Of a stretch of 64,000 bases of DNA, positions 1 through 64,000 are shown piece after piece. The position numbers were made by a program, and so were the translations under genes. The stretch lies in assembly GCA_018303925.1 (NCBI GenBank), contig JAGVXF010000007.1, positions 56,775 to 120,774 of the forward strand. Reading direction: 5' to 3'. How positions within the stretch are numbered: the stretch's first letter is position 1; each line of letters starts with the position of its first letter. The notes under the pieces are model-generated. The model did no database searches, had not been told where the DNA came from, and was given only the letters and a program-made list of their open reading frames with translations. Source of the stretch: Candidatus Pacearchaeota archaeon (lineage in GTDB: Archaea; Nanobdellota; Nanobdellia; Pacearchaeales; GW2011-AR1).

Positions 1-594
1 TACATTGATCCCTTTAAAATAAGTGAAGGCCTTCCGAAGGCGGATTTGATTTTACTTACCCATGGGCATTATGACCACTGCAGTTTTGAAGACATTGGGA
101 AAATTATCCAAGAAGGAACAAGAATAATAATGACTGCCGACTCTCAAAGCAAGATTGCCCGTTTTCAGATTCCAATAAGGATGGAAGTTGTTTCGCCGGG
201 AGATGAAATTGACCTTGGAACAGTAAAAGTTTCAGCAGTTCCCGCTTACAATATAAATAAAACTTTTCACACAAAAGAGGAAGGTCTTGTTGGGTATGTT
301 ATAAAAACAAATGACGTCATAATTTATCATGCCGGGGACACAGATATAATTCCTGAAATGCAAAAATTAACGGGGCATAACCAACCGGATAAAAAGTTTA
401 TTGCCCTTCTTCCTATTGGAGGCAGATTTACGATGAGCGCTGAAGAAGCATTTGAAGCCGCAAAAATAATGAAACCAGCAATTGTAATCCCAATGCATTG
501 GGGGACAATTATTGGAACAGAAAAAGACGCCCAGGAATTTAAGGAGCTTTGCGAGGCTGAAGGAATTCAGGCTGAAATTTTGGAAAAGGAGTGA
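1..594 (+). CDS. Metallo-beta-lactamase-fold metal-dependent hydrolase; 5' end runs off the window edge
   Basis: HGHYDH motif (HxHxDH) near the N-terminus and overall MBL-fold hydrolase pattern. The reading frame is open back to position 1, so the gene is 5' partial. Confidence 0.6.
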   Translation, partial: YIDPFKISEGLPKADLILLTHGHYDHCSFEDIGKIIQEGTRIIMTADSQSKIARFQIPIRMEVVSPGDEIDLGTVKVSAVPAYNINKTFHTKEEGLVGYVIKTNDVIIYHAGDTDIIPEMQKLTGHNQPDKKFIALLPIGGRFTMSAEEAFEAAKIMKPAIVIPMHWGTIIGTEKDAQEFKELCEAEGIQAEILEKE

Positions 595-633
595 ATTGGA
601 TATATTTTTAACCAAAACCTCTTTTAATTTTTC

Positions 634-1200
634 ATGTCAGAATACAATTTCTTGCAGAGAAAAAATGATGTTTTGAAAAAGGTTGACAAATCTTATGCTG
701 GAGGGTGGGATAAAAAAATTGCTGCTCTTTGTGAAAAGATAAACAAAAGCCCAAACTATTACACAACTTCGTCGTGCTCGGGGCGGGTTCTTATAATGAT
801 TGATCAAATGAAAAAAGGAGCAGGGCTTTTTATTTGGATGAGCCACGATAAAATAACCCCCAAAGAGGTGAGAGATAAGTTGGAAAATTTTAAAGAAAAA
901 GAGCTTTTGAAATTCAAGTGTGAGCCTCCGATAATTCATATTGTTTGTAAAACCCTTAAAGATGCCAAAGAAATACTGAGGAAAGGCCAGAAAGCCGGCT
1001 TCAAAAATTCAGGAATAATAAGCCTTTCAAGGAATATTGTTGCTGAGATTCATGGGACTGAAAAATTTGAGTTTCCTGTATTTAAGTGCGGAAAGTTTCT
1101 TATCGGGGATAAATTTATCAGATTAGTTGTTGAAAAAAGCAATAAAAAGCTTGAAAAAGGCTGGAAGATAATTGGCAAACTTGACGGGTTAATTTCATAA
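634..1200 (+). CDS. tRNA wybutosine/wyosine-synthesizing protein 3 homolog (Taw3/Tyw3-like methyltransferase)
   Basis: Length about 190 aa and the motif TTSSCSGR, which matches the conserved (S/T)xSSCxGR signature I recall for the TYW3/Taw3 family. The assignment rests on that motif alone. Confidence 0.45.
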   Translation: MSEYNFLQRKNDVLKKVDKSYAGGWDKKIAALCEKINKSPNYYTTSSCSGRVLIMIDQMKKGAGLFIWMSHDKITPKEVRDKLENFKEKELLKFKCEPPIIHIVCKTLKDAKEILRKGQKAGFKNSGIISLSRNIVAEIHGTEKFEFPVFKCGKFLIGDKFIRLVVEKSNKKLEKGWKIIGKLDGLIS

Positions 1201-1231
1201 CTTTTTTATAATCTCTCTGCTTTAAATTTCA

Positions 1232-1456
1232 ATGAACAAAAGTGATATTCCTAAGTTTATCTCAGCAGGTCTTAAGAGAGGTCTTTCTATTGAAGAAATT
1301 AAAGAACATCTTCTCGCAAGAGGATTTTTTGACTGTGACATAAGTGAAGCGGTTAATCAGTTGAATTTAAAAGAGTTTACTGAAAAAGAGAAAAAACCCG
1401 AGCCAAAAAAGGAAGAAACAATCGAGGGATGGGACAAAGATTTGGTTGATGACTGA
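1232..1456 (+). CDS. Hypothetical small acidic/basic protein (74 aa)
   Basis: ORF with coding-like composition lying between two same-strand genes. No recognisable motif. Confidence 0.3.
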   Translation: MNKSDIPKFISAGLKRGLSIEEIKEHLLARGFFDCDISEAVNQLNLKEFTEKEKKPEPKKEETIEGWDKDLVDD

Positions 1457-1578
1457 TTTTTTCTCTAAAATTTTTGAAGAGAAATATTTTTTCACTTAAC
1501 TAAATATATTTAAATAGAAGTTAATTATTTTTTAGTATGGGAAACTTTGCATAAGCAAAGTTTTTGATACAAGAAAAA

Positions 1579-1584
1579 AGGAGG
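1579..1584 (+). promoter_or_regulatory. Shine-Dalgarno-like AGGAGG 15 nt upstream of the ftsZ ATG
   Basis: The sequence aaggaggag precedes the ATG at 1600. A similar aaggagg lies 16 nt upstream of the ATG of the giant gene at 24601. Confidence 0.35.
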
Positions 1585-1599
1585 AGATAAAAAAAATTT

Positions 1600-2679
1600 A
1601 TGGTACTTGATTTTGCAAAAGAAGCAATTCAAAATGCTGAAACGCATAGCATAAACTTTGATGAATTGAAAGCAGGTAAAGCTGCAATTAAGGTTATCGG
1701 AGTCGGAGGGTGCGGGTCAAACATGATTACCTGGCTTTTTAACAAAGGAATTAATGGAGCAACGATTTACGCTGCAAATACTGATGCACTTCACCTTAGT
1801 GTAACAAAGGCTGATGAGAAAATTCTTTTAGGAAGGGAATTAACTCGTGGTCTTGGTGCCGGGGGAAAGGCTACTCGTGGGAGAGAGGCAGCTAAAGAAT
1901 CTTTGGTTGACTTGAAAAAGGCTGTTTCAGGTTCTGACATGGTTTTTGTTCTTGGCGGAATGGGTGGCGGAACAGGGACAGGCGGAGCGCCTGTTGTAGC
2001 GCAACTCGCTAAAGAGACAGGGGCGGTAGTTATTGGCGTTGTTACAATGCCTTTTGAATCTGAAAAAGCAAGAATTGACAAAGCAGAATTTGGATTGCAG
2101 GAATTAAGAGAAGCGACAGACACTTGTATTGTTCTTGACAACAATAGGTTAGTTGATATTGCAGGACAGCTTCCTTTAGAGCAGGCTTTTGCGGTTGCAA
2201 ATGAACTTGTGAGTACAATGGTTAAAGGAATAGTTGAAACAATAACTTTGCCTTCTTTAATTAACCTTGACTATGCTGATGTTTCGGCTATTATGAAAAA
2301 CGGCGGAGTTGCGGTTATTGGAATCGGAGAATCAGATGCTGCGGATCGTGTGCAGGAATCAGTTAAGCAAGCCCTTACTCATCCTCTACTTGATGTGGAT
2401 TACAAAGGTGCGAGCGGAGCTTTAGTGCACATAACATGCGGACCTGATTTGAAACTTGAAGAATTTGATGTTATTGGTAGAACTGTTTCAGAAAACCTTA
2501 GTGCTGATGCGCAGGTTATAATTGGTGCAAGGATTTCAAAAGACTTTATTGGGAAAGTGCGTGTCATAACAATTATGACTGGAGTTAAATCTCCGTACGT
2601 CCTAGGAAGGGATTTTGAAGATGCTGTAATGCCCAAATCCAGAGAATTGTCGGACCTTGGAATTGATATCTACGGATAA
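1600..2679 (+). CDS. ftsZ: Cell division GTPase FtsZ
   Basis: Tubulin/FtsZ signature GGGTGTG (GGMGGGTGTGGAPVVA), a GGCGSNM N-terminal G-box, and a length of 359 aa. Confidence 0.95.
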   Translation: MVLDFAKEAIQNAETHSINFDELKAGKAAIKVIGVGGCGSNMITWLFNKGINGATIYAANTDALHLSVTKADEKILLGRELTRGLGAGGKATRGREAAKESLVDLKKAVSGSDMVFVLGGMGGGTGTGGAPVVAQLAKETGAVVIGVVTMPFESEKARIDKAEFGLQELREATDTCIVLDNNRLVDIAGQLPLEQAFAVANELVSTMVKGIVETITLPSLINLDYADVSAIMKNGGVAVIGIGESDAADRVQESVKQALTHPLLDVDYKGASGALVHITCGPDLKLEEFDVIGRTVSENLSADAQVIIGARISKDFIGKVRVITIMTGVKSPYVLGRDFEDAVMPKSRELSDLGIDIYG

Positions 2680-2718
2680 AAATTCTTATGGAGTAGTTTA
2701 TTTTTTTTATTTTTTCGG

Positions 2719-2754
2719 GAAGCCCGGGAAAACGGGCTTCTTATTTTTGTTTTT
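2719..2754 (+). terminator. Hairpin plus oligo-T terminator downstream of ftsZ
   Basis: Perfect 8-bp inverted repeat GAAGCCCG-ggaaaa-CGGGCTTC immediately followed by ttatttttgttttt. This sits 40 nt after the ftsZ stop codon. Confidence 0.5.
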
Positions 2755-2791
2755 AAGAGGGATTTAAATATTCTCTTTATCTTGAGAAATT

Positions 2792-3523
2792 ATGAAAATG
2801 ATTAAAGAAATTGTGGACAACCTTCCAAGCGAGGGTTATGCGGTTTTTGATTTTGATAACACTTGCATAATAAATGATATTCAAGAAGCTTTACTTGCTT
2901 ATTTGTGTGAGAATTCCATTTTGAAAAACTTTAATGGGGAGGAAGTTTTTAAGAAATATTACCAGTTAATTGAAAGTTCAAAACTTCATGAAGCTTATGA
3001 ATTTGCTGTGTCTGTTTTTTGGGGTTTTTCCTTGGATGAATTGAGAAAATTTACTAAGGATTCTATTGATTCAGAAGGCTCCAGGATTACAAAAAGAGAA
3101 CTTTTTGGAATAAAGATAAATAAGGGAATAAAAAGAAATGAATCTATCTACAAATTAATGAAACTTATGTACATAAAAGGTTATAAGATTTATATTGTGA
3201 GCACGTCAAGTAAATATGTTGTTGAATGGGCATTCAAAAGATTTTTTTCGAATATTTCTGCCAACGTTATCGGAATTGAAAATATAATTAAAAATAGAAT
3301 TTTGACGGATGAATTAGTTTACCCATTGTCAGTATATGGGGGAAAGGTTGAAAATATAAAGAATAAAATTTCTGGAAATGAAAAACCAATTTTAGCGGTG
3401 GGGGATTCAATTGGGGACGAAAAGATGCTTGAATATTCTCAGGTAAAAATTGTTGTAGACAGAAATAACCAGTTAACAAAAATTGCAAAGGACAAAGGTT
3501 GGATCGTTCTTCTACAGAGATGA
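2792..3523 (+). CDS. HAD-superfamily hydrolase (phosphatase-like)
   Basis: N-terminal DxDxT motif (FDFDNT) and a C-terminal GDSIGD motif, as in HAD phosphatases. Confidence 0.6.
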   Translation: MKMIKEIVDNLPSEGYAVFDFDNTCIINDIQEALLAYLCENSILKNFNGEEVFKKYYQLIESSKLHEAYEFAVSVFWGFSLDELRKFTKDSIDSEGSRITKRELFGIKINKGIKRNESIYKLMKLMYIKGYKIYIVSTSSKYVVEWAFKRFFSNISANVIGIENIIKNRILTDELVYPLSVYGGKVENIKNKISGNEKPILAVGDSIGDEKMLEYSQVKIVVDRNNQLTKIAKDKGWIVLLQR

Positions 3524-4099
3524 TTAATACCCTTCAGGATATCTTGACTCAATCTTTTCAACTTTTTTCATCCTGTCGTGTTCCCACTGATTGAAGTAAA
3601 GAATATTGTAAATGTCAGATTTGGGTTTTTGTTTCTTTTTCTTTTCGGCAGAATATCCTATGGGAAAAAGAGCTTCAATTTCGTGGTTCTCCGGAATTTT
3701 GAGTATATTTTTTATTTTTTCCTCATTGAAGTGTCCTATCCAGCATGTTCCCAGCCCGAAATTTGTCAAGCTCAAAAGAAAATTTTCTATTGCGGCTCCT
3801 GCCTGCTGGTGGGAAAAAATTTCACCTTTTTTCGGAAAGGGCGTTTTAACAAGCAAACTGTTGGAAACTGCAACAACAACATATTTGGCTTCTGCAATGA
3901 ATTCCTGTTCAGCCCATTTTGCGATTTCTTCAATTATTTTTTTATCATCCACTATGACAAATTTCATAGAAAAGATATCTCCGGCCATTGGGGCATATTG
4001 TGAGGAATTAATTGATTCAATAATATCCCTCCAGTCTGGTTTCTTTGAAGAAAATTTTCTGACACTTTTCCTTGACTTGATTGCGTCGGGTAATTCCAT
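3524..4099 (-). CDS. Nitroreductase-family flavoprotein
   Basis: N-terminal SRKSVRKF matches the nitroreductase RxSxRxF signature. Length 191 aa. Confidence 0.6.
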   Translation of the reverse strand: MELPDAIKSRKSVRKFSSKKPDWRDIIESINSSQYAPMAGDIFSMKFVIVDDKKIIEEIAKWAEQEFIAEAKYVVVAVSNSLLVKTPFPKKGEIFSHQQAGAAIENFLLSLTNFGLGTCWIGHFNEEKIKNILKIPENHEIEALFPIGYSAEKKKKQKPKSDIYNILYFNQWEHDRMKKVEKIESRYPEGY

Positions 4100-4354
4100 T
4101 AATTAATCAGGTTAATGGGATTTTTAAGTTTGACGGGTTTTATTTCCCCCTATTCCAGACCAGTATTTCCAAATGATTCGTTCGCTTCCGCTCAATTTTT
4201 TATTTCTATGAAATTCACACCCATTTAATTTTTCCGCCAAGGGTTGTTAATACCAGAAAAAATTTAGAGAAGGTTTTTTAAGTGTTAGTAAGACCCCTTT
4301 AATCAATTTAGAAGTTGTTTTATCGTTAATTCTTTTTTTCAAATTTTTGGAAGT

Positions 4355-5479
4355 TTAACCAAAACCAATAACTCCCCCGCCAAGGCATTTTGTTTTATGG
4401 TAAAGAACTATTGCCTGACCTTCGGAGACTCCATTTATTGCTTTGTTTAGTATGACTTTTATTTTTCCTTTTTCTTCCGAAATTTTTGAAGGAATAAGTT
4501 CGCCGACCTGTCTTATTCTTGAAAAGATTCGTTTATGTTTTAGAAATTCTTTTTTTGTTTCATCTATAAGATGAAGATTGTCCACCATTATAATTTTTCG
4601 GTAAAGAATGGGGTGGCCTTCTGGCGCTGCTGTGAGAGTATTTGTTTTAACATCTTTTTTTGAAACATACCACTTGCTCATTCTTTTTGTTGTTTTGTCT
4701 TTTCTTTCAATTTCGAATCCATAGCGTGGTCCGAGTCTTTGTCCTATTGTATAAAAATAAACTCCATCATGTTTTCCAATAACATTTCCCTCTGGATCAA
4801 GAATTTTTCCAATCTTTGGTTTTATTTTTTTAGAGAGGAAATTTTTAAGATTAACTTTTCCGATGAAGCAAATTCCAACTGTTCCTTTTTTGTCAGCATT
4901 TTGAAATCCGTTTTTTCTTGCAAGGGCTCTCACTTTCTTTTTTGTTAAGTTTCCTATAGGAAAAAGCGTGCGGGAGAGTTCATCCTGATTTTGCCTGTAT
5001 AAAAAGTATGACTGGTCTTTATTTTCATCTTTTGCACGATGAAGTTCATAATTTTTTCCTTTCTTTTTTATCCTTGCATAGTGTCCTGTTGCAATCAAAT
5101 TAATTCCTGCTTTTTTGGCAGCCTCAATTAACAACGGGAATTTTATTTTTTCATTGCAATCAATGTCTGGGTTTGGGGTAATTCCCGCTTTATATTTTTT
5201 GAACATTTCGTCAACCACCAATTTTTTGTATTCTTTTTCAAAGTCAAGTGTTACAAATGTTATTCCTAATTTTGTTGCAATTTTCATTGCATAATCTCTT
5301 TCTTCAATCCATGCGCACTTGCCTGTTATTTTATTTTTGGTGTCAGACCAATTTTTCATGAAAGCCCCATAAATCTTATAACCTTTTTTTTTCAGGAAAA
5401 GCGCTGCTACGGAAGAGTCCACTCCCCCCGACATTGCCAGAAGGACTTTTTGTTTTGGTTTATTTTTAAATTGGTTCAT
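4355..5479 (-). CDS. mnmA: tRNA-specific 2-thiouridylase MnmA (bacterial-type)
   Basis: PP-loop SGGVDSS, plus NPDIDCN, ATGHYAR, DQSYFL, GICFIG and YTIGQR motifs, all in MnmA order. Confidence 0.85.
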   Translation of the reverse strand: MNQFKNKPKQKVLLAMSGGVDSSVAALFLKKKGYKIYGAFMKNWSDTKNKITGKCAWIEERDYAMKIATKLGITFVTLDFEKEYKKLVVDEMFKKYKAGITPNPDIDCNEKIKFPLLIEAAKKAGINLIATGHYARIKKKGKNYELHRAKDENKDQSYFLYRQNQDELSRTLFPIGNLTKKKVRALARKNGFQNADKKGTVGICFIGKVNLKNFLSKKIKPKIGKILDPEGNVIGKHDGVYFYTIGQRLGPRYGFEIERKDKTTKRMSKWYVSKKDVKTNTLTAAPEGHPILYRKIIMVDNLHLIDETKKEFLKHKRIFSRIRQVGELIPSKISEEKGKIKVILNKAINGVSEGQAIVLYHKTKCLGGGVIGFG

Positions 5480-5522
5480 AGAAATATTTGTTTGTGAAGT
5501 ATTTTAAGGGTTTTGGAAGGAA

Positions 5523-5620
5523 CGTCTGAGGGAGGGCTCGAACCTCCGACCTATCGGTCTCAGCGAAAAATTTTAATTTTTCGTAACAGCCGATCGCTCC
5601 ACCAACTGAGCTACTCAGAC
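5523..5620 (-). tRNA. tRNA-Asn(GTT) with a 25-nt intron between positions 37 and 38
   Basis: Reverse complement reads GTCTGAG TA GCTC AGTTGGTG GAGC G ATCGG CUGUUA[intron]A CCGAT AGGTC GGAGG TTCGAGC CCTCC CTCAGAC G. Acceptor, D, anticodon and T stems all pair. The intron CGAAAAATTAAAATTTTTCGCTGAG contains a perfect 9-bp hairpin consistent with a bulge-helix-bulge splice substrate. Confidence 0.8.
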
Positions 5621-5647
5621 CTATACTTAGTTTAAAGAAATTCTTAT

Positions 5648-6166
5648 TTAAAGGTTTTTATTCTTTTTTTCCTTCAGCCCCAAATCCAAAACAGGGTCTT
5701 CTTTTCTTTTTTCAAGGCCCTTGTAAACATTTGCATGTTTTGAGCCCTGAATAATTTGTATAACTGCCTCAATTGCGGGTTTTATTCTTTCAGGGTCGCC
5801 GATTATTCCAATTTCATTATTTTTTAGTTCAAGAGAGCACTTTGTCAGTTCTGAAAGAGTTGAAAGGGTCTTTCCGTTTTTTCCGATTATTCTTCCTCTT
5901 ATTTTTACAAGGTTTCCTCTTCTTGCGTAATCCTTAATATTTAAAATATCAAATTCAAGTTCGTGTTTTTTTATTGAGAGCGCATCAGAAAAACTAAATC
6001 CCATGCCGAGAGCATCAAGAACCTTTGTTGCTATGAATTCATCTTCAGGAGACCCTTCAAGGATCACTTCTTTTTCACTATTTGCAATTTTTACCTTAAG
6101 GACTTTTTCAAGTTTTTTTCTGTTTTTGGTTATCCTTTCAAAGTCATCGCATATTATTGTTGCCAT
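5648..6166 (-). CDS. KH-domain RNA-binding protein (aDim2/Pno1-like)
   Basis: Two KH-like segments. The C-terminal one carries a GXXG loop (IIGKNGKT). Size of 172 aa and adjacency to aIF-1A are typical of archaeal Dim2-like proteins. Confidence 0.5.
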   Translation of the reverse strand: MATIICDDFERITKNRKKLEKVLKVKIANSEKEVILEGSPEDEFIATKVLDALGMGFSFSDALSIKKHELEFDILNIKDYARRGNLVKIRGRIIGKNGKTLSTLSELTKCSLELKNNEIGIIGDPERIKPAIEAVIQIIQGSKHANVYKGLEKRKEDPVLDLGLKEKKNKNL

Positions 6167-6232
6167 CTTTACGAGAAAAATCAGGGGATTATAAGTTTTT
6201 TGGAGGTTTTCATTGTTGAAAAATATTAAGTC

Positions 6233-6556
6233 TTAAAACTCTTCGCTTTCTTTTTCAAGGTAGCCATTTTTTTTGAGCCATGTAATCTGGCTTGGTTTGT
6301 ATTTTAAAAGTATTTCCCCTTTATTGTTGTCAAACTCCCAGGGTTCAATTATTATTACATCCCCTGGCCGAAGCCAAAGTTTTCTTTTTAACCTTCCAGG
6401 AACTCTTCCGAGCCTTTCTTTTCCGTCAAGGCAAGTGACTTTCATTTTGTTTCCGCCGTATCGCTGCTCTATAATTCCAATTAGTTCACGACCTCTTGGA
6501 AGGGGTGCGCGGGTTATTTTTTCTTCTTCCTGATCAATTTCTTTTGCCATACACAT
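6233..6556 (-). CDS. Translation initiation factor aIF-1A
   Basis: S1-like OB fold with GRVPGRLKRKLWLRPGDVIIIEPWEF, which matches the e/aIF-1A core. Confidence 0.85.
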   Translation of the reverse strand: MCMAKEIDQEEEKITRAPLPRGRELIGIIEQRYGGNKMKVTCLDGKERLGRVPGRLKRKLWLRPGDVIIIEPWEFDNNKGEILLKYKPSQITWLKKNGYLEKESEEF

Positions 6557-6666
6557 AAATAAAGAAATTTGTTTATAAGGGTTTTGGGTTTGAAAATCTG
6601 ATAAATGAATTGAGAACTGTTTTTTGATAATTATTTTATTTTTTGTTGGGCGAGTAGTTTAACTTT

Positions 6667-6990
6667 TTACAACAAAACCAAACTGTAAGGAATCCCGTCA
6701 ATCTTCATAATTGCCTCTTTTTTTATTATTCCTGTTTCAAGTGCGCAGGCAACTGACTCTTTTCCTACAATATTAAAGGTTGCGTCTTCTTTTGTCATTT
6801 CAAGGATTATTTCTTTCACTTCCTCCTTTGAAAGGGAATTTTCAGATTCGCTTTTGTAAAAAGATTCTTTCACGTCAAGCTGCTTATTTCCCTCGAAGAA
6901 TTTTTTTCCTACCAGTTCTTCGTCTGCTATTGCAACAACATTTCTGTAAGATTCAATTATTTTTACAAACATTTTAGTTTTCCCTGTCAT
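6667..6990 (-). CDS. Conserved hypothetical protein (possibly DUF424-like)
   Basis: 107-aa ORF. The segment NVVAIADEELVGKKF resembles a small archaeal conserved family. The family name is uncertain. Confidence 0.35.
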   Translation of the reverse strand: MTGKTKMFVKIIESYRNVVAIADEELVGKKFFEGNKQLDVKESFYKSESENSLSKEEVKEIILEMTKEDATFNIVGKESVACALETGIIKKEAIMKIDGIPYSLVLL

Positions 6991-7018
6991 AACAAAAATA
7001 AAACAAAAAATAATTTAT

Positions 7019-7213
7019 TTAATATCCTTTTTTAGCTTCCCCTTTCTTTATCGCTTCTTCTGCTTTTTCCTTTGACATCATTGCGCAAACAGTTATCCCT
7101 GTTTCAGGGCACTTTCCTTTTGCAATGAATCCCCCTCTTGAAGTGTTGCTTATTACGGGGTCTTTTATATTCACTTTTTTCTTTGCTTTAACACTGTATC
7201 CTTGTATTGCCAT
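7019..7213 (-). CDS. Hypothetical small basic protein (64 aa)
   Basis: ORF between aIF-2beta and the upstream gene on the same strand. Lys-rich with a CPETG...VC pair. No family recognised. Confidence 0.3.
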   Translation of the reverse strand: MAIQGYSVKAKKKVNIKDPVISNTSRGGFIAKGKCPETGITVCAMMSKEKAEEAIKKGEAKKGY

Positions 7214-7299
7214 TTTTTTACCTCCTTCTCATTCTTTTGTAAAATTTAATAGTCAATTTGTTTTTTAAAGTTTCTGGAACCAGTTTAGAGTTGTAATTT

Positions 7300-7710
7300 T
7301 TATATTTTTGAGTTCACCGGATGCTTTGCTCCGCATGCAAGGCAATGGAGCATTGAAAACTTTCCTTCTTTGATTATTTCTGTGTCCGGCTTTTTGCATT
7401 CTCTGCAAAGGACAAATTCTTCAACATACTGCTCAATTTTGAGGTTTATCTTTTTACTTGGGACTTTCATGTTCAAAATGATTCTTTCCCCGTCAATAAC
7501 AGCTTTTGCGGCAAGCTCTTTAGTTAAAAATTTTAAGAGGTGCTCCGGTCCTCTTCTTAATGATGAGGCAATCTGAAAAAAGTTTGTAAGGAGAGTCCTT
7601 TTTCCCTCAAAGCGCCCTTCAATTTTTGGAATTTCAAATCTGTTTCCATTTCCTTCTACGACCTTTACTTTTCCGTACGCTTCATCAAGTAATTGTTCAT
7701 AAGGTTCCAT
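7300..7710 (-). CDS. Translation initiation factor aIF-2 beta subunit
   Basis: Conserved core (TNF..I...L.R.P.H...FL..EL) and a C-terminal C4 zinc ribbon CRECKKPDT...CLACGA. Confidence 0.85.
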   Translation of the reverse strand: MEPYEQLLDEAYGKVKVVEGNGNRFEIPKIEGRFEGKRTLLTNFFQIASSLRRGPEHLLKFLTKELAAKAVIDGERIILNMKVPSKKINLKIEQYVEEFVLCRECKKPDTEIIKEGKFSMLHCLACGAKHPVNSKI

Positions 7711-7812
7711 GAAGTAGGAAGAAAGAGGGGGTTTTTAAGTGTTTTTGGAAGAATTGCTACCTTAAAAGTTGGCGGCGGATAGGTTTTTAAAATTCTTTTT
7801 ATTAATAAGTGA

Positions 7813-8469
7813 ATGGGGATAAAAGAGGATAATTTGAAGAAGATATTTGAAATTATGAAAACTCTCCCTGTTTTTTGGAATGGTAAAAAATCAATTTTGG
7901 AAATGAAAGAGAATAATTTTGACCAGTGGAAACAGATGGAATGGATTGGTTTTTATTTTGAGTTTTTATGTGAAAAATATTTAAAAGGATTTATGGAATT
8001 TCATAAAATAAAATATGGAAATACTTCTTTTGATGGTTTCCTGGAAATTCCTTTTGATTTTAAATCTCATGCAATAAACACAGAGAGCCACAGAGTCATA
8101 ATTAATGATACTGAAGCGACGATTAAAGCAATAGAAGAATATGGCTTTGTTATTGTGATTATGGCACTCGGTGAAGTTACTTATAATGATGTAAACAGGA
8201 CTTTCCAAAAATGGCATGAGAAAATAAAAGGCGGAAAATCAAAATATGAAGAAGAACGAATAAAGAGGGGTGCTTTGTCAAGATTAAGAAAGACCGAATT
8301 TAACCTTAAAGAATTGAGATTTATTAAAATCAATAAAGGAACTTTGGAAAGGTGCGGCTCATTTCAAAAAAATTTCAGAAATGCGGATGGCTCGCTGAGA
8401 AGATCTAAAGTTTTGCTTGATTTGGAAAAATTAAAAGATGAAGAAGTGATTAAAAGAATGAAATTTTAA
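7813..8469 (+). CDS. Putative type II restriction endonuclease (candidate cognate of the adjacent MTase)
   Basis: 218-aa ORF convergent with the DNA methyltransferase, with the two 3' ends overlapping by 4 nt. Contains a possible PD-(D/E)xK-like element FDG...EIPFDFK. No family-level match is possible by eye. Confidence 0.3.
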   Translation: MGIKEDNLKKIFEIMKTLPVFWNGKKSILEMKENNFDQWKQMEWIGFYFEFLCEKYLKGFMEFHKIKYGNTSFDGFLEIPFDFKSHAINTESHRVIINDTEATIKAIEEYGFVIVIMALGEVTYNDVNRTFQKWHEKIKGGKSKYEEERIKRGALSRLRKTEFNLKELRFIKINKGTLERCGSFQKNFRNADGSLRRSKVLLDLEKLKDEEVIKRMKF

Positions 8470-9266
8470 TAACCATTCTTTTTTTTCCAAAAGTCTGTTA
8501 TTTTTTTGTCTTGCATTAATCCGTTTTTGTTAAAATAATATTCAATGAGATGTTCAAAAACTATTTTTCCATTTTCATTTAAATCCCCAATTAAAAAATC
8601 CCTGTCTAACATGGAAGCAACAACCCCCACCATGCCGCTACCACTGAGAGGATCAAAGATTAAATCCTCTTTGTCTGAAAAATGTTCTAATAAACATTTA
8701 AGCAATTTGAAGGGCAACCTCGTCGGATATTTTGGCATATTCATTTTGTAATCTCTGATAAATTTTAAGGTTGTTAAATTTGGCTCTCCCTCTGTGCAGT
8801 GATGAGTAGAGCAACGATTATTATAATGCCATCCCCCATCTTTTGTAATCCAAAAGATCTCATAAACATTATGGGCTGGTCTTAACTTGCACGCTGGAGC
8901 AAAATTATAAGTCCAATACATTTTACCTCTTAATGTTAATCCTTCAAATTTCATAATCTCATTATGGATTAAATTGCTGTTATTCCAACCTGAAAAAATT
9001 AACGCTTGTCCGCTTTGTTTCAAATTGTCTTTTATGGTTTTTAATAATTGTTTTATTCTCTCGGAGTATTCACTAACTTTCCATTCAACATAACCACTAA
9101 CGACATTATCAGAATTTCTGTGATAGTTTCCGTTTTTTCCGCTAAACTCAATTCCAAAAGGGGGGTCTGTAATAATTAAATCGGCATTAACCCCTTTCCA
9201 ATCTTTCATATCTTTTATCTCATATTTTTTTAACAATTCCAATTTTATATTTTCTTTGCTTTCCAT
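8466..9266 (-). CDS. Beta-class DNA methyltransferase (N6-adenine or N4-cytosine), type II R-M
   Basis: Catalytic motif IV DPPF near the N-terminus (ITDPPFG). AdoMet motif I FDPLSGSGM lies near the C-terminus. The order IV before I indicates the beta class. Confidence 0.8.
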   Translation of the reverse strand: MESKENIKLELLKKYEIKDMKDWKGVNADLIITDPPFGIEFSGKNGNYHRNSDNVVSGYVEWKVSEYSERIKQLLKTIKDNLKQSGQALIFSGWNNSNLIHNEIMKFEGLTLRGKMYWTYNFAPACKLRPAHNVYEIFWITKDGGWHYNNRCSTHHCTEGEPNLTTLKFIRDYKMNMPKYPTRLPFKLLKCLLEHFSDKEDLIFDPLSGSGMVGVVASMLDRDFLIGDLNENGKIVFEHLIEYYFNKNGLMQDKKITDFWKKKNGY

Positions 9267-9281
9267 TTTTCAATTTTTTTC

Positions 9282-9515
9282 TTAAAGAGATAAAATTTCA
9301 GAACGAGATCCACCGCTTATAACCTTAATGACTTTTCGTTTTTTGAGGGTGTCTATATCTCGGCTTATAACTTGGTAAGTTGTTGCTTTTCCAAATTTTT
9401 TCTCTTGTTTTTTCATAACCTCTTTGTAAAGGTCACCTCGCCTTATCTTTTTATTCTCTCTCAAAACTTCAAGAATCAAGGGGATATTCTTGAATTGATT
9501 TAAGTGTTTGTCCAT
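9282..9515 (-). CDS. Small winged-helix DNA-binding protein upstream of the MTase
   Basis: 77 aa with wHTH-like IPLILEVLRENKKIRRGDLYKEV. Same strand as the methyltransferase and immediately 5' of it. Confidence 0.4.
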   Translation of the reverse strand: MDKHLNQFKNIPLILEVLRENKKIRRGDLYKEVMKKQEKKFGKATTYQVISRDIDTLKKRKVIKVISGGSRSEILSL

Positions 9516-9596
9516 TTCAATACCTCTTATTTTTTTAAGAAGAGCTTTATTATAAAGCTTTCTATTTATTTTTTCATCTCTTCCTTTTTACGAGTC

Positions 9597-10226
9597 TTAA
9601 CCCAAATACCTGATTCTTCCGGGTCTTGGCTCAAAAATTATTCCTTCTTCAAGAAGTTTTTGTATTTCTTCATTTATTGTATCCGGCGAGACATCTTTAA
9701 ATTCAAGAATTATTTTTTCAGTGTCAATTCCCCCCTCGCTTTCGGCATTTTTTATCCGTTCAAGAATCCTGTCTTTTATTGCTTTTGCTTCTTTTTTGTC
9801 TTTAATCGGCTTTGTGCTTTCTTTTCTTTGCTTTTCAATTTCAAGTTTCCGGACCAAAAGATACCGAGGGTTTCTTTCAGAAATTATTTCTGGTTGGATG
9901 TATGTTTCATTGTTCCAGTTTCTTACAACCCCTATCACAATAATAGTCTCACCCTGTGCCACATTTCTGAATTTCAGAGTGTCTTCCTCCCCGAAAATTT
10001 TAAGTTTTATTTGACCCGAACCGTCGTCAAGAGTAAAAAAAAGATACTTTTTTTCACCTTCGCTTTCATATTTATCCACTATATTTCCGACAATGTTTGC
10101 CCTTGAAATTTTTTTACTGCCAAGCTCCACATAAAGAAATTTTTCGTTGTCAAAAATCGGCTTACCGAGGAGTATATCCCCCACCCGAAGTTTATATGCA
10201 ACATTTCGCTTAAATTGTTCAACCAT
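9597..10226 (-). CDS. OB-fold nucleic-acid-binding protein with C-terminal winged helix (RPA32-like architecture)
   Basis: N-terminal RPA/SSB-type OB pattern (VGDILLGKPIF...LDDGSGQIKLKIFGEE...VIGVV). C-terminal wH (TINEEIQKLLEEGIIFEPRPGRIRY). Confidence 0.4.
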   Translation of the reverse strand: MVEQFKRNVAYKLRVGDILLGKPIFDNEKFLYVELGSKKISRANIVGNIVDKYESEGEKKYLFFTLDDGSGQIKLKIFGEEDTLKFRNVAQGETIIVIGVVRNWNNETYIQPEIISERNPRYLLVRKLEIEKQRKESTKPIKDKKEAKAIKDRILERIKNAESEGGIDTEKIILEFKDVSPDTINEEIQKLLEEGIIFEPRPGRIRYLG

Positions 10227-10263
10227 GACTGTAAAAATGAGAAACGGTTTTTAAAGATTTAGA

Positions 10264-10812
10264 TTAAAGATTTATATTTAAGGGGAAAATTTTTTTATTC
10301 TCAAATATTTCATTTTTCTGCTGGTCCAGTGCATCAATTATTTCTTTTTTGAAACTAAAAATGTCAAAATCCATTGTTTCAATTACTTTCAATTTTTTCC
10401 CTTCAGTGTATGCCTGTATTGCTGAACCCTTCCCGATTTCAATAGGCGCATACTTATCAAAGTTTTTGCCTAAAAATTCTTTCGCAAAAGAATATTCATT
10501 ATAGTCAAAATTAATTATCGCCCTTAAAAAATAACAATTTCCCAATTCTCTTTCAACCTTTTTATTAAATTTAATTGTCTGATCTGACAAATTATTATAA
10601 CCTCTTTTTGAAAGATTATATGCAATTAAAAAATTTCTAAAATATTGTTTTTCCATAGTTGGAAGAATATTCTTTTCAAGATTTGTTAGAACTTCAAGGA
10701 CCACTTCTAAACTTATTTTTTTATCTTTTGAAATTATTATCGTTTCTTCCATTTTCTTAAACTTTTTGGACAAAACCTCTTCTTGGACGAAAAAGAGTTC
10801 CTTCCTTTGCAA
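10264..10812 (-). CDS. Hypothetical protein between the OB/wH gene and MCM
   Basis: 182-aa ORF in the same orientation as mcm. No motif recognised. Its position suggests a replication accessory protein (a GINS-like protein is one possibility), but this is a guess. Confidence 0.35.
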   Translation of the reverse strand: MQRKELFFVQEEVLSKKFKKMEETIIISKDKKISLEVVLEVLTNLEKNILPTMEKQYFRNFLIAYNLSKRGYNNLSDQTIKFNKKVERELGNCYFLRAIINFDYNEYSFAKEFLGKNFDKYAPIEIGKGSAIQAYTEGKKLKVIETMDFDIFSFKKEIIDALDQQKNEIFENKKIFPLNINL

Positions 10813-12785
10813 GCCTGTCTACGGCCTCTTCAATTTCTTCAGGAGTCAGCTTTCCTTCAAGTTTCTCTTCTACCTTTTTAATCGGGACAATTTCCCCGGT
10901 TTCTTTTATGAGTGCAAAAATTATGTCCCTGACAATAAAAACTTTATTTCTTTGGCTTGATTTCATTTTTCCGGAAATTTTGTCTATATCTATTTCTCCT
11001 GTTTCTTCGTCAAATCCAACTTGCTCAAGGTAGTATTTTAAAAGGTTTATTGCGACTTCCGCATCTTTTCCTTCTACTTTTTCAGACATCCTGAGTTTTG
11101 CCGCCGCTTCAGCCATTCTTATAAGAGAGTTAAGTTGCCTTGCCGAGATAGGAATTGTTCTCATTTCCTGTCCTTCAATCATCGGACGGTTTCGAAGGTT
11201 CACATAAAACTCTTTCATTTTTTCAACTGCTTCATTTGTTAATTTTGGCTGAACTCTTCGCCTTGCATATGCAATATATTTTCTGAAGAGTTCTTTTTCA
11301 ATTATCATTTCTTTTGCTTCTTTCTGATGTTCTTCTAAAATGTGGTCTGCAACTTTGGTGTCATTTCTCATATTTGGGATGTCCCTCATTGTAAAAATAA
11401 GGTCAAACCTGTTGATAAGCGCTGGAGGCAGGTTTATTTGCTGGGGGATTCCCTGAGTCGGGGGCCCGAAGGGTTGCCTGGATATTTGCTTTTGAGATTG
11501 TAACAGTTTGCTGCTCAAGGGCTTCATGCATTGCTGACTGGTCTGACGGGTCCATTTTTTCAAGTTCATCAATACAGACAAGACCTTTATTTGCCAAGAC
11601 CATGGCTCCTGCTTCAAGCGACCACCCTTTAAGATATTCATCTCTTATAACACTTGCAGTCAAACCTGCGCCTGAAGCTGATTTTCCAACGACATAACGG
11701 CCTTTCGGAGAAATATTTGCCATGAAATTCAAAATTACAGACTTTGCAACTCCTGGGTCTCCTATCATCATTATGTGAATATCCCCCCTTGTTTTTTGCC
11801 CGTCTGATTTTTGCTTTTGCACTCCACCAAAAAGCTGAAGAAGAAGAGATTCTTTTATTTTTTCATATCCCCATACACTTGGGGCGATACTATCTCTTAA
11901 ATTTTCACGGACATTTGGGTCTGCCGCAAGTTCCTGAATTTGCTGTTCATCTTCTTCGGTTATGTCAAGTTCTTCAAAAGTTTCTTCAAGAGGAATTATA
12001 TTATTTACTTCAATTGCAAGTTCAAAACGTGTTGACATTCCTCCCGTTGAGAGGGGAACAGGAACTTCATTTAATATTCCTATGACCCGTACTCTTGCTC
12101 CGGGAGTTGTTCTTTCTTCCATTTTAGGATCAACTAAATCTTCTTTTACAAAAACATTTATCCTTTTTGGCTGCTCTCCTCCGTGAAGCATGTCGGGAGC
12201 CTCTTCAACAATAAGTCTTTGCGTGTCAACCATCTCTTTTGAAATTAGTCTGAATCCCCCTCTTCTTCCGCAAGAGCATCGGCTTGGTTCCCTGAACTTT
12301 TTTTCAATCTGAAGGACCGAAATAATTGTTCCACAGCTTGGACATTCAAACTTTGCGTTTACAACCTGCGGACGAACATCTGAAGACTGGCGGATTATTC
12401 CTTCAATTATTATTAATTCATTTAAATGTTTTGAACGGATGTTTCTTATGAGAATTTCATCTGACTTTTCAAGGTTAAAAAGCCTCACTCTTACGTTTTC
12501 AATAAGTCCCATTTCTTCAACTGCAATTTCTATTATTCTAAGGGTTTCTTCAGGGTGTTTTATTATTTCTTCAGAGAGAACCGGCGATTCTTCAGCAATT
12601 TCCATAAAGTCAATATAAACAACATTATTTTCATCCCGCAAGGAAGATTTTAGTTTTTTTTTGTATGAATCAATAAAACGCTTTGATTCTAGGATAAGTT
12701 CTTCCTGCTTTCCTGTTTGCTCTGGTCTTTTAGTCTCAATTATTCTCTCCTCATCCGGTTCTTTTGTAAAGTCCACCTCATCCAT
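10757..12785 (-). pseudogene. mcm: MCM replicative helicase, interrupted; two overlapping ORFs in different frames
   Basis: The 5' ORF (12785..11403) has the Zn finger CPSCG...CSCG, Walker A IGDPGVAKS and Walker B CIDELEKM. The 3' ORF (11641..10757) has the arginine-finger INRFDLIF. At the frame change (about 11460-11475) TLRA in one frame runs directly into PFGPP in the other. The roughly 12-aa sensor-1 segment (NAR..V.AAANPK) expected between them is absent. Confidence 0.8.
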
Positions 12786-12868
12786 ATAAAAAAGATATTC
12801 TTCTTATTTATAAAAATAGTTGTAAATTTTAGAGTGGTTTTGAAGGAGAAGTATTTCTTGAATAGAAA

Positions 12869-13459
12869 TTATTTCTTATATTTCTTTAGAATATTTTTAA
12901 CGTTTTTCAAAAGTCGATTCATTGAGTCTTCAAGTTGTTGCTTATTTTTTGTTCCGGTGCAGACAAGTTTTCCGTTTGAAAAAAGAAGAAAAGTTGCGTT
13001 TGATTCTTCAAGTTTATAGACAAGACCCGGAAACTGTTCGGGCTCATATTCGGTATTTTCCATTTCTAAGGCAAGGTAGTTTAAGTTGAGCTGAAGGTTT
13101 ATAGTTCCTGATGCAACAATATTCTGAACTGTTATTTTTGGGGTGATTGTTATTTTTACGTTGACCTTTTTTAACTGTTTTATAACTTCATCTATGACTT
13201 TTCTGACCTGTGTAAGGGATTTTGTTCCGGTGCAGACCAAATTTCCCGAGGAGAAAACCAGAACTGCTGATTTTGGCTCTTTGATTCTCAAAACGAGCCC
13301 TGGAAAAGTTTCGGGATTATATTCAGTGTTTGGCTGGGTTCTTGCAAGTTTTGTCAAGGGAACAGGTTTCTCCAGAGAAGTTGTTGCTACAATATTTTGT
13401 ATTTTATATTCAGAATGTTTTTTGAATGAGTGAGGAGACGCACTTTTTTTTGCAGTCAT
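12869..13459 (-). CDS. tbp: TATA-box-binding protein
   Basis: Two direct TBP repeats (NIVATTSL...FPGLVLRIKEPK and NIVASGTI...FPGLVYKLEESN). Length 196 aa. Confidence 0.95.
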   Translation of the reverse strand: MTAKKSASPHSFKKHSEYKIQNIVATTSLEKPVPLTKLARTQPNTEYNPETFPGLVLRIKEPKSAVLVFSSGNLVCTGTKSLTQVRKVIDEVIKQLKKVNVKITITPKITVQNIVASGTINLQLNLNYLALEMENTEYEPEQFPGLVYKLEESNATFLLFSNGKLVCTGTKNKQQLEDSMNRLLKNVKNILKKYKK

Positions 13460-13550
13460 TCTTTTTAAAGAAAAAAGGCGTTTATAAAGCTTTAGCGGAG
13501 TTTTTTTGCTGTTTCTGAATTAGATGTAAAAATTTTGTACATCTTCAAAT

Positions 13551-15272
13551 TTATCCATACTTATAATTTTTTGATTTTTGTTCCAAAAAATCTTTTTCGA
13601 CTTCGTTTAGATCTGCAATTTCTGAAATTGGTTTGTCGGGGCGAAGTGCCGCTATTCTTGGAAACCTTAAAGCCCAGCCTGATTCGTAATTAGGGGATTT
13701 TTGAATGTCCTGATAATGAACAGTTACAACAATTTTTGATTTAACCTTTACATTTTTGCCTTTTTCTTCGATGATTAATGGAGTCATAAGTTTAGTTAAT
13801 TCATCAAAAGTCACTTTATTTTCTTCATTTATTTTTTCGCCTATTCCTGTTCCTACTTTTCCGACTTCAAGATATTTACCATCCTTTTTGCATGAGAGGT
13901 TGAAAGATGAAATCCAGCCCGACCTTTTTCCCGAACCCCATTCTCCCCCGGTTATAACAAGGTCAATTTCATTTGTTTCGGGCTTTAACTTGAGCATGTT
14001 TCCAACTCTTCGACCGGGTTTATACGGAGCATTTAAGCTTTTGAACATAATTCCCTCCTGATTGTCTTTTAGCGCTGCCTTATAAAAAGATTCAACGACT
14101 TTTTTATCGTCAGTTATTTTCATTTTTGAAGAAATAAGTTTGTAGGGGTGCTCTTTTATAATTTCCCTTACTAATTTTGCCCTTTTTTCAAAAGGAATGG
14201 AAAGCATGTTTTTTCCGTCATAATACAAAATGTCAAAGACATTCACTTCTACGGGAAGTTTTTCAGATATTTTTTCGATATTATATTTTCTTTTTATTCT
14301 TTGTGAAACTGCCTGAAAATCCGTGTATTTTTTTGTTTTTTTGTCATATCCAACTACTTCTGAGTCAAGTATAAATGAATCTCCCTTTACATATTCTTTT
14401 ACATAATTAATCACTTCCGGAAATTGCTTTGTTACATTCTCAAGGCTCCTTGTAAAAAGAGTTATTTTGCCTTCCCTTTTGTGAATAAGCAATCTGAATC
14501 CATCGTATTTATATTCAATAGCAATGGGTTTACCAAGATGCTTAAATGCATCTTCTACATTTTTAGCTTTTTGTGCAAGCATCGCTTTTATTGGCTTTCC
14601 CACCTGCAAATCTATTTTTTCAAATTCTTTTATTTTTCCCTCTCTTGCAACTTCAAAGACTTCCTTTAAATCGTTTGACCTGTCAATTACTCTTTGGATT
14701 TCTTCTTCGTAATCTTTGTTGTTTTTGAAAAAGGCTTTAAGGATTGCATACTTTATAGTTGACTCTTGGACCCCAATTCTCAAATCTCCTATGAGGGTCC
14801 TGACAAGATAAAGTGCTTCGAGAGGAGACGCTGAAGTTAAGAGTTCAGTAATAAGAGAAATTTTTTTTTCTATTGTTCCTTTGCCTTCAAATTCAGTTAA
14901 TTTTCTTAAATTGTCAACGACTTTTCCGGTTGTTAAAATGTGGGATGCAAGGGTTGTTTGTTTTTTTGATTTTATGAGCTCCTTTGCAACTTCTCCAATA
15001 TCTCCAGTTTTTTTCCAGTGTAAGACAACTTTTTTCCCATCTGTTCCCGTTGCTTTTGAAATTGCTTTAATAGCCAGTTGGTTTGAAATTCCGATTTTTC
15101 TTTCATCATATGAAGGATAAATTCTTCCTTCCAAAAGATACATTATGTCAGAATCTTCTTTTGGAATTTCCTCTAAAAATTTTGACAGGATGTCAATTTT
15201 TTCAAGTCTCTTTGAAGTTTGAGAGAGTTCATAATAAACTTTGGAGAGTTTTTCATATCTCATTCTGGGCAA
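13551..15272 (-). CDS. lig: ATP-dependent DNA ligase
   Basis: Adenylation motif KYDG (IEYKYDGFRLLIHK), OB-domain motifs and a length of 573 aa. Confidence 0.95.
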   Translation of the reverse strand: MPRMRYEKLSKVYYELSQTSKRLEKIDILSKFLEEIPKEDSDIMYLLEGRIYPSYDERKIGISNQLAIKAISKATGTDGKKVVLHWKKTGDIGEVAKELIKSKKQTTLASHILTTGKVVDNLRKLTEFEGKGTIEKKISLITELLTSASPLEALYLVRTLIGDLRIGVQESTIKYAILKAFFKNNKDYEEEIQRVIDRSNDLKEVFEVAREGKIKEFEKIDLQVGKPIKAMLAQKAKNVEDAFKHLGKPIAIEYKYDGFRLLIHKREGKITLFTRSLENVTKQFPEVINYVKEYVKGDSFILDSEVVGYDKKTKKYTDFQAVSQRIKRKYNIEKISEKLPVEVNVFDILYYDGKNMLSIPFEKRAKLVREIIKEHPYKLISSKMKITDDKKVVESFYKAALKDNQEGIMFKSLNAPYKPGRRVGNMLKLKPETNEIDLVITGGEWGSGKRSGWISSFNLSCKKDGKYLEVGKVGTGIGEKINEENKVTFDELTKLMTPLIIEEKGKNVKVKSKIVVTVHYQDIQKSPNYESGWALRFPRIAALRPDKPISEIADLNEVEKDFLEQKSKNYKYG

Positions 15273-15355
15273 AAGAAAGAGAAGTTTTTAATATTTGGGG
15301 TTTTGAAGCAGAATCATTGTGGATTATTTTATGCAATTGTATAAATTTTTATATA

Positions 15356-15971
15356 TTATTTATTCTTAGCCTCTTGATAGTTTTTTTCAACTTGCTCCCA
15401 ATTAATCACATGAAAGAATGCTTCTATGTAATCCGGTCTCTTATTCTGATATTTTAAGTAATATGCATGTTCCCAGACATCAATCCCGAGAATCGGAATT
15501 AATCTGCTTGAGATGGGAGAGTCTTGGTTTTTTGTCTTGACTATTTTTAGTTTATTTTTGTCAAGAACAATCCATGCCCAACCGCTCCCAAATAAAGTTA
15601 TGGCGGCTTCTGAAAATTGTTTTTTGAATTCGTCATATGAGCCGAATGTTTTTTTGATTTCGTCAATGACTTTGCCTTTTGCCCTGACATCCTTTTTTAA
15701 TATTGAAAAGAAAAAATTATGGTTGTATGCCCCCCCGCCATGGTTTATCACAGCCTGCTTTATGTCTTTAGGAACTGAATCAATATTTTCCAAGAGTTCT
15801 TTGACTGATTTTTCCTCCAACCATCTCCATTGTCTCTTTGTCAATGTAAGGTTCAAGGGAATCATAATCATAAGGAAGGGGATTTAATTCATATGCCATA
15901 TATGAAAATATTTTCATGTGTTTATATAATTTTTGGTGTTTTGGAAGATTTATATATTTCTCCTTAATCAA
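15356..15971 (-). pseudogene. Fe/Mn superoxide dismutase with a disrupted N-terminal region
   Basis: C-terminal domain intact (DVWEHAYYLKYQNKRPDYIEAFFHVINW; NHGGGAYNH). The N-terminus MAYELNPLPYDYDSLEPYIDKETMEM is in another frame and runs into a stop. The expected HHxKHH...YVNNLN segment is replaced by about 5 aa plus a frameshift, so the first His ligand is lost. Confidence 0.55.
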
Positions 15972-15977
15972 TTATCT

Positions 15978-16232
15978 ATGGTTTCAATTGAAAAACTTAC
16001 AAAAGGGCAGGAGATTAATGGAGAAAATCCCAGAGTCAATTCTAAAAAACCCGTCAAAAAACTGGATAGGTCTTTTGAGGAGATTAAAAGACCAATGAAA
16101 ATCATAGAAGATTATGATAAAATGATAGAAATAGTAAAACAATACTCTCTCAAAAAAAAAGTAAGAGTTTATTATTCTCCTCGTTACGAAATTTCAGGTT
16201 CACATCCTCTCAAGAATATCAATTCCCAATAA
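15978..16232 (+). CDS. Hypothetical small protein (about 84 aa from an internal Met)
   Basis: ORF in the gap between the SOD remnant and argS. It overlaps the argS 3' end by about 30 nt. Composition is coding-like. No motif. Confidence 0.25.
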   Translation: MVSIEKLTKGQEINGENPRVNSKKPVKKLDRSFEEIKRPMKIIEDYDKMIEIVKQYSLKKKVRVYYSPRYEISGSHPLKNINSQ

Positions 16233-17903
16233 ATAAAGTGAATTTTTCAATACTTGCTTGAAAGAATCAACCAGGCCCAGTCTAAACTCTTCTTTTTCAG
16301 ATCCGATTACATCAAGAGAATGGTAAAATTCATTAAATATTTTTGCAAGTTCATAAGAATAGTTTGCAATGAGTGAAGGGTCAAGGGAATTATATGATTT
16401 TTTTATAATTTCCGGAAATTCCCCCGTTTTTAAAATCAGTTCAGTTTCTTTTTCCTCAAGTTCTTCGGGCATTACAGAACTGACTTCTTTTTTTGACTTT
16501 TTCAGAATAGAATTTGCTCTTGCATATGAGTACAGTAAGTAGGGGCCCGTGTTTCCCTCGAGGGAAATTGATTCTTTTGTATTAAAAAGCATGTCTTTTT
16601 TTATGTCTATTTTTAATAAAAAATACTTTATTGCCGCAAGGGCGATTGTATGGCTTCTTTTTTCAAGTTCTTTAGATGAAATTTTTTCCCTTTTTGAAAT
16701 TTCCCTTTTGGCAAGATTTTCCATTTCTTCAATGAGATTATCGGCATCAACAACAGTTCCTTCACGGGACTTCATTTTTCCTTCAGGGAGGTTGACCATC
16801 CCATAAGAAAGGTGCTTTAATCCCTTTAAGGGAATTCCCAATTTTTCTAAAATTTTGAAAAGAACCCTGAAGTGATATTCCTGCTCGCTTCCCACGACAT
16901 AATAACTTTTTGTCAGTTTGAATTCTTTTTGTTTAAGATAAGCAAGATAAAGATCCTGGGTGATGTAAAGTGAAGTTCCGTCTGCTCTTAAGAGGTATTT
17001 TTCACCTAACCCCCATTTTTTCAGATCAAACTTTATTGAGCCGTCTTCAAGTTTTTCAAAAATACCTTTTTTTACTCCGTCCAGAATTATTTCTTTTCCT
17101 TTTTTGTAAATTTTACTTTCAAAGTATTCTTTGTCGTGGGTTATCCCAAAATTTTTATAGGTTTCATTAAATCCTTGAAATGCCCATTTATTCATTTTTT
17201 TCCAAAGATTAACTGTCTCTTTGTCGCCTTTTTCCCATTTTCCCAAAAGATCGTGGACTTCTTTTTCTATGCCCGGATTTTCCTTTTCTTTTTTTGAGTA
17301 TAAGACATAAAAGTTTCCGACAAGGTGATCAGACTTTAGTTTTTCAGAGGGTTTTTTTCCTTTTCCCCATTTTTTGTAAGCCAAAATTGATTTACATATA
17401 TGAATTCCCTTGTCATTGTTCAGGTTTGCTCTTACAACTTTTTCACCATTAAACTCAGAAATTCTTGACAAACTTTCACCAAGAGACATGTTCCTTAAAT
17501 GTCCTAAGTGAAGAGGCTTGTTTGTATTTGGGGAAGGAAACTCAATCATTGTCTTTTCCTTTTTTCCCCCATTATTTTTTCCGAAATTATCCCCCTCTTT
17601 TTTTATTTTTTTTATAATCTGATAAGCAAGGCTTTTTCTGTTCAAAAAAAAGTTTATGTAAGCTCCGGCAGTTTCTATATCCGAAAACTCAAGAGGTGCG
17701 TTTCCAATTGCTTTACGGATTTGTATTGCAATTTCATGAGGCGGCATTTTCATAATTCCGGAAAGAAAAAAACATGTAAAGGCAAAATCTCCTTTTGAAT
17801 AGTCTTTTGGAATTTCTATGAATGAACTTATTTTTTCATCTTCAAGTTTGACATTCAGTTTGCCAAGAGCTTTTTTTATTGTTTCAAAGACCGCCTCTTT
17901 CAT
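16200..17903 (-). CDS. argS: Arginyl-tRNA synthetase
   Basis: Class I HIGH-region PNTNKPLHLGHLRN, a KMSKS-like GKMKSREGT, and a C-terminal DALR-type anticodon-binding tail. Confidence 0.9.
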   Translation of the reverse strand: MKEAVFETIKKALGKLNVKLEDEKISSFIEIPKDYSKGDFAFTCFFLSGIMKMPPHEIAIQIRKAIGNAPLEFSDIETAGAYINFFLNRKSLAYQIIKKIKKEGDNFGKNNGGKKEKTMIEFPSPNTNKPLHLGHLRNMSLGESLSRISEFNGEKVVRANLNNDKGIHICKSILAYKKWGKGKKPSEKLKSDHLVGNFYVLYSKKEKENPGIEKEVHDLLGKWEKGDKETVNLWKKMNKWAFQGFNETYKNFGITHDKEYFESKIYKKGKEIILDGVKKGIFEKLEDGSIKFDLKKWGLGEKYLLRADGTSLYITQDLYLAYLKQKEFKLTKSYYVVGSEQEYHFRVLFKILEKLGIPLKGLKHLSYGMVNLPEGKMKSREGTVVDADNLIEEMENLAKREISKREKISSKELEKRSHTIALAAIKYFLLKIDIKKDMLFNTKESISLEGNTGPYLLYSYARANSILKKSKKEVSSVMPEELEEKETELILKTGEFPEIIKKSYNSLDPSLIANYSYELAKIFNEFYHSLDVIGSEKEEFRLGLVDSFKQVLKNSLYLLGIDILERM

Positions 17904-17939
17904 AAAATAATTCAGTAAAACCCGCTTAATAAATTTTGT

Positions 17940-18485
17940 TTAATTTTTCAGCCCCAAAATTCCCAAAACTTTCCCGTTAATTTCTTCTATGGTTTTTCCT
18001 GCATCAATTTCATAAAACTTAAAATTCTCCTTTAAGTAATTTAAAATTGGTTCTGTCTTTTTTCTGTATTCGTCGAATCTTTTTTTGACTGAAATTATAT
18101 TGTCATCTGTCCTGCCTTCATTTCTTTTGAGTATTCTTTCAACAGCCTTTTTTTCGTCAATTGAGAAGTAAAGGGCTGTCTCTGCAAGATTTTTCTTTTT
18201 TGCGTATTCTGCCTGAGGGAGAGTTCTTATAAATCCATCCAGGATATAACCCGTTGAACCCCTTGGAAGTTTTGAAATTCCTTCTTTAATAAGTTTGAAA
18301 ATTAACCGGTCTGAAAGAAGTTTTCCCCGGGGATACTCAATTTCTTTGTACTTTACAATCACAGAGTCGGAGGATTTTCTTATTAAGTCTCCACTACTTA
18401 GATTGATAAAACCATATTTTTCAAGGAGTTTTGCCTGTGTTCCTTTACCCGAACCAGGCGGGCCTATAAACAAGAGTTTTTTCAT
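17940..18485 (-). CDS. adk: Adenylate kinase (short bacterial/eukaryal type)
   Basis: P-loop GPPGSGKGTQ, NMP-binding SSGDLIR, and GYILDGFIRT. Confidence 0.85.
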   Translation of the reverse strand: MKKLLFIGPPGSGKGTQAKLLEKYGFINLSSGDLIRKSSDSVIVKYKEIEYPRGKLLSDRLIFKLIKEGISKLPRGSTGYILDGFIRTLPQAEYAKKKNLAETALYFSIDEKKAVERILKRNEGRTDDNIISVKKRFDEYRKKTEPILNYLKENFKFYEIDAGKTIEEINGKVLGILGLKN

Positions 18486-18543
18486 AATATTGGTTGTTAA
18501 GGTAGCTTTTTATATTCTTTAGAAGAGAATTGATTGAATTTAA

Positions 18544-18855
18544 TTAAATCTTATAATTTTTAATATCGATGTAGAGGTCTTCAGATTTATCAGCACCAAT
18601 GTTTACCGGGGCGAAGAATCGATAATTAGGGTTCATTCCTTTTTCAATTTCTTTTAGTAATAATTCAGGTATTTTTTCAGTATCAAAATATAAAACTTCT
18701 TCTGTATTCCAACCTGGGATTAAAAAACCAATTTTGTTGCTTAAGCAATCTAAAGAATCAATTCTTACCAAAGTATTCCATAACCTTTTTTCATTTGGAT
18801 TCAAATCCACCCTTTTTTTAAGGGGGAGGTTACCTTTACTTAACATTTTAATCAA
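18544..18855 (-). CDS. Hypothetical protein (103 aa)
   Basis: ORF with coding-like composition. No motif recognised. Confidence 0.35.
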   Translation of the reverse strand: MIKMLSKGNLPLKKRVDLNPNEKRLWNTLVRIDSLDCLSNKIGFLIPGWNTEEVLYFDTEKIPELLLKEIEKGMNPNYRFFAPVNIGADKSEDLYIDIKNYKI

Positions 18856-18946
18856 AAACCAATTAAGTTTTTAATCTTTTCCGCAATTTATTTTCTTCCG
18901 TTATTATAAACTTAAAACATATAAATTCCTTATCCCTTTATTTTTT

Positions 18947-19189
18947 ATGGTATGGAAAGAAGAAGACATGCTTTTAGTGAAAGAATTCAAATTTAAGGAT
19001 TTTTTAGGGGCTATTGAGTTTGTTAATAAGGTTGCAAAATTAGCCGAAAGGATAAATCATCACCCGAATATTTTGATTCACTCTTACAATTTGGTCAGAA
19101 TCACTTTGACGACCCACTCGGAAAACAAAATCACAAAAAAAGATTATGAAATGGCAAAAGAGATTGATAAGCTTTTATCCTCATTTTGA
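18947..19189 (+). CDS. Pterin-4a-carbinolamine dehydratase (PCD/DCoH)
   Basis: AERINHHPNILIHSYNLVRITLTTH matches the PCD signature E-x-HHP-x5-[YW]-x9-H. Confidence 0.65.
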   Translation: MVWKEEDMLLVKEFKFKDFLGAIEFVNKVAKLAERINHHPNILIHSYNLVRITLTTHSENKITKKDYEMAKEIDKLLSSF

Positions 19190-19258
19190 ACTGCAAAATT
19201 TCCGCAGTATTTTTCAATTCTAACAAACTTATTTAAATGAAAATTTCTTTGTTTGGCA

Positions 19259-20179
19259 ATGGAGAAATTAATTATTATTGGTGCAGGGGTTGCCGGATGG
19301 ACTGCGGCGATTTATGCCGGAAGAGCAAGCCTTGAACCATTGATGTTTACCGGGATTGAAGAAGGGGGTCAGCTTATGCTTACCACTGATGTTGAAAACT
19401 TTCCCGGCTTTCCGGAGGGAATTATTGGATCGGATTTAGTAGAAAAACTAAAAAAGCAGGCTGAGAGATTCGGAACAAGAATTTTTCAAAAAAATGTTAC
19501 GGGGTTTAAAAAAATAAAAGGAGGTTATGAAATTGCTGTGGGAAAAGAAAAATATTCCTCTAAGACAATAATCATTTCAACCGGTGCATCTGCGCGTTGG
19601 CTTGGGCTGCCCAACGAAAAAAACTTTCAGGGTCGCGGCCTTCATACATGCGCTACATGTGATGGTTTTTTTTATAAAGATAAGGAGATTTTTGTTGTTG
19701 GGGGCGGAGATTCAGCCATGGAGGAAGCAAACTTTTTAACAAAGTTTGCAAAAAAAGTCACAATAGTGCACAGGAAAGATACTTTTCGCGCAAGTAAAAT
19801 TATGCAGGAAAAAGTCAGAAAAAATCCCAAAATTGAAATAATGCTGGATTCAGAAATTACCGGACTAAAGGGGGAGCCTCCGTTGAAAATGGTTACAATA
19901 AAAAATGCGAAAACAGGAAAAACAAAGAATTACAAAATAGATGGAATTTTTTTGGCAATAGGCCACATCCCAAACACAGCAATTTTTCAGGGGTTAGTAG
20001 AACTTGATGAGCATGGATTTATAAAAACTGATAGAAGAATGAGGACAAACCTCCCCGGGGTTTTTGCAGCGGGGGATGTTCAGGACCCGATTTACAAGCA
20101 GGCAGTTACGGCCGCCGGAACAGGATGCCAGGCAGCAATGGAAGCAGAAAGATATTATGATGAAGTGAAAGAGAAATAA
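19259..20179 (+). CDS. trxB: Thioredoxin-disulfide reductase
   Basis: FAD motif GAGVAG, redox-active CATCDG and NADPH motif GGGDSAMEEA. Possible alternative TTG start at 19253. Confidence 0.9.
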   Translation: MEKLIIIGAGVAGWTAAIYAGRASLEPLMFTGIEEGGQLMLTTDVENFPGFPEGIIGSDLVEKLKKQAERFGTRIFQKNVTGFKKIKGGYEIAVGKEKYSSKTIIISTGASARWLGLPNEKNFQGRGLHTCATCDGFFYKDKEIFVVGGGDSAMEEANFLTKFAKKVTIVHRKDTFRASKIMQEKVRKNPKIEIMLDSEITGLKGEPPLKMVTIKNAKTGKTKNYKIDGIFLAIGHIPNTAIFQGLVELDEHGFIKTDRRMRTNLPGVFAAGDVQDPIYKQAVTAAGTGCQAAMEAERYYDEVKEK

Positions 20180-20207
20180 TTTTAAACATCAAACACTTGC
20201 TTAATTT

Positions 20208-20441
20208 ATGAATTTTAGATTTACGTGGATAAAAGCGATTTTAGCAATAATTATTGTAGTTTTGGGATTTTTGGGGTTGCAGTTTGGTTTAATTGCTTGT
20301 TATGGTGTTGCTCCACAGGTTATAGGGGGAGAAGTATATAATTTATGTGGCTCTCAATTTTCTATCTACACAAATATTTTATTTGGAATTGCCATAGGTT
20401 TAATTTTCTACCCAATATATAGCTTATTTCAGAGAAAATAA
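20208..20441 (+). CDS. Small membrane protein (two predicted TM helices)
   Basis: 77 aa with two hydrophobic stretches. Confidence 0.4.
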   Translation: MNFRFTWIKAILAIIIVVLGFLGLQFGLIACYGVAPQVIGGEVYNLCGSQFSIYTNILFGIAIGLIFYPIYSLFQRK

Positions 20442-20735
20442 TCTAAAATTTTAAAAATAGGCATATTTTTTTAATACTATGGTTAGAGAATCTTTGTATG
20501 TACTTTTTTTGATGTCTGAGTTTTCCGGAATATCCTCAAGATTAATTTTGGATTTTCCAGTTACTTCTAAAAGTCAAAAAGTTCCGTATATGGAAAGTTT
20601 ATGCTATCCTCCCAAAAATCCGTTAAGAAAAACTTTTTTTCCTGCTTATGCCAAGACTTCAAAGTTAACTTATGCTAACAGATATGGAAGGCACATTAAT
20701 CTTGAAAGAAGGGTAAAGGGGGGAAAAAGTTTAAA

Positions 20736-20972
20736 ATGGAAATAGATAAAAGCAAACTTGAGAAGTCGCTTTCTTCAAAAGGCGGAAAGAAAACTGAGGA
20801 GCTGAAAATGAGCAAAGAGGTTGAAATTGGTTTTCACGAGGGTGCTCTTAACACCCTTGCCGCTGAAAGAATTGAACTTGTAAGGGTTGTTCAGAATGTT
20901 GAAAAAATAATGTCTATGCATTTATCACGTCTTGAAGAACTTGGTGTTAAGATTGAAGCCAAGAAAGAATAG
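20736..20972 (+). CDS. Hypothetical small helical protein
   Basis: 78-aa ORF with charged, helical composition. Confidence 0.3.
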   Translation: MEIDKSKLEKSLSSKGGKKTEELKMSKEVEIGFHEGALNTLAAERIELVRVVQNVEKIMSMHLSRLEELGVKIEAKKE

Positions 20973-21041
20973 GTAAATTTTAATTTATGTTAGAGTGAAC
21001 ATTTTATCTCTCTCAATTATAAATGTTTTAGAGATGCAAAA

Positions 21042-21125
21042 TGTGAGGGACAGGATTCGAACCTGCGTAAGGCATAAGCCACAGGATCTTAAGTCCTGCC
21101 CGTTTGACCACTCCGGCACCCCCAC
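21042..21125 (-). tRNA. tRNA-Leu(TAA), type II with long variable arm
   Basis: Reverse complement: GTGGGGG TG CCG GAGTGGTCAAA CGG G CAGGA CUUAAGA TCCTG + 15-nt variable arm + GCAGG TTCGAAT CCTGT CCCTCAC A. The anticodon loop CUUAAGA gives UAA. Acceptor stem has one G-U pair. Confidence 0.8.
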
Positions 21126-21161
21126 ATATATATCCTTTTTAGAGGGGATTGGCTTAAAAAT

Positions 21162-21626
21162 TTATCTAAACTTTTCAAATATTTCCTCAAGATTTTTTAA
21201 GTCTTTTTTTTTCATGCGGTTGAATTTTGAAAGAGGAAGATGGCTTTTCCATAAAAAATATGTTCTTCCATATCCCAAATCAATAATTTTTGCATTATCC
21301 TTTTCTGGCGAGACTATAATATTTCGACTTTCAATCTCTAATCTTGCAATTCCAACAGAGTGCAGTTCAAGGATGGTGTTTTCTAATTTTTTTTGAATGC
21401 AAGATTTGTTAATTTTGGGATCTTTAAGATAAATTTCCTTTCCATCAAAAAATTCTTTGAGTATTGGTTTTTTGTAGTTTTTAAAGTTTTCATACTCCTG
21501 AATTAAGTTTGTTACCCCTTCGATTCCTTTAGCGAGATTCAAATTTTTGCACTCATTTTTTAGATGTCTAACATCCCAAGAGTCTCTTGCTATTTTTAAT
21601 ACATAAAATAATCCATTTTTTTTCAA
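21162..21626 (-). CDS. Small protein-kinase-like fold protein (Bud32/RIO/Kdo-kinase-like), possibly non-canonical
   Basis: Catalytic-loop-like LHSVGIARLEIESRNIIV and a DFG-like IIDLGYG. Glu sits where the catalytic Asp of the HGD motif is expected. The N-lobe is short. Confidence 0.3.
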   Translation of the reverse strand: MKKNGLFYVLKIARDSWDVRHLKNECKNLNLAKGIEGVTNLIQEYENFKNYKKPILKEFFDGKEIYLKDPKINKSCIQKKLENTILELHSVGIARLEIESRNIIVSPEKDNAKIIDLGYGRTYFLWKSHLPLSKFNRMKKKDLKNLEEIFEKFR

Positions 21627-21771
21627 CCTGATAAACCAAGGTTGAAGAAGGTCTGAGAGTTTTTATATATCTTAATGATGAATCTATTTTTTTGACTATT
21701 TCTTCCCCTATTTCCATAAACAAAATGATAGTTAAGAGCTTTTAAGTTTTAGGATTGCCCATTGGCTATTT

Positions 21772-22137
21772 TCAAAACCTAAACCCGTATTTTTTCAAAT
21801 CAATTTTTCCGTTCTCTATTTCAATGCTCTCTTTTTTTAGCATGCGGATTTTTTTTGGAGTTCCGTGGGCGAATTTTCCGACTTTTCCGTCGGAGTTGAT
21901 AACCCTGTGGCATGGAACAGTTGGAGCCGAGCCATTTTGTGGTAGGCAGTAACCGTCTTTACCCATAGCCGTGCGAAGTGGCGAGTAAGGATTTTTATTC
22001 ATTGCTGTTCCTACGGCACGGTAGGCTTTTGATCTGAGCGCCCTGGCAATATCTCTATAAGTTGTAACTTTCCCTTTTGGAACTTTTCTTAAAATTTTGT
22101 AGCAATTTTCATAAAATTGGCTTTTGTTTTTAATCAT
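21772..22137 (-). CDS. ogt: Methylated-DNA-protein-cysteine methyltransferase (Ogt/MGMT)
   Basis: Active-site PCHRV (TVPCHRVINSDGKVG) and HTH-like TTYRDIARAL. Confidence 0.85.
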   Translation of the reverse strand: MIKNKSQFYENCYKILRKVPKGKVTTYRDIARALRSKAYRAVGTAMNKNPYSPLRTAMGKDGYCLPQNGSAPTVPCHRVINSDGKVGKFAHGTPKKIRMLKKESIEIENGKIDLKKYGFRF

Positions 22138-22242
22138 TATTTTCTAATCATTAACTCATTTAATATCTTTTATCTTAATTATCCCCAGAAATTTAAAGTA
22201 TATATGTTTAATGCTAAACTGAGCCTGAGACTATGAAATAAA

Positions 22243-23031
22243 TTGTTAGTCGGTTATAATAAAGATTATAAAATTCTGTATTTAATTGTTTTTATGAACA
22301 GAGAAAAAATAATCCTTTTAATTCTTGTTATAATGGCATTAATCGCTAATTATTCTTTTTTTGATAATTTTTTGGAAAAGTCCTATGAGGATTCTGAATA
22401 TGGTGTTGTTGAAAGAGTTATAGACGGAGATACGCTTGTAATAAATAGAACTTCTGTAAGGCTCCTTGGGATAAATTCTCCGGAAAAGGGAGAGGCCGGA
22501 TATGCTAGTGCGATGAATTTTCTTAAAGATGGGGTTTTGGAAAAAGAAGTAAAACTTGTTTTTGGCCGCGAAAAATACGATTTATACAAAAGAAAGCTTG
22601 CTTATGTTTTTATTGGCGGAAAAAACATAAATCTTGAGTCTGTTAAAAACGGATACTCAAACTTTTATTTTCCATCGGGAAGAGATGGTTATTATGTGGA
22701 TTTTTATGATGCTTGGAAAAATTGCATGGGCAAAAATATAAATTTATGTGAAAAGTCATATGAAACGTGCATGATTCTGAGTGAGTGGGATTTTAAAAAT
22801 CAGAGAGTCGTTTTGGAAAATTCATGTTCTAAGGAGGTTAACATTACCGGCTGGTCTCTCAAAGATGAGGGAAGAAAAAAATATGTTTTTGAGGATAAAT
22901 CTTTAAATTCGGGGGAGAAGATTATTTTGACTGCTAAAGACTGGAACGAAACTTATGTATGGACTTTTAGCGGGGATTCAATTTTTATAAGGGACAATCA
23001 GGGCAAGCTTGTTTATTGGGATAGTTATTGA
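22243..23031 (+). CDS. Membrane-anchored staphylococcal-nuclease-like (SNase) nuclease with C-terminal lamin-tail domain
   Basis: N-terminal TM/signal segment. SNase core VIDGDTLVI...VRLLGINSPE. C-terminal LTD-like segment VVLENSCSKEVNITGWSLKDEG...LNSGEKIIL. Confidence 0.7.
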   Translation: MLVGYNKDYKILYLIVFMNREKIILLILVIMALIANYSFFDNFLEKSYEDSEYGVVERVIDGDTLVINRTSVRLLGINSPEKGEAGYASAMNFLKDGVLEKEVKLVFGREKYDLYKRKLAYVFIGGKNINLESVKNGYSNFYFPSGRDGYYVDFYDAWKNCMGKNINLCEKSYETCMILSEWDFKNQRVVLENSCSKEVNITGWSLKDEGRKKYVFEDKSLNSGEKIILTAKDWNETYVWTFSGDSIFIRDNQGKLVYWDSY

Positions 23032-23076
23032 ATCCAGTTAGGAAATGTTTTTATAAAAGGAAGATTTTCATTATGG

Positions 23077-23829
23077 ATGAAATCTCTTGCGAAGAAGATT
23101 ACTGAATTGCAGAATGATTTTTTTTCTATTTCTGAAAATTTGAAAAGCCTTTTGAAACTTGGGTTGCCTCCACCCTGGAAAGCGAGAGAGGTTGCATTTG
23201 TTGCGGATGACCTAATTGAAACGATTACTATGAAATTGAGGAAATATATTTCTCTTGAAAAATTGGATTTAGAGAGCAATTTTTATGATTCAATGGTCAA
23301 ATCGAAAAAGGTGCTTGTGAGAGAGGAAAAAAGAATCGTCCGGAATTTGGAGAATATGGGCTATAAATTTATTTATTCTAATTCTGGAAAGGACCTTGAA
23401 GCAATTTGTGGGCTCAAGTTCCCAAGAATTGAAGATTGCCTGAGTGAAAAAGACAAACTTTTATTGTATGGCAAAAACCTTGAAAAAATTTATTTTTTTA
23501 TTTGTAAAATTCCGACCTTAAAAACTGAAAACAAAAATGAATTAAAAAGCATGATAGATAGAATCCAAAGAATGAGAAGAACAATAGAGATTTACATTTC
23601 GGATTGTTCTGCTCTTGAAAAAAATGGAGAATATCCAAGAATGGAAGTATTTTTTTCAAATCAGCCGAACTTTAATGCGGCCGTAGAGGTTTTTGAAAAA
23701 ACATATGAAAAAATATTTAAAAATTTTGGATACAAATTTTTGTATAAAAATAAATTAATAAAAGAAATATCAAGAGATTCTAAAGTTTCGGTTAATGGAA
23801 AAAGGAAAGTCCCTTTTCAATTACCATAA
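23077..23829 (+). CDS. Hypothetical protein (250 aa)
   Basis: ORF with coding-like composition. No motif recognised. Confidence 0.4.
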   Translation: MKSLAKKITELQNDFFSISENLKSLLKLGLPPPWKAREVAFVADDLIETITMKLRKYISLEKLDLESNFYDSMVKSKKVLVREEKRIVRNLENMGYKFIYSNSGKDLEAICGLKFPRIEDCLSEKDKLLLYGKNLEKIYFFICKIPTLKTENKNELKSMIDRIQRMRRTIEIYISDCSALEKNGEYPRMEVFFSNQPNFNAAVEVFEKTYEKIFKNFGYKFLYKNKLIKEISRDSKVSVNGKRKVPFQLP

Positions 23830-23861
23830 TACTTATTAATCACTTTAATTTTAAAAACAAA

Positions 23862-24299
23862 ATGAAGTGGTATTATGCTTTGCCTTTTTTGTTTTTAAAT
23901 AATTCTTTTGCCCAACATTCTTTAAAGGATTCTGTGTTTAATATTCTGGATTATGAAGGGGATTTTGGAGGTTTTGAATTCTTTAATACCCTCGGAGATT
24001 ATGATTCTCTGAGTTTAATTGGAGTTTCTCTGGATATAAATCCAAAAGATGGAGTTCTTGATACGTATGCATTTTTTAAGGTTAAAAGTTACGAAGATTC
24101 CAATTTTTTGGATATAAAAGTCAAAATTGACAGTCTTGCGTATGTGGTTTGGCAGGTTTTCAATAGGCATGGAGAGATTGATGTTGTTTTAGGAGACAGG
24201 GATGGAAATGGAACTCTTGAAACAATTATTTTTGAAAGAAAAAAAGAGCTCAAGAAATTGGAAAAAGAGTCTCTCCCAGAAATTTTCAAAAGAACTTAA
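23862..24299 (+). CDS. Small secreted protein with signal peptide
   Basis: N-terminal hydrophobic signal LPFLFLNNSFAQ. 145 aa. Confidence 0.4.
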   Translation: MKWYYALPFLFLNNSFAQHSLKDSVFNILDYEGDFGGFEFFNTLGDYDSLSLIGVSLDINPKDGVLDTYAFFKVKSYEDSNFLDIKVKIDSLAYVVWQVFNRHGEIDVVLGDRDGNGTLETIIFERKKELKKLEKESLPEIFKRT

Positions 24300-24600
24300 G
24301 ATTTTGGAGTATAATGCAGTTGAATAATTTTAAAGAGTTTCAATCTTAAAGTATTTATTTAAAGTAATAACAAAAAAGTATTTTCTCTATGACAACAATA
24401 CTTAAAAGAGAATGTCCGCATAAAAATTAATGAGAATTAAAAAAACGGGCTTTATTTTAGTTGTTAATTCTCACTCACCTGACTATCATGGTTATACGTA
24501 TAACGAGTATAACAATACTTGGCGGGGTTTTGCCCTGCGACTGATACCTTGTTTTGAACAGGGGAATAAAAAGTTAGAAGGAGGTTATAAAAAATAAAAT

Positions 24601-27600
24601 ATGAAAAAAAATTTAACATTAATTAGTTTAATGTTAGGTGTTATGATTGTTTTGATGGTTGGAGCAGTTAGTGCTGTGACTTATGGTCCAATAGGTTCCG
24701 ATTATTCATTGTGTACACACGATGGAGCATCCGATTGGATTTGTACTTCCGAAGTTCACGTTAACGACTCTTCTTATGCAAATATGGATGAAGAAGAAGA
24801 GGTTCAGGGTAGATGGAATGCAGTAATTCCTACAAACGCGGTTGTGACAAGTGTTAAAGTATATGTTGAAGGTATGGAAACTGACCCAAATGTGGAAGCA
24901 AACATTCAATTATGGAGTACAGATACTCAGGAATCTTTGACAGACTATCAAGCTTTTTCACACAACAACTGGCAGACTAAAACATTCCAAGATTCTGATT
25001 TGACTGATTATGTTCAGTCAAAAGTTTCTGCAGGGCAGCCTATAAAATTGGAATTAGATATAGAAGGTGAAAATGACGATGAGAATCACAATGAGATTCT
25101 TATTGATTATATCCATCTTAAAATTACTTATGAAATTCCAGAATGTCCTTTTGAACCACAAGATGGAAGAACAATAGTCCATTTTAGTCCTAGTGATAAA
25201 ATATTATCCTCGGGAAGTTCTGCTGATGCTCAAACTGATAATGAATCGGTTGACTTGGCTGCAGGAAAATATGGGGTTTCTCTTTACTCTTGGGATTATG
25301 GTGTAAACAGGGCAACTCAGAGTCAGCCAAATGAAGAATATTTTGTATTCTTCTATGATTCCTCTGGGAATCTTATAGCTCAATCAAGCGATTCTACGGA
25401 TTTGGCAGACAATGTTATTTTCGCGGATTGGGAAGGACAGGTTGATACAAATTTGGTTTTGTCAGGGGCAGTGGAAGATGTTCAAGGTTTCCATGCGGTT
25501 TATCCTGATGGATCAAGTCCAAACAGCTTAGTTGCTGAATGTGCGGCTTTTGATTTTATAGAAGAACCATGTAGTTTGGAAGTAACTAATCCTGAAGAAG
25601 GAGATTGGTTTGACAACGAGTCTGTTCCAATTAATTGGACTCTTAGTGAAGGTTGTCAATCTATTGTTCATTCATCACTTTACTATTACAATTCTGTAAA
25701 TGGAGAGTGTAATACCCAAGGTCCTTGGAATGAGATAGCAATTCAAGTCTCATCTGCAAATACTGTTGTGAACCCTCCTTTTGAACATGGTTATTTGTGG
25801 GATAAACCTTCAGAAAGTGGGCAATACTGTGTCTATGTAGAAACTCATTCATCGGGTGTAAAAGGATATTCAGAAGTTTTCAATGTTGATCATGCAAAAC
25901 CCTATGTAAATTTAAGTGTGGGAAGTCCTCAAACAGGAACATGTACTGAAGCTGACGGAGAGATTTGTTGGGTTAAACCGAACACTCCTATAACTTTGAC
26001 TTGTCAGGATAACAATCCTAATGAGCCTTGGCAGTCTGGTCCAGATGAAATCTGGTACAGTATAAATGAGGGTCCAGTACAACTTTACACTGGTGCGTTT
26101 AGTTTCCAAACGGATTCTGAACATGACCTAGAATATTGGTGCTTTGATAAAGTGGACAAAGAATCTGAACATAAGTTCAAAGATTTCTTTGTGAACTCTG
26201 AATCTCCAACAATAACAAAAACTGTTGGAGAGCCAAAGGTTAACGCTTCAAGTGAGGAATTTGACTGGTATGTAAATACTGGCACAAAGATTTGCTTGTC
26301 TGCAACTCAAGGAAATCCTACGCATCCAACTCCTGGAGGAGTTGTAATTGATTGTGGGTACACTTATTCCTTAGATAATACAAATTGGGATAAAATACAA
26401 CACGTATCTTTTGATGAAAACGGATGTTTTAGTTATCTTGAAGATTCTTGGCATGAACTTAGTTGTACAGCAACTGATGCTTTAGGAAACACAGCTTTCC
26501 TTTCAGAGAAAGACATTGTGGATTCACAAGGTCCAACGACAACGTGGGATCATGAAGGGCCATACTATTCTTCTGAAAATGGAAAGTGGGTTGACGGTAT
26601 TTCAAATATAACTTTGAGTGCAACAGATCCAGATTCACATCCAGTAGGGGTTGACAAAATTTACTACAGATACACTGTAGTCAATGATGACTATTGTTAT
26701 GGAAAACTCGAAGGTTTTGAAGAACCCGAAAGGTGGAACCAGGATTGGACAGTTTATACTGAACCATTTGGACTTCCAGAATCATGTCATGTGATTGAAT
26801 ATTACTCTAATGATTTGTTGGGTAATAGTGAAGGAATTCATCATGAATTTATCTTTTCAGATCACACTGCTCCTGTTTTGACTAAACTAGTTGGAGAACC
26901 AAGTACTCCTAAGAATGAAAATCCTCTTGAGAACTGGTACGAAAACGAAGGTCAAAAAATTGAGTGGGCAGTTACAATGGACACCCCAATTGAGATAAGT
27001 TGCGAGGATTCAAGTCCTCACCCTTCCGGAATTGGAAATACTCAAGGAAGTGGAATTTATTGGAGGGTAGTTCTAGATGGGGAATATAATTCTTCATCTG
27101 CACAATGGCAGAACTCAAGTACAGACCATGTAACAATATGGTTTAAAGAGCAATCTGAACACCTACTTGAATTTTACTGTGTTGATAATGTTGGAAAGAA
27201 ATCTGAAACAGATTCAGAACTTTTCAAAGTCATAGGAAGTTCATTTGACTTGATAATTGGAGATAAATGGGACTTAATTTCAGTTCCATTCAATTTGTTG
27301 AGTAATGATATAGATGAAGTTTTCGGGAATAATTCAGACATTACAGGCATATGGGGTTACGACCCTTCAACAGGATGGCATTTGTATGCGCCTGGTGTTA
27401 CCGAAGATGATTTGACAACAATTGAACCCGGACACGGTTATTGGATAAAAACTGACAGCGAAACTACTGTTTTAATAGGGGGTAGTTTATTTAGCCCTCA
27501 AAGTGTTCCTGCTGCAGTTGAACTTCAGAATGGTTGGAATTTAATAGGTCACTACGGAACTTCAAACAAGAATTCGTGGTGTAGCCTTTTCTCATTAGTA

Positions 27601-27774
27601 GATACTTCAGTTGGTTTTCCAAGATGGAGTTCCTTATGGGGATACGATTCACCTTCACAAGATTTCGTTCCATTAAGCGCCTATGACAATACAAACCCAG
27701 GAAGAGGTTATTGGGTTGAAATGGATGTGAATGACACATATGTTCCGTCTTCAATTTGCTGGGGACTTAATTAA
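24601..27774 (+). CDS. Giant secreted Cys-rich surface protein (1057 aa)
   Basis: Signal peptide (MLGVMIVLMVGAVSA). Many paired Cys and numerous N-x-S/T sequons. SD-like aaggagg 16 nt upstream. Shares an approximately 100-aa domain with the 28849 ORF. Confidence 0.7.
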   Translation: MKKNLTLISLMLGVMIVLMVGAVSAVTYGPIGSDYSLCTHDGASDWICTSEVHVNDSSYANMDEEEEVQGRWNAVIPTNAVVTSVKVYVEGMETDPNVEANIQLWSTDTQESLTDYQAFSHNNWQTKTFQDSDLTDYVQSKVSAGQPIKLELDIEGENDDENHNEILIDYIHLKITYEIPECPFEPQDGRTIVHFSPSDKILSSGSSADAQTDNESVDLAAGKYGVSLYSWDYGVNRATQSQPNEEYFVFFYDSSGNLIAQSSDSTDLADNVIFADWEGQVDTNLVLSGAVEDVQGFHAVYPDGSSPNSLVAECAAFDFIEEPCSLEVTNPEEGDWFDNESVPINWTLSEGCQSIVHSSLYYYNSVNGECNTQGPWNEIAIQVSSANTVVNPPFEHGYLWDKPSESGQYCVYVETHSSGVKGYSEVFNVDHAKPYVNLSVGSPQTGTCTEADGEICWVKPNTPITLTCQDNNPNEPWQSGPDEIWYSINEGPVQLYTGAFSFQTDSEHDLEYWCFDKVDKESEHKFKDFFVNSESPTITKTVGEPKVNASSEEFDWYVNTGTKICLSATQGNPTHPTPGGVVIDCGYTYSLDNTNWDKIQHVSFDENGCFSYLEDSWHELSCTATDALGNTAFLSEKDIVDSQGPTTTWDHEGPYYSSENGKWVDGISNITLSATDPDSHPVGVDKIYYRYTVVNDDYCYGKLEGFEEPERWNQDWTVYTEPFGLPESCHVIEYYSNDLLGNSEGIHHEFIFSDHTAPVLTKLVGEPSTPKNENPLENWYENEGQKIEWAVTMDTPIEISCEDSSPHPSGIGNTQGSGIYWRVVLDGEYNSSSAQWQNSSTDHVTIWFKEQSEHLLEFYCVDNVGKKSETDSELFKVIGSSFDLIIGDKWDLISVPFNLLSNDIDEVFGNNSDITGIWGYDPSTGWHLYAPGVTEDDLTTIEPGHGYWIKTDSETTVLIGGSLFSPQSVPAAVELQNGWNLIGHYGTSNKNSWCSLFSLVDTSVGFPRWSSLWGYDSPSQDFVPLSAYDNTNPGRGYWVEMDVNDTYVPSSICWGLN

Positions 27775-27927
27775 AACAATTTTTTATTTTTTTTATTTTT
27801 CTTTTTATTTTTTTATTGAGGGACGGGAGTCTTTTAAAATACAAAAATTGTGGGGATGTGAGTAGTGACAAAAAATAACCCTATTCACTATAATAATACT
27901 TTTAAACTAATTACTTGTCGCTTTTTT

Positions 27928-28752
27928 ATGAGAAATGAAATTTTGGTAGTATTTTTGCTTCTAATTTCAGTTGGTTTTATCAGTTTTATTTCAGCTGTTC
28001 CTCCAGAACCAATGGCTTTTTATGGAAATGTGAGTATGAATGGAACTTTAATTCCAAATGGATATTACTTAACTGCAAAAATTAATGAGATAGTCAGTGG
28101 GCAGTGTGAAGTCATTAATGGAATATATGGGATGGGCGAAAACACTTGCATAGTTCAGAGTTATTCCTCAAATAAAGTTAAATTTTATTTAGGGAATAAT
28201 TTTTTGGGAGAATATCCTTTTCAGGGAAAAGAAATTGTAAATTTAAATTTTCAAACAGATTCCCTCCCTTCTAATTTTACTCCTCTTTCAAATGGAGTTT
28301 GTGAACCTTCAAAGGGAGAGTGTTCTTACAATTTGTTGGATTGCGGAAATTCAATAACAACAGTTTGTGTCGGAAATGGAATTTGTGATTCAAATATTGG
28401 AGAGACATGCTCAAATGCCCCTAATGATTGTGGGGCTTGTCAAACAACAACCCCTCCCGGTGGAGGAGGCGGTGGAGGAGGCGGAGGCTCTGGTGGAGGA
28501 GGTTCATCTTCAGGAGTAACAACTCCGGTGGATGTTCAGTTTTTAGGGGATAATTCTCAAAATCCAGGTTCCAGTGAGGGGGAGAATAATAATCAACTTT
28601 CAAACGAAACCTCTCAAAAAGAAAAAATTTTTGGAATTACAGGATTAGCAATTGGTGAATTTGCAGGAACTACCCTAGGAATAATCACAATTATTATTTT
28701 AGTATTGGTCCTTCTTGGAATTCTTTACTATTTTTTCTTTGGAAAAAAATAA
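27928..28752 (+). CDS. Membrane-anchored Cys-rich surface protein with poly-Gly linker
   Basis: Probable start at MRNEILVVFLLL (signal peptide). Cys-rich module CGNGICDSNIGETCSNAPNDCGAC. G10SG4S3 linker. C-terminal TM anchor IITIIILVLVLLGILYYFFF. Confidence 0.6.
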   Translation: MRNEILVVFLLLISVGFISFISAVPPEPMAFYGNVSMNGTLIPNGYYLTAKINEIVSGQCEVINGIYGMGENTCIVQSYSSNKVKFYLGNNFLGEYPFQGKEIVNLNFQTDSLPSNFTPLSNGVCEPSKGECSYNLLDCGNSITTVCVGNGICDSNIGETCSNAPNDCGACQTTTPPGGGGGGGGGGSGGGGSSSGVTTPVDVQFLGDNSQNPGSSEGENNNQLSNETSQKEKIFGITGLAIGEFAGTTLGIITIIILVLVLLGILYYFFFGKK

Positions 28753-28848
28753 CCTGATATTTCTTTTTTTTTGGGTGGAAATTTAAAGTATATTTTTTAG
28801 GATAATAATCTTTTTAAGTTGCAGTCATTACAGAATTAATATTAGAAA

Positions 28849-30141
28849 ATGAAAAATAAGATAATTTTGGCCTTTGGAATTTTAATTTTGGGAGTTCTTT
28901 TAATGGGATTGGGAAGTGCGGCAGATATGTGCCCTTTAAATTTAGGAGATTACGACCAAATTGTGAATATTGGAGGTGGAAAGTTAAGGTCGGATTTAAC
29001 TATTTTAGATGCAAAATCTTCAATGGTTCCACTTGTGCTTAACCCGGGAGATTATTCCATAACTCTTGTTGCGAGAGATGAATCCTTAAACCGAAAAGAT
29101 GATTCTCAGCCAAATGAGCAATATCAGATTTCATTTCTAAAAGAAGGAAGTCAGGTTGCTTTAACTTCTTCAACTTCTGATCTTGAAGATAATGTTCTTT
29201 TTTCAGAAGTGATTGAAGTTGTTGAAACTCGTCTTTCTCTTCCAGAGGGGGTGGATTCTATTCAGGCAATCCATTCAGAGTATAATTCTGTTCCGACTGA
29301 TTCTCCAAATAGTTTGTATGCAGTTTGTGTTGGAATAAATAAAGTTGAGAAATTCTGCGATTATGATGCGGGGGTAAATTATGCCTACAGTTTTTCAAAT
29401 GGAACAGGAATAGCAATTGGACATGAAACGGGTTCAAACTGGATTGAAGGGTACGTGAATTTATCTAAAAATGAAACTTATGACATTAAACTTTCTCTTA
29501 AAAATTTTGGGGCAAGTGCAATAAGCAACCTTTATATCCTTTTTGAAATTGATGGGTCTTATTTAAATTCATTTTATAAGAATTTGGCGGTGAGTTCAAG
29601 TGCTGTTTACCAAAAATTTGAACTAAATGCTTCATCGCTTTCATGCGGAAGCCATATAATTTCTGCTGAACTTTCTAAAGAGGGTCAAATTGATTGTAAT
29701 CTTGAAAACAATTATGCAGAAAGAGAAATTTATGTTCAATGCAATGGAATTGAGCCCCCAAACCCAACTTGCGGAGACAATGTCTGTGGTTTGGAAGAGA
29801 GTTGTTTAACCTGCTTTGAGGATTGCGGATTTTGTGATACAGAAGATGACGATAATGATGGGAATACCAATCATTCGTTTATTTCTTTTTCTTACGGATG
29901 TAGCCCTGAATGGCAATGTTCTTCCTGGGGAGATTGCATTAACAGAATTCAAACAAGAATGTGCAATGACAAAAACAATTGCAATTATACCTACGGAAAA
30001 CCTTTGGAAACTTCAGGGTGTGTTGAAGGAATAACCTCTCTTAATTCGCAGATTCAGGATGGAGGTATAAGTCTATGGATTTTAATAGGAATAATTTTCC
30101 TTGTGATACTTTTGGTAATTTTGATTCTTGTTTTTTTGTGA
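28849..30141 (+). CDS. Surface protein with signal peptide and C-terminal TM anchor, paralogous in part to the 24601 ORF
   Basis: Signal peptide. The domain SQPNEQY...TSDLEDNVLF...SPNSLYAVC is homologous to the 24601 ORF. Cys module CGDNVCGLEESCLTCFEDCGFC. C-terminal TM. Confidence 0.65.
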   Translation: MKNKIILAFGILILGVLLMGLGSAADMCPLNLGDYDQIVNIGGGKLRSDLTILDAKSSMVPLVLNPGDYSITLVARDESLNRKDDSQPNEQYQISFLKEGSQVALTSSTSDLEDNVLFSEVIEVVETRLSLPEGVDSIQAIHSEYNSVPTDSPNSLYAVCVGINKVEKFCDYDAGVNYAYSFSNGTGIAIGHETGSNWIEGYVNLSKNETYDIKLSLKNFGASAISNLYILFEIDGSYLNSFYKNLAVSSSAVYQKFELNASSLSCGSHIISAELSKEGQIDCNLENNYAEREIYVQCNGIEPPNPTCGDNVCGLEESCLTCFEDCGFCDTEDDDNDGNTNHSFISFSYGCSPEWQCSSWGDCINRIQTRMCNDKNNCNYTYGKPLETSGCVEGITSLNSQIQDGGISLWILIGIIFLVILLVILILVFL

Positions 30142-30170
30142 ATTCTAAAATAAAAACTTTTATATAGGGG

Positions 30171-30415
30171 AACTTCTCTTTAATTTTGTAGGCTTGGTCG
30201 GGAAGCTAGCCCCTTTCCTTTATGCAAACGGGCTTTATGGCAGGCGACGGGCAAGGAGTGAAAAAGACTTTATGGAAAGTCTTTAAGATTTCGCTGACAC
30301 TTTGTCCGCTTTGATCCTACATTTGCGAATCGGGTCAGGCCTTGATCGGAGCAGCCCTAAACATTTGCAAGGGTGCTTAGCGGGTTGCAAAGCCGAGAAA
30401 TTTTGAAGGGAGCTT
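30171..30415 (+). ncRNA. Candidate signal recognition particle (7S) RNA
   Basis: A roughly 240-nt GC-rich (about 50% GC) intergenic patch in a 30% GC genome. Contains GGGUCAGGCC...GGAGCAGCC, resembling the SRP RNA helix-8 motifs (GUCAGG...AGCAGC). Also a perfect hairpin GACUUU-AUGG-AAAGUC and 5'/3' complementarity (GGGCUUU with AAAGCC). The boundaries are approximate. Confidence 0.45.
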
Positions 30416-30593
30416 TTCTTAAGGTTTTTCTTGCAATTTGCCCTGCTTACATTTATTTTATAATCCGTTGTTTTAGGGTTAAAAATGCGGTCTTTATTAG
30501 ATTTAAATTAGATGTTTCATCATCTGTTAAGTTAACAGAATCCCATAACATTAATTATTTAAGTTTACTTTTCTTCTTTAAATAAATTAAGAG

Positions 30594-31319
30594 GTGAAAA
30601 TGAACAAAAAAGCACAGTTTTATTTTTTGGCAATAATTCTTCTTGCCGCAATTTTTATAGGATTTGTTACAATTTCAAATAAAACAGTTTATACAGGCGC
30701 CCTAAAACTTTCTCATACTGAAGCGAGCATAAATTCAGAGATTTCAAGCCTTCTTGATTATTTTTCAAGAGAGCAAATTTCTGATTCAACCCAAAAAACA
30801 ATTCTGACTGATTTCTCTGTTTCTTATATAAATGAGATTGGAATAGATAAGGATGTTTTTTTTATTTTTGGAAAATTCCCCACGGTGACCTTATCCGGGA
30901 ACAGAGTTACCGGAACAAATCTGTCAGTTAACACAGGAAGCGGGGATATCTATGTTAATAATGTGGGAATTTTTCAAACAGATTATACTCTTTCAGGGAC
31001 TAACGTTACTAAAGTGAGTCTTGACGGAGTTGAGTACAATTTTACTTTTTACTCGGGACAAAATGTTTATTACCTTCTAAAAGCAGTTTCAAATAACCAA
31101 ACTTTTATATCCAGCGGAGGAACACTTTCAAGCCAGTTGATTGATTACTGCAACGACGGGGTTTTTGACAATGGAGAGGAAGGGCTTGACTGCGGAGGAA
31201 GCTGTCCAAATGAATGTGAGTACGATACATGTAATCAGAATAGCCTTCAGGACAATGGAGAAACAGGAGTGGATTGCGGAGGAGGAATCTGTCCCCCATG
31301 CGATTTTGTAGGAGTCTGA
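30594..31319 (+). CDS. Pilin-like (class III signal peptide candidate) Cys-rich surface protein
   Basis: N-terminus MKMNKKAQFYFLAIILLAAIFIGFV: a basic stretch followed by a hydrophobic helix, as in archaeal type IV prepilins (possible KKA/Q cleavage). The C-terminus has two NG-EEG-DCGG-C modules. Confidence 0.5.
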   Translation: MKMNKKAQFYFLAIILLAAIFIGFVTISNKTVYTGALKLSHTEASINSEISSLLDYFSREQISDSTQKTILTDFSVSYINEIGIDKDVFFIFGKFPTVTLSGNRVTGTNLSVNTGSGDIYVNNVGIFQTDYTLSGTNVTKVSLDGVEYNFTFYSGQNVYYLLKAVSNNQTFISSGGTLSSQLIDYCNDGVFDNGEEGLDCGGSCPNECEYDTCNQNSLQDNGETGVDCGGGICPPCDFVGV

Positions 31320-31361
31320 AGGCTTAATTAATTTAATAAAGTTTCTTTTGCTTTTTGTTGA

Positions 31362-31772
31362 ATGAAATTCAAATTTTTAGCCCATACAGCAGATTTAAAA
31401 TTTAAAGCTTACGGAAAAACCGTCGAGGAAGTTTTTATTAATTCGGCAAAAGCGCTTATGAGTCAGATATTTTCGGGAAGAGTGAAAGAGAAAGAAAAAA
31501 TAAAAATAAACCTTTCAGGAAAAGATTATGAAAGCCTCTTGTATAATTTTTTGGAGGAAATTATTTTCTTGATTGATTCGAAGGGATTTCTGGTTTCGGA
31601 AGTCAAAGATTTAAAAATTGACAAAAAGAGTTTTAAGCTCTCAGGAGTTTTTGAAGGGGATTCAGGAGAAAACTATGAGGTTCACACGCATATTAAGGCT
31701 GTAACTTACAATGAAATGTTTGTAAAGCGTGAAAGAGGAAAGTGGGTTAGCCAGGTTGTTTTGGATGTTTAA
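31362..31772 (+). CDS. Archease (RtcB activator)
   Basis: N-terminal FLAHTADLKFKAYG matches the archease HTAD motif. Size and profile are typical of archease. RtcB lies 1.4 kb downstream. Confidence 0.85.
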   Translation: MKFKFLAHTADLKFKAYGKTVEEVFINSAKALMSQIFSGRVKEKEKIKINLSGKDYESLLYNFLEEIIFLIDSKGFLVSEVKDLKIDKKSFKLSGVFEGDSGENYEVHTHIKAVTYNEMFVKRERGKWVSQVVLDV

Positions 31773-31824
31773 AAACCATTAAAGCGGACGTAAGTTTTAT
31801 AAATGTTATAACATTGTTATAACT

Positions 31825-32607
31825 ATGATAAATGAAATAATCAGACCAATTGTCAAAGTGGGAAACAGTTCAGGGGTGGTTTTGCCTAAGAACTGGTACG
31901 GGGGAAAAGCAAAGATTGAACTTGTTGAGAAACCGCTCAATATAAAAAAAGATCTTCTTGAAATTTTAGAAGGATATCTTGCAAAAGTTTTGGGAGTTTA
32001 TCTTTCCGGAAGTTATGCGAGAGGGGAGGAAAAAGAAAGTTCGGATGTGGATGTGTTAGTTATAACTTCAGATTTAAATAAAGTGATAAAAAAAGGAAAA
32101 TATTATATAATTTTAATTTCAAAAAAGATTTTAGAAAACACCCTTAAAAAAAACGTTTTGCCTCTTCTCCCCATGGTTAAAGAAGCAAAAACTATTTTGA
32201 ATGAAAGCCTGATTCGAGAATATAAAGGAACCCTTTTAACAAAAAGGAATTTGAAGTTCCATCTTGAAACCACAAAGTCTGCTCTTGAAATTAACAAGTC
32301 TTTAGTTTTACTGGATAAAGAAAAGAACTTGAATTCTTCGGATGGGGTTTCTTATTCTCTTGTTCTTAGATTAAGAGGAGTTTACATTGTTGATTGCCTG
32401 ATTAAAAATAAGATGTGGTCAACAAAAGAATTAAAGAATCTTATAAAAAAAGTATCTGGTTCTTCAGAAGCATATTCCGGGTACCTGCGTGTTAAAAATG
32501 ATGAGAAGAATCAGGAGAACCTGAAAACTGAAGAAGCCGAAAAAATCATAAATTATGTTTCCAAGAAAATCAATGAACAGGAAAAATGGCTAAGAAAAAT
32601 AAAATAG
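31825..32607 (+). CDS. MazE/AbrB-like swapped-hairpin domain fused to a minimal nucleotidyltransferase (MntA-like), paralog 1
   Basis: N-terminal VKVGNSSGVVLPKNW (MazE/SpoVT-AbrB-like). NTase motif GSYARGEEKESSDVDVLV (GS...D.D). C-terminal helical domain. About 35-40% identical to the 34880 ORF. Confidence 0.6.
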   Translation: MINEIIRPIVKVGNSSGVVLPKNWYGGKAKIELVEKPLNIKKDLLEILEGYLAKVLGVYLSGSYARGEEKESSDVDVLVITSDLNKVIKKGKYYIILISKKILENTLKKNVLPLLPMVKEAKTILNESLIREYKGTLLTKRNLKFHLETTKSALEINKSLVLLDKEKNLNSSDGVSYSLVLRLRGVYIVDCLIKNKMWSTKELKNLIKKVSGSSEAYSGYLRVKNDEKNQENLKTEEAEKIINYVSKKINEQEKWLRKIK

Positions 32608-32765
32608 AAAAAAGCATCAAAAGTTTTAGTAAGAGAATTGAAGAACATAAAAAGAAAATCCAAAATTTTTCCGGGAAAAATGATCTTGTCATTGGATACT
32701 GGAAAAATGAAATAAAACATTTTAAAGATATGAAGAAAGAAAAAGAAAAGAAATTAAGAAAGTGA
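32586..32765 (+). CDS. Small basic protein (59 aa), paralog of the 34680 ORF
   Basis: ATG at 32586 overlaps the 3' end of the upstream NTase gene by 22 nt. It shares KSF.K.(I/V)E.H..KI.N..G.....YW..EI with the 34680..34880 ORF. Confidence 0.35.
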   Translation: MAKKNKIEKSIKSFSKRIEEHKKKIQNFSGKNDLVIGYWKNEIKHFKDMKKEKEKKLRK

Positions 32766-32803
32766 ATTGTTATAATAAATTAAGTTTTTAAAAGGAACAA
32801 AAT

Positions 32804-33010
32804 TTATTTCTTCCAGTCAACATTCTTAAACTCATATTTTGTTGCAATTAAGATTATGTCCACAATCCACCATATACCGATTCCTCCAAAAGTTATTAGT
32901 TTTAAAATTCCAGTTCCTATTTTTCCGAGGATAAATCTGTCCACACCAAAGAATCCAAAAACTATAGATATTACAAGAACCAAAACCCAGTCTACTTTTT
33001 TCTTTGCCAT
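32804..33010 (-). CDS. TM2-domain small membrane protein
   Basis: GFFGVDRFILGKIGTGILKLITFGGIGIWWIVD matches the TM2 domain pattern (G..G.HRFYLG...G..QL.T.GG.G.WW..D). Confidence 0.6.
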   Translation of the reverse strand: MAKKKVDWVLVLVISIVFGFFGVDRFILGKIGTGILKLITFGGIGIWWIVDIILIATKYEFKNVDWKK

Positions 33011-33215
33011 ATTTAAGCATGAAAACTTAATTATTTAAATCCTCCTTTTACCTTCACTAAAAATTTGAGAATCTTGCCAAAGGAAGGAGGTTAATCAATT
33101 TAGAAAAAATGTGATAGATAATTATTTCTAGTTAATTAAATTGGTATTTATCCAAGAAAGAGATATTGGTTTAGATGACAAGATAATTTATTAAATAATC
33201 TTTCTTACCAATTTT

Positions 33216-34622
33216 ATGGAAAACTTCAGGCATGAAATAAAAAAAGAAGATGAAATGAATGTTTCGGGAGTAATTTATGCATCTGAAAAAATTTACGAGG
33301 CAATTAAGAAAGACAAAACTATTGAGCAGGTTAAAAATGTCGCAAAACTTCCGGGAATTGTCCGTGAGTCAATTGCACTCCCTGACTGCCATCAAGGTTA
33401 TGGTTTTTGCATCGGGGGGGTTGCTGCTTTTGACTTGAAGAAAGGGGTGATTTGCCCTGGGGGCATAGGGTATGATATAAATTGCTCGGTAAGATTACTC
33501 AAAACGAACCTTAAAAAAGAGGATATTTTAAAAAAACAAAAAGAGGTTCTTGAAACCCTTTACAAGAAAATTCCGTCAGGGGTTGGTCACGGGAGTCCTT
33601 TTCAGATTAGTTACAAAGAACTGGATAAACTTTTAGATAGGGGAGCAAAATATATGATTGAAAAAGGTTACGGAATTCCCGAAGATTATTTATACAGTGA
33701 GGAAGAAGGATGCATGAAAAATGCTGATTCCCAAAAAATTTCAAAAAGAGCAAAGCAAAGAGGGATTGGGCAAATAGGGACGATTGGCGCCGGAAATCAT
33801 TTTTTAGAAGTCCAAAGTGTTGAAGAAATTTATGACAAAAAAACCGCCGAAGTTTACGGACTCTCTAAAGGGCAGATTGTAGTGATGATTCATTGCGGTT
33901 CAAGGGGGCTTGGTCATCAGGTTGCGTCGGATTATATTAAGTTAATGGAAGATAAATATGGAATAAAAAATCTGCCTGACAGGGAATTAATAAACGCACC
34001 GATAAATTCTGAATTAGGAAAAGATTATTTTTCAGCAATGGGTGCTGCTGCAAATTTTGCTTTTGCTAATAAACAGCTTATTACATATTGGGTTCGTGAG
34101 GCTTTAACAAATTTATTTTACGAAAAGAAAGTAAAGGTTGAAGTTCTTTATGATGTTTGCCACAACATAGCAAAGATTGAAGAGTATTTTGTGGGGGGTA
34201 GAAAAGTGAAAGTTTGTGTCCATAGGAAGGGCGCAACAAGGGCATTCGGAAAAGGAAGAATTGAAATTCCTGAAAAATACAGGAGCGTTGGGCAACCCGT
34301 TTTAATTCCGGGCTCAATGGGAACAGCATCCTATGTAATGGTTGGGCGCAAGAAATCAGAAGAATTAACCTTTGGTTCATCTGTTCACGGCGCCGGAAGA
34401 CTCATGAGTAGAAGTCACGCAGTAAAAAACCTTAACGGAGAAAAAATAAAAAAGGACCTGAAAAAGATAGGTGTTGAAGTTGGCGTCGGGAGTCTCAGAG
34501 GGTTAACAGAGGAAGCTCCAGAAGTTTACAAAGATATAGACGAAGTTGTAAGAGTTGTTGATTCACTTGGAATTAGTCAAAAGGTTGCAAGAATGAAACC
34601 TTTGATTGTTATTAAGGGATAA
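33216..34622 (+). CDS. rtcB: RNA-splicing ligase RtcB
   Basis: Full RtcB motif set in order: PDCHQGYG, GYDINCSVR, GNHFLEVQ, CGSRGLGHQVA, CHNIA, HRKGATRA, GSMGTASY and VHGAGR. Confidence 0.95.
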   Translation: MENFRHEIKKEDEMNVSGVIYASEKIYEAIKKDKTIEQVKNVAKLPGIVRESIALPDCHQGYGFCIGGVAAFDLKKGVICPGGIGYDINCSVRLLKTNLKKEDILKKQKEVLETLYKKIPSGVGHGSPFQISYKELDKLLDRGAKYMIEKGYGIPEDYLYSEEEGCMKNADSQKISKRAKQRGIGQIGTIGAGNHFLEVQSVEEIYDKKTAEVYGLSKGQIVVMIHCGSRGLGHQVASDYIKLMEDKYGIKNLPDRELINAPINSELGKDYFSAMGAAANFAFANKQLITYWVREALTNLFYEKKVKVEVLYDVCHNIAKIEEYFVGGRKVKVCVHRKGATRAFGKGRIEIPEKYRSVGQPVLIPGSMGTASYVMVGRKKSEELTFGSSVHGAGRLMSRSHAVKNLNGEKIKKDLKKIGVEVGVGSLRGLTEEAPEVYKDIDEVVRVVDSLGISQKVARMKPLIVIKG

Positions 34623-34679
34623 GTTGACTTTTGGTTTAATTTTAGTAAAGTTTATAAATATGTAAGTACATGTAAATAC

Positions 34680-34880
34680 ATGGGCAAAGACATCAAACAT
34701 ATGAAGAAACTGCGCAAAAAAAGATTAAAATCGTTTAGAAAGCAAGTGGAAAAACACGAGGAAAAAATTGAAAATGAGAAGGGAAGGTTTGATACAACCA
34801 AAGATTACTGGGAAAAAGAAATAGATGAAAAATTTTTAAAAAAGATCGAAGAAGATGAAAATTATCTGGAGGAAAAATAA
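34680..34880 (+). CDS. Small basic protein (66 aa), paralog of the 32586 ORF
   Basis: Shares the conserved KSFRK.VEKHEEKIEN..G.....YWEKEI core with the 32586..32765 ORF. Its stop codon overlaps the ATG of the downstream NTase gene. Confidence 0.4.
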   Translation: MGKDIKHMKKLRKKRLKSFRKQVEKHEEKIENEKGRFDTTKDYWEKEIDEKFLKKIEEDENYLEEK

Positions 34881-35653
34881 TGGAAATACAAATTAAAAAG
34901 GCTGTCAAATCGGGGAATTCTTCAGCTGTAATTCTTCCAAAATCATGGTTGAATAAAGAAGTCCGAGTTGAACTTGTTGAAAAGTCCCCCGAAAAAATTC
35001 TTTCCGAAGTTCTGAATATTGTTGGAAATTATCTTGATTTAAAAAAGATAATAGGAGTTTATCTTGTGGGAAGTTATGCCCGTGGAGAAGAAGATGAGGG
35101 AAGTGACATTGATATTCTGGTTCTAACTGATGATTTAGACAGAAAGATGATTTCCAAAGGAGAGTATAATGTTTTAATCTTGTCTTCAAATCTATTAAAA
35201 CAAAAATTAGATAGGGATCTTCTCCCTATTGGGCCAATGATTCGAGAAGCGAAGCCTCTTTTGAATCTTAGCTATCTTGATTTAATAAAAGTAGAGGTTA
35301 CAAAAAAGAATGTTTCTTGGTACCTTCAAACTACAAAAGACAAATTAAGAATCATAAAAAGTATCCTTTCCAGAACAAAACTTAAATTTCTCGATAGTAG
35401 AATTGCTTATACTTTGGTTTTGAGAATAAGGACTCTTTATTTAATTAATAAGATGATAAAAAATGAAAAACCGTCAAAAAAGGAACTTATAGAAATAATA
35501 AAAAGCACTTCCGGAGGAGAAAATGCTTACAGAGGATATTTGGATGTAAAAAATAATTCAAAGAAAAAAAGAGAAATCAGCTCAGATGAAGCTCGGGGGC
35601 TGTATGATTATTTGAAGAATCTTTTATCTGATATTAAGATGCAATTAAACTGA
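34880..35653 (+). CDS. MazE/AbrB-like domain fused to a minimal nucleotidyltransferase (MntA-like), paralog 2
   Basis: N-terminal VKSGNSSAVILPKSW. NTase motif GSYARGEEDEGSDIDILV. Same architecture as the 31825 ORF. Confidence 0.6.
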   Translation: MEIQIKKAVKSGNSSAVILPKSWLNKEVRVELVEKSPEKILSEVLNIVGNYLDLKKIIGVYLVGSYARGEEDEGSDIDILVLTDDLDRKMISKGEYNVLILSSNLLKQKLDRDLLPIGPMIREAKPLLNLSYLDLIKVEVTKKNVSWYLQTTKDKLRIIKSILSRTKLKFLDSRIAYTLVLRIRTLYLINKMIKNEKPSKKELIEIIKSTSGGENAYRGYLDVKNNSKKKREISSDEARGLYDYLKNLLSDIKMQLN

Positions 35654-35937
35654 TTTTATATGGGCACAAATTTTATAAATATGAAATAATCGGAGGATCT
35701 GCAAAGAATATTTCTGAAAATCTAAAGAAAAAATATTACAAAATTGAATGGAGAGAAATTGTGAGGGCAAGAGATTTAATTGTCCATAGTTCTTTTAAAA
35801 TTGATTCCGATGCAATTTTTGGGATTATGGAAAAAGATTTTCCGATTTTAAAAGATCAAATTGATGAAATTTTGGAGAGCGGATGTGAATTCAAAAAAAC
35901 AAAAATATTTATAAAACACTTTAACCTAATTTTTAAA
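35638..35937 (+). pseudogene. HEPN (HepT/DUF86-type) C-terminal remnant without a start codon
   Basis: The open frame reads ...KYEIIGGSAKNISENLKKKYYKIEWREIVRARDLIVHSSFKIDSDAIFGIMEKDFPILKDQI..., which matches the HepT C-terminal half (IIGEA.KNLSE..K..YP.I.W..I.G.RN.LVH.Y..ID...VW). The roughly 40 aa of N-terminal HepT sequence is missing, and there is no ATG, GTG or TTG at a sensible position. It overlaps the NTase stop and ends at the start of the giant gene. Confidence 0.45.
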
Positions 35938-38900
35938 TGATAAAAGAGGGAAAGGTAATCTTTAGTTTATTATTTTTGCTAATCTTTGTTGTTGTGATTT
36001 TTTCAAGTTCATTTGTTTTAGGAGAATTAACATGTGCTGGGGGGACATTGACGGGAACTTACGCAGGATGTGATGGAGATTATGAGAATACCCAAACAGG
36101 AAGTTGCTGGTATAGACCCCCAATTTACTACCCCAATGGAACTGCGATGTACAATTTCAAGAGTTTGGGTCTTCGGGCAGAAGTTTATTGTTGGAATTTT
36201 GAAACTCCCGCTTTGTGTGGTTCCAATGACGAATATTGTAAATGGTATCATGGGCAAAATTCTTGTTATGGTCTGAGTCAGGAAAATTGCGGGTCAATAT
36301 ATTATCCTACTTGTTCTCCCCAATATTCAGATTATACCTGCTCTTGTCCTTTAGGGCAGCACAGTGATTTGGCAAGTACCCCTTTTGCATCATGCAGTGG
36401 AACTTTTGTGGAAAATTATACATCTAGTTATTGTTATTGGAGGGAGGGTGTAAAGGCTAATGCCATAAGTCAAGGTGAGTATTGCAGTTATTCTGATGCC
36501 GGTTCTTGCAGAGGTGCCGATGAATTCTGTGAATGGAATATCTTATCTTACTCAGCTACTTTTTCATGTATTGGATTTAATGAGCAAACATGTATGTTTA
36601 CTTCAGGATGCGTAGCGTCTTATGATACCAATTATCAATGTGTTTCAAATACATGCTCAGATACCGATGGGGGTTATGTTCCCGAAATACAAGGAACAGT
36701 TAGCGCTCAAAGTGGGGATACTGGGACAGATTTTTGTGAGGATGGTTATTTTTTAACTGAGTATTATTGTTCGAATAGTGTCGGATTCTCAGGACAGGAA
36801 ACCTGTAACTTTGGTTGTTTAAATGGAGAGTGCAAGCCTGTTCCTTGCCCAAGTTCTCAAGAAGGGGTAAATGGAGGAAACCTTGGATGTATTGATAAAA
36901 TAATTTCTAATTCTCATATTATTTATTCAACTTCTTCATGTACTAGTTTAAGTCAAATTTGTTCTGCATGTAATTCGGGTTATTATCCTTCTTATGATTA
37001 CGCTACAGAATCTTATATTTGTCACGCTATCCCTGATACTTGCTCTGACAGCGACGGGATGAATTATAATACCCGAGGGACCGTGAATGCAAGTAGGGGA
37101 TATTCAGGAACTGATTATTGCGCTGATTCCGGGGGAGACCCAGGGGCTCCAACTTCAGAAGGGGATATTTTATGGGAGTTTGGATGTTCAGGAACGACCG
37201 GAGTTAAAAATATTTATGGGGATTGCCAGTATGGATGTTCAGAGGGAAAGTGTAATCCTACTCCTCCCCTCCCAGATTGTCCTGTTACCCAAACTGGAAC
37301 TATATATGTAGGATGTGTACAGGATCAAGATATAAATTCAAATCTAATTAACTATGCCCATTCAACAAATGATTTATGTAGTGATGAATATGTGTGTTTT
37401 CAATGTAATTCAGGATACATCTGGGACGGAAATAATTGTGTTCTTAAATGTCCAAGTCCACAACCAGGAACGAGCGGGGGAAATTTGGGATGTTTAGAAA
37501 ATCAGGTTTTATATTCTTACGTTTTGTATCCCACCTCTTCATGTACTAGTTTAAGTCAAATTTGTTCTGCATGTAATTCTGGTTATTATCCTTCTTATGA
37601 TCACGCTACAGAGTCTTATATTTGTGTTCCTGTGTCTATTTCATGTACGGATACAGATTTAGGTCAAGCTTATCCTGAATATTTCAAAGGGTCTCTAACT
37701 GCAACGACGGGGATAACAAATGGTATGGATAATTGTGCAGATTCAACACATTTAAATGAATATTTTTGTGATGCATCAAACCGAGGTTCACTTGATTCCA
37801 ATCATCTTTGCCCAAAAAACTATGGTTGTAATAGTGGCGCATGCAGAGACTTTTATTTTGTTGGCACATCAGATGGTAATAAAATTTTATCTTTAGGTCA
37901 GGGAACAACTCTTCCTAAGACGATTAAATTTGTTGGTTCAGCTTATTCAGGGTCAGGAGGAGGGTCTTTTTCACTTTATGAAAGGGCTTGGACAAATGAA
38001 TTCTGGGGATGGTGTGATATTTGTGCAGCAGATACTCTTGTTGGGACTTATTCAGGAAATACTCAGGATTTTAACGGCGATGGGGTTAATGATTATTTAA
38101 GTGACAGTTGGACTTTAAATTCAAATGTTTTAAATTCTTTAGAATCTGATGGGCCGTATGACAAGTATGAATTTTATTTTAAAGTTGGTTCTTATCAAAG
38201 TTCTGGTTTGTTGGTTGATCCAAGTCTTGACACCTGCCACGACGAAATTCAAAATGGTGGCGAAGAAGGTATTGATTGTGGTCCTGTGTGTGGAAATGAA
38301 TGTCTTTTTTGTCAGGACAGCGATGGAGGGCAAATTTATGATGTTCAAGGAAGGATAATTGCAAACAATGGGTTACATACAAGCGGGACAGATTTTTGTG
38401 ATGATTCAACTCATTTAAATGAATATTATTGTAGTGCTGCTAATGCAGGTTCTTTAGAGATACGCCACTATTGTGGGGCTGGAAATGCATGTTCAAATGG
38501 AGTTTGCACAGGAGAGCAAATTCCTAATTCAATTGTTTATTGGGCTTATAAAACCTATCAGGAGGCACCCGGATATTTAGAGGTATTAAACTCAAGTATT
38601 GGTTCTTTTGGAAGAAGATTAGTTTTAACTTATCCAGAACCTTCTCTTAGTTCATTTCAGATATTTAAAGAAAGCAATGCAATTTTTATTCCCGATACAT
38701 TGGTAAGAGAAGAGTATGGTTCATCATTTTCTAATTTTTATTTTTATGATTGGATTCCTTCTTATGCGGATTTTATGAATGCAGGAACTCCGACTTTTAG
38801 CAATAATACATATAGATTTTACTTTAAGGTGGACGATGGAGATAGTCGTTTAACAAGCAATTATTGGGATGTTTATGTAATTGGAGAGGTTCCTTCATGT

Positions 38901-39545
38901 ACTGATGGAGCGCAGAATGGGGATGAGGAAGGAGTTGACTGTGGAGGAAGCTGTCCAAACGAATGTGAACCAGATATAGATCAGTGCCTTGGAATAGATT
39001 TTTGTATGGATTATACCAGCGAGGCGACATGTAATTTAGATAATTGTAGTGTTGCACAATATAGTGGTTATGCTCCTTCCGGTACAACTCCTTTGTGTAT
39101 TTGGTATTCGGTAGTTCCCGAGGAATGTATCTTTGGCTATTCAGGAAGTAATTATGGGGTTTGTATGCACCACGATAGCCCGACAAATGACAGTTGTGAG
39201 GATGACGGTTTTTTAACTCATATATGGACTAATGAATATTCCTGGGATTTAGATAATGCTTTTTCAACCCAGCAGGCATGTGAGGTTTATACATCTGAGT
39301 GTTCAGGCAATTGTGTCTTAAGGGGAAGTTCATGGCATTGTGATCCCAATGGAGAAGAAACAACGTGCTTAAATGGAGAAACTACTGCAACAATTCCATG
39401 CCCTGCTCAAATACAACTTGGATTTTTTGATTGGCAGAATGTGGTAGTTGCTATTCTTGTAATTTTCCTTTTGTATTTAATTCTTTTGAAGAATAAGAAG
39501 ACACAAACAGAAAAATCCTCGAAAGGCAAAAAGAGAAAAAAATAG
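35937..39545 (+). CDS. Giant secreted Cys-rich modular surface protein (1202 aa) with C-terminal TM anchor and basic tail
   Basis: Signal peptide. Four copies of an approximately 60-aa module C.D[ST]DG..GT....G.D.C.D...L.EY[YF]C...C..GC..G[AK]C. Two NG-EEG-DCGG-C-NEC modules. An approximately 200-aa tandem duplication. C-terminal TM AILVIFLLYLILL followed by KKTQTEKSSKGKKRKK. Confidence 0.7.
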   Translation: MIKEGKVIFSLLFLLIFVVVIFSSSFVLGELTCAGGTLTGTYAGCDGDYENTQTGSCWYRPPIYYPNGTAMYNFKSLGLRAEVYCWNFETPALCGSNDEYCKWYHGQNSCYGLSQENCGSIYYPTCSPQYSDYTCSCPLGQHSDLASTPFASCSGTFVENYTSSYCYWREGVKANAISQGEYCSYSDAGSCRGADEFCEWNILSYSATFSCIGFNEQTCMFTSGCVASYDTNYQCVSNTCSDTDGGYVPEIQGTVSAQSGDTGTDFCEDGYFLTEYYCSNSVGFSGQETCNFGCLNGECKPVPCPSSQEGVNGGNLGCIDKIISNSHIIYSTSSCTSLSQICSACNSGYYPSYDYATESYICHAIPDTCSDSDGMNYNTRGTVNASRGYSGTDYCADSGGDPGAPTSEGDILWEFGCSGTTGVKNIYGDCQYGCSEGKCNPTPPLPDCPVTQTGTIYVGCVQDQDINSNLINYAHSTNDLCSDEYVCFQCNSGYIWDGNNCVLKCPSPQPGTSGGNLGCLENQVLYSYVLYPTSSCTSLSQICSACNSGYYPSYDHATESYICVPVSISCTDTDLGQAYPEYFKGSLTATTGITNGMDNCADSTHLNEYFCDASNRGSLDSNHLCPKNYGCNSGACRDFYFVGTSDGNKILSLGQGTTLPKTIKFVGSAYSGSGGGSFSLYERAWTNEFWGWCDICAADTLVGTYSGNTQDFNGDGVNDYLSDSWTLNSNVLNSLESDGPYDKYEFYFKVGSYQSSGLLVDPSLDTCHDEIQNGGEEGIDCGPVCGNECLFCQDSDGGQIYDVQGRIIANNGLHTSGTDFCDDSTHLNEYYCSAANAGSLEIRHYCGAGNACSNGVCTGEQIPNSIVYWAYKTYQEAPGYLEVLNSSIGSFGRRLVLTYPEPSLSSFQIFKESNAIFIPDTLVREEYGSSFSNFYFYDWIPSYADFMNAGTPTFSNNTYRFYFKVDDGDSRLTSNYWDVYVIGEVPSCTDGAQNGDEEGVDCGGSCPNECEPDIDQCLGIDFCMDYTSEATCNLDNCSVAQYSGYAPSGTTPLCIWYSVVPEECIFGYSGSNYGVCMHHDSPTNDSCEDDGFLTHIWTNEYSWDLDNAFSTQQACEVYTSECSGNCVLRGSSWHCDPNGEETTCLNGETTATIPCPAQIQLGFFDWQNVVVAILVIFLLYLILLKNKKTQTEKSSKGKKRKK
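36933..37023 (+). repeat. Internal direct repeat copy A (about 91 nt) within the giant gene
   Basis: tcttcatgtactagtttaagtcaaatttgttctgcatgtaattcgggttattatccttcttatgattacgctacagaatcttatatttgt is repeated 603 nt downstream with 3 mismatches. Confidence 0.85.
37536..37626 (+). repeat. Internal direct repeat copy B (about 91 nt) within the giant gene
   Basis: Near-identical to 36933..37023 (g/t, t/c and a/g differences). It encodes SSCTSLSQICSACNSGYYPSYD(Y/H)ATESYIC in both copies. Confidence 0.85.
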
Positions 39546-39548
39546 ACG

Positions 39549-39995
39549 TTAATTATTATTTATAAATTTTATAATTTCTTCCTTGAATTTTTCAAAATCC
39601 TGCAACTTTTCTGACAAGATTTCATATATGATTTCGTTGTCGGTTTCCCCATATTTATGAACGAGAATATTTCTAAATCCTTTCATTCCCATCAATATTT
39701 CTTTTAATTCTTTTGAAATTACTCCTTTCTTGTAAGTTTTTTCTATTAGATCCTCTTCTCCCGAGGGGAGTCCCAATTTAAGCCCGGAAGTGATTATGTT
39801 TAGGATGTCAATAATTGTTTCTATAGATATTTGCAATAATCTTTCGCATGCCCTTTTATCTTTTATGGAATTTTTGTAAATTTCTAAATTTTCAGGAATT
39901 ATCTCTTCAAGTTCGGAAAGATATTTATTCAATTCATCTATCTTTGATAAAATCCTTTTATTATCTAATTTTGACATTTTCGAGGTAACTATCAT
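39549..39995 (-). CDS. HEPN-domain toxin-like protein (HepT/DUF86 family)
   Basis: C-terminal GFRNILVHKYGETDNEIIYEIL carries the R-x4-6-H HEPN motif (RNILVH). It lies downstream of, and overlaps, the MNT gene. Confidence 0.75.
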   Translation of the reverse strand: MIVTSKMSKLDNKRILSKIDELNKYLSELEEIIPENLEIYKNSIKDKRACERLLQISIETIIDILNIITSGLKLGLPSGEEDLIEKTYKKGVISKELKEILMGMKGFRNILVHKYGETDNEIIYEILSEKLQDFEKFKEEIIKFINNN

Positions 39996-40341
39996 AAATT
40001 TTTTTGTAGAATCCGAATTCTTTTATTGTTTCAAAAGCAATCTCGTACATTTTATCCTCATCTTTTATTAAAATAAATTTTCCTTCTTTTAATATTCTTA
40101 TCTTAATATAAACGGGCAATTGCTCAAATATATGAATATCTAATTTTGAATCGAATTTTGAAGCATATTTTAATTTTATTTTTGACATTTCTTTATTGCT
40201 TTTCTTTTCTTTTAAAACCAGCGCAATGTCAATATCCCGGTAATCTTCTTTTCTTGCATATGATCCAAACAAAGCAACAGCTAAAACTTCTTTGTCTTTT
40301 TCTGCTTCTTTAATAATCTTGGAGGTAATTTCTTTCATCAA
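39961..40341 (-). CDS. Minimal nucleotidyltransferase (MntA-like antitoxin)
   Basis: LFGSYARKEDYRDIDIAL (GS...D.D). 126 aa. Overlaps the downstream HEPN gene by 35 nt. Confidence 0.8.
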   Translation of the reverse strand: MMKEITSKIIKEAEKDKEVLAVALFGSYARKEDYRDIDIALVLKEKKSNKEMSKIKLKYASKFDSKLDIHIFEQLPVYIKIRILKEGKFILIKDEDKMYEIAFETIKEFGFYKKIYDSYLENVKIR

Positions 40342-40498
40342 ATTAGGAATTATTATTTGTTTAAATAATATTCTTTTTTGTTTTTAATAAAATTTTTGGC
40401 CGAACTGTAAATCCATAAATTTTATATCCTCACTTGTATTTGAAAAATATATAAATGGGAAAGTTTATAAATAACTTCTAAGTAGTAATATCAGGAAG

Positions 40499-41992
40499 AT
40501 GGGAAGGAAATTAAGGAATTTGGTAGCAGCCGTTGGGATTACTTTAGCGACGCTTTCTCCAATGAAATATGCAAATGCACAGGTTGACAGCTTAAATACC
40601 CCTCTTTCTTTAGAGAGAGCCGGAAATTTTTTCTCTCCATCAGGGGTTAATGAACTTGTTGGAAAACCATGGAAATATGGGGATGGAGATGTCAATCATG
40701 ATGGAAGAACGGATAGTTTTGATTTAGCAGTTATAGATTCAGTTTCAAATGATGAAGGGGATATAGATGGGGACAGCCTTTCTTCATCTGCAAATGACAA
40801 GCAAATATTGTCTGATTATTTGAATGGAAATATCCCTTATTTACCGGGGGACTGGGCAAATTTAAACAAGGAAGAAAAAACTTCGTGGATTAAAAAGATG
40901 ATAAAAATTCAAAATTCTCTTCCTAATACAGATTATAGTCAATGGGTTTGCAGAAATTTTATAACCCAAATGGAACTTGAATTTTACGGTTCTTCAAATA
41001 TCGATGGATTTATACAATATTATCATGATAATGGAGAACCACAGGGGGGGGAATATTATTTGGGAGAAAAAAATGCAAGGTTTGGTTTGCCTGTTGTTTA
41101 TGCTGGCACAATAAACACCTCAGGGGAATCTCATTCTGTTAATGGGGTTCTTGTTGGTAAAGACCCTTTGAATTTTAATGATTGGTATTTTTTTGGATAC
41201 GAAAATGATAATCAGGTTGTTCCTGGCTCCCAGCAAATGGATTCAAATAGCCCCGTTTCAATTGGATTGAATGGATATTTTAAAGGACCTTTTGGACCTG
41301 TTTTTAGTCCTCTTTCCGATTTGATACAATTTGAATTGCAGGGCGGAGAAGTTGTAAATATAATTCATAAAAATTATGTCACACTTCACAATCCCGAGAA
41401 AATAAAAGTTCATCTTGGAAAACTTGAAAAAATAGTAATTGATAATAATTCTTTTCCAGATGTGACAAATTTTACCCCCGAATTTTTGGAGAGTCAGGGA
41501 TATAAAGCAATACCGGATACTTCTTCGGAGAATGCTTTTGGAATTCCGGTTAAATTGACTCATGAAGATTCAGATACTACAAATGTTTCATACAGACATT
41601 TTCAGTTTTTAAGAAAGTTTGTTGGTTCAGTTTATTCAGGGGGAATAACAAAGTCAGATTCTTCCCCACAAATAATTGAGGTTAATAATTTTACACCCGT
41701 TGAACCAGAGGATTTTTATTTGCCGGATGAATTCAAGATTTACCAGAATTATCCTAATCCATTCAACCCAACGACAAATGTGAAGTATGAGACAAACAGA
41801 TATGGAGATGTAAAATTGGAAGTTTACAATAATTTGGGGCAGAAAGTTTATGAAAAAACAGATAAAGGAGTTTATCCCGGGGTTCATGAATTTAAGGATA
41901 TAGATATGTCAAAATATGCTTCGGGAATGTATCTTTTTAGAATTTATGAGGGGGAGAAATTCAAATCTATAAAAGGTGTTTTACAAAAATAA
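40499..41992 (+). CDS. Secreted protein with N-terminal dockerin-like repeats and C-terminal T9SS (Por_Secre_tail)-like sorting domain
   Basis: Signal peptide ending ANAQ. Dockerin type-I-like pair GDVNHDGRTDSFDLAVIDSV and DIDGDSLSSSANDKQILSDYLNG. C-terminal KIYQNYPNPFNPTTNVKYE...VYNNLGQKVYE...GVHEF...ASGMYLFRI...KGVLQK matches the bacterial T9SS C-terminal domain consensus. Confidence 0.6.
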   Translation: MGRKLRNLVAAVGITLATLSPMKYANAQVDSLNTPLSLERAGNFFSPSGVNELVGKPWKYGDGDVNHDGRTDSFDLAVIDSVSNDEGDIDGDSLSSSANDKQILSDYLNGNIPYLPGDWANLNKEEKTSWIKKMIKIQNSLPNTDYSQWVCRNFITQMELEFYGSSNIDGFIQYYHDNGEPQGGEYYLGEKNARFGLPVVYAGTINTSGESHSVNGVLVGKDPLNFNDWYFFGYENDNQVVPGSQQMDSNSPVSIGLNGYFKGPFGPVFSPLSDLIQFELQGGEVVNIIHKNYVTLHNPEKIKVHLGKLEKIVIDNNSFPDVTNFTPEFLESQGYKAIPDTSSENAFGIPVKLTHEDSDTTNVSYRHFQFLRKFVGSVYSGGITKSDSSPQIIEVNNFTPVEPEDFYLPDEFKIYQNYPNPFNPTTNVKYETNRYGDVKLEVYNNLGQKVYEKTDKGVYPGVHEFKDIDMSKYASGMYLFRIYEGEKFKSIKGVLQK

Positions 41993-42160
41993 ATTGTAAA
42001 TTGGATGAATTTTTTTGATAAATTTTTGTTTTTTAATAAATTTTTAATTGACTTGGTGGGTTATCCCGATTAACTTAGTTGGAAATTATTAGATAGCAAA
42101 TAAAATGGACAACCTCGAATTCAAAAATCTTTATAAATCTCTTTCTCTTGATTAGTATTA

Positions 42161-44809
42161 ATGAAAGAAAAAAGGGGAGGTAGTTATTTTTTAGCTGTAA
42201 TTCTATTTATCTTTTTAATTTCATATGTATCCGCATCTTATGAGTTTTCAAATCATTCAATTGAAACTCATTATTCAAAAGGCTCAACCATCTCAGGAAA
42301 TATTAATATTTCTTTTGAGAACGAATCTTTGAATTCTTTTTTTGAAGATTCATTTGATAACAAGGTTTACCTTAAAGATTTACTCGGAGGTTCGAATTCA
42401 TATTTATACAACTGTACTTCCAAGAAATGTTCTTCATCATATGTTCTTTCAAACCCATCAAGTTCCAAAACTTTTTCTCTTCCAAAAGGTGAAGAAAAGA
42501 CCTTTGGATTTGTGATTCAGGGAAATATTCAGAACATAAATTCGGTTTCTTTTTTGCTTTCAAGCACTGCTCCCGCGTCAGATTTAAATCAGATAAAAAT
42601 CGATATTTTAGATGATGGAATTATTGATGCAGGAAACTCCAAAGCCGGAACTGCTTCGCAGAATGTGAATTATGGTTGTTATAATGCAAGCGAGGGGCCA
42701 AACGAGATAAACCTTATAACTACTCCTTTTTGCCAGAATATAACTGTATATGAATCTCCGGGTCTGCTTCTTGGAGGATTTTTTAAAAAAGTCTCAGACG
42801 GGTCAAATGGAATTGGATTGAATATTTACAATAAAAAAGGAGTTTCTCTTGGATCATGCAGAATTTTAAATTCAAGTGTCTCTTTTTCAGGAGGGAACTA
42901 TTTTTGCAGTGTGAATGTCTCTATACCTGAAACTAATAATTATTATATCTGTGCTTATGCAGAACAGGGAGAGGCCAAATACAAAACTCTTGGATATTCT
43001 TCTTTGTCATCAGGAAAAAATTGCGGTTTTTTAGGTTATTTAAGTTTTCCCCCCCAAAATGAAACTGCGGCATACAAGATAGGTCTGACCCCCTTAAAAT
43101 TTTCTTCTCCAAGTGCTCTTAATATCTCAAATGTCCTTCCAACTGGAGATTTAATCTCTTTACTCATCGGAGAATATCTCTCCAAAACTTATCCTGAAGG
43201 CTGCCTTGAGGGATGCAAGATCCCTTTAAAATTAGTTTCTTTTGAAGACCAGTCAATCACTTTAAACAGCCTGAAAGTCAGTTATGATGCAGAATCGCTT
43301 CCAGGTCTGGAGATTTCAACTTTTTATGATTTTGACATTCAAGACTCAAAAGTCAGTTCTCCAATGCAGTTACTTCCTCTTGACGGATTTTTTTATGTTT
43401 CTCAGTTAGGGTGGGATGAAAATTACACCCTCAAATTTAAAGGAGAAAAACTTTTTAGTGAAAAGATTTTCCTTGAAAACTTCTCCATTCAGATTTATCC
43501 CTTAAGATATGCTGTTAATTTTTCTGTTCCTTTTTTAATATTAAATTCTCAGGATGCGGGTTCACAGTATTATGAAATTGATTTTGGAGACAATTCCATT
43601 TCCACAACTTCGTCAAAATCTTTTTTGCACAAATATATTTCAGTTGGGAATTTTAGTTTAAAGGTTTCGTCTTATATAAACGGCACCAAATTAACAAAAA
43701 CCTTCAAAATAGAAATTCTTCCTTCAAAAAACTTTATTGACAATGAAATTAAAATCCAGAGGAGTTCCATTTCTTTTTTTAACTCACAGATATCTTTTAT
43801 GAATTCTTTTGAAAAGTCAGAAATAAACAGAATTTTTGAACTTGAGAACCTGACTACCACACTTAATTCAATTGAATCTTCTGTTTCTTTGGCGTCTTCG
43901 GATTCGGATTATGAGAAAATTTTCGGGAATTTAATCAGGCTTAATATTCCAAAGTCAATTACTCGCACAGTCTCCCAGGAAATCCCTTTTATTATTGAGG
44001 TAAATGAAATAAATCTGGATATCCTTAAGGATATAACCGAAGAAGACTATTCCCCTGCCGATGAAAGTGCTGATTATATTTCTTTTTGGGATTATGAAAA
44101 TCTTAATTCAAAAATCTCCTCTAACAATATTTTAGTTGAGACAGCAGACGGTTCAAAAGTTCCTCTTAATTTTTATGAGATTTCTATCTCTCCTAAAAAA
44201 AATATTAACCAGTCTTATTATTTTATTTTTCCAAATTCGGGGAATGCCAATTTTGAAGAAAATTCCGGAGTTGAGGCCGGGAGCGGGTATTCCTATTTTG
44301 AACTTGGAAACATTGAAAAAACTATAAGGTTTTCAACCGGGGAAGATTTTGGGTCGTATCATCCTTTTTTTATTGCCCCACAGAATGTTGAAGTTTTCGC
44401 AGGAGGGGACATTTCCGAACCCATGAATAATAACTGGATATTGATTTTAGTAATTCTGGGGGTTATTCTAATAGGGTTTTTAACTTATTACATTATGCAC
44501 AGGTGGTATGCTGTTAAGTATGAAAATTATCTTTTCCCTGATAAAAACCACCTTTACAATGCAATTTTTTATATAAATAATTCATTAAAGAATGGAATGG
44601 AAGAGAGTGAAATAAGAAAGAGTCTGCTTGATGCTGGATGGAAAAATGAGCAGGTTGTTTACTTAATAAAAAAGCATTCAGGAAAGAATCCGGGGATGTT
44701 TAATCTGTTTGGTTCTTCAAGTGAAAAGGGATCCTCAAAAATAAATTCACCTCCAAAACCTGGAAGAAATGTGAATTATAAGGATTCAAATACAAAATTT
44801 AATAAATAA
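42161..44809 (+). CDS. Type-I membrane surface glycoprotein with PKD-like domain and cytoplasmic tail (882 aa)
   Basis: Signal peptide. Dense N-x-S/T sequons. PKD-like YYEIDFGDNSIS...HKYISVGNFSLKVS. TM WILILVILGVILIGFLTYYI followed by an approximately 110-aa cytoplasmic segment. Confidence 0.6.
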   Translation: MKEKRGGSYFLAVILFIFLISYVSASYEFSNHSIETHYSKGSTISGNINISFENESLNSFFEDSFDNKVYLKDLLGGSNSYLYNCTSKKCSSSYVLSNPSSSKTFSLPKGEEKTFGFVIQGNIQNINSVSFLLSSTAPASDLNQIKIDILDDGIIDAGNSKAGTASQNVNYGCYNASEGPNEINLITTPFCQNITVYESPGLLLGGFFKKVSDGSNGIGLNIYNKKGVSLGSCRILNSSVSFSGGNYFCSVNVSIPETNNYYICAYAEQGEAKYKTLGYSSLSSGKNCGFLGYLSFPPQNETAAYKIGLTPLKFSSPSALNISNVLPTGDLISLLIGEYLSKTYPEGCLEGCKIPLKLVSFEDQSITLNSLKVSYDAESLPGLEISTFYDFDIQDSKVSSPMQLLPLDGFFYVSQLGWDENYTLKFKGEKLFSEKIFLENFSIQIYPLRYAVNFSVPFLILNSQDAGSQYYEIDFGDNSISTTSSKSFLHKYISVGNFSLKVSSYINGTKLTKTFKIEILPSKNFIDNEIKIQRSSISFFNSQISFMNSFEKSEINRIFELENLTTTLNSIESSVSLASSDSDYEKIFGNLIRLNIPKSITRTVSQEIPFIIEVNEINLDILKDITEEDYSPADESADYISFWDYENLNSKISSNNILVETADGSKVPLNFYEISISPKKNINQSYYFIFPNSGNANFEENSGVEAGSGYSYFELGNIEKTIRFSTGEDFGSYHPFFIAPQNVEVFAGGDISEPMNNNWILILVILGVILIGFLTYYIMHRWYAVKYENYLFPDKNHLYNAIFYINNSLKNGMEESEIRKSLLDAGWKNEQVVYLIKKHSGKNPGMFNLFGSSSEKGSSKINSPPKPGRNVNYKDSNTKFNK

Positions 44810-44827
44810 AAAAAATAATTAAGAAAG

Positions 44828-45472
44828 ATGGCAATAAAAATAATGGCAAATTTTTTCAAAAAAATCTTTTCAGGCCTATTCAAAAATAAGAAAGATATAA
44901 AACTGGGTTTTTACGGTCCGCCTAATGCAGGGAAAACAAGCCTTGCAAATAGAATATGCAAAGATTTTACAGGAGAGGAGATAGGCTCTGTTTCAAAAAT
45001 TCCCCATGAGACAAGAAATGTGCAGTTTAAAGAAAAAGTTGAAATCTCTTATAAGGGAAAATCAATGATTTTTAAGATGATTGACACTCCCGGGATAGCA
45101 ACACGCATTGATTACGAGGATTTCTTAAAATATAAAGTAAACAAAAAAGATGCAAAAATAAGGGCAAAAGAGGCCACTCAGGGAATTATTGAGAGCATAA
45201 AATGGCTTGATGACATGGATGTTGTTGTTATTGTCCTTGATGCAACTGAAAACCCTTACAATCAGGTTAATATAACCATAATAGGAAATCTTGTTGCAAG
45301 AAAAATTCCGGTTTTAATTGTTGCAAATAAATCCGACTTAAGAAAGGCGAACATAAAAAAGATTGAAGAGGCTTTTCCGGAATACAGGGTCGTTGGAATG
45401 AGCGCTAAGTACGGAAAGAATTTTGAAGAGTTTTATGAGGAAATTTTTAGCCTTTCAAAAAAATTAAAGTAA
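44828..45472 (+). CDS. Small Ras-superfamily GTPase (hydrophobic residue in place of the catalytic Gln)
   Basis: G1 GPPNAGKTS, G3 DTPGIA (no Gln after DxxG) and G4 NKSD. 214 aa. Confidence 0.8.
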   Translation: MAIKIMANFFKKIFSGLFKNKKDIKLGFYGPPNAGKTSLANRICKDFTGEEIGSVSKIPHETRNVQFKEKVEISYKGKSMIFKMIDTPGIATRIDYEDFLKYKVNKKDAKIRAKEATQGIIESIKWLDDMDVVVIVLDATENPYNQVNITIIGNLVARKIPVLIVANKSDLRKANIKKIEEAFPEYRVVGMSAKYGKNFEEFYEEIFSLSKKLK

Positions 45473-45473
45473 A

Positions 45474-45881
45474 ATGTCAAAAAAAGAGTTAAGGAACAAA
45501 AGAATAAAGGGGTTTTCAATAAGGTTTATGCCCTATTCCGAAATAAAAAATTTAAATAGCACAGAAAGAATAAGAAAAATTTTAGATATTGTATTTCAAA
45601 ATTATATCCTTATTTTGCAGGGGAGGCTTAAAAATGAAGAAGAAACAAGGCTTATTGGAGATACAATGGCAATGATTGGCCACGTGAAAAATTTCAAGGG
45701 AATTGAACTTGCGGTTATTAGTTCTGATGAAAGAGTTGGTGCAATTGACAGGATAAAAAACAGGCTTGTTATGAGTCTTTCAGGCGGGGATATCGGAGCA
45801 ATTACAATAATCGGCCCCGCTTCAATTGTGAAAGAGATAAAGAAAGATCCCAAAAAGATTGAATTGATGCTGAATAAATAA
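45474..45881 (+). CDS. Conserved hypothetical protein co-oriented with the GTPase (possible DUF2073-like or roadblock-like partner)
   Basis: 135 aa. Start is 2 nt after the GTPase stop. No motif recognised by eye. Confidence 0.35.
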   Translation: MSKKELRNKRIKGFSIRFMPYSEIKNLNSTERIRKILDIVFQNYILILQGRLKNEEETRLIGDTMAMIGHVKNFKGIELAVISSDERVGAIDRIKNRLVMSLSGGDIGAITIIGPASIVKEIKKDPKKIELMLNK

Positions 45882-45962
45882 AACTTAATTTCTAATTTAA
45901 AATTTCCTAAATATTTTTAAGTCTCAGTTACCTTATGTTTTTAAGGAGAGTCAAAGCAAAAA

Positions 45963-46358
45963 ATGCCCCACCAATGTGTCCGGTGTTCGAGAATTATTTC
46001 TGCAAGCAGCAGGGAGCTTTTAGATGGATGTCAAAACTGCGGGAGCAGGTTCTTTTTTTATGTCCGGGAAGAACAACTTGAAAGGTTAAGAGAAAGAGTA
46101 ATTGAAATTCCGCAAGAAGATAGACAAAAAATTGAGGAGGATGTTCGCGAGATTGCGGGAATAAAAGATGATGAGATTCCGGTTATTCTGGATTTTGAAT
46201 CGGTAAGGGTTACAGGAGATGGAAAGTTTGAACTGGATTTGGTGAACCTTTTTAATAAAAAGAAACCTTTAGTTTACAAACTTGAGGAAGGAAAATATTT
46301 AATTGATATTGGGAGAACTCTTCAGACTCGTTCCGAAGAGGATAAAGGGCTGATTTAA
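45963..46358 (+). CDS. Zn-ribbon-containing small protein (possible DUF2072-like)
   Basis: N-terminal CVRC...x13...CQNCG zinc ribbon. 131 aa. Third gene of the same-strand block after the GTPase. Confidence 0.4.
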   Translation: MPHQCVRCSRIISASSRELLDGCQNCGSRFFFYVREEQLERLRERVIEIPQEDRQKIEEDVREIAGIKDDEIPVILDFESVRVTGDGKFELDLVNLFNKKKPLVYKLEEGKYLIDIGRTLQTRSEEDKGLI

Positions 46359-46542
46359 TGGCACTTTTATTCCGCCACTCCAAAAGAAAAAATTGTTAAT
46401 GTAAAAATTCATTCATAAGCAGGGCTTAAGGTTTATTGCAAATTTCAATATCCTTCTTTATGATATTTTTTGGATTAATTGTCTTATTTTATATTAAATA
46501 AACTTCAAATAAAATTAAAAACTCTCTTTAATTATTTAATTC

Positions 46543-47820
46543 ATGGCAGGTAAAATAGATGTAATTTTGAATGAAGTTTTTGAAAAAATAAATCCCTCTG
46601 AAAATGAATTGAAAGTGATAAATGAAAATCTGTTAGATTTTATGGATAAGATAAAAAAAAGAATAAAAAAATTCAAAATTGATTGTGATGTTTTTGTCGG
46701 AGGAAGTTTTCCAAAGAGAACCATTATAAAAAAAGATTTTTATGATGTGGATTTATTTTTGAGATATGGCAAAAGATATTCTGAAAAAGATTATCCGAAA
46801 CTTTCAAGGAAAATTTTAGGATTTACCAAGGGGATTATTGTAATTCATGGTTCAAGAGATTACTTTAAGGTAAAAGTAAGTCCGACTGTGTTTTTTGAGG
46901 TTGTTCCGGTGAAAAGAATAAAAAACCCCAAAGAGGCTCTTAATATTACGGATTTAAGTTATTTTCATGTAAACTATATAAAAAAGAAAATAAAATTAAA
47001 GAAGGTTTTAGAGGGGGTAAGGTTTGCAAAAGCATTTTGTCATGCATCAAAAACTTATGGAGCGGAATCTTATGTAAAAGGGTTTAGCGGATACTCCCTT
47101 GAACTTTTGATTTACTACTTTAAGAGTTTTGAGAATTTCCTGAAAATTCTTTCAAAAAAGAGAAGCGAAAAGTTGATTATTGACATTGAAAAGCAATACA
47201 AAAAAGAAAACGTCCTTTTTGACATGAATGGCTCAAAACTTGATTCACCTGTTATTTTGGTTGATCCCACGTACAAGGCAAGAAATGTTCTTGCGGCGCT
47301 TTCATATGAAACCTATGAGAGATTTCGCGAAAGCGCCGCTTCATTTTTGAAAAAGCCCTCTAAAGAATTTTTTGAATATAAAAAAATTGATTTTAATAAA
47401 TCTAAAAGTGGAGCGGAAAAGAAAGGGTTGGAATTTCTCAAGATTAGGATTAAAACAAAAAAAGAAAGAGGAGATATTGCCGGAACAAAACTTCTTAAAT
47501 TTTTCAATCATATGGCAAAAGAATTAGAAAAATATTTTGAAATAAGATATAAAGATTTTGAATACAGTGGGGGAAAAGCAGGTGAAGGATATTTTACTCT
47601 TAAATCCCGTAGGGAAATTGAATTCAGAGGGCCTTTTGTGAAAGACAAGAAAAATCTCATCAAATTCAAAAAAGAGCATACAAAAACATATGAAAAAAAA
47701 GGAAGAGTTTATGCTTTTGAGAAAATAGATTTTTCTCCGGGAGAATTTTTAGGTAAGTGGGTTGAAAAAAACAAAAAGAAGATTAAAGAGATGAGTATAA
47801 ACGGGGTTGAAGGGGGTTAG
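46543..47820 (+). CDS. cca: Archaeal class I CCA-adding enzyme (tRNA nucleotidyltransferase)
   Basis: VFVGGSFPKRTIIKKDFYDVDLFL (GS...D.D), GAESYVKGFSGYSLELLIYYF and LVDPTYKARNVLAALS match the archaeal CCA-adding enzyme blocks (GSYARNTWL..DIDVF, GFSGY..ELL, VVDPVD..RNVAA). Confidence 0.85.
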   Translation: MAGKIDVILNEVFEKINPSENELKVINENLLDFMDKIKKRIKKFKIDCDVFVGGSFPKRTIIKKDFYDVDLFLRYGKRYSEKDYPKLSRKILGFTKGIIVIHGSRDYFKVKVSPTVFFEVVPVKRIKNPKEALNITDLSYFHVNYIKKKIKLKKVLEGVRFAKAFCHASKTYGAESYVKGFSGYSLELLIYYFKSFENFLKILSKKRSEKLIIDIEKQYKKENVLFDMNGSKLDSPVILVDPTYKARNVLAALSYETYERFRESAASFLKKPSKEFFEYKKIDFNKSKSGAEKKGLEFLKIRIKTKKERGDIAGTKLLKFFNHMAKELEKYFEIRYKDFEYSGGKAGEGYFTLKSRREIEFRGPFVKDKKNLIKFKKEHTKTYEKKGRVYAFEKIDFSPGEFLGKWVEKNKKKIKEMSINGVEGG

Positions 47821-48101
47821 ATTTTCTTTTACCTTAAATATATATCTTATTTTTTTAGAGTCAAAATAAAATTTCCTTTCAAATCATAAAAATATTTTTT
47901 GTATCTACATAATGTCCTTTTCCAATTATTAACCCCATCTTAGTTTTCTTTTTTATAATTTGGTTTTCTATAGAATAAATCCCGATTCTTTCATTTCCTC
48001 TTGATGCAAATAAATTTCCATACTTTTCAATTTCTTCCAACATTTTTACCGATAACATTCTTCCAGTTATTATTTTTATAAAATCTGTTAATTTTTTCGT
48101 T

Positions 48102-48878
48102 TTAATCCTGAATTGCTATTTCAAAGAGTTTCGCGAAAGCTTCTGAGAAAAATTCCGAGTTGAGCCATATTGCCTGGTCGTTTTTGTCAGATTCTTTTTT
48201 AAGGTAGAACAGGACTTCTTTTCTGTCGACTATAAAAAACTTAGCGTCGATTTCAACAGCTTTGACTTTTATTTTTATTTCTTCAGAGAATCTTTTTATT
48301 TCTTCAGGGTTTCCTGAAAGTGCAATTTTAATTTTTATATTATTTTTTTTAAGTAAATCAAAAGTGTCAGTGAAAAGTCTTTCTTTTAATTTCATTTCCT
48401 TTAAGTTTGTGCAAATTATTACTTCTTTTTTTGCTGAGTCAATTATTTCTTTAAGGTGATTTGAAATTGTGCTTCTTCCCCTTATGGAAGCCGAAACATC
48501 CTCCCTTTTTACAGGGCTTATTCCGACATTATAAAGTTCCTCAAGCTGGTTAAATTCATCAGTTTCTTTTACTTTTAAAAGACTTTTGAATCTTTCTTCA
48601 GCATCGGTTCTTACGTTATTTTTTAATTTTTCAAGAATTATCCTCGGTTTAACTCCAAGGTATTTTACCGGTTTCCCGAGTTTAATTATTGCAAAGCCTT
48701 TTTTTTCAAGAGATTCCAAAACATCATAAGTTCTGGATCTCGGAACTCCTGAAATTGAAGCAATTTCACCTGCTGAAGCAGAACCTTTTCCAAGCAAAGC
48801 AAGCCAGACCTTCGTCTCATAAATGTTAAGTTCAAAGTAGTCCCTTATTTTCGCAATTAAATCACTTTTTACTAGCAT
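48102..48878 (-). CDS. TrmB-family transcriptional regulator
   Basis: N-terminal wHTH LNIYETKVWLALLGKGSASAGEIASISGVPRSRTYDVLESLEKKGF, typical of TrmB. 258 aa. Confidence 0.8.
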   Translation of the reverse strand: MLVKSDLIAKIRDYFELNIYETKVWLALLGKGSASAGEIASISGVPRSRTYDVLESLEKKGFAIIKLGKPVKYLGVKPRIILEKLKNNVRTDAEERFKSLLKVKETDEFNQLEELYNVGISPVKREDVSASIRGRSTISNHLKEIIDSAKKEVIICTNLKEMKLKERLFTDTFDLLKKNNIKIKIALSGNPEEIKRFSEEIKIKVKAVEIDAKFFIVDRKEVLFYLKKESDKNDQAIWLNSEFFSEAFAKLFEIAIQD

Positions 48879-48879
48879 T

Positions 48880-49272
48880 TTAGTTTTGTCCTCCTGAATT
48901 CGGATATTTTATTTTCCCTTTAACATGGAATTTTCTCTTTGAAAAAAGTTTTTTACGAGGGATTAATACTTTCTCCCCACGCCCATCTGTAACATAATCT
49001 TCATTTGTAGTTCCATCGATGAGGTGATAGTATTCGTTTAAAAGGTATAATTCAATGTTAATTCCATCCTCTCCAGGAGAAAGTTTAACCCTCCCCTTGA
49101 GTTCTAAGCTTGTCCATTTTTCCCCTAATAACAATCTATCCTTATCCAGATTTATCCCCAAAGCCGAAGCCAAGTTAATTAGTTTGTCTCCGTCAATTCT
49201 CTGTCCAAATAATTTTGTAGTAAGTCCCATTTTATCTTTCTTCCTCAAATTTAAATTTTCCATCAAAATCAT
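48880..49272 (-). CDS. Hypothetical protein, upstream of TrmB in the same operon
   Basis: 130-aa ORF that abuts the trmB start with a 1-nt gap. Confidence 0.4.
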   Translation of the reverse strand: MILMENLNLRKKDKMGLTTKLFGQRIDGDKLINLASALGINLDKDRLLLGEKWTSLELKGRVKLSPGEDGINIELYLLNEYYHLIDGTTNEDYVTDGRGEKVLIPRKKLFSKRKFHVKGKIKYPNSGGQN

Positions 49273-49561
49273 GTTCTATTTTCATAATTGTGTTGTCTAG
49301 TGTGTCTTTGTTTGGACCTACTAATAGAACAAATGGATTTTTTGCGCCGTTAATTTTCAAAAATATTCCCTCAAAATCAAATGAGGAAATTTCTTCGTAA
49401 TTTCCTTTGAATATTTTTTTTAGGGCATATTTTTCAGTAAATTCATCATAAAAATCCCAATATCTATAGTCATTGATTCCTTCTATTTCCTTAAGCAACT
49501 TATTCTTATTATCTTTTATGAGATAAGTTTTATATACCATGTAATTACCCAGTAACAACAC
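49232..49561 (-). CDS. Hypothetical protein
   Basis: 109-aa ORF overlapping the next gene by 41 nt. Coding-like composition. Confidence 0.35.
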   Translation of the reverse strand: MLLLGNYMVYKTYLIKDNKNKLLKEIEGINDYRYWDFYDEFTEKYALKKIFKGNYEEISSFDFEGIFLKINGAKNPFVLLVGPNKDTLDNTIMKIEHDFDGKFKFEEER

Positions 49562-49800
49562 CTTTATAAACTTTTCGATGTGTTATTTTTTGATAGGGGT
49601 GACAATTTGGAAAGAAGGATATTTATTTAAAACTTTATCTCACTTTTAAAGATATCCTCTAATTTGAGGGAACATGGGAATCCCATCCGGTCAAAGATTC
49701 ATTTATAGAAAAAATTATCCCTTTTCATCCGATTTCTTTGGAGGTTGTAAGTAAAAGTTATGTAAAGAAAGTTCTGAATAAATTCAGGAAATTGAGGATT

Positions 49801-50751
49801 CTAAATCAAAAAAAGATAACTAATAATTAATGCTAAAATTATTCCTGCACTTATAAAAGGCATTGCGGGATACATTACTTTCTTTTTTCCGAGGAATAGT
49901 AAAATAGTTAAGCCCAATGTAGCCCCTGTGATAACAAGGATTGCAGGAGCAAGACCCCATGTTTTCAAAATAACTCCTGAAGTGATTATAGGATAAACTA
50001 TGTCTCCTCCTCCAAGAATAGCAAGGTTTATTTTTAACCTGGACTTTTTGAGTTCTTTTTCAAGTTTCTTTTTTGACCTGAATTTTCCTCTTAAAATTTT
50101 TATTTTTTCCTTTGTTTTTTTTGAAGCGTAGGGAATAAAAAATCCCCCGAAGACATTTAACTTTTCCATCTGGAATTTTGCCATTTTTTGCATTATTTTT
50201 GACTTCCATACGGCCCACATATCGTAACCTGAAATTATTAAAAGAAGAATTATGACTGCGGTCAAGCTTAAAATCGGAACAAAAACCGTAGCAATTCCCG
50301 GGTAAATAAGGAGTTCAGTTAGATTGTGAGCAATAAAATTTTGCCTGTAAAATTTAAGAATAACCAAAGGAACTGCAATTGCAAGGCCTATTATTGATGC
50401 ATATTTAATTTCTGGGAGTACGGCTGTGAATGAAATTCCAAGTGCAATTGTGCTCACTACAAAAAACCAGGTTCTCATTATGAACCTTGCATTTATTTTA
50501 ATAAGTAAAAAAATAAGTGAAACTGCAATTATAAGAGAAATCAAAAACGAAATCAAAATAGAGGCTGAGTCAATGTTTTCGTCGTTCATATCAAACTCCA
50601 TTCCGTATGGGAGGCCTTTTCCTGTTGAATTTACAATTTCTCCATTAACGACTTTTTCCTGTGCATAAGTATTCACTACATAGAGTCCTATAAATTGGGC
50701 AATTAAAAACATAATAAGGATAATTATTGTGATTTTTTTATTGTGTTTCAT
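49801..50751 (-). CDS. Presenilin/signal-peptide-peptidase family intramembrane aspartyl protease (A22)
   Basis: Multi-pass membrane protein with YD (SGYDMWAV), GxGD (LGGGDIVYP) and PAL-like (YPAMPF) motifs in the canonical order. Confidence 0.7.
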   Translation of the reverse strand: MKHNKKITIIILIMFLIAQFIGLYVVNTYAQEKVVNGEIVNSTGKGLPYGMEFDMNDENIDSASILISFLISLIIAVSLIFLLIKINARFIMRTWFFVVSTIALGISFTAVLPEIKYASIIGLAIAVPLVILKFYRQNFIAHNLTELLIYPGIATVFVPILSLTAVIILLLIISGYDMWAVWKSKIMQKMAKFQMEKLNVFGGFFIPYASKKTKEKIKILRGKFRSKKKLEKELKKSRLKINLAILGGGDIVYPIITSGVILKTWGLAPAILVITGATLGLTILLFLGKKKVMYPAMPFISAGIILALIISYLFLI

Positions 50752-50903
50752 AGATTGGATAAGAAAAATTAGTTTAAAAGGTGTTTGAAAAAAGGATTGA
50801 TAATCTTGGCGGATAATCGGCGAATATGACTAAATTTTTCATGTTTAAAGTTCAAAATTTAAACCACAATAAAATTTATTAACCCCCAATTCGCAGAACT
50901 TTT

Positions 50904-51443
50904 ATGAAAGAAGTTTATTTTGTAACGGGAAACCGGGATAAGTACAGCGAAGTAAATGAAATTATGGGGGAAAAGATGAATCATGTTGATTTGAACTTAA
51001 CGGAAATTCAGTCAGGGGATATTTATGAAATTACAAAAGACAAGGTAAAGAGAGCTTATGAAATCCTGGGAAGACCGGTTGTTGTTGAGGATATAGGATT
51101 TTACTTAGAATGTTTAAACAAGTTTCCTGGTCCTCTTATAAAATTTTTTATTTCTTCAATTGGAATTGATGGGATTTATGAGCTTGTTAAAAATTACAAA
51201 GAAAAAACAGCAATTGTAAGGTGTGTTGTATGTTATTTCGACGGAAATGAGCTTCACTTTTTTACAGGGGATGTTAGGGGGAAAATTATTTCTCCAAAAG
51301 GGAAAGAAAATTTTGGTTTTGACCCAATTTTTCAGCCCGATGGAAAAAAGAAAACGCTTTCACAAATGGGAAAAGAAAAACATAACGTTTCGCATAGGGG
51401 GATTGCCTGGAGAAAGTTTAAGGATTTCTTGGAGAAGAATTGA
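50904..51443 (+). CDS. Non-canonical purine NTP pyrophosphatase (Ham1/RdgB ITPase)
   Basis: TGNRDK near the N-terminus, GFDPIFQPDG and SHRG motifs. Confidence 0.85.
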   Translation: MKEVYFVTGNRDKYSEVNEIMGEKMNHVDLNLTEIQSGDIYEITKDKVKRAYEILGRPVVVEDIGFYLECLNKFPGPLIKFFISSIGIDGIYELVKNYKEKTAIVRCVVCYFDGNELHFFTGDVRGKIISPKGKENFGFDPIFQPDGKKKTLSQMGKEKHNVSHRGIAWRKFKDFLEKN

Positions 51444-51445
51444 AA

Positions 51446-53332
51446 TTATCTTAACCTAATTGTCTCAAGGCCCCTCGGAACAGTTGTTTCAATCCTGTTT
51501 GCTTTGTATATTGATGAAGCAAGATCGAGAGATTTTGAAACTTCGCCATGATTTACAATCACCCTTTTTGGTTTTGGTTCCATATTTTTTACATAATTCA
51601 TCAGTTCGTTTCTTCCGGAGTGAGGTGAGAGACCGTTCACGAGTTCTACCCTCATTTTAACTTCTAAGTTTTTGCTTCCGTTTTCATCATCAATTGTGAC
51701 ATTTTTTGCACCTTCCTGAAGCGCCCGCCCTATTGAACCAGGGCCCTGGTAACAACTGAGAATCAAAAGATTATGGGGGTTATCTGCAAAGTGTTTTAAG
51801 TATTCAACTGAAGCACCCCCAACAAGCATACCTGAAGTTGCAATAACTATGCATGGACCTCCGTCTATCACGGCTTTTCTTTCCTGAGGAGACCCTACTC
51901 TTGAAAAAATATCTGAAGTGAAAGGATTGTTGTCCTGAAAAACCTGGTTTCTTACGCTAGCTGATAAAAAATCAGGATAAGCAGTATGGATGGCGTTTAT
52001 GTCCCATATCATTCCGTCAATATACATTGGGATTTTTGGAAGATCTCCCTTTCTTATTGCTTCTTCAACTCTAAGAAGAGTTTCCTGTGCATGACCAAGT
52101 CCTAATTCAGGAAGAAGAACTTTCCCGCCTTTTTCGACAGTTTCTTTTACAAGATGAAGGAAAAGTTCATCAGTAACTTGTCTTGGCGGGAGAATATCAT
52201 TTTTTCCACCGTAAGTTGATTCAATTTGCATGGTTTCAACCCTTGGAAATTTATTCACGGCAGGATCAAGAAGTCTTGTTCTTCCGTATTTTGTGTCTCC
52301 AGAATAAAGAAAATTGTGTGCGCCGTTTCCTATATTAATGTGAATCTGCGCCGAACCCAAAACGTGCCCTGCATTGTAAAATGTGATTCTTATATCAGGG
52401 GTTATATCATGAACTTCATTATAGTTTAAGCAGATAGTCCTTTTGACCATTTCAGATACATCAGTTGAAGAAAAAATAGGCGCTGCCGCCTGCTTGTATG
52501 AAACTCCTATAAAATCAAGAGCCAAAAGTGAAGCAATGTCTCTTGTTGGGGCAGTCATGTAAGCTGGGCCTTTATATCCCATTTTGTAAAGATATGGCAA
52601 AAGTCCGCTGTGGTCAAGGTGAGCATGGGATAAAATTATTGCATCAAGATGCGAGATATCAAACTCTGGAACATTAAAAACCGGAAATTTATCTTTTCCT
52701 GAAGAGGCAACATCAACTCCGCAGTCAAGAAGAACCCGTGAATTTGGAGTCTGCAATAAAAAGCAGCTTCTTCCAACCTGCCTTCCTCCTCCAAGAATTG
52801 TGACTCTTGCCCACCCTTCTGACTTTTCCTGAGTCCATCCCGAATAAATTTTTTCACCGACTTCATTTAAGAATTTTTTTCTATCCTTATTTTTAGCATA
52901 TAGGACGCTTCTTATATTTTCGGTTATTTTTGATTTTATTGCGGGGCTTCTTTGGACAACAGGGGTCCATAAAGTGGATTTTTTAATTTCTTCTAAAATT
53001 GAACCCTGTTTTCCTATTACAAGCCCCGGTTTTTTTGCCTCAATTGTCACAGAGCTTCTGTGCAGATCAAAAAGTATGTCTGTAATTTCGGCCTCTGCCG
53101 GGACAATTTCTTTTATTTTTTTTTCAGTTGATTCTTTATCTGGAAGAATCTTTTCATCGGCCCTTAGTTCAATTCTTTTTTTTATATCATTAACAATCTC
53201 TCTTATTTTTCCGTTGCTGTCTTTGAAAAAGTTTTCATTTTTTGTATAAAGAACTATATTTGCTCCTTCAAATGAAGCTTCCGAAACTTCTCCGTGAAGT
53301 CTCTCTGTAATATTTTTCAAGATTTCTAGCAT
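51446..53332 (-). CDS. aCPSF1 (FttA) beta-CASP ribonuclease with N-terminal KH domains
   Basis: N-terminal KH-like region. MBL motif HAHLDHSG. Beta-CASP C-terminal region. 628 aa. Confidence 0.9.
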   Translation of the reverse strand: MLEILKNITERLHGEVSEASFEGANIVLYTKNENFFKDSNGKIREIVNDIKKRIELRADEKILPDKESTEKKIKEIVPAEAEITDILFDLHRSSVTIEAKKPGLVIGKQGSILEEIKKSTLWTPVVQRSPAIKSKITENIRSVLYAKNKDRKKFLNEVGEKIYSGWTQEKSEGWARVTILGGGRQVGRSCFLLQTPNSRVLLDCGVDVASSGKDKFPVFNVPEFDISHLDAIILSHAHLDHSGLLPYLYKMGYKGPAYMTAPTRDIASLLALDFIGVSYKQAAAPIFSSTDVSEMVKRTICLNYNEVHDITPDIRITFYNAGHVLGSAQIHINIGNGAHNFLYSGDTKYGRTRLLDPAVNKFPRVETMQIESTYGGKNDILPPRQVTDELFLHLVKETVEKGGKVLLPELGLGHAQETLLRVEEAIRKGDLPKIPMYIDGMIWDINAIHTAYPDFLSASVRNQVFQDNNPFTSDIFSRVGSPQERKAVIDGGPCIVIATSGMLVGGASVEYLKHFADNPHNLLILSCYQGPGSIGRALQEGAKNVTIDDENGSKNLEVKMRVELVNGLSPHSGRNELMNYVKNMEPKPKRVIVNHGEVSKSLDLASSIYKANRIETTVPRGLETIRLR

Positions 53333-53360
53333 TTTTCTTTCTTTTATTTAAATTAAAAAA

Positions 53361-53999
53361 TTATTCCCTTTCTTTAAAACCCGGTTCTATAACTTCATTG
53401 ACAACTTGTTTAATACCTTCTTTAGTTATAGAATAAATGTCAATTCCGTTCCCAGACCCAGTATCCCTTTGAGTTGAGGATTTTATTGCTTCTTTTGCAA
53501 GTTCAACACATTCTTTAACGCTCATCCCTTTTTTGTATTGTCTTTCAAGAAGCCCAAGAACATAAGACATCCCTGAACCCCAGTTTGCATCATAATCTTC
53601 AACTTTCATAATATGTCCAGCAGGGTCAGTTGAATAAAGATCTACTGAGCCATCTTCATTAAACCCTCCTAAGAGGTATGCGGATTGACCAGATGTTCTA
53701 AAGTTTGATAAAAGTCCAGCGGCCTGCTTTACTGTAGGGCGGGATTTTGACCTTAATTCTTTTAGTTTTAGTTCTGCAGATAGGTATTTTGGAACTTTTT
53801 GCGCTTCCGCAGCGCTTCCGCATCCTGCCATTACAAGATATCCATTTATGGGCTGGACTTTCCTTTCATTTTTTGAAACTACAACAGCGCCTCCAGCTGA
53901 GGCTCTTCGGTCTCCCGCCATTACAACTCCGTCTTTACAGACAATTCCTAAGATTGTCGTTCCTGTTTTTAAAATATTTTTCTTAAAGTCTTCATCCAT
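53361..53999 (-). CDS. psmB: Proteasome subunit beta
   Basis: Propeptide followed by TGTTILGIVCKDGVVMAGDRRAS (N-terminal Thr nucleophile context). 212 aa. Confidence 0.9.
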   Translation of the reverse strand: MDEDFKKNILKTGTTILGIVCKDGVVMAGDRRASAGGAVVVSKNERKVQPINGYLVMAGCGSAAEAQKVPKYLSAELKLKELRSKSRPTVKQAAGLLSNFRTSGQSAYLLGGFNEDGSVDLYSTDPAGHIMKVEDYDANWGSGMSYVLGLLERQYKKGMSVKECVELAKEAIKSSTQRDTGSGNGIDIYSITKEGIKQVVNEVIEPGFKERE

Positions 54000-54076
54000 T
54001 TTCTAATAAGATTCTTTAGAATTTATAAATTTAATGGGAACTAATAATTTATAAAGATTTCTGTTTTTGGGATTTA

Positions 54077-55843
54077 ATGAAAACTGAGTGGGATTTAGGG
54101 GGGCTTAAGTCTGACTTTGAAAAAGAGAGAGTTTTGATAGAGAAAATAAATGATAACTTTAAAAATAAGTGGGAAAAAGACTCAACTTATCTTGAAAATC
54201 CTCTTAAACTCAAAGAAGCGCTTGATGAAATTGAAAAAATTTCGGAGAAATTTTCTAAGGGAGGAAATGAGTTTGATTACTACTTCCTTAATCAGGAGCT
54301 TAATCAAAATGATGCCGAAATAAGACGAAAATTTCTTAGTGCTGATGAATTTATAAAAAAACAGTCCAATAAAATAATATTTTTTTCAATAAACCTTTCA
54401 AAAATAGGTGAAGAGAGAAAAAAAGAATTCTTACAAAACCCCATCCTTAAAAAATACCATCCTTATCTTTTTGAACTTTTTGAGAATGCAAAGCATATAT
54501 TATCTGAAAAAGAGGAAAAAATTCTTACTCTTAAGGAAAATGCGTCTTATGGCATGTGGGTCAGAATGGTTTCTTCACTCCTTTCTAAAGAAACGAGAAT
54601 TAGCATCGATGAAAAAGGCGAAAAAAAAGAATTTGTTTATTCAGAGCTCATGAATCTTATGAAGTCAGCAGACAAAAAAGTCAGATTAAGCGCAAAAAAG
54701 GCTTTTGAGGATATTTTAAAAAAATATGAAGAAATTGCAGAATTTGAGATTAATGCAGTCCTTGAGGAAGCAAAAATTAATGATGAACTTCGTGGATTTA
54801 CACGTGCTGATGAAGCGAGGATAAAATCAGATTCAATTGATTTTGATTTTGTCAATTCAGTTCTTGAAGCAGTTAAAGAAAAGTTTTCAATTTCCCGGGA
54901 ATATTATAAACTAAAAGCCACATTAATGGGCCAAAAAAAGATTGGGTATTCTGAAAGGACAGCCGAACTAAAAAAAGTTGAAAAAATATTTGATTTAGAC
55001 TCGGCGGTTGAAATTATAAAAAAAGTTTTTTCAAAACTTGACAAAAATTTTACTTATATTTTTGAGGATATGCTTAAATCCGGAAAAATTGATTTTTTTC
55101 CTAAAATCGGAAAAAACGGCGGTGCGTTTTGTGTGAGCTTTGGAAAGAATAAACCGGTTTATGTTCTTTTAAATTATACAAATAAACTAAGGGATGTTGC
55201 GGTGATTTCTCATGAGATGGGACATGCAATAAACTATAAACTTATGAAAAAGGAGCCTTCAATTTACTATGACCTTCCAAAATCAACAGGTGAAGTTGCT
55301 TCAACTTTTATGGAAGATTTTATCTACAAAGAGATAATGGAAGAATTAAGTGAAGAGGACAGATTTTTTTTGAAGATTGCAAGATTTGAAGACGACCTTG
55401 CAACAATCCCAAGACAAATTGCCCTTTACTTTTTTGAGCTGGAGATTCATGAATCTTACAGGAAAGAAGGTTATTTATCAAAGGAAAAGATTGGGAAAAT
55501 TTTTGTAAAGCACATGTCTGAATATTTGGGAAAATCTGTTGATATGAAAAATGCCAATTTGTGGTGGGTTTATTGGGAGCATATAAGGCTTTTCTTTTAT
55601 GTTTATTCCTACGCTTCAGGGCTTTTAATCTCAAAAGCAATGCAAAAAAAGTACAGGAGAGACAAAAATTTTATTGAAAAAATAAAATTATTTTTATCAA
55701 CGGGAACAAGCAAAAGACCCCGTGAAATTTTTAAGGAACTTGGAATTGAAATCAGCAAAGATTTCTTTTTGGAAGGGTTAAGTGAAATGGAGAGGGATTT
55801 TGAAGAAATAAAAAATTTAGGTAAAAAACTGGGGAAGATTTAA
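54077..55843 (+). CDS. pepF: Oligoendopeptidase F (M3 family)
   Basis: HEMGHAINY zinc motif (HExxH). 588 aa with an M3B-type profile. Confidence 0.85.
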   Translation: MKTEWDLGGLKSDFEKERVLIEKINDNFKNKWEKDSTYLENPLKLKEALDEIEKISEKFSKGGNEFDYYFLNQELNQNDAEIRRKFLSADEFIKKQSNKIIFFSINLSKIGEERKKEFLQNPILKKYHPYLFELFENAKHILSEKEEKILTLKENASYGMWVRMVSSLLSKETRISIDEKGEKKEFVYSELMNLMKSADKKVRLSAKKAFEDILKKYEEIAEFEINAVLEEAKINDELRGFTRADEARIKSDSIDFDFVNSVLEAVKEKFSISREYYKLKATLMGQKKIGYSERTAELKKVEKIFDLDSAVEIIKKVFSKLDKNFTYIFEDMLKSGKIDFFPKIGKNGGAFCVSFGKNKPVYVLLNYTNKLRDVAVISHEMGHAINYKLMKKEPSIYYDLPKSTGEVASTFMEDFIYKEIMEELSEEDRFFLKIARFEDDLATIPRQIALYFFELEIHESYRKEGYLSKEKIGKIFVKHMSEYLGKSVDMKNANLWWVYWEHIRLFFYVYSYASGLLISKAMQKKYRRDKNFIEKIKLFLSTGTSKRPREIFKELGIEISKDFFLEGLSEMERDFEEIKNLGKKLGKI

Positions 55844-56180
55844 AGGGTTTCCAAATCCTATTCAAACAGAAGGGGGGTTTGGGTTGAAACTGATAGTGAA
55901 GGTCTTGAAAAAATAAAAAATAATACTTTTGAAACTATCCTTAATTTTAGTGAGAGAGGTGAAAAAAGAAGGGAAATTATAATGTCAGTTAATTATTCTG
56001 AAAATCAAAGAGAGCCTACTGGGGTTTATGGTGAATCCGAAGGAGTTTATTTTTGGGATTGTGATAAATTATTTTTTACAATAAATAAAGATTATCTGGA
56101 CCATCTGGTTTGATATAATCGTTGCGATGAAAGGTTTATGGGTTCAGACAGACTTAAGATAGAGATAAAAGATTAATTTT

Positions 56181-58226
56181 TCATTCTTTTGCGCTAATTC
56201 CGTGGTTTTTCTTGAATCTTATGATTTTTTCGACGAATCCTTCTATTTTTTGCTCATGTGAGACTATGATTAACTGTTTTACATTGAGCTGTTCAAGAAC
56301 GCCCCTCATTTTGTCAAGTTGCTGTTCACTGAATCCGTCGGTTGGCTCGTCAAGAATCACAATTTCTCTTGTTTTAATTTTACTCATAAGCGAGTTAATT
56401 ACCTGATTTAGGGCGAGCCTGTAAGCAAGCGCTATTGCGGTTCTTTCTCCGCCAGAAAGGTAGGCGTAGTCAATTTCATAATCATGCTGTTCTATAATGG
56501 GGGTAAAGTCGTCAGATATTCTTACAGAAAAAGTGTCAGATACTAGGGATTGGAACCATTCAGAGAAAAGAAGTGAAAATTCTTTTTTTAAAGAGTTCAT
56601 GACATTTTTTTCAAGAAAAGTTACAACCGGAACAAATTTTTTATTGAGCCAGTTTTCAAGTTCTGTAAGGTAAACAAGCTTCTTTCTTATTTCTTCAACT
56701 TTTAGAAGCCTTTTTTTTAAATCAGTTATTGAGCGGGAATAGACTTCTATTTCTTTTTTGACTTCTGCAAGCCTTATTTCTGAAATTTTTTCCTGCTTTC
56801 TTGCTTCATTAAGTTCTTTTTCTTTTTCATTAAAAACTAAGTCAAATTTTGATAAAGTAAAAAAAGACTGGTTTAAAGATTCAAGATGCTTTTCCAGAAT
56901 CAAAATGTCCTTTTTCAAAAAACCATTTTCTTTTTCAAGCTCCAGTAGTTTTTTCTCTTTTTCAGAAATTCCTTCATATCTCATTTTTAATATCTTAATG
57001 TCTGTAAGTTCCCTTTCATTTTTAGTAATTTTTGATTCAATTTCTTTTAATTTTTGGGAAGTGGATTTTTTTTCTTCTTCAAGCTCTTCAAGCCTTCTTT
57101 TAGCCTGAGAGATTTCATTGTATGACCTGTTCAGAACATTTGCCCTGTGAATAGAATCAACATCCTGATAGCAGGTTGGGCAGACTTTAAGTTCGGACAT
57201 TGTATCATGAATTTTTTTGTGCTCCTCTTCTTTTATTTTAAGGTTTTCAATTTCAGAGTTTATTTTAAATCTTTTTTCAGAGATCTCCTCTTTCTCTTTT
57301 TTATTCTCTTCAACAAATTTTCCTATTTCAGAAAGTTTTTTTTCGTCAAAATTTAAATTTTTGAAATTGTCAATTTCATTTTTCATCTCTTTTGTCAATC
57401 TTTCATTTTTTGATAAGTTCTCTTTTTTTGACAAAAGAAGAATTTTTGACTTTCCAAGTTCATTTTTTATATCATTTTTTTCATCAATTTTTTCTGAAAT
57501 TTCTTCCTTTTCTTTTTCTTTTATCTTTCTTAATTTTAACTTTTCCCCAAAATTTTCTTCCAGGTTTTTCGTGCTTTTTTTCATTTCTTTAAGTTCGTTT
57601 TCTTTTTTCAAAATATTTTTTTTGTCTTCGTCAATTGTTGAAGTAATTCCTTCCATCATTCTTTTTTCTTCCCTTATTTTTAATCTTAATACCCCTGTGT
57701 TTTCAATGATTGTTTTATATTTGTCAATTCCAAAAACATGGCGAAGGGTATTTAACCTAACTTCCGGGTCTTCAAGAATTATTTCTTTCATTGATTCCTG
57801 GGGAGTATAGACTGTAAACTTGTAGAGAAGATTTTGCTTTTTAGAAAATTCCTGAGGGTATTTTAATAAATCCAGTATTTTTTGCTTCAGTTCCATCACA
57901 GAAATTTCCTCTTTTTTTCCGTCAATTGTTATTGCCGAATAATCCTGCGATATGTTTTTTCCTTTTTTTAACTTTCTTTCAACCAAAATTTCTTTTCCGT
58001 CAACTTCAAAAATCAAAGTGACCCCCCCCTCTGTTTTTCCATTTCTTAGAAGGGCTGATCCTTTTTGCCCTGGCTGGAGTCCGAAAAGTCCAAATTCAAT
58101 TCCAAGCAGAACTGAAGTTTTCCCGGAGCCAATGTCCCCGGATAAAAGAGTTGATCCGGTGGAAAGTTCAACTTCTTCATGCTCATAACTTCTTATATTA
58201 TCCAAAATTATTTTTTTTATTATCAT
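56181..58226 (-). CDS. rad50: DNA double-strand break repair ATPase Rad50
   Basis: N-terminal Walker A GDIGSGKTS. Central zinc hook CPTC. C-terminal signature LSGGERTAIALAYRLAL and Walker B ILDEPT. 4-nt overlap with mre11. Confidence 0.9.
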   Translation of the reverse strand: MIIKKIILDNIRSYEHEEVELSTGSTLLSGDIGSGKTSVLLGIEFGLFGLQPGQKGSALLRNGKTEGGVTLIFEVDGKEILVERKLKKGKNISQDYSAITIDGKKEEISVMELKQKILDLLKYPQEFSKKQNLLYKFTVYTPQESMKEIILEDPEVRLNTLRHVFGIDKYKTIIENTGVLRLKIREEKRMMEGITSTIDEDKKNILKKENELKEMKKSTKNLEENFGEKLKLRKIKEKEKEEISEKIDEKNDIKNELGKSKILLLSKKENLSKNERLTKEMKNEIDNFKNLNFDEKKLSEIGKFVEENKKEKEEISEKRFKINSEIENLKIKEEEHKKIHDTMSELKVCPTCYQDVDSIHRANVLNRSYNEISQAKRRLEELEEEKKSTSQKLKEIESKITKNERELTDIKILKMRYEGISEKEKKLLELEKENGFLKKDILILEKHLESLNQSFFTLSKFDLVFNEKEKELNEARKQEKISEIRLAEVKKEIEVYSRSITDLKKRLLKVEEIRKKLVYLTELENWLNKKFVPVVTFLEKNVMNSLKKEFSLLFSEWFQSLVSDTFSVRISDDFTPIIEQHDYEIDYAYLSGGERTAIALAYRLALNQVINSLMSKIKTREIVILDEPTDGFSEQQLDKMRGVLEQLNVKQLIIVSHEQKIEGFVEKIIRFKKNHGISAKE

Positions 58227-59386
58227 TCTATGTCTAAAACTTTTCTTGACTCCCCCAAAATCCTCGTATTGAAAGAATCAATAGTTTCACCTTCCTGTTT
58301 TTCAATTGAGAGAATGTTTATTAACTGGGGGATAAATTTGTTGAACTCAGAAGGGTTTTCACTGGAGTATTTCATAATTCCCTCCTCTTCAAGATTATCC
58401 TTGTTTTTTATTTCAATGTCTAATTTAACTTCACTTGTTTTAAGGTCGTGAGTGTTTTTCAAAAAGAAGTATGCCCCATTTTCAAAACAGAAGTTTTCTA
58501 TTTTTTCAAAGTGTATGTCTGAAATTTTCTGGTTGTCGAGATCTCCAGAAACTCTCAAAAGAACAATCTTGTCTTTGAGATTCTTTTTTCCAAGTTCTTT
58601 TAAAATTTCCTCGTTTGTTAATATGGCATTTTTTGCTTCAACATCCAGGCTGACTATTTCTTTTACTTTTATATCTATTTTTTCAAACGGATTTCCAAGA
58701 TCAGTGTCTACAATGTAGAAACTACCGTTCTCAAGAGTTTCAAGTTCGCCGAAATTATTGGGAAATACCGGTCCTGGATAAACCAGGTTTTTATATCTGA
58801 AATCAATATGAATGTGACCAAGCGCATAATAATTTGCTTCTGGAAGTTTGTCTACCTCTGCACATTCAATTGGGAGAACCCCCCTTACTTTATCCATTGT
58901 TGTGTGAAGCATCAAAATCTTAAACATTCCTGGGGAATCGTTAAGTTTCAATTTTTTTATGTCTCCAACCTCAAGCCCCGATTTTTTACCCGGATAGCCA
59001 TAAATTGCAACCCCTTTGTTTATTGTTGGGGAGAGAATAATCTCGTTTTCTTTAAATTCTGCATCAAAAACATTTTTGCAAAATCCTGCTTTTTCCAAAA
59101 CCTCGAGGAAGGTTCTTCCCGAAGCAGAATAATCATGTGAACCTGCAATTATAAAAACAGGAATTTTTGCCTCTTTTAATTTTCTGAATTCGGCAAAAGT
59201 TTCTTTCAGAGTTTCAATAGGGGGGTAAGCGGAGTCAAACAAGTCCCCTGCTATTAAAATAAATTCCACTTTTCTCAAAATGCAAGTGTCTATAACCTTT
59301 TGGAATGCAATAAAATTAAGGTCCTGCATTGGACCCTGTCTCCAGCCCCCCAAGTGCACGTCAGCAAAGTGCGCAAAATGTACCAT
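58223..59386 (-). CDS. mre11: DNA double-strand break repair nuclease Mre11
   Basis: Calcineurin-like phosphoesterase motifs DVHLG, GDLFD, AGSHD and GHIH. Confidence 0.9.
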   Translation of the reverse strand: MVHFAHFADVHLGGWRQGPMQDLNFIAFQKVIDTCILRKVEFILIAGDLFDSAYPPIETLKETFAEFRKLKEAKIPVFIIAGSHDYSASGRTFLEVLEKAGFCKNVFDAEFKENEIILSPTINKGVAIYGYPGKKSGLEVGDIKKLKLNDSPGMFKILMLHTTMDKVRGVLPIECAEVDKLPEANYYALGHIHIDFRYKNLVYPGPVFPNNFGELETLENGSFYIVDTDLGNPFEKIDIKVKEIVSLDVEAKNAILTNEEILKELGKKNLKDKIVLLRVSGDLDNQKISDIHFEKIENFCFENGAYFFLKNTHDLKTSEVKLDIEIKNKDNLEEEGIMKYSSENPSEFNKFIPQLINILSIEKQEGETIDSFNTRILGESRKVLDIE

Positions 59387-59416
59387 TTTTCCCTCAATCT
59401 TTAAAAAAGATGGGGG

Positions 59417-59428
59417 TATATAAATATA
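59417..59428 (-). promoter_or_regulatory. TATA-like element about 30 nt upstream of the mre11 start
   Basis: tatataaatata in the divergent intergenic region. The position fits an archaeal TATA box for a short-leader mre11 transcript. Confidence 0.3.
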
Positions 59429-59561
59429 ATTGGGGGGGAAGTTAATTAATAATACAATTGTTAATTTGACTGAGAATTTATGAGGGTAATTAAAGTTTTT
59501 ATCAGGATAAGTCCGCTGTTCTCAGGCCAATCTTTTTAAATAAAGTTTTTTTCTTATAATA

Positions 59562-60263
59562 ATGGAAGCACAAAGATTTATTTCAAAGCTTATCGGGGAG
59601 TCAAAGATAAATGAAGATACAAAGATTCTTGATTTTTCGGCTCCAGAAAGATTTGAATTTGAAGCAGGGCAATATGTTAGGATGGCGTTTTATAAGGAGG
59701 GGAAAAGGATTTTAAGGGACTACTCAATTTTTTCAGCGCCATATGAGAAAGGAAAAATATCTGTTTATTTTAAAAAAGTTAAAGATGGTTACGCTTCAAA
59801 TTTTCTTTTTGATATGAAGGTGGGAGAAAAAATAGAAATGAAAGGCCCTTTAGGAGATTTTGTTGTGGGGGATTTTTCAAAAGATTTGATTTTTGTTAGT
59901 TCTGGGACCGGTTTTGGACCGTTCATGAGCATAATTAAGGATTTGATTTATAAAGGGTACCGCAGAAAGATGATTCTAATCCGGGGGTACAGGAAAGAAG
60001 AAAGTTTGGTTTGTGAAAATGAACTTAAAAAAATTAAAAAGAATAATAAGAATTTTTTTTATCACAATATTTTAAGCCAGCCTAATGAGGAAGATTATAA
60101 TTTAAAAGGGCATGTGCAGGAGTTCCTGGAAGGGTTTATTCCTTATGATTTTAATGGAGACTTTTATATATGCGGTCTAAAAGACATGGTTTCGGACATA
60201 TGTGAGAAACTTCGGGAAATAGGAGTTTCAGATGAGAGAATATTTTTTGAGAGGTATGATTAA
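59562..60263 (+). CDS. Ferredoxin-NADP+ reductase-family FAD/NAD(P)-binding oxidoreductase
   Basis: FAD motif RDYSIFS (RxYS) and NAD(P) motif SSGTGFGPF. 233 aa. Confidence 0.7.
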   Translation: MEAQRFISKLIGESKINEDTKILDFSAPERFEFEAGQYVRMAFYKEGKRILRDYSIFSAPYEKGKISVYFKKVKDGYASNFLFDMKVGEKIEMKGPLGDFVVGDFSKDLIFVSSGTGFGPFMSIIKDLIYKGYRRKMILIRGYRKEESLVCENELKKIKKNNKNFFYHNILSQPNEEDYNLKGHVQEFLEGFIPYDFNGDFYICGLKDMVSDICEKLREIGVSDERIFFERYD

Positions 60264-60293
60264 GTTTTTATATTCTAAAAGGTTTTTAAGAGC

Positions 60294-60842
60294 ATGAAGC
60301 GCATTTATATAATTCACGGCTGGGGGTTTGATTCAAGTATGCCGTGGATTTTATGGCTTGAGGAAGAGATTAGGAAGAAAGGTTTTGAAGTTTATTCTTT
60401 TGATATGCCCAACACCAATGAGCCAAAAATTGAAGAATGGGTTAAGTATCTTGAAGAGAATGTAGTTGATGTTGATGAAAATACTTATTTTGTCGGGCAT
60501 AGCATCGGATCTCAGGCAATAATGAGGTTTTTGGAAAAAAGCCATAAGCATCTGAAAGTCGGAGGATGTGTTTTTATTGCGCCATGGTTTGATTTGATTG
60601 GTCTTGGAAGCGAAGAACTTAAAATTGCTCATCCATGGTTTAATAGCAAAATTGAATGTGAAAGGGTGCTTGACCACACTGGAAACATAACCTGCATTTT
60701 TTCAACAAATGATCCTTATGTTTCTCCCCTCGAATGGAAAAAGTTTGAAGGGAGGTTGAAGGCAAAAATAATAATAAAAAAGGACGAAGGACATTTTGAA
60801 GAAGTTAAGAGAATTCCCGAGATTTTAGAGAATTTTAAATAG
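60294..60842 (+). CDS. Alpha/beta-hydrolase, RBBP9/YdeN-like serine hydrolase
   Basis: Nucleophile elbow GHSIG (GxSxG). IIHGWG N-terminus. 182 aa. Confidence 0.6.
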   Translation: MKRIYIIHGWGFDSSMPWILWLEEEIRKKGFEVYSFDMPNTNEPKIEEWVKYLEENVVDVDENTYFVGHSIGSQAIMRFLEKSHKHLKVGGCVFIAPWFDLIGLGSEELKIAHPWFNSKIECERVLDHTGNITCIFSTNDPYVSPLEWKKFEGRLKAKIIIKKDEGHFEEVKRIPEILENFK

Positions 60843-61356
60843 ACAATTCCCAGATTTCCAATTTTTCGTAAAATAATTTTTTCTCTCCGATAAGTTTTTT
60901 TGTGTAATTCCTGAAGTTAATTCCTTTAGTCAATGAAGAAATAAGCAAAAGTATCTTTCCGTTTTTTTTCAGATGGTTTTCTGCTTTTCTTAAAAATTTA
61001 TTTATTAATTCCCCTCCTTTTTTTCCGCCGGTTGTTGCAATGGCTGAATCGGAGTCCTCAAGATTATCTTCAGGAAGATAAGGGGAATTAAAAATTATAA
61101 GATTATATTTTCCTTTTATATTTGAGAAAAGATTAGATTCAAAAACATTTAATCCTTTGTCTTTGCAAACCTTAACAGATTTGGGATTTATATCCACTCC
61201 TTCCAATTTTTTAAATCCTTTTTCTTTTAAAAATTCAAGAATATATCCCGAACCAACACCAACCTCCAAAACCGCCATGGATTTATCTTTAACATTTTTT
61301 CCTAAGACTTCACACAGAAAATAAGTGTCTTCTGACGGCTCGTATATTAATGTCAT
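60835..61356 (-). CDS. SAM-dependent methyltransferase, HemK/Mtq2-like (putative release-factor glutamine MTase)
   Basis: N-terminal YEPSEDTYFL, SAM motif LEVGVGSGY and an NPPY-variant FNSPYLP. Confidence 0.55.
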   Translation of the reverse strand: MTLIYEPSEDTYFLCEVLGKNVKDKSMAVLEVGVGSGYILEFLKEKGFKKLEGVDINPKSVKVCKDKGLNVFESNLFSNIKGKYNLIIFNSPYLPEDNLEDSDSAIATTGGKKGGELINKFLRKAENHLKKNGKILLLISSLTKGINFRNYTKKLIGEKKLFYEKLEIWELSI

Positions 61357-61490
61357 AATTTTTAATAGTTAAACCTTTTTATTCATATGATATGTGAATA
61401 TCATTTACTTTCATTTTGGCATTATTCTTAGTTTTTATTATAGATTTCCCGGAAATTGTTAGATTCACAAAATGTTTATTGTCAGTTATT

Positions 61491-62078
61491 TTATCCAAAT
61501 AATCCGTTAATAAAATTTACGAGGTCTTCTTTGAAAAGGAATACAAGAGCAAGTATTCCAAGGAGCAGAATCAAAACGATTACAAGAACTGCTGTAAGAA
61601 TTTTGCTTTTAGGGTTAAAAGCCTTGATTTTTTCTCCGTAACTGGAAACTTTCTGTATTGGATTTTTATTCTCTTCTTTATTCTCTTTTTCTCCAGAAAT
61701 TTCGGGAACTTTTGTTTCGATTATCTTTGGAATGAATTTTTCATTCTTCCCTTTTTCTAATTTTTTCATTCTTTCCTCTTCCTTTTTCTTTTCTTCTGCT
61801 TTTTTTTTATTCTCTTCTTCAATTTTATTTTTAGCCAGTTTTTCACTTTCTTCCCTCTTTTTTATTTCTTCCTTACTTTCTTTAAGAATTTCGGCTTCTG
61901 ACATTCCTTTTTGAAGGTAAAGATAAGCTCTTGCAGCGTCCTCAATTTCTTCTTTTTTGTAGCCTGCCTGGTAAAAACTCATCATGGCCTGTTTAAGATC
62001 CTGCCCCCTTGCCAGTGCGCTTTTTAATCCTCCAAGAATTTCCTGATTTGTTAACAGATACTCTTCCTCTTTTACCAT
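61491..62078 (-). CDS. Charged KE-rich protein with C-terminal TM anchor
   Basis: K/E-rich central region. C-terminal ILTAVLVIVLILLLGILALVFLF. Confidence 0.4.
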   Translation of the reverse strand: MVKEEEYLLTNQEILGGLKSALARGQDLKQAMMSFYQAGYKKEEIEDAARAYLYLQKGMSEAEILKESKEEIKKREESEKLAKNKIEEENKKKAEEKKKEEERMKKLEKGKNEKFIPKIIETKVPEISGEKENKEENKNPIQKVSSYGEKIKAFNPKSKILTAVLVIVLILLLGILALVFLFKEDLVNFINGLFG

Positions 62079-62136
62079 TTTATAAATATGAATTTGATGT
62101 TTAAAAATTTGTCTTATTTGAAAATTCGTGGCTTAT

Positions 62137-63477
62137 TTATGCCTTCAAAACAAATCCATTATTCATAAGGTGGGAAGTTTCACCCGGAATGTACCCAAAT
62201 TCTTCTCCCAGATTTAGCAAAGGTTTTTCTTGCTCCTGTGAGCCGTGCGCCGGAATTATGTGCTTTGGCTTGAGAATGTTTATCATTTCCCTCATATCTT
62301 CCCTGCTTCCGTGCCCGTGAACATGCACATCAACCTGAAGCTTAACCCCCCTTTTTCTTAATTTTTCATCAAGTCTTCTTCTTGCTTCAATATTTACTTC
62401 TGTCGGAATAACACTCGAAGAAAAAATTAAATTGTCGCCCTCGCGAAATTTAAAGTGTGTTTCTCCTTTTGTAATTCTGTCAAGAATCGAATTCTCTTCT
62501 CCTTGATGTCCGGTGCAGACGATTAAGTACTTCCCCCTGTTTTTTTCAACTTTTTTTAAAATGGAATCAACCTGTCCCCTGTATTTTACTATCCTTATTT
62601 TATTTTTGAAGGGACACTTTCCAACATTTATTGCACATGTAATGTATTTTGCAAGGCTTCTTCCAAGAAAAATTATTTCTCTTCTTGTTTTTTGCCCAGA
62701 TTTTACAATATTATTTAATCTTTCAATGTGGCTTGAAAAGGTTGTAGCAAAAAGGGCTTTGTCACCATGATTAACTCTTGAAAAAGCATCTTCCAAGAGA
62801 TGTTCTGCAACTTTTTCCCCTCCCGGTCTTTTTTCTGTTGAAGAGTAAAGTGCATCTATTACAAGAACTTTTACTTTTTCTTTTCCTATTTCTTTTAATC
62901 TTTTGTAATTTGGGGGGAGTCCAAAAGTGGGGGAATTATCAAATTTAAGGTCAAGGGCGTAAAAGAAAATTCCCTCTTTTGTGTGGAGGGCAATATAAGC
63001 ACAGTCTATTGTTGAGTGTGTTGCATTGACAAATTCAACTTTAATTTCTTCAGTACTCCCTTTTATTTTATGGATTGAATTAGGATTGACTATATTTAGC
63101 CGGTTATTTACCTTCACTTTAGAGTCTTCAATTAAAGAATCAAGGACTTTCATTGTGAAAGGAGTCCCATATATTTCGACTCCCGGATATCTGTTTATTA
63201 AGAATGGCAGTCCGCCGATATGGTCAAGATGGGCGTGGGATAAAAATATTGCCTTAACGTGATTTCTCCATCCAAGTTCGTCAAGAATTCTGTCATCAGG
63301 AACCCCGCCGACTCTTCTTAATCCAGGAAGACTGTAGCCTATTTTTTCAGTTTCCTGAAGTTCAATAATTCCCGGGAGGAAAAAACCGCAGTCGAAAATG
63401 AAAACATCCTTACCCACTTTAACGGCAGTCATATTTTTTCCAACCTCATTAAATCCGCCTATTGTGCAAATTTCCAT
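62137..63477 (-). CDS. Archaeal RNase J-like beta-CASP ribonuclease
   Basis: N-terminal IGGFNEVGKNMTAV (the RNase J GG..EIGKN signature). MBL motif SHAHLDHIGG. 446 aa. Confidence 0.75.
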   Translation of the reverse strand: MEICTIGGFNEVGKNMTAVKVGKDVFIFDCGFFLPGIIELQETEKIGYSLPGLRRVGGVPDDRILDELGWRNHVKAIFLSHAHLDHIGGLPFLINRYPGVEIYGTPFTMKVLDSLIEDSKVKVNNRLNIVNPNSIHKIKGSTEEIKVEFVNATHSTIDCAYIALHTKEGIFFYALDLKFDNSPTFGLPPNYKRLKEIGKEKVKVLVIDALYSSTEKRPGGEKVAEHLLEDAFSRVNHGDKALFATTFSSHIERLNNIVKSGQKTRREIIFLGRSLAKYITCAINVGKCPFKNKIRIVKYRGQVDSILKKVEKNRGKYLIVCTGHQGEENSILDRITKGETHFKFREGDNLIFSSSVIPTEVNIEARRRLDEKLRKRGVKLQVDVHVHGHGSREDMREMINILKPKHIIPAHGSQEQEKPLLNLGEEFGYIPGETSHLMNNGFVLKA

Positions 63478-63516
63478 TTTATAAAATAAAGATGAAATTT
63501 TAGTTTAAAATGGTTT

Positions 63517-63855
63517 CTACAAAAGTGTTTCGACAGAAATTTCAACCATTTTTTTTGTCAAAAGATGATGATTTCCAATAGCAAGTTTCTCGAGGAGTGC
63601 AAGGTTTCTTTCATGTTCTTTGCATGCAGAAATTTCAACTGAAAAAAATTTTGAATCTTTCACTTTGAAATTTAAATCAAGGCTTTTGAATATTTCAGTA
63701 AAAAAATTGAATTCTTCTTTTGACTTCCCAAAACCTATCATATATTCTTTGTATTCATATCCGTAGAAACCGCAAACGTAACAAGGGTGATTTTTTCCAA
63801 AACTTCCGTTTATTTTTTTTTGTTTTTCAAGATAAAATGAAATTTCGCTTTCCAT
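63517..63855 (-). CDS. Hypothetical protein with CxxC
   Basis: 112-aa ORF. HPCYVCG motif. No family recognised. Confidence 0.3.
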   Translation of the reverse strand: MESEISFYLEKQKKINGSFGKNHPCYVCGFYGYEYKEYMIGFGKSKEEFNFFTEIFKSLDLNFKVKDSKFFSVEISACKEHERNLALLEKLAIGNHHLLTKKMVEISVETLL

Positions 63856-64000
63856 TGGGGTTTTAATAAGAAAAGGTATTTAAGGATTTGGATATTTTAA
63901 TAATTATGAAGCCGTTAATCCCCTCACATAAAGAGAAAAAAAGATATCTTTTGCTTAGAGGGAAAGACCTTAAAAAAAATGTTTCAGTTGCAATAAAAGA

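Follow-up and report, generated by a model that had tools for sequence, protein, structure and literature searches.

A predicted surface enzyme of Pacearchaeota with a dockerin-type module and a T9SS type A C-terminal domain, shared with Ignavibacteria

The 64-kb stretch of DNA analysed here (the window) comes from a Pacearchaeota archaeon, a very small DPANN archaeon of symbiotic type, and includes a gene for a predicted secreted, modular protein (Table 1). Its modules follow one another as signal peptide, N-terminal segment, dockerin-like module, transglutaminase-like domain, Ig-like beta domain and T9SS type A C-terminal domain (CTD); full-length homologs were found and aligned, and the full-length AF2 model has a pLDDT of 83.9. 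The open reading frame lies exactly where an earlier note on this DNA had placed it, and the N-terminal segments and C-terminal strings quoted there are all present in the translation. The predicted signal peptide has a basic n-region (R3/K4/R6), a hydrophobic core (LVAAVGITLATL) and A-N-A before Q28, and an N-terminus ending in 'NAQ' is conserved family-wide; residues 1-29 have low pLDDT in the AF2 model, and Sec cleavage probably falls between A-N-A and Q. In the N-terminal segment (pLDDT 85-91), N43 and W58 are nearly invariant in the family alignment. The Ig-like domain is duplicated or expanded in long-form relatives, with insertions visible in the alignment, and the HMM segment for this domain has two matches each in loci L002, L007 and L001. 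Upstream of the gene, a TATA-like TTTATAAATA at 40464-40473, ~30 nt 5' of the ATG, is a putative promoter element.

Table 1. Features of the target gene and its neighbours, with positions in the window
Feature	Residues	Positions	Strand	Remarks
Upstream neighbour, Cys-rich giant surface protein	1202 aa	35937..39545	+	signal peptide, C-terminal transmembrane helix; from translation
HepT-like / MNT nucleotidyltransferase toxin-antitoxin pair		39549..40341	-	between upstream giant and target
A/T-rich upstream region		40342..40498	+	sequence inspection
Target gene	497 aa	40499..41992	+	ATG start; secreted modular protein (predicted)
Predicted Sec-type signal peptide	1-27	40499..40579	+	read from translation by inspection
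Conserved N-terminal segment	28-59	40580..40675	+	family consensus LNGPTPLEVIGNxFSQPNV...W
Dockerin-type double Ca-binding F-hand module (predicted)	60-120	40676..40858	+	family profile, Pfam in relatives
Putative transglutaminase-like (papain-fold) thiol-enzyme domain	121-300	40859..41398	+	candidate catalytic Cys151, His212, Asp228
Ig-like beta-sandwich domain	301-405	41399..41713	+	all-beta in AF2 model
T9SS type A CTD, archaeal variant type	411-497	41729..41989	+	profile matches, AF2 model, Foldseek
Downstream neighbour, surface protein	882 aa	42161..44809	+	signal peptide, one PKD (aa 442-515); translation, ortholog alignment

The host is archaeal, as the earlier note had held. The same contig codes for MCM, TBP, an ATP-dependent DNA ligase, TYW3, an RPA-like protein, RtcB and FttA/aCPSF1, as well as a proteasome subunit, Rad50/Mre11 and an archaeal CCA-adding enzyme, and the RtcB has 100% identity to a protein under the NCBI name Candidatus Pacearchaeota archaeon. 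The order of genes around the target is repeated in seven or more assemblies made independently, drawn from NCBI, ENA, JGI and Logan, which bears out the claim of an uninterrupted, non-chimeric context; because the same gene recurs in the same order independently, a chimeric contig is ruled out. Mis-assembly or mis-binning that placed bacterial DNA in an archaeal contig might be suspected from the typically bacterial domains of the protein and from a homolog on a short contig (P0010, 2.9 kb) that bears the NCBI label 'Bacteroidetes bacterium', but the gene lies mid-contig with archaeal genes on both sides, other contigs hold near-identical copies (99% and 91%) and the GC content is uniform; this artefact is refuted by the synteny and has a negligible probability. 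The native codon composition noted earlier is real (GC 0.32 vs 0.34) but carries no information, because the Ignavibacteria loci are equally low in GC (0.29-0.31). Tetranucleotide composition did not separate archaeal from Ignavibacteria DNA and, as both groups are low in GC, is of no help in placing loci L004, L008 and L020 or in deciding if the gene is 'native'.

The middle 180 amino acids, missed in the earlier note, appear to be a transglutaminase-like Cys-His enzyme domain, and constitute the core of the family. Among 30 members, C151 is present in 28 and H212 in 27, position 228 is D, N or E in 27 and position 222 is D or N in 28, while across 80 distant members the candidate catalytic Cys and His are each at least 90% conserved. 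Searches with Pfam and NCBIfam over residues 121-400 gave no match even at E 10, a PDB search with the family profile of this domain gave no relevant match, and the Pfam families recorded for the homologs were limited to CTD, dockerin and Ig-like. The domain is probably catalytic, with a protease, isopeptidase or transamidase as the candidate chemistry. Compared with LapG and the BTLCP family (PDB 4fgo), identity is only 8%, with no match at sequence level in Pfam, NCBIfam or the PDB, and, unlike in LapG, the predicted Ca-binding of the target resides in a separate dockerin-type module.

The assignment of the C-terminus to the T9SS sorting domain, also made in the earlier note, is upheld by scores above the cut-offs of both Pfam Por_Secre_tail (PF18962; 36.4 bits over aa 418-488, cut-off 27) and NCBIfam TIGR04183 (33 bits over aa 418-492, cut-off 23) and by a fold that superposes on a solved CTD. 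The AF2 model of the domain is a beta-sandwich with seven strands at 411-495 (pLDDT about 80-90); Foldseek aligns it with the CTD of NucA in its translocon-bound structure (8glk_D; E 7.6e-4, TM-target 0.66), with 8gl8_D as a second match, and the family profile matches 8glk_D and 8glj_D at the sequence level. The CTD occupies the extreme C-terminus (411-497 of 497) with the predicted Sec signal peptide at the other end, the same combination of Sec signal peptide and C-terminal beta-sandwich of ~80 aa that is found in T9SS type A cargo such as Flavobacterium johnsoniae NucA (PDB 8glk chain D) and the P. gingivalis gingipains; the closest bacterial relatives of the target, in Ignavibacteria, are cargo of this kind. 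Against an HMM trained on 89 unrelated bacterial CTDs the window CTD reaches 94-100 bits, equal to genuine Ignavibacteria cargo, and the archaeal CTDs score 88-95 bits against the general bacterial CTD HMM (Mann-Whitney vs bacterial members, p = 1.0). These HMM scores rule out a decaying relic, and every motif common to the family is retained in the archaeal CTDs, among them the invariant QNYPNP.N block and a terminal Lys.

Unlike T9SS cargo, the target belongs to a Pacearchaeota host and has no T9SS gene in its window. No second CTD gene turned up in ~120 kb of archaeal DNA, whereas four occur in one 20-kb Ignavibacteriales locus. No T9SS component (SprA/Sov, PorV, PorU, PorZ or GldK/L/M/N) is present among window ORFs of at least 150 aa or in the gene tables of the flanks of the archaeal loci, and the system is probably absent from the whole archaeal genome. 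To our knowledge, archaea possess neither a T9SS nor LPS. The T9SS has been described as confined to Bacteroidetes, with the CTD removed by PorU and the cargo attached to anionic LPS (PMC5445135).

The archaeal CTDs differ from the bacterial CTDs of the family at ten columns (433, 436, 441, 462, 465, 470, 473, 484, 487 and 496), which are fixed differences between five archaeal and eight bacterial lineages and include the loss of an aromatic residue at 487 and a change of Leu to Tyr/Phe at 473. The ten differences are shared by archaeal lineages from different body clades, with the exception of the archaeal member P0013, which has a bacterial-type CTD. The type of CTD thus appears from the alignments to track the host domain rather than the body of the gene (Fisher test p = 0.003, a value that ignores phylogenetic non-independence). 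Between the window protein and P0005, identity is 65% in the CTD, 62% in the dockerin-like module and 61% in the Ig-like domain, and 42% in the enzyme domain. Use of the CTD as a beta-sandwich spacer, as had been proposed, is compatible with the data; the archaeal-specific fixed substitutions suggest a role more specific than that of a passive spacer.

The dockerin claim was sustained for the family, where the module is significant, and only in part for the window copy, which is degenerate and sub-threshold. Against Pfam Dockerin_1 (PF00404) the window protein reaches 12 bits (E 0.25) for loop 1 only, short of the gathering score (cut-off 22.9), while with the family profile type I dockerins of known structure in the PDB are matched at E 6e-6, and Dockerin_1 is matched in 11 of 26 close members (E <= 0.01, best E 1.6e-10) and 30 of 80 distant members (E <= 0.001, best E 6.6e-13). 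Loop 1 is canonical (D64-x-N66-x-D68-G-x-x-D72-x-x-D75); loop 2, from D88 (D-I-D-G-D-S...), has Ser in place of the usual Gly and is one residue over the canonical 12-residue length, as in most family members. Each loop is followed by a helix in the AF2 model (73-81 and 98-108). D64 and N66 are invariant in the alignment of 26 family sequences and occur in 28/30 and 29/30 of a wider set, in which D68, D72 and D75 are conserved in those members that have the module. An archaeal dockerin is not remarkable in itself: Archaeoglobus has non-cellulosomal dockerin-bearing proteins, and dockerin and cohesin in ANME archaea are reportedly discussed in one paper. The target resembles such non-cellulosomal proteins of archaea in its tandem DxNxDG Ca-loop/helix module, its predicted secretion and the lack of a link to cellulose degradation. 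Unlike them, it carries the module within a fixed series of dockerin, enzyme and CTD that was acquired from bacteria or is common to both, and it has no cohesin found nearby.

Among the archaea, the gene is part of a conserved surface cassette, which is present in the source genome of the window and in the bins GCA_030699005.1, GCA_027332365.1 and GCA_021825165.1. Homologs of the upstream giant, which is without a Pfam or PDB match, lie 5' of the target in the archaeal loci L002, L003, L005, L006, L017, L018 and L020, and orthologs of the downstream protein (35-50% identity) lie 3' of it in L002, L003, L005, L006, L010 and L017; L008/L009 hold a fragment of each, and both are missing from the bacterial loci of the family. 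The downstream protein has a C-terminal transmembrane helix with a conserved cytoplasmic tail, and its PKD matches collagenase PKD domains at E 2e-6. The toxin-antitoxin pair is an insertion within the cassette, and the same pair (69-73% identity; annotated HepT-like and NTP_transf_2/Polbeta) lies directly 5' of the ortholog in L020. The cassette evolves much faster than its housekeeping neighbours (35-50% vs 65-92% identity). As the giants are conserved beside the gene in archaea, a functional link to it is plausible. A cohesin-bearing partner among the neighbouring giant proteins, as the earlier note had envisaged, was not found: neither the three giant ORFs nor the other ORFs of the window gave a Pfam match to cohesin, and profile and sequence searches against solved structures in the PDB identified none in the two conserved neighbours.

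With 512 clusters among 1.84 billion, the family is rare; close relatives were found only in Pacearchaeota-like archaea and in Ignavibacteriales/Melioribacteraceae, with Planctomycetales represented by distant relatives only. Of 80 distant members, 67 bear a CTD and 30 a dockerin; dockerin, enzyme and CTD together are the standard architecture of the family, which consists mostly of T9SS cargo. A profile scan of genome contigs with a six-sequence alignment of the middle domain located at least seven loci, a lower bound because pattern matching limits sensitivity. The bacterial members sit in genuine bacterial chromosomes: P0020 is on a 4.5-Mb Ignavibacteriae contig with RecA/RecX, P0019 is alongside LigA and sigma-70, P0011 is alongside bL21/bL27, and four Ignavibacteriales/Melioribacteraceae GTDB genomes carry the family gene. 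The nearest non-identical relatives of the window protein, P0003 (L022) and P0014 (L004), are assigned to neither archaea nor bacteria. Lateral transfer, which had been presumed for the CTD, gains support from a family held in common with T9SS-bearing Ignavibacteria and from archaeal and bacterial copies that interleave in the tree. Bootstrap support is 100% for two clades that mix archaeal and bacterial copies and 62-77% for a third, in neighbour-joining trees of simple distances whose tip labels rest on gene context. This interleaving points to repeated movement of the gene between Pacearchaeota and Ignavibacteria, with at least 2-3 inter-domain transfers.

Physical evidence of mobility is provided by one Ignavibacteria contig (L008). 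Its type II CRISPR array holds 3.2 kb of the archaeal cassette in the place of a spacer, close to the end next to the cas genes, and both junctions between fragment and array, at 2379 and 5536, are present in two assemblies, JGI 3300013137 and SRR11050433. Archaeal DNA therefore enters these bacteria. An archaeal assignment of P0007/L008, which the flanking cassette fragments might suggest, is ruled out by the CRISPR repeats and an Ignavibacteria-type Cas9. The ordinary spacers of the array had no significant match to archaeal DNA or the other sequences compared.

It seems reasonably probable, though far from certain, that the protein is exported by Sec to act as a surface enzyme, and that its CTD persists as a folded domain in a role unrelated to T9SS. 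The family would basically be cargo of the T9SS in Ignavibacteria and in other bacteria of the Bacteroidota type, and the gene would have crossed several times between Ignavibacteria and a Pacearchaeota lineage that holds it in a fixed chromosomal cassette between two putative giant type I membrane surface proteins. The product would be a modular extracellular enzyme in which the Ig-like part may act as a spacer. With one membrane and presumably no T9SS, archaeal export would end after Sec translocation, so that the CTD would not be an outer-membrane signal and may instead be maintained as a folded terminal beta-sandwich under an archaeon-specific constraint. The enzyme would most likely be retained at the surface by non-covalent contacts of the dockerin and/or the CTD with the co-conserved giants, a conjecture, as the searches turned up neither a cohesin nor another receptor for the dockerin in them. 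It may process or cross-link surface proteins, either its own adhesin-like neighbours or the envelope of a partner, and its action would be comparable to that of the Ca-dependent LapG in cleaving the adhesin LapA. The substrate need not be the giants, as the bacterial homologs are without them.

Classic cohesin-dockerin anchoring, with the dockerin bound to a cohesin-like module hidden in a giant neighbour and the CTD as irrelevant baggage, would fit a dockerin that is significant at the family level, a target protein with no membrane anchor of its own and two membrane-anchored giants conserved beside the gene in archaeal loci. It is nevertheless unlikely, given that Pfam finds no cohesin in any giant ORF, that the PDB profile search yields no more than a PKD domain for the downstream protein and no match for the Cys-rich giant, and that the second Ca loop is degenerate in the window copy; further, bacterial members retain the dockerin without giant neighbours, and mere baggage leaves an intact CTD unexplained. 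The CTD could instead be a working sorting signal, recognized and removed by archaeal machinery like the PorU sortase or the archaeosortase/PGF-CTERM system that anchors the enzyme to the envelope or S-layer. The complete motifs up to the terminal Lys, the bacterial-like scores, the ten fixed positions common to lineages whose bodies have different bacterial sisters and a CTD as conserved between the window protein and P0005 as the dockerin-like and Ig-like modules, well above the enzyme domain, would all suit such a signal, and like PGF-CTERM signals the CTD could decide the surface fate of a Sec-exported protein. Yet a dedicated system is unparsimonious for the single substrate found in ~120 kb of archaeal DNA, neither the window nor the conserved cassette has a PorU-like or sortase-like gene, and no archaeosortase is present in the 64-kb window. 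Known archaeal C-terminal sorting signals carry a transmembrane helix; the CTD, unlike the PGF-CTERM signals, is a folded Ig-like domain with no transmembrane helix or basic tail and is not tripartite. The fixed differences may just as well stem from a single CTD lineage inherited among the archaea under structural constraint only, and a working signal is on balance improbable.

PorV is a CTD-binding shuttle, and if Pacearchaeota live attached or close to Ignavibacteria, the CTD and/or the dockerin could bind the bacterial envelope (e.g., PorV or cohesin-like proteins) while the enzyme remodels the surface of the partner. The restriction of close relatives to these two groups, the repeated exchange between them, the cassette piece in the type II array and the fast evolution of the cassette, as expected of interaction proteins, would agree with such an interface, but the ordinary spacers of L008 do not match the archaeal DNA compared, and shared sediments with natural DNA uptake would also explain the gene flow. 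An external ligand role for the CTD would also be unprecedented, because the T9SS engages it from the periplasmic side (PMC5445135); this interpretation is very unlikely. A fuller version, in which the two groups are physical partners, the protein is an interface factor with a CTD retuned outside T9SS, gene flow is two-way with the CTD swapped at each change of domain, and one archaeon-to-bacterium transfer has been caught as a 3.2-kb 'giant spacer', is likewise a long shot. If true, the giant spacer would imply that entire foreign genes can be taken in by the machinery of CRISPR adaptation or recombination, and the partnership would pair a DPANN archaeon with a bacterium instead of another archaeon.

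The bare occurrence of a T9SS CTD in archaea is not new, since the NCBI pipeline already names the archaeal P0013 'T9SS type A sorting domain-containing' and one archaeal MBG-D peptidase is likewise named in the table of a paper; a search of the literature found no study of T9SS CTDs in archaea. What is new is an unannotated family of putative thiol-enzyme domains with dockerin, enzyme and CTD as its standard architecture, its fixed position in a fast-evolving Pacearchaeota surface cassette with repeated Ignavibacteria exchange, and a CTD type that seems to follow the host domain and not the gene body. A T9SS CTD without an outer membrane amounts to a natural experiment on the roles of the domain beyond targeting, and a host-linked CTD type predicts that T9SS export assays would fail with archaeal-type CTDs and would succeed once the CTDs are swapped. 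Physical association, if it underlies the link to Ignavibacteria, would bear on the question of the partners of Pacearchaeota.

The earlier note had placed a dockerin and a T9SS C-terminal domain (CTD) in one ORF of an archaeal genome, and both the ORF and the CTD were borne out. The product matched Pfam Por_Secre_tail at 36.4 bits (cut-off 27; aa 418–488) and NCBIfam TIGR04183 at 33 bits (cut-off 23), and the NucA CTD in the Flavobacterium T9SS translocon (8glk_D) was superposed on its C-terminal domain using Foldseek; the CTD is a true TIGR04183/PF18962 member. The domain layout (see table) is based on an alignment of 26 relatives and an AF2 model (pLDDT 83.9), in which the enzyme domain, a member of none of the described sequence families, is predicted to resemble transglutaminase-like proteases in fold and candidate catalytic residues. 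The dockerin call held for the family, but the window copy itself fell below the Pfam Dockerin_1 threshold (12 bits, cut-off 22.9; E 0.25; aa 63–86). Loop 1 of this copy is canonical, while loop 2 has Ser instead of Gly and one residue beyond the canonical 12-residue loop, the extra residue being the usual state across most family members. With 11 of the 26 members matching Dockerin_1 at E ≤ 0.01 and solved type I dockerins among the matches of the family profile (E 6e-6), the module is a dockerin at the family level.

Full-length relatives are few (~30 in a search of 5.8 billion proteins, with CTD-only matches in the thousands), and when 1.84 billion representatives were searched exhaustively with a profile, just 512 clusters were recovered at E ≤ 1e-3, 340 of them at ≤ 1e-10. 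Por_Secre_tail matched all 26 members and the family profile also matched solved T9SS CTDs. Because a T9SS CTD occurs in 67 of 80 distant members, a Pfam-significant dockerin in 30/80, and the Cys and His are ≥90% conserved among them, dockerin, thiol-enzyme domain and CTD together form the standard layout of the family, which is rare, lacks annotation and is on the whole T9SS cargo. Several bacterial homologs (P0011, P0012, P0025 and those on loci L015 and L016) carry an in-frame insertion within the CTD that separates the PNPFNP motif from the following strand (e.g., ..GAEHVQPL.. and ..PSQEGTFKTSPLERG..GGGCVQCL..), with the appearance of a translated repetitive element; CTD HMM scores of bacterial members with the insertion are reduced (57–75 bits). 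Archaeal proteins of this kind already receive a T9SS sorting-domain label in automated annotation, and one appears in a table of an MBG-D paper, while a literature search found no paper analyzing T9SS CTDs in DPANN archaea.

Coordinates of features in the window, the target protein and homologous loci
Feature	Location	Strand	Remarks
tRNA 2-thiouridylase-type gene (MnmA-like)	window 4355–5479		
tRNA	window 5523–5620	−	98 nt; directly upstream of the MnmA-like gene
MCM	window 10757–12785	−	overlapping ORFs in different frames, 11403–12785 and 10757–11641; frame switch near 11455–11460
Nuclease/lamin-tail protein	window 22243–23031	+	262 aa; staphylococcal-nuclease and lamin-tail domains
Successive ORFs	window 24601–27774, 27865–28752, 28849–30141, 30594–31319	+ (first ORF)	one of 1057 aa
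Pol-beta-type nucleotidyltransferase	window 31825–32607	+	260 aa
Housekeeping neighbours	window 33216–34622, 44828–45472		
Pol-beta-type nucleotidyltransferase	window 34880–35653	+	257 aa
Cys-rich giant	window 35937–39545	+	
HepT/MNT pair	window 39549–40341	−	also on L020
Target ORF	window 40499–41992	+	497 aa
Downstream giant (PKD protein)	window 42161–44809	+	
Signal peptide	target aa 1–27		ends A-N-A|Q
Conserved N-segment	target aa 28–59		
Dockerin-like module	target aa 60–120		two DxNxDG-type loops, helix after each
Enzyme domain, alpha/beta	target aa 121–300		Cys151, His212 nearly invariant
Ig-like beta-sandwich	target aa 301–405		
CTD	target aa 411–497		
VapB/ParE	L017 10338–10812		
HicAB	L019 2649–3103		bacterial locus
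HepT/MNT, ParE and PemK	L020 1497–3296		
CRISPR array and insert	L008 1039–5738		counterpart L009 1–3234
Spacer pair	L008 2000–2029, 5583–5612		opposite sides of insert; 27/30 identical
Spacer pair	L008 2228–2256, 5659–5688		common 12-nt core (TCACTAACCA..)

The archaeal host was upheld as a DPANN archaeon on the basis of gene content and RtcB matches. The window is archaeal from end to end (TYW3, FtsZ, RPA-like OB protein, MCM, TBP, ATP-dependent DNA ligase, RtcB, archaeal CCA-adding enzyme, TrmB, signal-peptide peptidase, FttA/aCPSF1, proteasome subunit, Rad50/Mre11 and RNase J), with uniform GC (0.30–0.39), and its RtcB is 100% identical to an NCBI-named Candidatus Pacearchaeota archaeon protein, subsequent matches being labeled Nanoarchaeota or Pacearchaeota. 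The MCM gene is split in a local GC-rich stretch with two C5 runs and is without ~17 profile positions (the SVLAAANP/sensor-1 region), a pattern that could reflect a pseudogene, misassembly, or a frameshift combined with a small deletion. A tRNA missed by ARAGORN (Rfam, 56.8 bits) probably carries an intron; tRNA introns are common among archaea. The nuclease/lamin-tail protein may be secreted, fitting a nucleotide-scavenging DPANN lifestyle, the run of successive ORFs upstream of the giants had zero Pfam matches and may be part of a larger unannotated surface/secreted-protein block, and RtcB is flanked by two paralogous nucleotidyltransferase ORFs.

Homologs were assigned to archaea or bacteria by gene context. 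Bacterial members include P0020 (a 4.5-Mb Ignavibacteriae contig, adjoining RecA/RecX), P0019 (LigA, sigma-70, RodZ, Pol III delta), P0011 (bL21/bL27 and an OmpR-type two-component system) and P0012 (adjoining thrC and a BNR-like protein); P0005 (L005/L006), the GTDB archaeon's homolog (L010), P0013 (L002), P0017 (L017) and P0009 (L020) are archaeal, and P0021 (L018) probably so. Among GTDB species representatives the gene was found in one archaeon, four Ignavibacteriales/Melioribacteraceae genomes and, as two distant copies, in Planctomycetales. All archaeal members share a neighbourhood of Archease, RtcB, the Cys-rich giant, the target, a PKD protein of ~880–1015 aa, a 214-aa GTPase, OapB/OapC and the CCA-adding enzyme; homologs of the giants were found in no bacterial locus. 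A chimeric contig is ruled out because this gene order recurs across NCBI, ENA, JGI and Logan assemblies. The giants contrast with their housekeeping neighbours: among these archaea the latter are 65–92% identical (GTPase, 85–92%; RtcB, 65–80%) and the target and downstream giant only 41–49% and 35–50%, respectively, marking a fast-evolving surface cassette, a pattern that fits diversifying selection on surface proteins or frequent replacement of their alleles. Toxin-antitoxin pairs repeatedly adjoin the gene in different genomes; P0014 (L004) has an integrase nearby, and P0021 has a transposase together with restriction-modification genes. In its behaviour the locus resembles a variable site prone to mobile elements.

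In a bootstrapped NJ tree of the protein body, with the CTD left out, archaeal and bacterial members interleave, in agreement with the lateral transfer proposed earlier. Archaeal P0005/L010 and bacterial P0011/P0012 form a clade at 100%, P0021 pairs with bacterial P0019 (100%), and archaeal P0017 falls within the Ignavibacteriales (62–77%), so that at least two or three inter-domain transfers are needed. The CTD-only tree places 8/8 bacterial CTDs in a single 100% clade and five of six archaeal lineages outside it (the exception is P0013), and ten alignment columns fully separate these five lineages from the eight bacterial CTDs, including, in the archaeal CTDs, Gly436, Met470, Tyr/Phe in place of Leu at 473, and an aromatic residue lost at 487. 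Per-domain identities are discordant: between P0005 and P0011 they are 83–85% for the N-segment, dockerin and Ig-like domains and 41% for the CTD, while between the window copy and P0005 they are 42% for the enzyme domain and 65% for the CTD. Set against the body tree, the CTD-only tree and the separating columns suggest that CTD type follows host domain, not body phylogeny, a comparison of simple distance trees with few, non-independent tips and context-based labels. The simplest reading is a single archaeal CTD lineage under constraint, the CTD having been exchanged upon the gene's change of domain. Decay of the CTD in archaea was ruled out by scores of 88–95 bits on a general CTD HMM built from 89 unrelated bacterial CTDs.

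A side observation more surprising than the main finding is a homolog (P0007) within a CRISPR array on a 14.3-kb JGI contig (L008). The array consists of 17 perfect 46-nt repeats with 29–30-nt spacers, 3,158 bp of Pacearchaeota-type DNA in exact spacer position and three further perfect repeats, followed by cas2, a DUF559 gene, cas1 and cas9. The insert holds a C-terminal fragment of the Cys-rich giant, the complete P0007, which retains the archaeal-type CTD, and the first 315 aa of the downstream giant, with 68–69% nucleotide identity to the archaeal loci over 2.3 kb. Both junctions are confirmed by an independent contig (L009, Logan), which matches at 100% identity over the whole stretch that starts within one repeat and runs to where the following repeat ends. 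Based on its Cas9 relatives (Melioribacter, 67%; Ignavibacterium, 61%; Melioribacteraceae, 57%) and a type II NMENI Cas1, L008 is an Ignavibacteria contig in which archaeal-type DNA occupies a spacer position, the third counting from the cas-proximal end, which degenerate repeats at the far end suggest is the leader end. Of two related spacer pairs (see table), the near-identical one hints at recombination between related arrays, and together the pairs suggest that the segments flanking the insert come from two distinct arrays that are related. Candidates for the insert's origin are aberrant adaptation, recombination of one array with another, and a repeat-carrying mobile element. That the protein has a role at the interface with Ignavibacteria is very unlikely.

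T9SS function needs an outer-membrane translocon, the PorU sortase and anionic LPS (PMC5445135). We infer that a single-membrane archaeon has none of these, and no T9SS components were matched among the window ORFs. With the general CTD HMM, ~120 kb of archaeal DNA (window, L002, L005, L006 and L010) yielded no CTD-bearing ORF besides the target, while one 20-kb Ignavibacteriales locus has four; an undescribed archaeal sorting system that recognises the constrained CTD seems improbable. The target shares a genuine CTD with T9SS cargo but is not classifiable as functional cargo in its archaeal host. The cohesin partner anticipated nearby failed to appear among the window ORFs, and a single PKD domain was all that emerged when the two conserved giants were compared with solved structures by profile and by sequence; classic cohesin docking, compatible with the family-level dockerin, is doubtful.

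The proposed mechanism is that the protein would be exported via Sec, with its signal peptide released, and, having no membrane anchor of its own, would probably be retained on the co-conserved giant membrane proteins by its dockerin, its CTD or both. At the archaeal surface it would act as a Ca-binding thiol enzyme (a protease, isopeptidase or transamidase) that may process or cross-link surface proteins, by analogy with LapG on LapA, and the CTD, no longer serving outer-membrane translocation, would persist as a constrained folded domain.

Follow-up and report, generated by a model that had tools for sequence, protein, structure and literature searches.

A probable Pacearchaeota orthologue of DipABC/ArcoABC

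Three adjacent genes in a Candidatus Pacearchaeota (DPANN) genome, located in the 64-kb window of our study (by window we mean this whole stretch of DNA), probably constitute the orthologue of the oapABC/arvABC/dipABC/arcoABC genes, to which the Min-like mechanism of FtsZ positioning would carry over, a reading that we hold with good confidence based on family membership and conserved motifs. The division-site system is already known, and nothing of a new kind comes with this locus. Earlier work on H. volcanii treats the trio as OapABC/ArvABC, in connection with extracellular vesicle formation (2024, peer-reviewed; PMC10927574), and as DipABC and ArcoABC in two independent 2026 preprints on Haloferax (PMC13228585; 10.64898/2026.07.23.738820); its presence in DPANN has been published as well (PMC10927574; 10.64898/2026.07.23.738820). 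The phrase "functionally uncharacterised", used for this neighbourhood in a preliminary description of the locus, is therefore outdated. In H. volcanii, a Min-like pole-to-pole oscillator places the FtsZ1 ring: the GTPase (A) is membrane-bound when GTP-bound, the SepF-like protein (B) stimulates hydrolysis and frees A, and the Zn-ribbon protein (C) binds FtsZ1 and stops its polymerisation; deletion leads to minicells (PMC13228585; 10.64898/2026.07.23.738820). All of the functional data were obtained with proteins of H. volcanii, a haloarchaeon, and of A. fulgidus, a hyperthermophile. Our analysis of the Pacearchaeota locus covers family identity, conservation of motifs and helices, operon order and the FtsZ gene in the same genome, while GTP-dependent membrane cycling, B-stimulated release and FtsZ inhibition in Pacearchaeota are what we infer by homology.

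According to the ORF list, the three genes lie on the + strand, at exactly the coordinates that the preliminary description gave:

44828..45472, + strand: GTPase gene dipA/arcoA/arvA/oapA (A), 214 aa, an ORF with Pfam MMR_HSR1
45474..45881, + strand: dipB/arcoB/arvB/oapB (B), 135 aa, predicted SepF-like partner, Pfam OapB (formerly DUF2073)
45963..46358, + strand: dipC/arcoC/arvC/oapC (C), 131 aa, Zn-ribbon protein, Pfam OapC (formerly DUF2072)

The claimed co-orientation is thus confirmed, and so is the close spacing, with 1 nt between A and B (TAA-A-ATG) and 81 nt between B and C; the figures of 2 and 82 nt given earlier are trivially off by one. Assignment to Pfam families identified the 135-aa partner as OapB (PF09846; 61.4 bits against a gathering score of 27, E-value 9e-17) and the 131-aa partner as OapC (PF09845; 73.2 against 23, 3e-20), as the earlier mention of DUF2073 and DUF2072 had anticipated, and the GTPase as MMR_HSR1 (59.6 against 21.9, 4e-16). 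Since these scores are well above gathering and homologues of the trio proteins number in the thousands, the three ORFs are genuine genes and not chance ORFs. A - strand ORF at 45602..45853 is nested in the B gene, which is itself strongly supported; judging from this location only, the nested ORF is in all likelihood a spurious shadow ORF. There are no RNA genes or repeats of note around the trio locus, the repeats close to it being AT-rich chance matches.

Conservation of the trio and its genomic context

We compared gene neighbourhoods in the best 80 matches of a profile search of genome contigs, all of them DPANN and from species-representative genomes, and in 80 more distant loci from metagenomes with a GC content of 26-63%. 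The A-B-C order, co-oriented and tightly spaced, is found in these 160 loci wherever the contig allows. The earlier likening to a conserved GTPase/DUF2073/DUF2072 neighbourhood was therefore right (160/160 loci), and the opposite outcome that had been considered, namely, unrelated partners in a trio that is not conserved, is contradicted by OapB and OapC being the partners throughout. Within the neighbourhood, conservation is highest for the GTPase, with a median identity of 82%, compared with about 51% for the housekeeping genes cca and spp next to it; the GTPase identity is 76-92% across 79 species-representative loci and 58-66% in the distant loci. The protein on which the system is expected to act, a genuine FtsZ, has its gene in the same window and scores 372.7 bits against a cutoff of 295.2 for NCBIfam TIGR00065:

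1600..2679, + strand: FtsZ (FtsZ1 or FtsZ2), Pfam Tubulin and FtsZ_C

A large gene precedes the trio:

42161..44809, + strand: type-I membrane protein, 882 aa, ending 18 nt before the GTPase gene

Homologues of this protein, for which Pfam contains no family, are encoded co-oriented and directly upstream of the trio in 77/80 Pacearchaeota/Woesearchaeota/Nanoarchaeota loci, with a median gap of 47 nt. The protein is fast-evolving; only its TM helix and juxtamembrane cytoplasmic tail, at aa ~781-840, are well conserved. Such a homologue is absent beside A-B-C in the 80 more distant loci, which rules out a universal fourth component; the linkage is clade-specific, and membership in the trio unit is tentative. 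Since cca, trmB and spp show synteny with the trio to the same degree within the close clade, the upstream linkage may be plain regional synteny. That this surface protein is a fourth Dip/Arco component specific to Pacearchaeota/Woesearchaeota-type DPANN lineages is a long shot, which we put forward together with a second, modest proposal, the K+ activation of A. If it were such a component, its tail could link the cell surface, for instance a host-contact site, with the GTPase/FtsZ-positioning cycle in the cytoplasm.

The GTPase and its membrane-targeting helix

The elements of A that bear on its class and on membrane binding are as follows:

44831..44887, + strand: N-terminal amphipathic basic helix, aa 2-20, AIKIMANFFKKIFSGLFKN, predicted membrane-targeting
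44915..44950, + strand: G1/P-loop G30-PPN33-AGK36-T, plus N41; both K+-signature Asn present
45083..45100, + strand: G3/switch II D86-TPGIA, with Ile instead of the catalytic Gln, HAS-GTPase type

Besides the Walker A sequence GPPNAGKT (aa 30-37), the protein has an invariant HETR in switch I, G4 at N167-KSD and G5 at S192-AK. The closest 120 listed homologues, which for each trio protein are only near DPANN relatives, all have DTPGI[ATS] in switch II (120/120), and DTPGI is found in 61/61 sequences of the alignment, followed by A (59 sequences) or T (2 sequences); in this alignment, N33, N41 and I90 each reach at least 95% conservation. As Ile follows DxxG, the catalytic Gln of Ras and Arf is absent, just as previously described. 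The accompanying label "Ras-superfamily" is debatable: A is indeed a small GTPase, but it does not pass the thresholds of the Arf (21.8 bits vs 22.3), Ras (20.0 vs 21.6) and SRPRB (21.3 vs 25) Pfam models, and its best PDB matches are EngA/Der (1e-9) and TrmE, with Arf reaching only 4e-5 over a partial stretch. The HMM evidence thus favours the Era/EngA/TrmE class as the nearest one. Zheng et al. use the label "Ras-superfamily" and place ArcoA as sister to SRbeta and near Arf in their tree, and also term it "Era-like" in a model legend (10.64898/2026.07.23.738820).

According to the rule for K+ activation of TEES GTPases, a protein of this kind has GxxNxGK[ST] together with a second Asn 5 residues past the Lys (PMC3466195). 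A matches this signature with N33 and N41, and has the hydrophobic I90 in place of the catalytic Gln. In view of the two signature Asn and the hydrophobic replacement, we propose that its catalysis may be K+-assisted, as in MnmE, FeoB and EngA. If so, B would act by placing the switch regions or by promoting dimerisation, without an arginine finger, and if A is K+-activated (GAD-type), the published GAP and GEF roles of C and B would be wrong. The assays of AfDipA were all carried out in 100-150 mM KCl (PMC13228585). A resembles the TEES class (MnmE, FeoB, EngA/Der, Era) in the P-loop Asn, the second Asn, the hydrophobic residue at the Gln position and the best HMM and PDB similarity, but differs from it in being a single G domain with an Arf-like N-helix and without a KH/RNA-binding or transporter domain, and in that the published phylogeny puts its family closer to SRbeta/Arf. 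With Arf/Sar1/SRbeta it shares the N-terminal amphipathic helix just before the P-loop and, probably, GTP-dependent membrane binding. The G3 motif of ARF1 is DVGGQ; in contrast, A has DTPGI without the catalytic Gln, as well as the P-loop Asn and Arf and SRPRB Pfam scores below gathering, and its partners are unrelated to ArfGAP or the Sec7 GEF.

The N-terminal helix stands out within the protein. Its aa 2-19 have the highest hydrophobic moment of A (0.59), and aa 3-20, with a moment of 0.55 and a net charge of +4, are matched by only 1.2% of shuffles. The F/L/I-K/R pattern is kept in the 120 close and in 66 distant homologues. The helix together with the P-loop region aligns with the N-terminus of ARF1 at 32% identity over 63 residues. 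The predicted helix corresponds to the membrane-targeting sequence of ArcoA (residues 1-20) and DipA, whose membrane binding has been demonstrated in experiments (PMC13228585; 10.64898/2026.07.23.738820).

The partner proteins B and C

The best match of the predicted model of B is SepF by two methods, not Roadblock, and Pfam gives no Roadblock/LC7 match in B; the SepF likeness has already been published for HVO_3013 (PMC13228585; 10.64898/2026.07.23.738820). An amphipathic element lies within the protein:

45738..45779, + strand: internal basic amphipathic helix of B, aa 89-102, GAIDRIKNRLVMSL; predicted helix 90-102

With a hydrophobic moment of 0.46 and a net charge of +2 (aa 88-102), and with alternating hydrophobic and basic residues that are kept in both the close and the diverse alignments, this helix is positionally equivalent to the membrane-binding element described at ArcoB 89-97 and DipB 85-99 (PMC13228585; 10.64898/2026.07.23.738820). 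The predicted core of B would share the SepF fold, and the B protein of A. fulgidus is dimeric and membrane-binding (PMC13228585). On the other hand, B lacks the N-terminal membrane helix of SepF and has instead an internal helix set into the core, it partners a GTPase whereas SepF anchors FtsZ, and it belongs to a separate clade that is sister to SepF.

The Zn-ribbon that had been noticed in the 131-aa protein, CxxC...CxxCG, is confirmed:

45975..46040, + strand: Zn-ribbon C5-xx-C8-x14-C23-xx-C26, four Cys, then G

Across 56 homologues, each of the four Cys is either invariant or conserved to at least 90%, and the conserved blocks are located at the N-terminus (Cys4, FFFY) and at the C-terminus (GKFE.D, EGKY.ID). 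An NCBI protein from a Candidatus Pacearchaeota archaeon matches C with 100% identity, and the length of C fits that of non-halobacterial DipC (131.5 +/- 19.6 aa; PMC13228585). It is predicted to be an FtsZ antagonist. The model of C is of low confidence and has no structural neighbours, and Pfam detects no ArfGap domain in it. A candidate arginine finger, R29, located 3 residues past the last Cys, was rejected, as this position varies among R, K and H.

Comparison with the characterised systems

Our comparison with H. volcanii is based on Pfam family membership and on the motifs and positions quoted in the papers; the H. volcanii genes, when sought by tblastn in plasmid and phage collections, gave no matches. 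The Pacearchaeota locus has the same three families as DipABC/ArcoABC (HVO_3014/3013/3012), in the same order and orientation. In H. volcanii DipA, the Walker A motif GPPNAGKT occupies residues 31-38 and DTPG residues 87-90 (PMC13228585), and both are identical in the Pacearchaeota protein, shifted by one residue (DTPG at aa 86-89). The likeness extends to the N-helix of A, the internal basic helix of B, the conserved termini of C and an FtsZ in the genome. The differences are that DipC of H. volcanii has 330 aa with a long disordered linker, as opposed to 131 aa here, that the H. volcanii operon adjoins orc1/oriC and the Pacearchaeota operon does not, and that B has an N-terminal polybasic extension, unlike in the H. 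volcanii system. In addition, the Pacearchaeota clade has the large type-I membrane protein gene immediately upstream, and presumably sub-micron cells. The system follows the logic of MinD/MinE/MinC, with an NTPase that bears an amphipathic helix and binds membrane depending on its nucleotide, a releasing activator that is small and dimeric, and a passenger that inhibits FtsZ polymerisation, but without homology in sequence or fold: A belongs to the TRAFAC class of GTPases and is not a ParA/MinD ATPase, B is predicted to be SepF-like and is not MinE, and C is a Zn-ribbon protein and not MinC.

Alternative explanations

The trio might primarily be a machine for the budding of extracellular vesicles (ArvABC), in which A, as an Arf-like GTPase, would deform the membrane by inserting its helix, with B as the exchange factor and C as the GTPase-activating protein. 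In H. volcanii, knockout of arvA reduced vesicles 2.9-fold and overexpression raised them 3.5-fold, knockout of arvB reduced them 3.1-fold and knockout of arvC raised them 1.65-fold; the vesicles are enriched in the GTPase, and the ArvA family takes in DPANN homologues (PMC10927574). The alignability of the N-helix and P-loop of A with ARF1 points in the same direction. We nevertheless consider this reading unlikely, though it retains a real chance, since the two later independent studies show oscillation, FtsZ1 inhibition, B-driven release and minicells (PMC13228585; 10.64898/2026.07.23.738820), C has no ArfGap domain, no conserved Arg and no structural neighbour of its model, and A has HAS/K+-type catalytic features with EngA/TrmE closest by HMM. 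The vesicle phenotypes could be secondary to division or envelope defects, and the vesicle and division roles are not mutually exclusive. A polarity module of the MglA/MglB type, that is, a Ras-like GTPase with a Roadblock/LC7 GAP, was suggested in the preliminary description. In its favour, the trio joins a small GTPase to a small co-transcribed partner, and the Dip/Arco system does govern spatial organisation and pole-to-pole dynamics. With no Roadblock/LC7 Pfam match in B, a SepF-like model of B and no MglA chain among the PDB matches of the GTPase, we give it next to no credence; the homology is not supported, while the idea of a small GTPase in spatial or polarity control comes near the current view.

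The Pfam names suggest "origin-associated proteins" tied to chromosome replication. The H. volcanii operon does adjoin oriC1/orc1 (PMC10927574; PMC13228585; 10.64898/2026.07.23.738820), DipB binds DNA in vitro (PMC13228585), and an MCM gene lies immediately upstream in 5 distant loci. However, a Pfam scan of all ORFs with 110 aa or more across the 64-kb window turns up no Orc1/Cdc6 domain, none is found among the neighbour families recurring around A-B-C in distant loci, and no replication phenotype was found in H. volcanii (PMC10927574). We therefore rejected origin association for this locus and regard such a role of the genes as highly improbable; adjacency to orc1/oriC describes where the operon lies in haloarchaea and does not define its function. 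As for A being an ordinary Era/EngA-like ribosome-assembly factor beside two unrelated small genes, its best Pfam, NCBIfam and PDB similarity is indeed to MMR_HSR1, Der, Era and TrmE, and it is publicly annotated as "Era-like GTP-binding protein" or "50S ribosome-binding GTPase". Yet the NCBIfam equivalog scores fall far under their cutoffs (e.g. Der, 64.7 vs 306.7), the G domain alone is matched, with no KH or other RNA-binding part, A bears a conserved predicted membrane-targeting helix, and the linkage to OapB/OapC is invariant in 160 loci, leaving this explanation hardly any probability.

Proposed mechanism and implications

As orthologues of DipABC/ArcoABC, the Pacearchaeota proteins would work as follows. 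GTP-bound A would anchor itself in the cytoplasmic membrane by inserting the amphipathic helix at its N-terminus, and would recruit C, which would bind FtsZ(1) and block its polymerisation wherever A sits. A dimer of the predicted SepF-like B, bound to the membrane via its internal basic helix, would stimulate hydrolysis by A and release it, and the resulting A/B reaction-diffusion cycle would keep the FtsZ inhibitor off the future division site. Very small cells are to be expected in Pacearchaeota, and Zheng et al. point out that an oscillator in sub-micron cells needs explaining (10.64898/2026.07.23.738820). The median identity of 82% indicates that the GTPase is under strong selection in sub-micron DPANN cells, a setting in which oscillation from pole to pole is difficult to picture. 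If the 882-aa protein did couple the cycle to the cell surface, tiny episymbiotic cells could set their division plane without true pole-to-pole oscillation.

Pacearchaeota MAG annotations of the kind "Era-like GTPase / DUF2073 / Zn-ribbon" can be upgraded accordingly. More broadly, the Dip/Arco system is the archaeal counterpart of Min, proposed to be as old as the last archaeal common ancestor, and its membrane-switching small GTPase bears on the origin of the eukaryotic Arf/SRbeta-type GTPases.

Identification of the three-gene block

We found three co-oriented ORFs exactly where the preliminary description had placed a GTPase with two small partners. They are listed here with the ORF that ends 18 nt before A.

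42161-44809, + strand, upstream ORF, 882 aa, without a Pfam family
44828..45472, + strand, A, GTPase, 214 aa
45474..45881, + strand, B, 135 aa
45963..46358, + strand, C, 131 aa

The spacing is as close as described, though the gaps first counted as 2 and 82 nt are 1 nt (A-B, TAA-A-ATG) and 81 nt (B-C). Antisense to B, inside its gene, lies an 83-aa ORF that is most likely a shadow ORF, judged solely by its position within this well-supported gene. Neither in the block nor beside it did we find an RNA gene or a structured repeat.

B matches the Pfam family PF09846 'OapB' with 61.4 bits (gathering score 27), and C matches PF09845 'OapC' with 73.2 bits (gathering score 23). Since OapB and OapC are the renamed DUF2073 and DUF2072, the earlier suggestion of these two families was right. 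The cysteines of C (C5xxC8...C23xxC26G) lie in a conserved ribbon, confirming it as a Zn-ribbon protein, and its C-terminal block is also conserved. The motif set of A is complete (G30-PPNAGK-T37, HETR, D86-TPGIA, N167-KSD and S192-AK); HETR in switch I is invariant, and Ile indeed replaces the catalytic Gln in DTPGIA. The Ras-superfamily label of A is debatable: this GTPase scores best against MMR_HSR1 and the G-domain models of Der, Era, TrmE and HydF, whereas the Arf, Ras and SRPRB models fall slightly under their gathering cut-offs. Among PDB sequences, EngA/Der (1e-9) and TrmE lead, while an archaeal Arf appears only at 4e-5 over a short stretch. No solved relative of OapB or OapC was detectable by sequence search; the model of C is poor (pLDDT 60.1) and no structural neighbor of it was found, as was also the case for Mills et al. 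(PMC10927574). An NCBI protein from 'Candidatus Pacearchaeota archaeon' has exactly the sequence of C (100% identity), and every close homolog belongs to a Pacearchaeota, Woesearchaeota or Nanoarchaeota MAG. At a 50% identity threshold, the B family comprises 266 clusters in a set of 1.84 billion representatives, which makes it compact.

The neighborhood, previously taken as functionally uncharacterized, has been studied in H. volcanii (PMC10927574; PMC13228585; 10.64898/2026.07.23.738820). Mills et al. 2024 renamed OapA/B/C (HVO_3014/3013/3012) ArvA/B/C and reported 1,666 homologs in 14 phyla, 7 of them DPANN, with B directly downstream in 93% of genomes (PMC10927574). Two independent 2026 preprints followed, on 'DipABC' (He et al., PMC13228585) and 'ArcoABC' (Zheng et al., 10.64898/2026.07.23.738820), the latter reporting that about half of the DPANN phyla possess arcoABC. 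Published work already covers the families and the operon, including how it functions in model archaea and that it occurs in DPANN, and two of the three proteins have Pfam names. The block is most likely a DPANN ortholog of this known system.

Conservation of the neighborhood

We scanned species-representative genomes for the B family and obtained more than 560 confirmed loci, the best 80 of which are all DPANN. Their gene order is the 882-aa ORF, A, B, C and cca, followed by trmB and spp in reverse orientation. All of it is present in 49 of 81 sequences (these 80 plus the window), most others being cut by contig ends. Median identities to the window are 82% (A), 69% (B), 62% (C), 51% (cca) and 31.5% (upstream ORF). 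The B-to-C spacer in these relatives is often far longer than the window's 81 nt (median 320 nt, up to 3.4 kb), indicating that C is coupled less tightly than A-B, in agreement with published statistics. One of these loci, L049 (JAHYJW010000003.1), carries a typical archaeal A-B-C with B 66% identical to the window's on a contig labelled 'Patescibacteria group bacterium'; mis-binning or mislabelling of this MAG contig is the probable cause.

Starting from distant B sequences, we also scanned metagenome contigs and obtained 80 further loci (GC 26-63%). A-B-C are co-oriented and a few nt apart in every one of them with enough sequence, and A is 58-66% identical to the window's, every motif being conserved. 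The conservation of the trio, suggested earlier, holds in both sets. Since homologs of the upstream ORF, cca and spp were undetected near A-B-C in the distant loci, the core unit is A-B-C. Only two weak matches to trmB occur there, about 8 kb off; the recurrent neighbors are a YchF-like GTPase, RtcB, TatD, adenylate kinase and, in five loci, MCM. In four of these five loci (the five being L102, L158 and three others) the MCM-family gene lies directly upstream of the GTPase and co-oriented, MCM being the sole replication-related recurrent neighbor seen.

The upstream protein has a type-I membrane topology (signal/anchor at aa 8-27, TM helix at aa 758-780, cytoplasmic tail of ~100 aa), with an ectodomain of ~730 aa bearing 17 N-x-S/T sequons. 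A homolog lies directly 5' of the GTPase in 77 of the 80 close loci, about 18-50 nt away and merely 26-39% identical, with the TM helix and tail best conserved. This fast-evolving, clade-specific protein could be a lineage-specific partner, or its position mere regional synteny.

Other features of the window

The window is typically archaeal, encoding FtsZ, MCM, TBP, DNA ligase, RtcB and archease, FttA/aCPSF1, a proteasome subunit, Rad50/Mre11 and an archaeal CCA enzyme. The MCM helicase occupies two overlapping ORFs (10757-12785, - strand), which suggests a frameshift, sequencing error or other interruption.

10757..11641, - strand, MCM part 2, P-loop positions 182-224 and lid
11403..12785, - strand, MCM part 1, N-terminal, OB, P-loop positions 1-164
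39549-40341, - strand, HepT-like RNase and Polbeta/MNT nucleotidyltransferase, a HepT/MNT-type toxin-antitoxin pair

Two more NTP_transf_2 proteins (31825-32607 and 34880-35653) flank RtcB (33216-34622), with archease (31362-31772) just upstream. A 497-aa secreted-looking protein (40499-41992, +) ends in a Por_Secre_tail (T9SS-type sorting domain, 36.4 bits), surprising in an archaeon. A 98-nt tRNA (5523-5620, -; Rfam 56.8 bits), unreported by ARAGORN, is probably an intron-containing archaeal tRNA. Two very large ORFs lack a Pfam family (24601-27774, +, 1057 aa; 35937-39545, +, 1202 aa), as do several ORFs neighboring them between 23077 and 31319.

Proposed mechanism and alternative roles

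Both preprints describe the trio as a Min-like oscillator, in which all three proteins oscillate from pole to pole and deletion of any gene mislocalizes FtsZ and yields minicells (PMC13228585; 10.64898/2026.07.23.738820). According to the two 2026 preprints, A. fulgidus A hydrolyzes GTP and attaches to liposomes only when GTP is present, by way of an N-terminal amphipathic helix; dimeric B raises the GTPase activity of A, detaches A from the membrane and has a membrane contact of its own, an internal amphipathic helix or basic loop; and C binds A as well as FtsZ1, whose filaments it abolishes. By homology, GTP-bound A would sit on the membrane carrying C, and C would block FtsZ assembly wherever such A sits; B would trigger GTP hydrolysis and so release A, and the A/B dynamics would keep C off the division site. 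A genuine FtsZ is encoded in the window (1600..2679, + strand).

The window proteins share several sequence features of this system. The motifs GPPNAGKT (31-38) and DTPG (87-90) of H. volcanii DipA recur identically in A at 30-37 and 86-89. Residues 2-20 are the most amphipathic segment of A (hydrophobic moment 0.55-0.59, net charge +4), a level reached by 1.2% of shuffles, and the pattern is kept in all homologs inspected; this segment with the P-loop aligns with ARF1 at 32% identity. Within B, residues 89-102 (GAIDRIKNRLVMSL) are predicted to form a conserved basic amphipathic helix at the same position as the experimentally defined ArcoB 89-97 element, and the length of C is typical of non-halophilic DipC. 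Polybasic extensions occur in 24 of 63 diverse OapB/DipB representatives (from P0361-P0510), 18 C-terminal and 6 N-terminal; that of the window B is N-terminal (MSKKELRNKRIK; 45474-45512, +). They may serve at either end as an additional element for binding membrane or DNA.

A primary role in vesicle budding draws on the altered extracellular-vesicle output of H. volcanii mutants, down on loss of A or B and up on loss of C (PMC10927574). We consider it unlikely. The phenotype may be secondary to division and envelope defects, or reflect a second function, a suggestion of ours that is absent from the papers. Far less probable still is an origin or replication role: no Orc1/Cdc6 domain was found by Pfam in any ORF of at least 110 aa of the 64-kb window, nor among the recurrent neighbors of the distant loci, so that the 'origin-associated' name reflects the haloarchaeal position and not this locus. 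Our tests likewise contradict homology to MglA/MglB, the polarity module proposed at the outset, and the reading of A as an ordinary ribosome-assembly GTPase, both of which we regard as highly improbable.

Within the Min-like system, the catalysis of A deserves comment. Mills et al. noted a resemblance of B to SepF (3ZIG) and proposed C as GAP and B as GEF (PMC10927574). A candidate arginine of C, R29, is not conserved, which opposes an ArfGAP-like role for C. K+-activated GTPases of the TrmE-Era-EngA class are defined by two Asn, one in GxxNxGK[ST] and one five residues past the Lys (PMC3466195). A has both, N33 and N41, each at least 95% conserved; given these and the Ile in place of the catalytic Gln, we infer that its GTP hydrolysis is probably cation-assisted. 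An arginine finger from B is probably not required. The published assays used 100-150 mM KCl throughout and never compared cations (He et al., PMC13228585), and potassium goes unmentioned by Zheng et al. (10.64898/2026.07.23.738820).

The residual interest of the locus lies in the K+ signature of A, the polybasic extensions on B, the fast-evolving membrane protein encoded upstream in this clade, and how strongly very small DPANN cells conserve the GTPase; a Min-like system in sub-micron cells was called a puzzle by Zheng et al. (10.64898/2026.07.23.738820).
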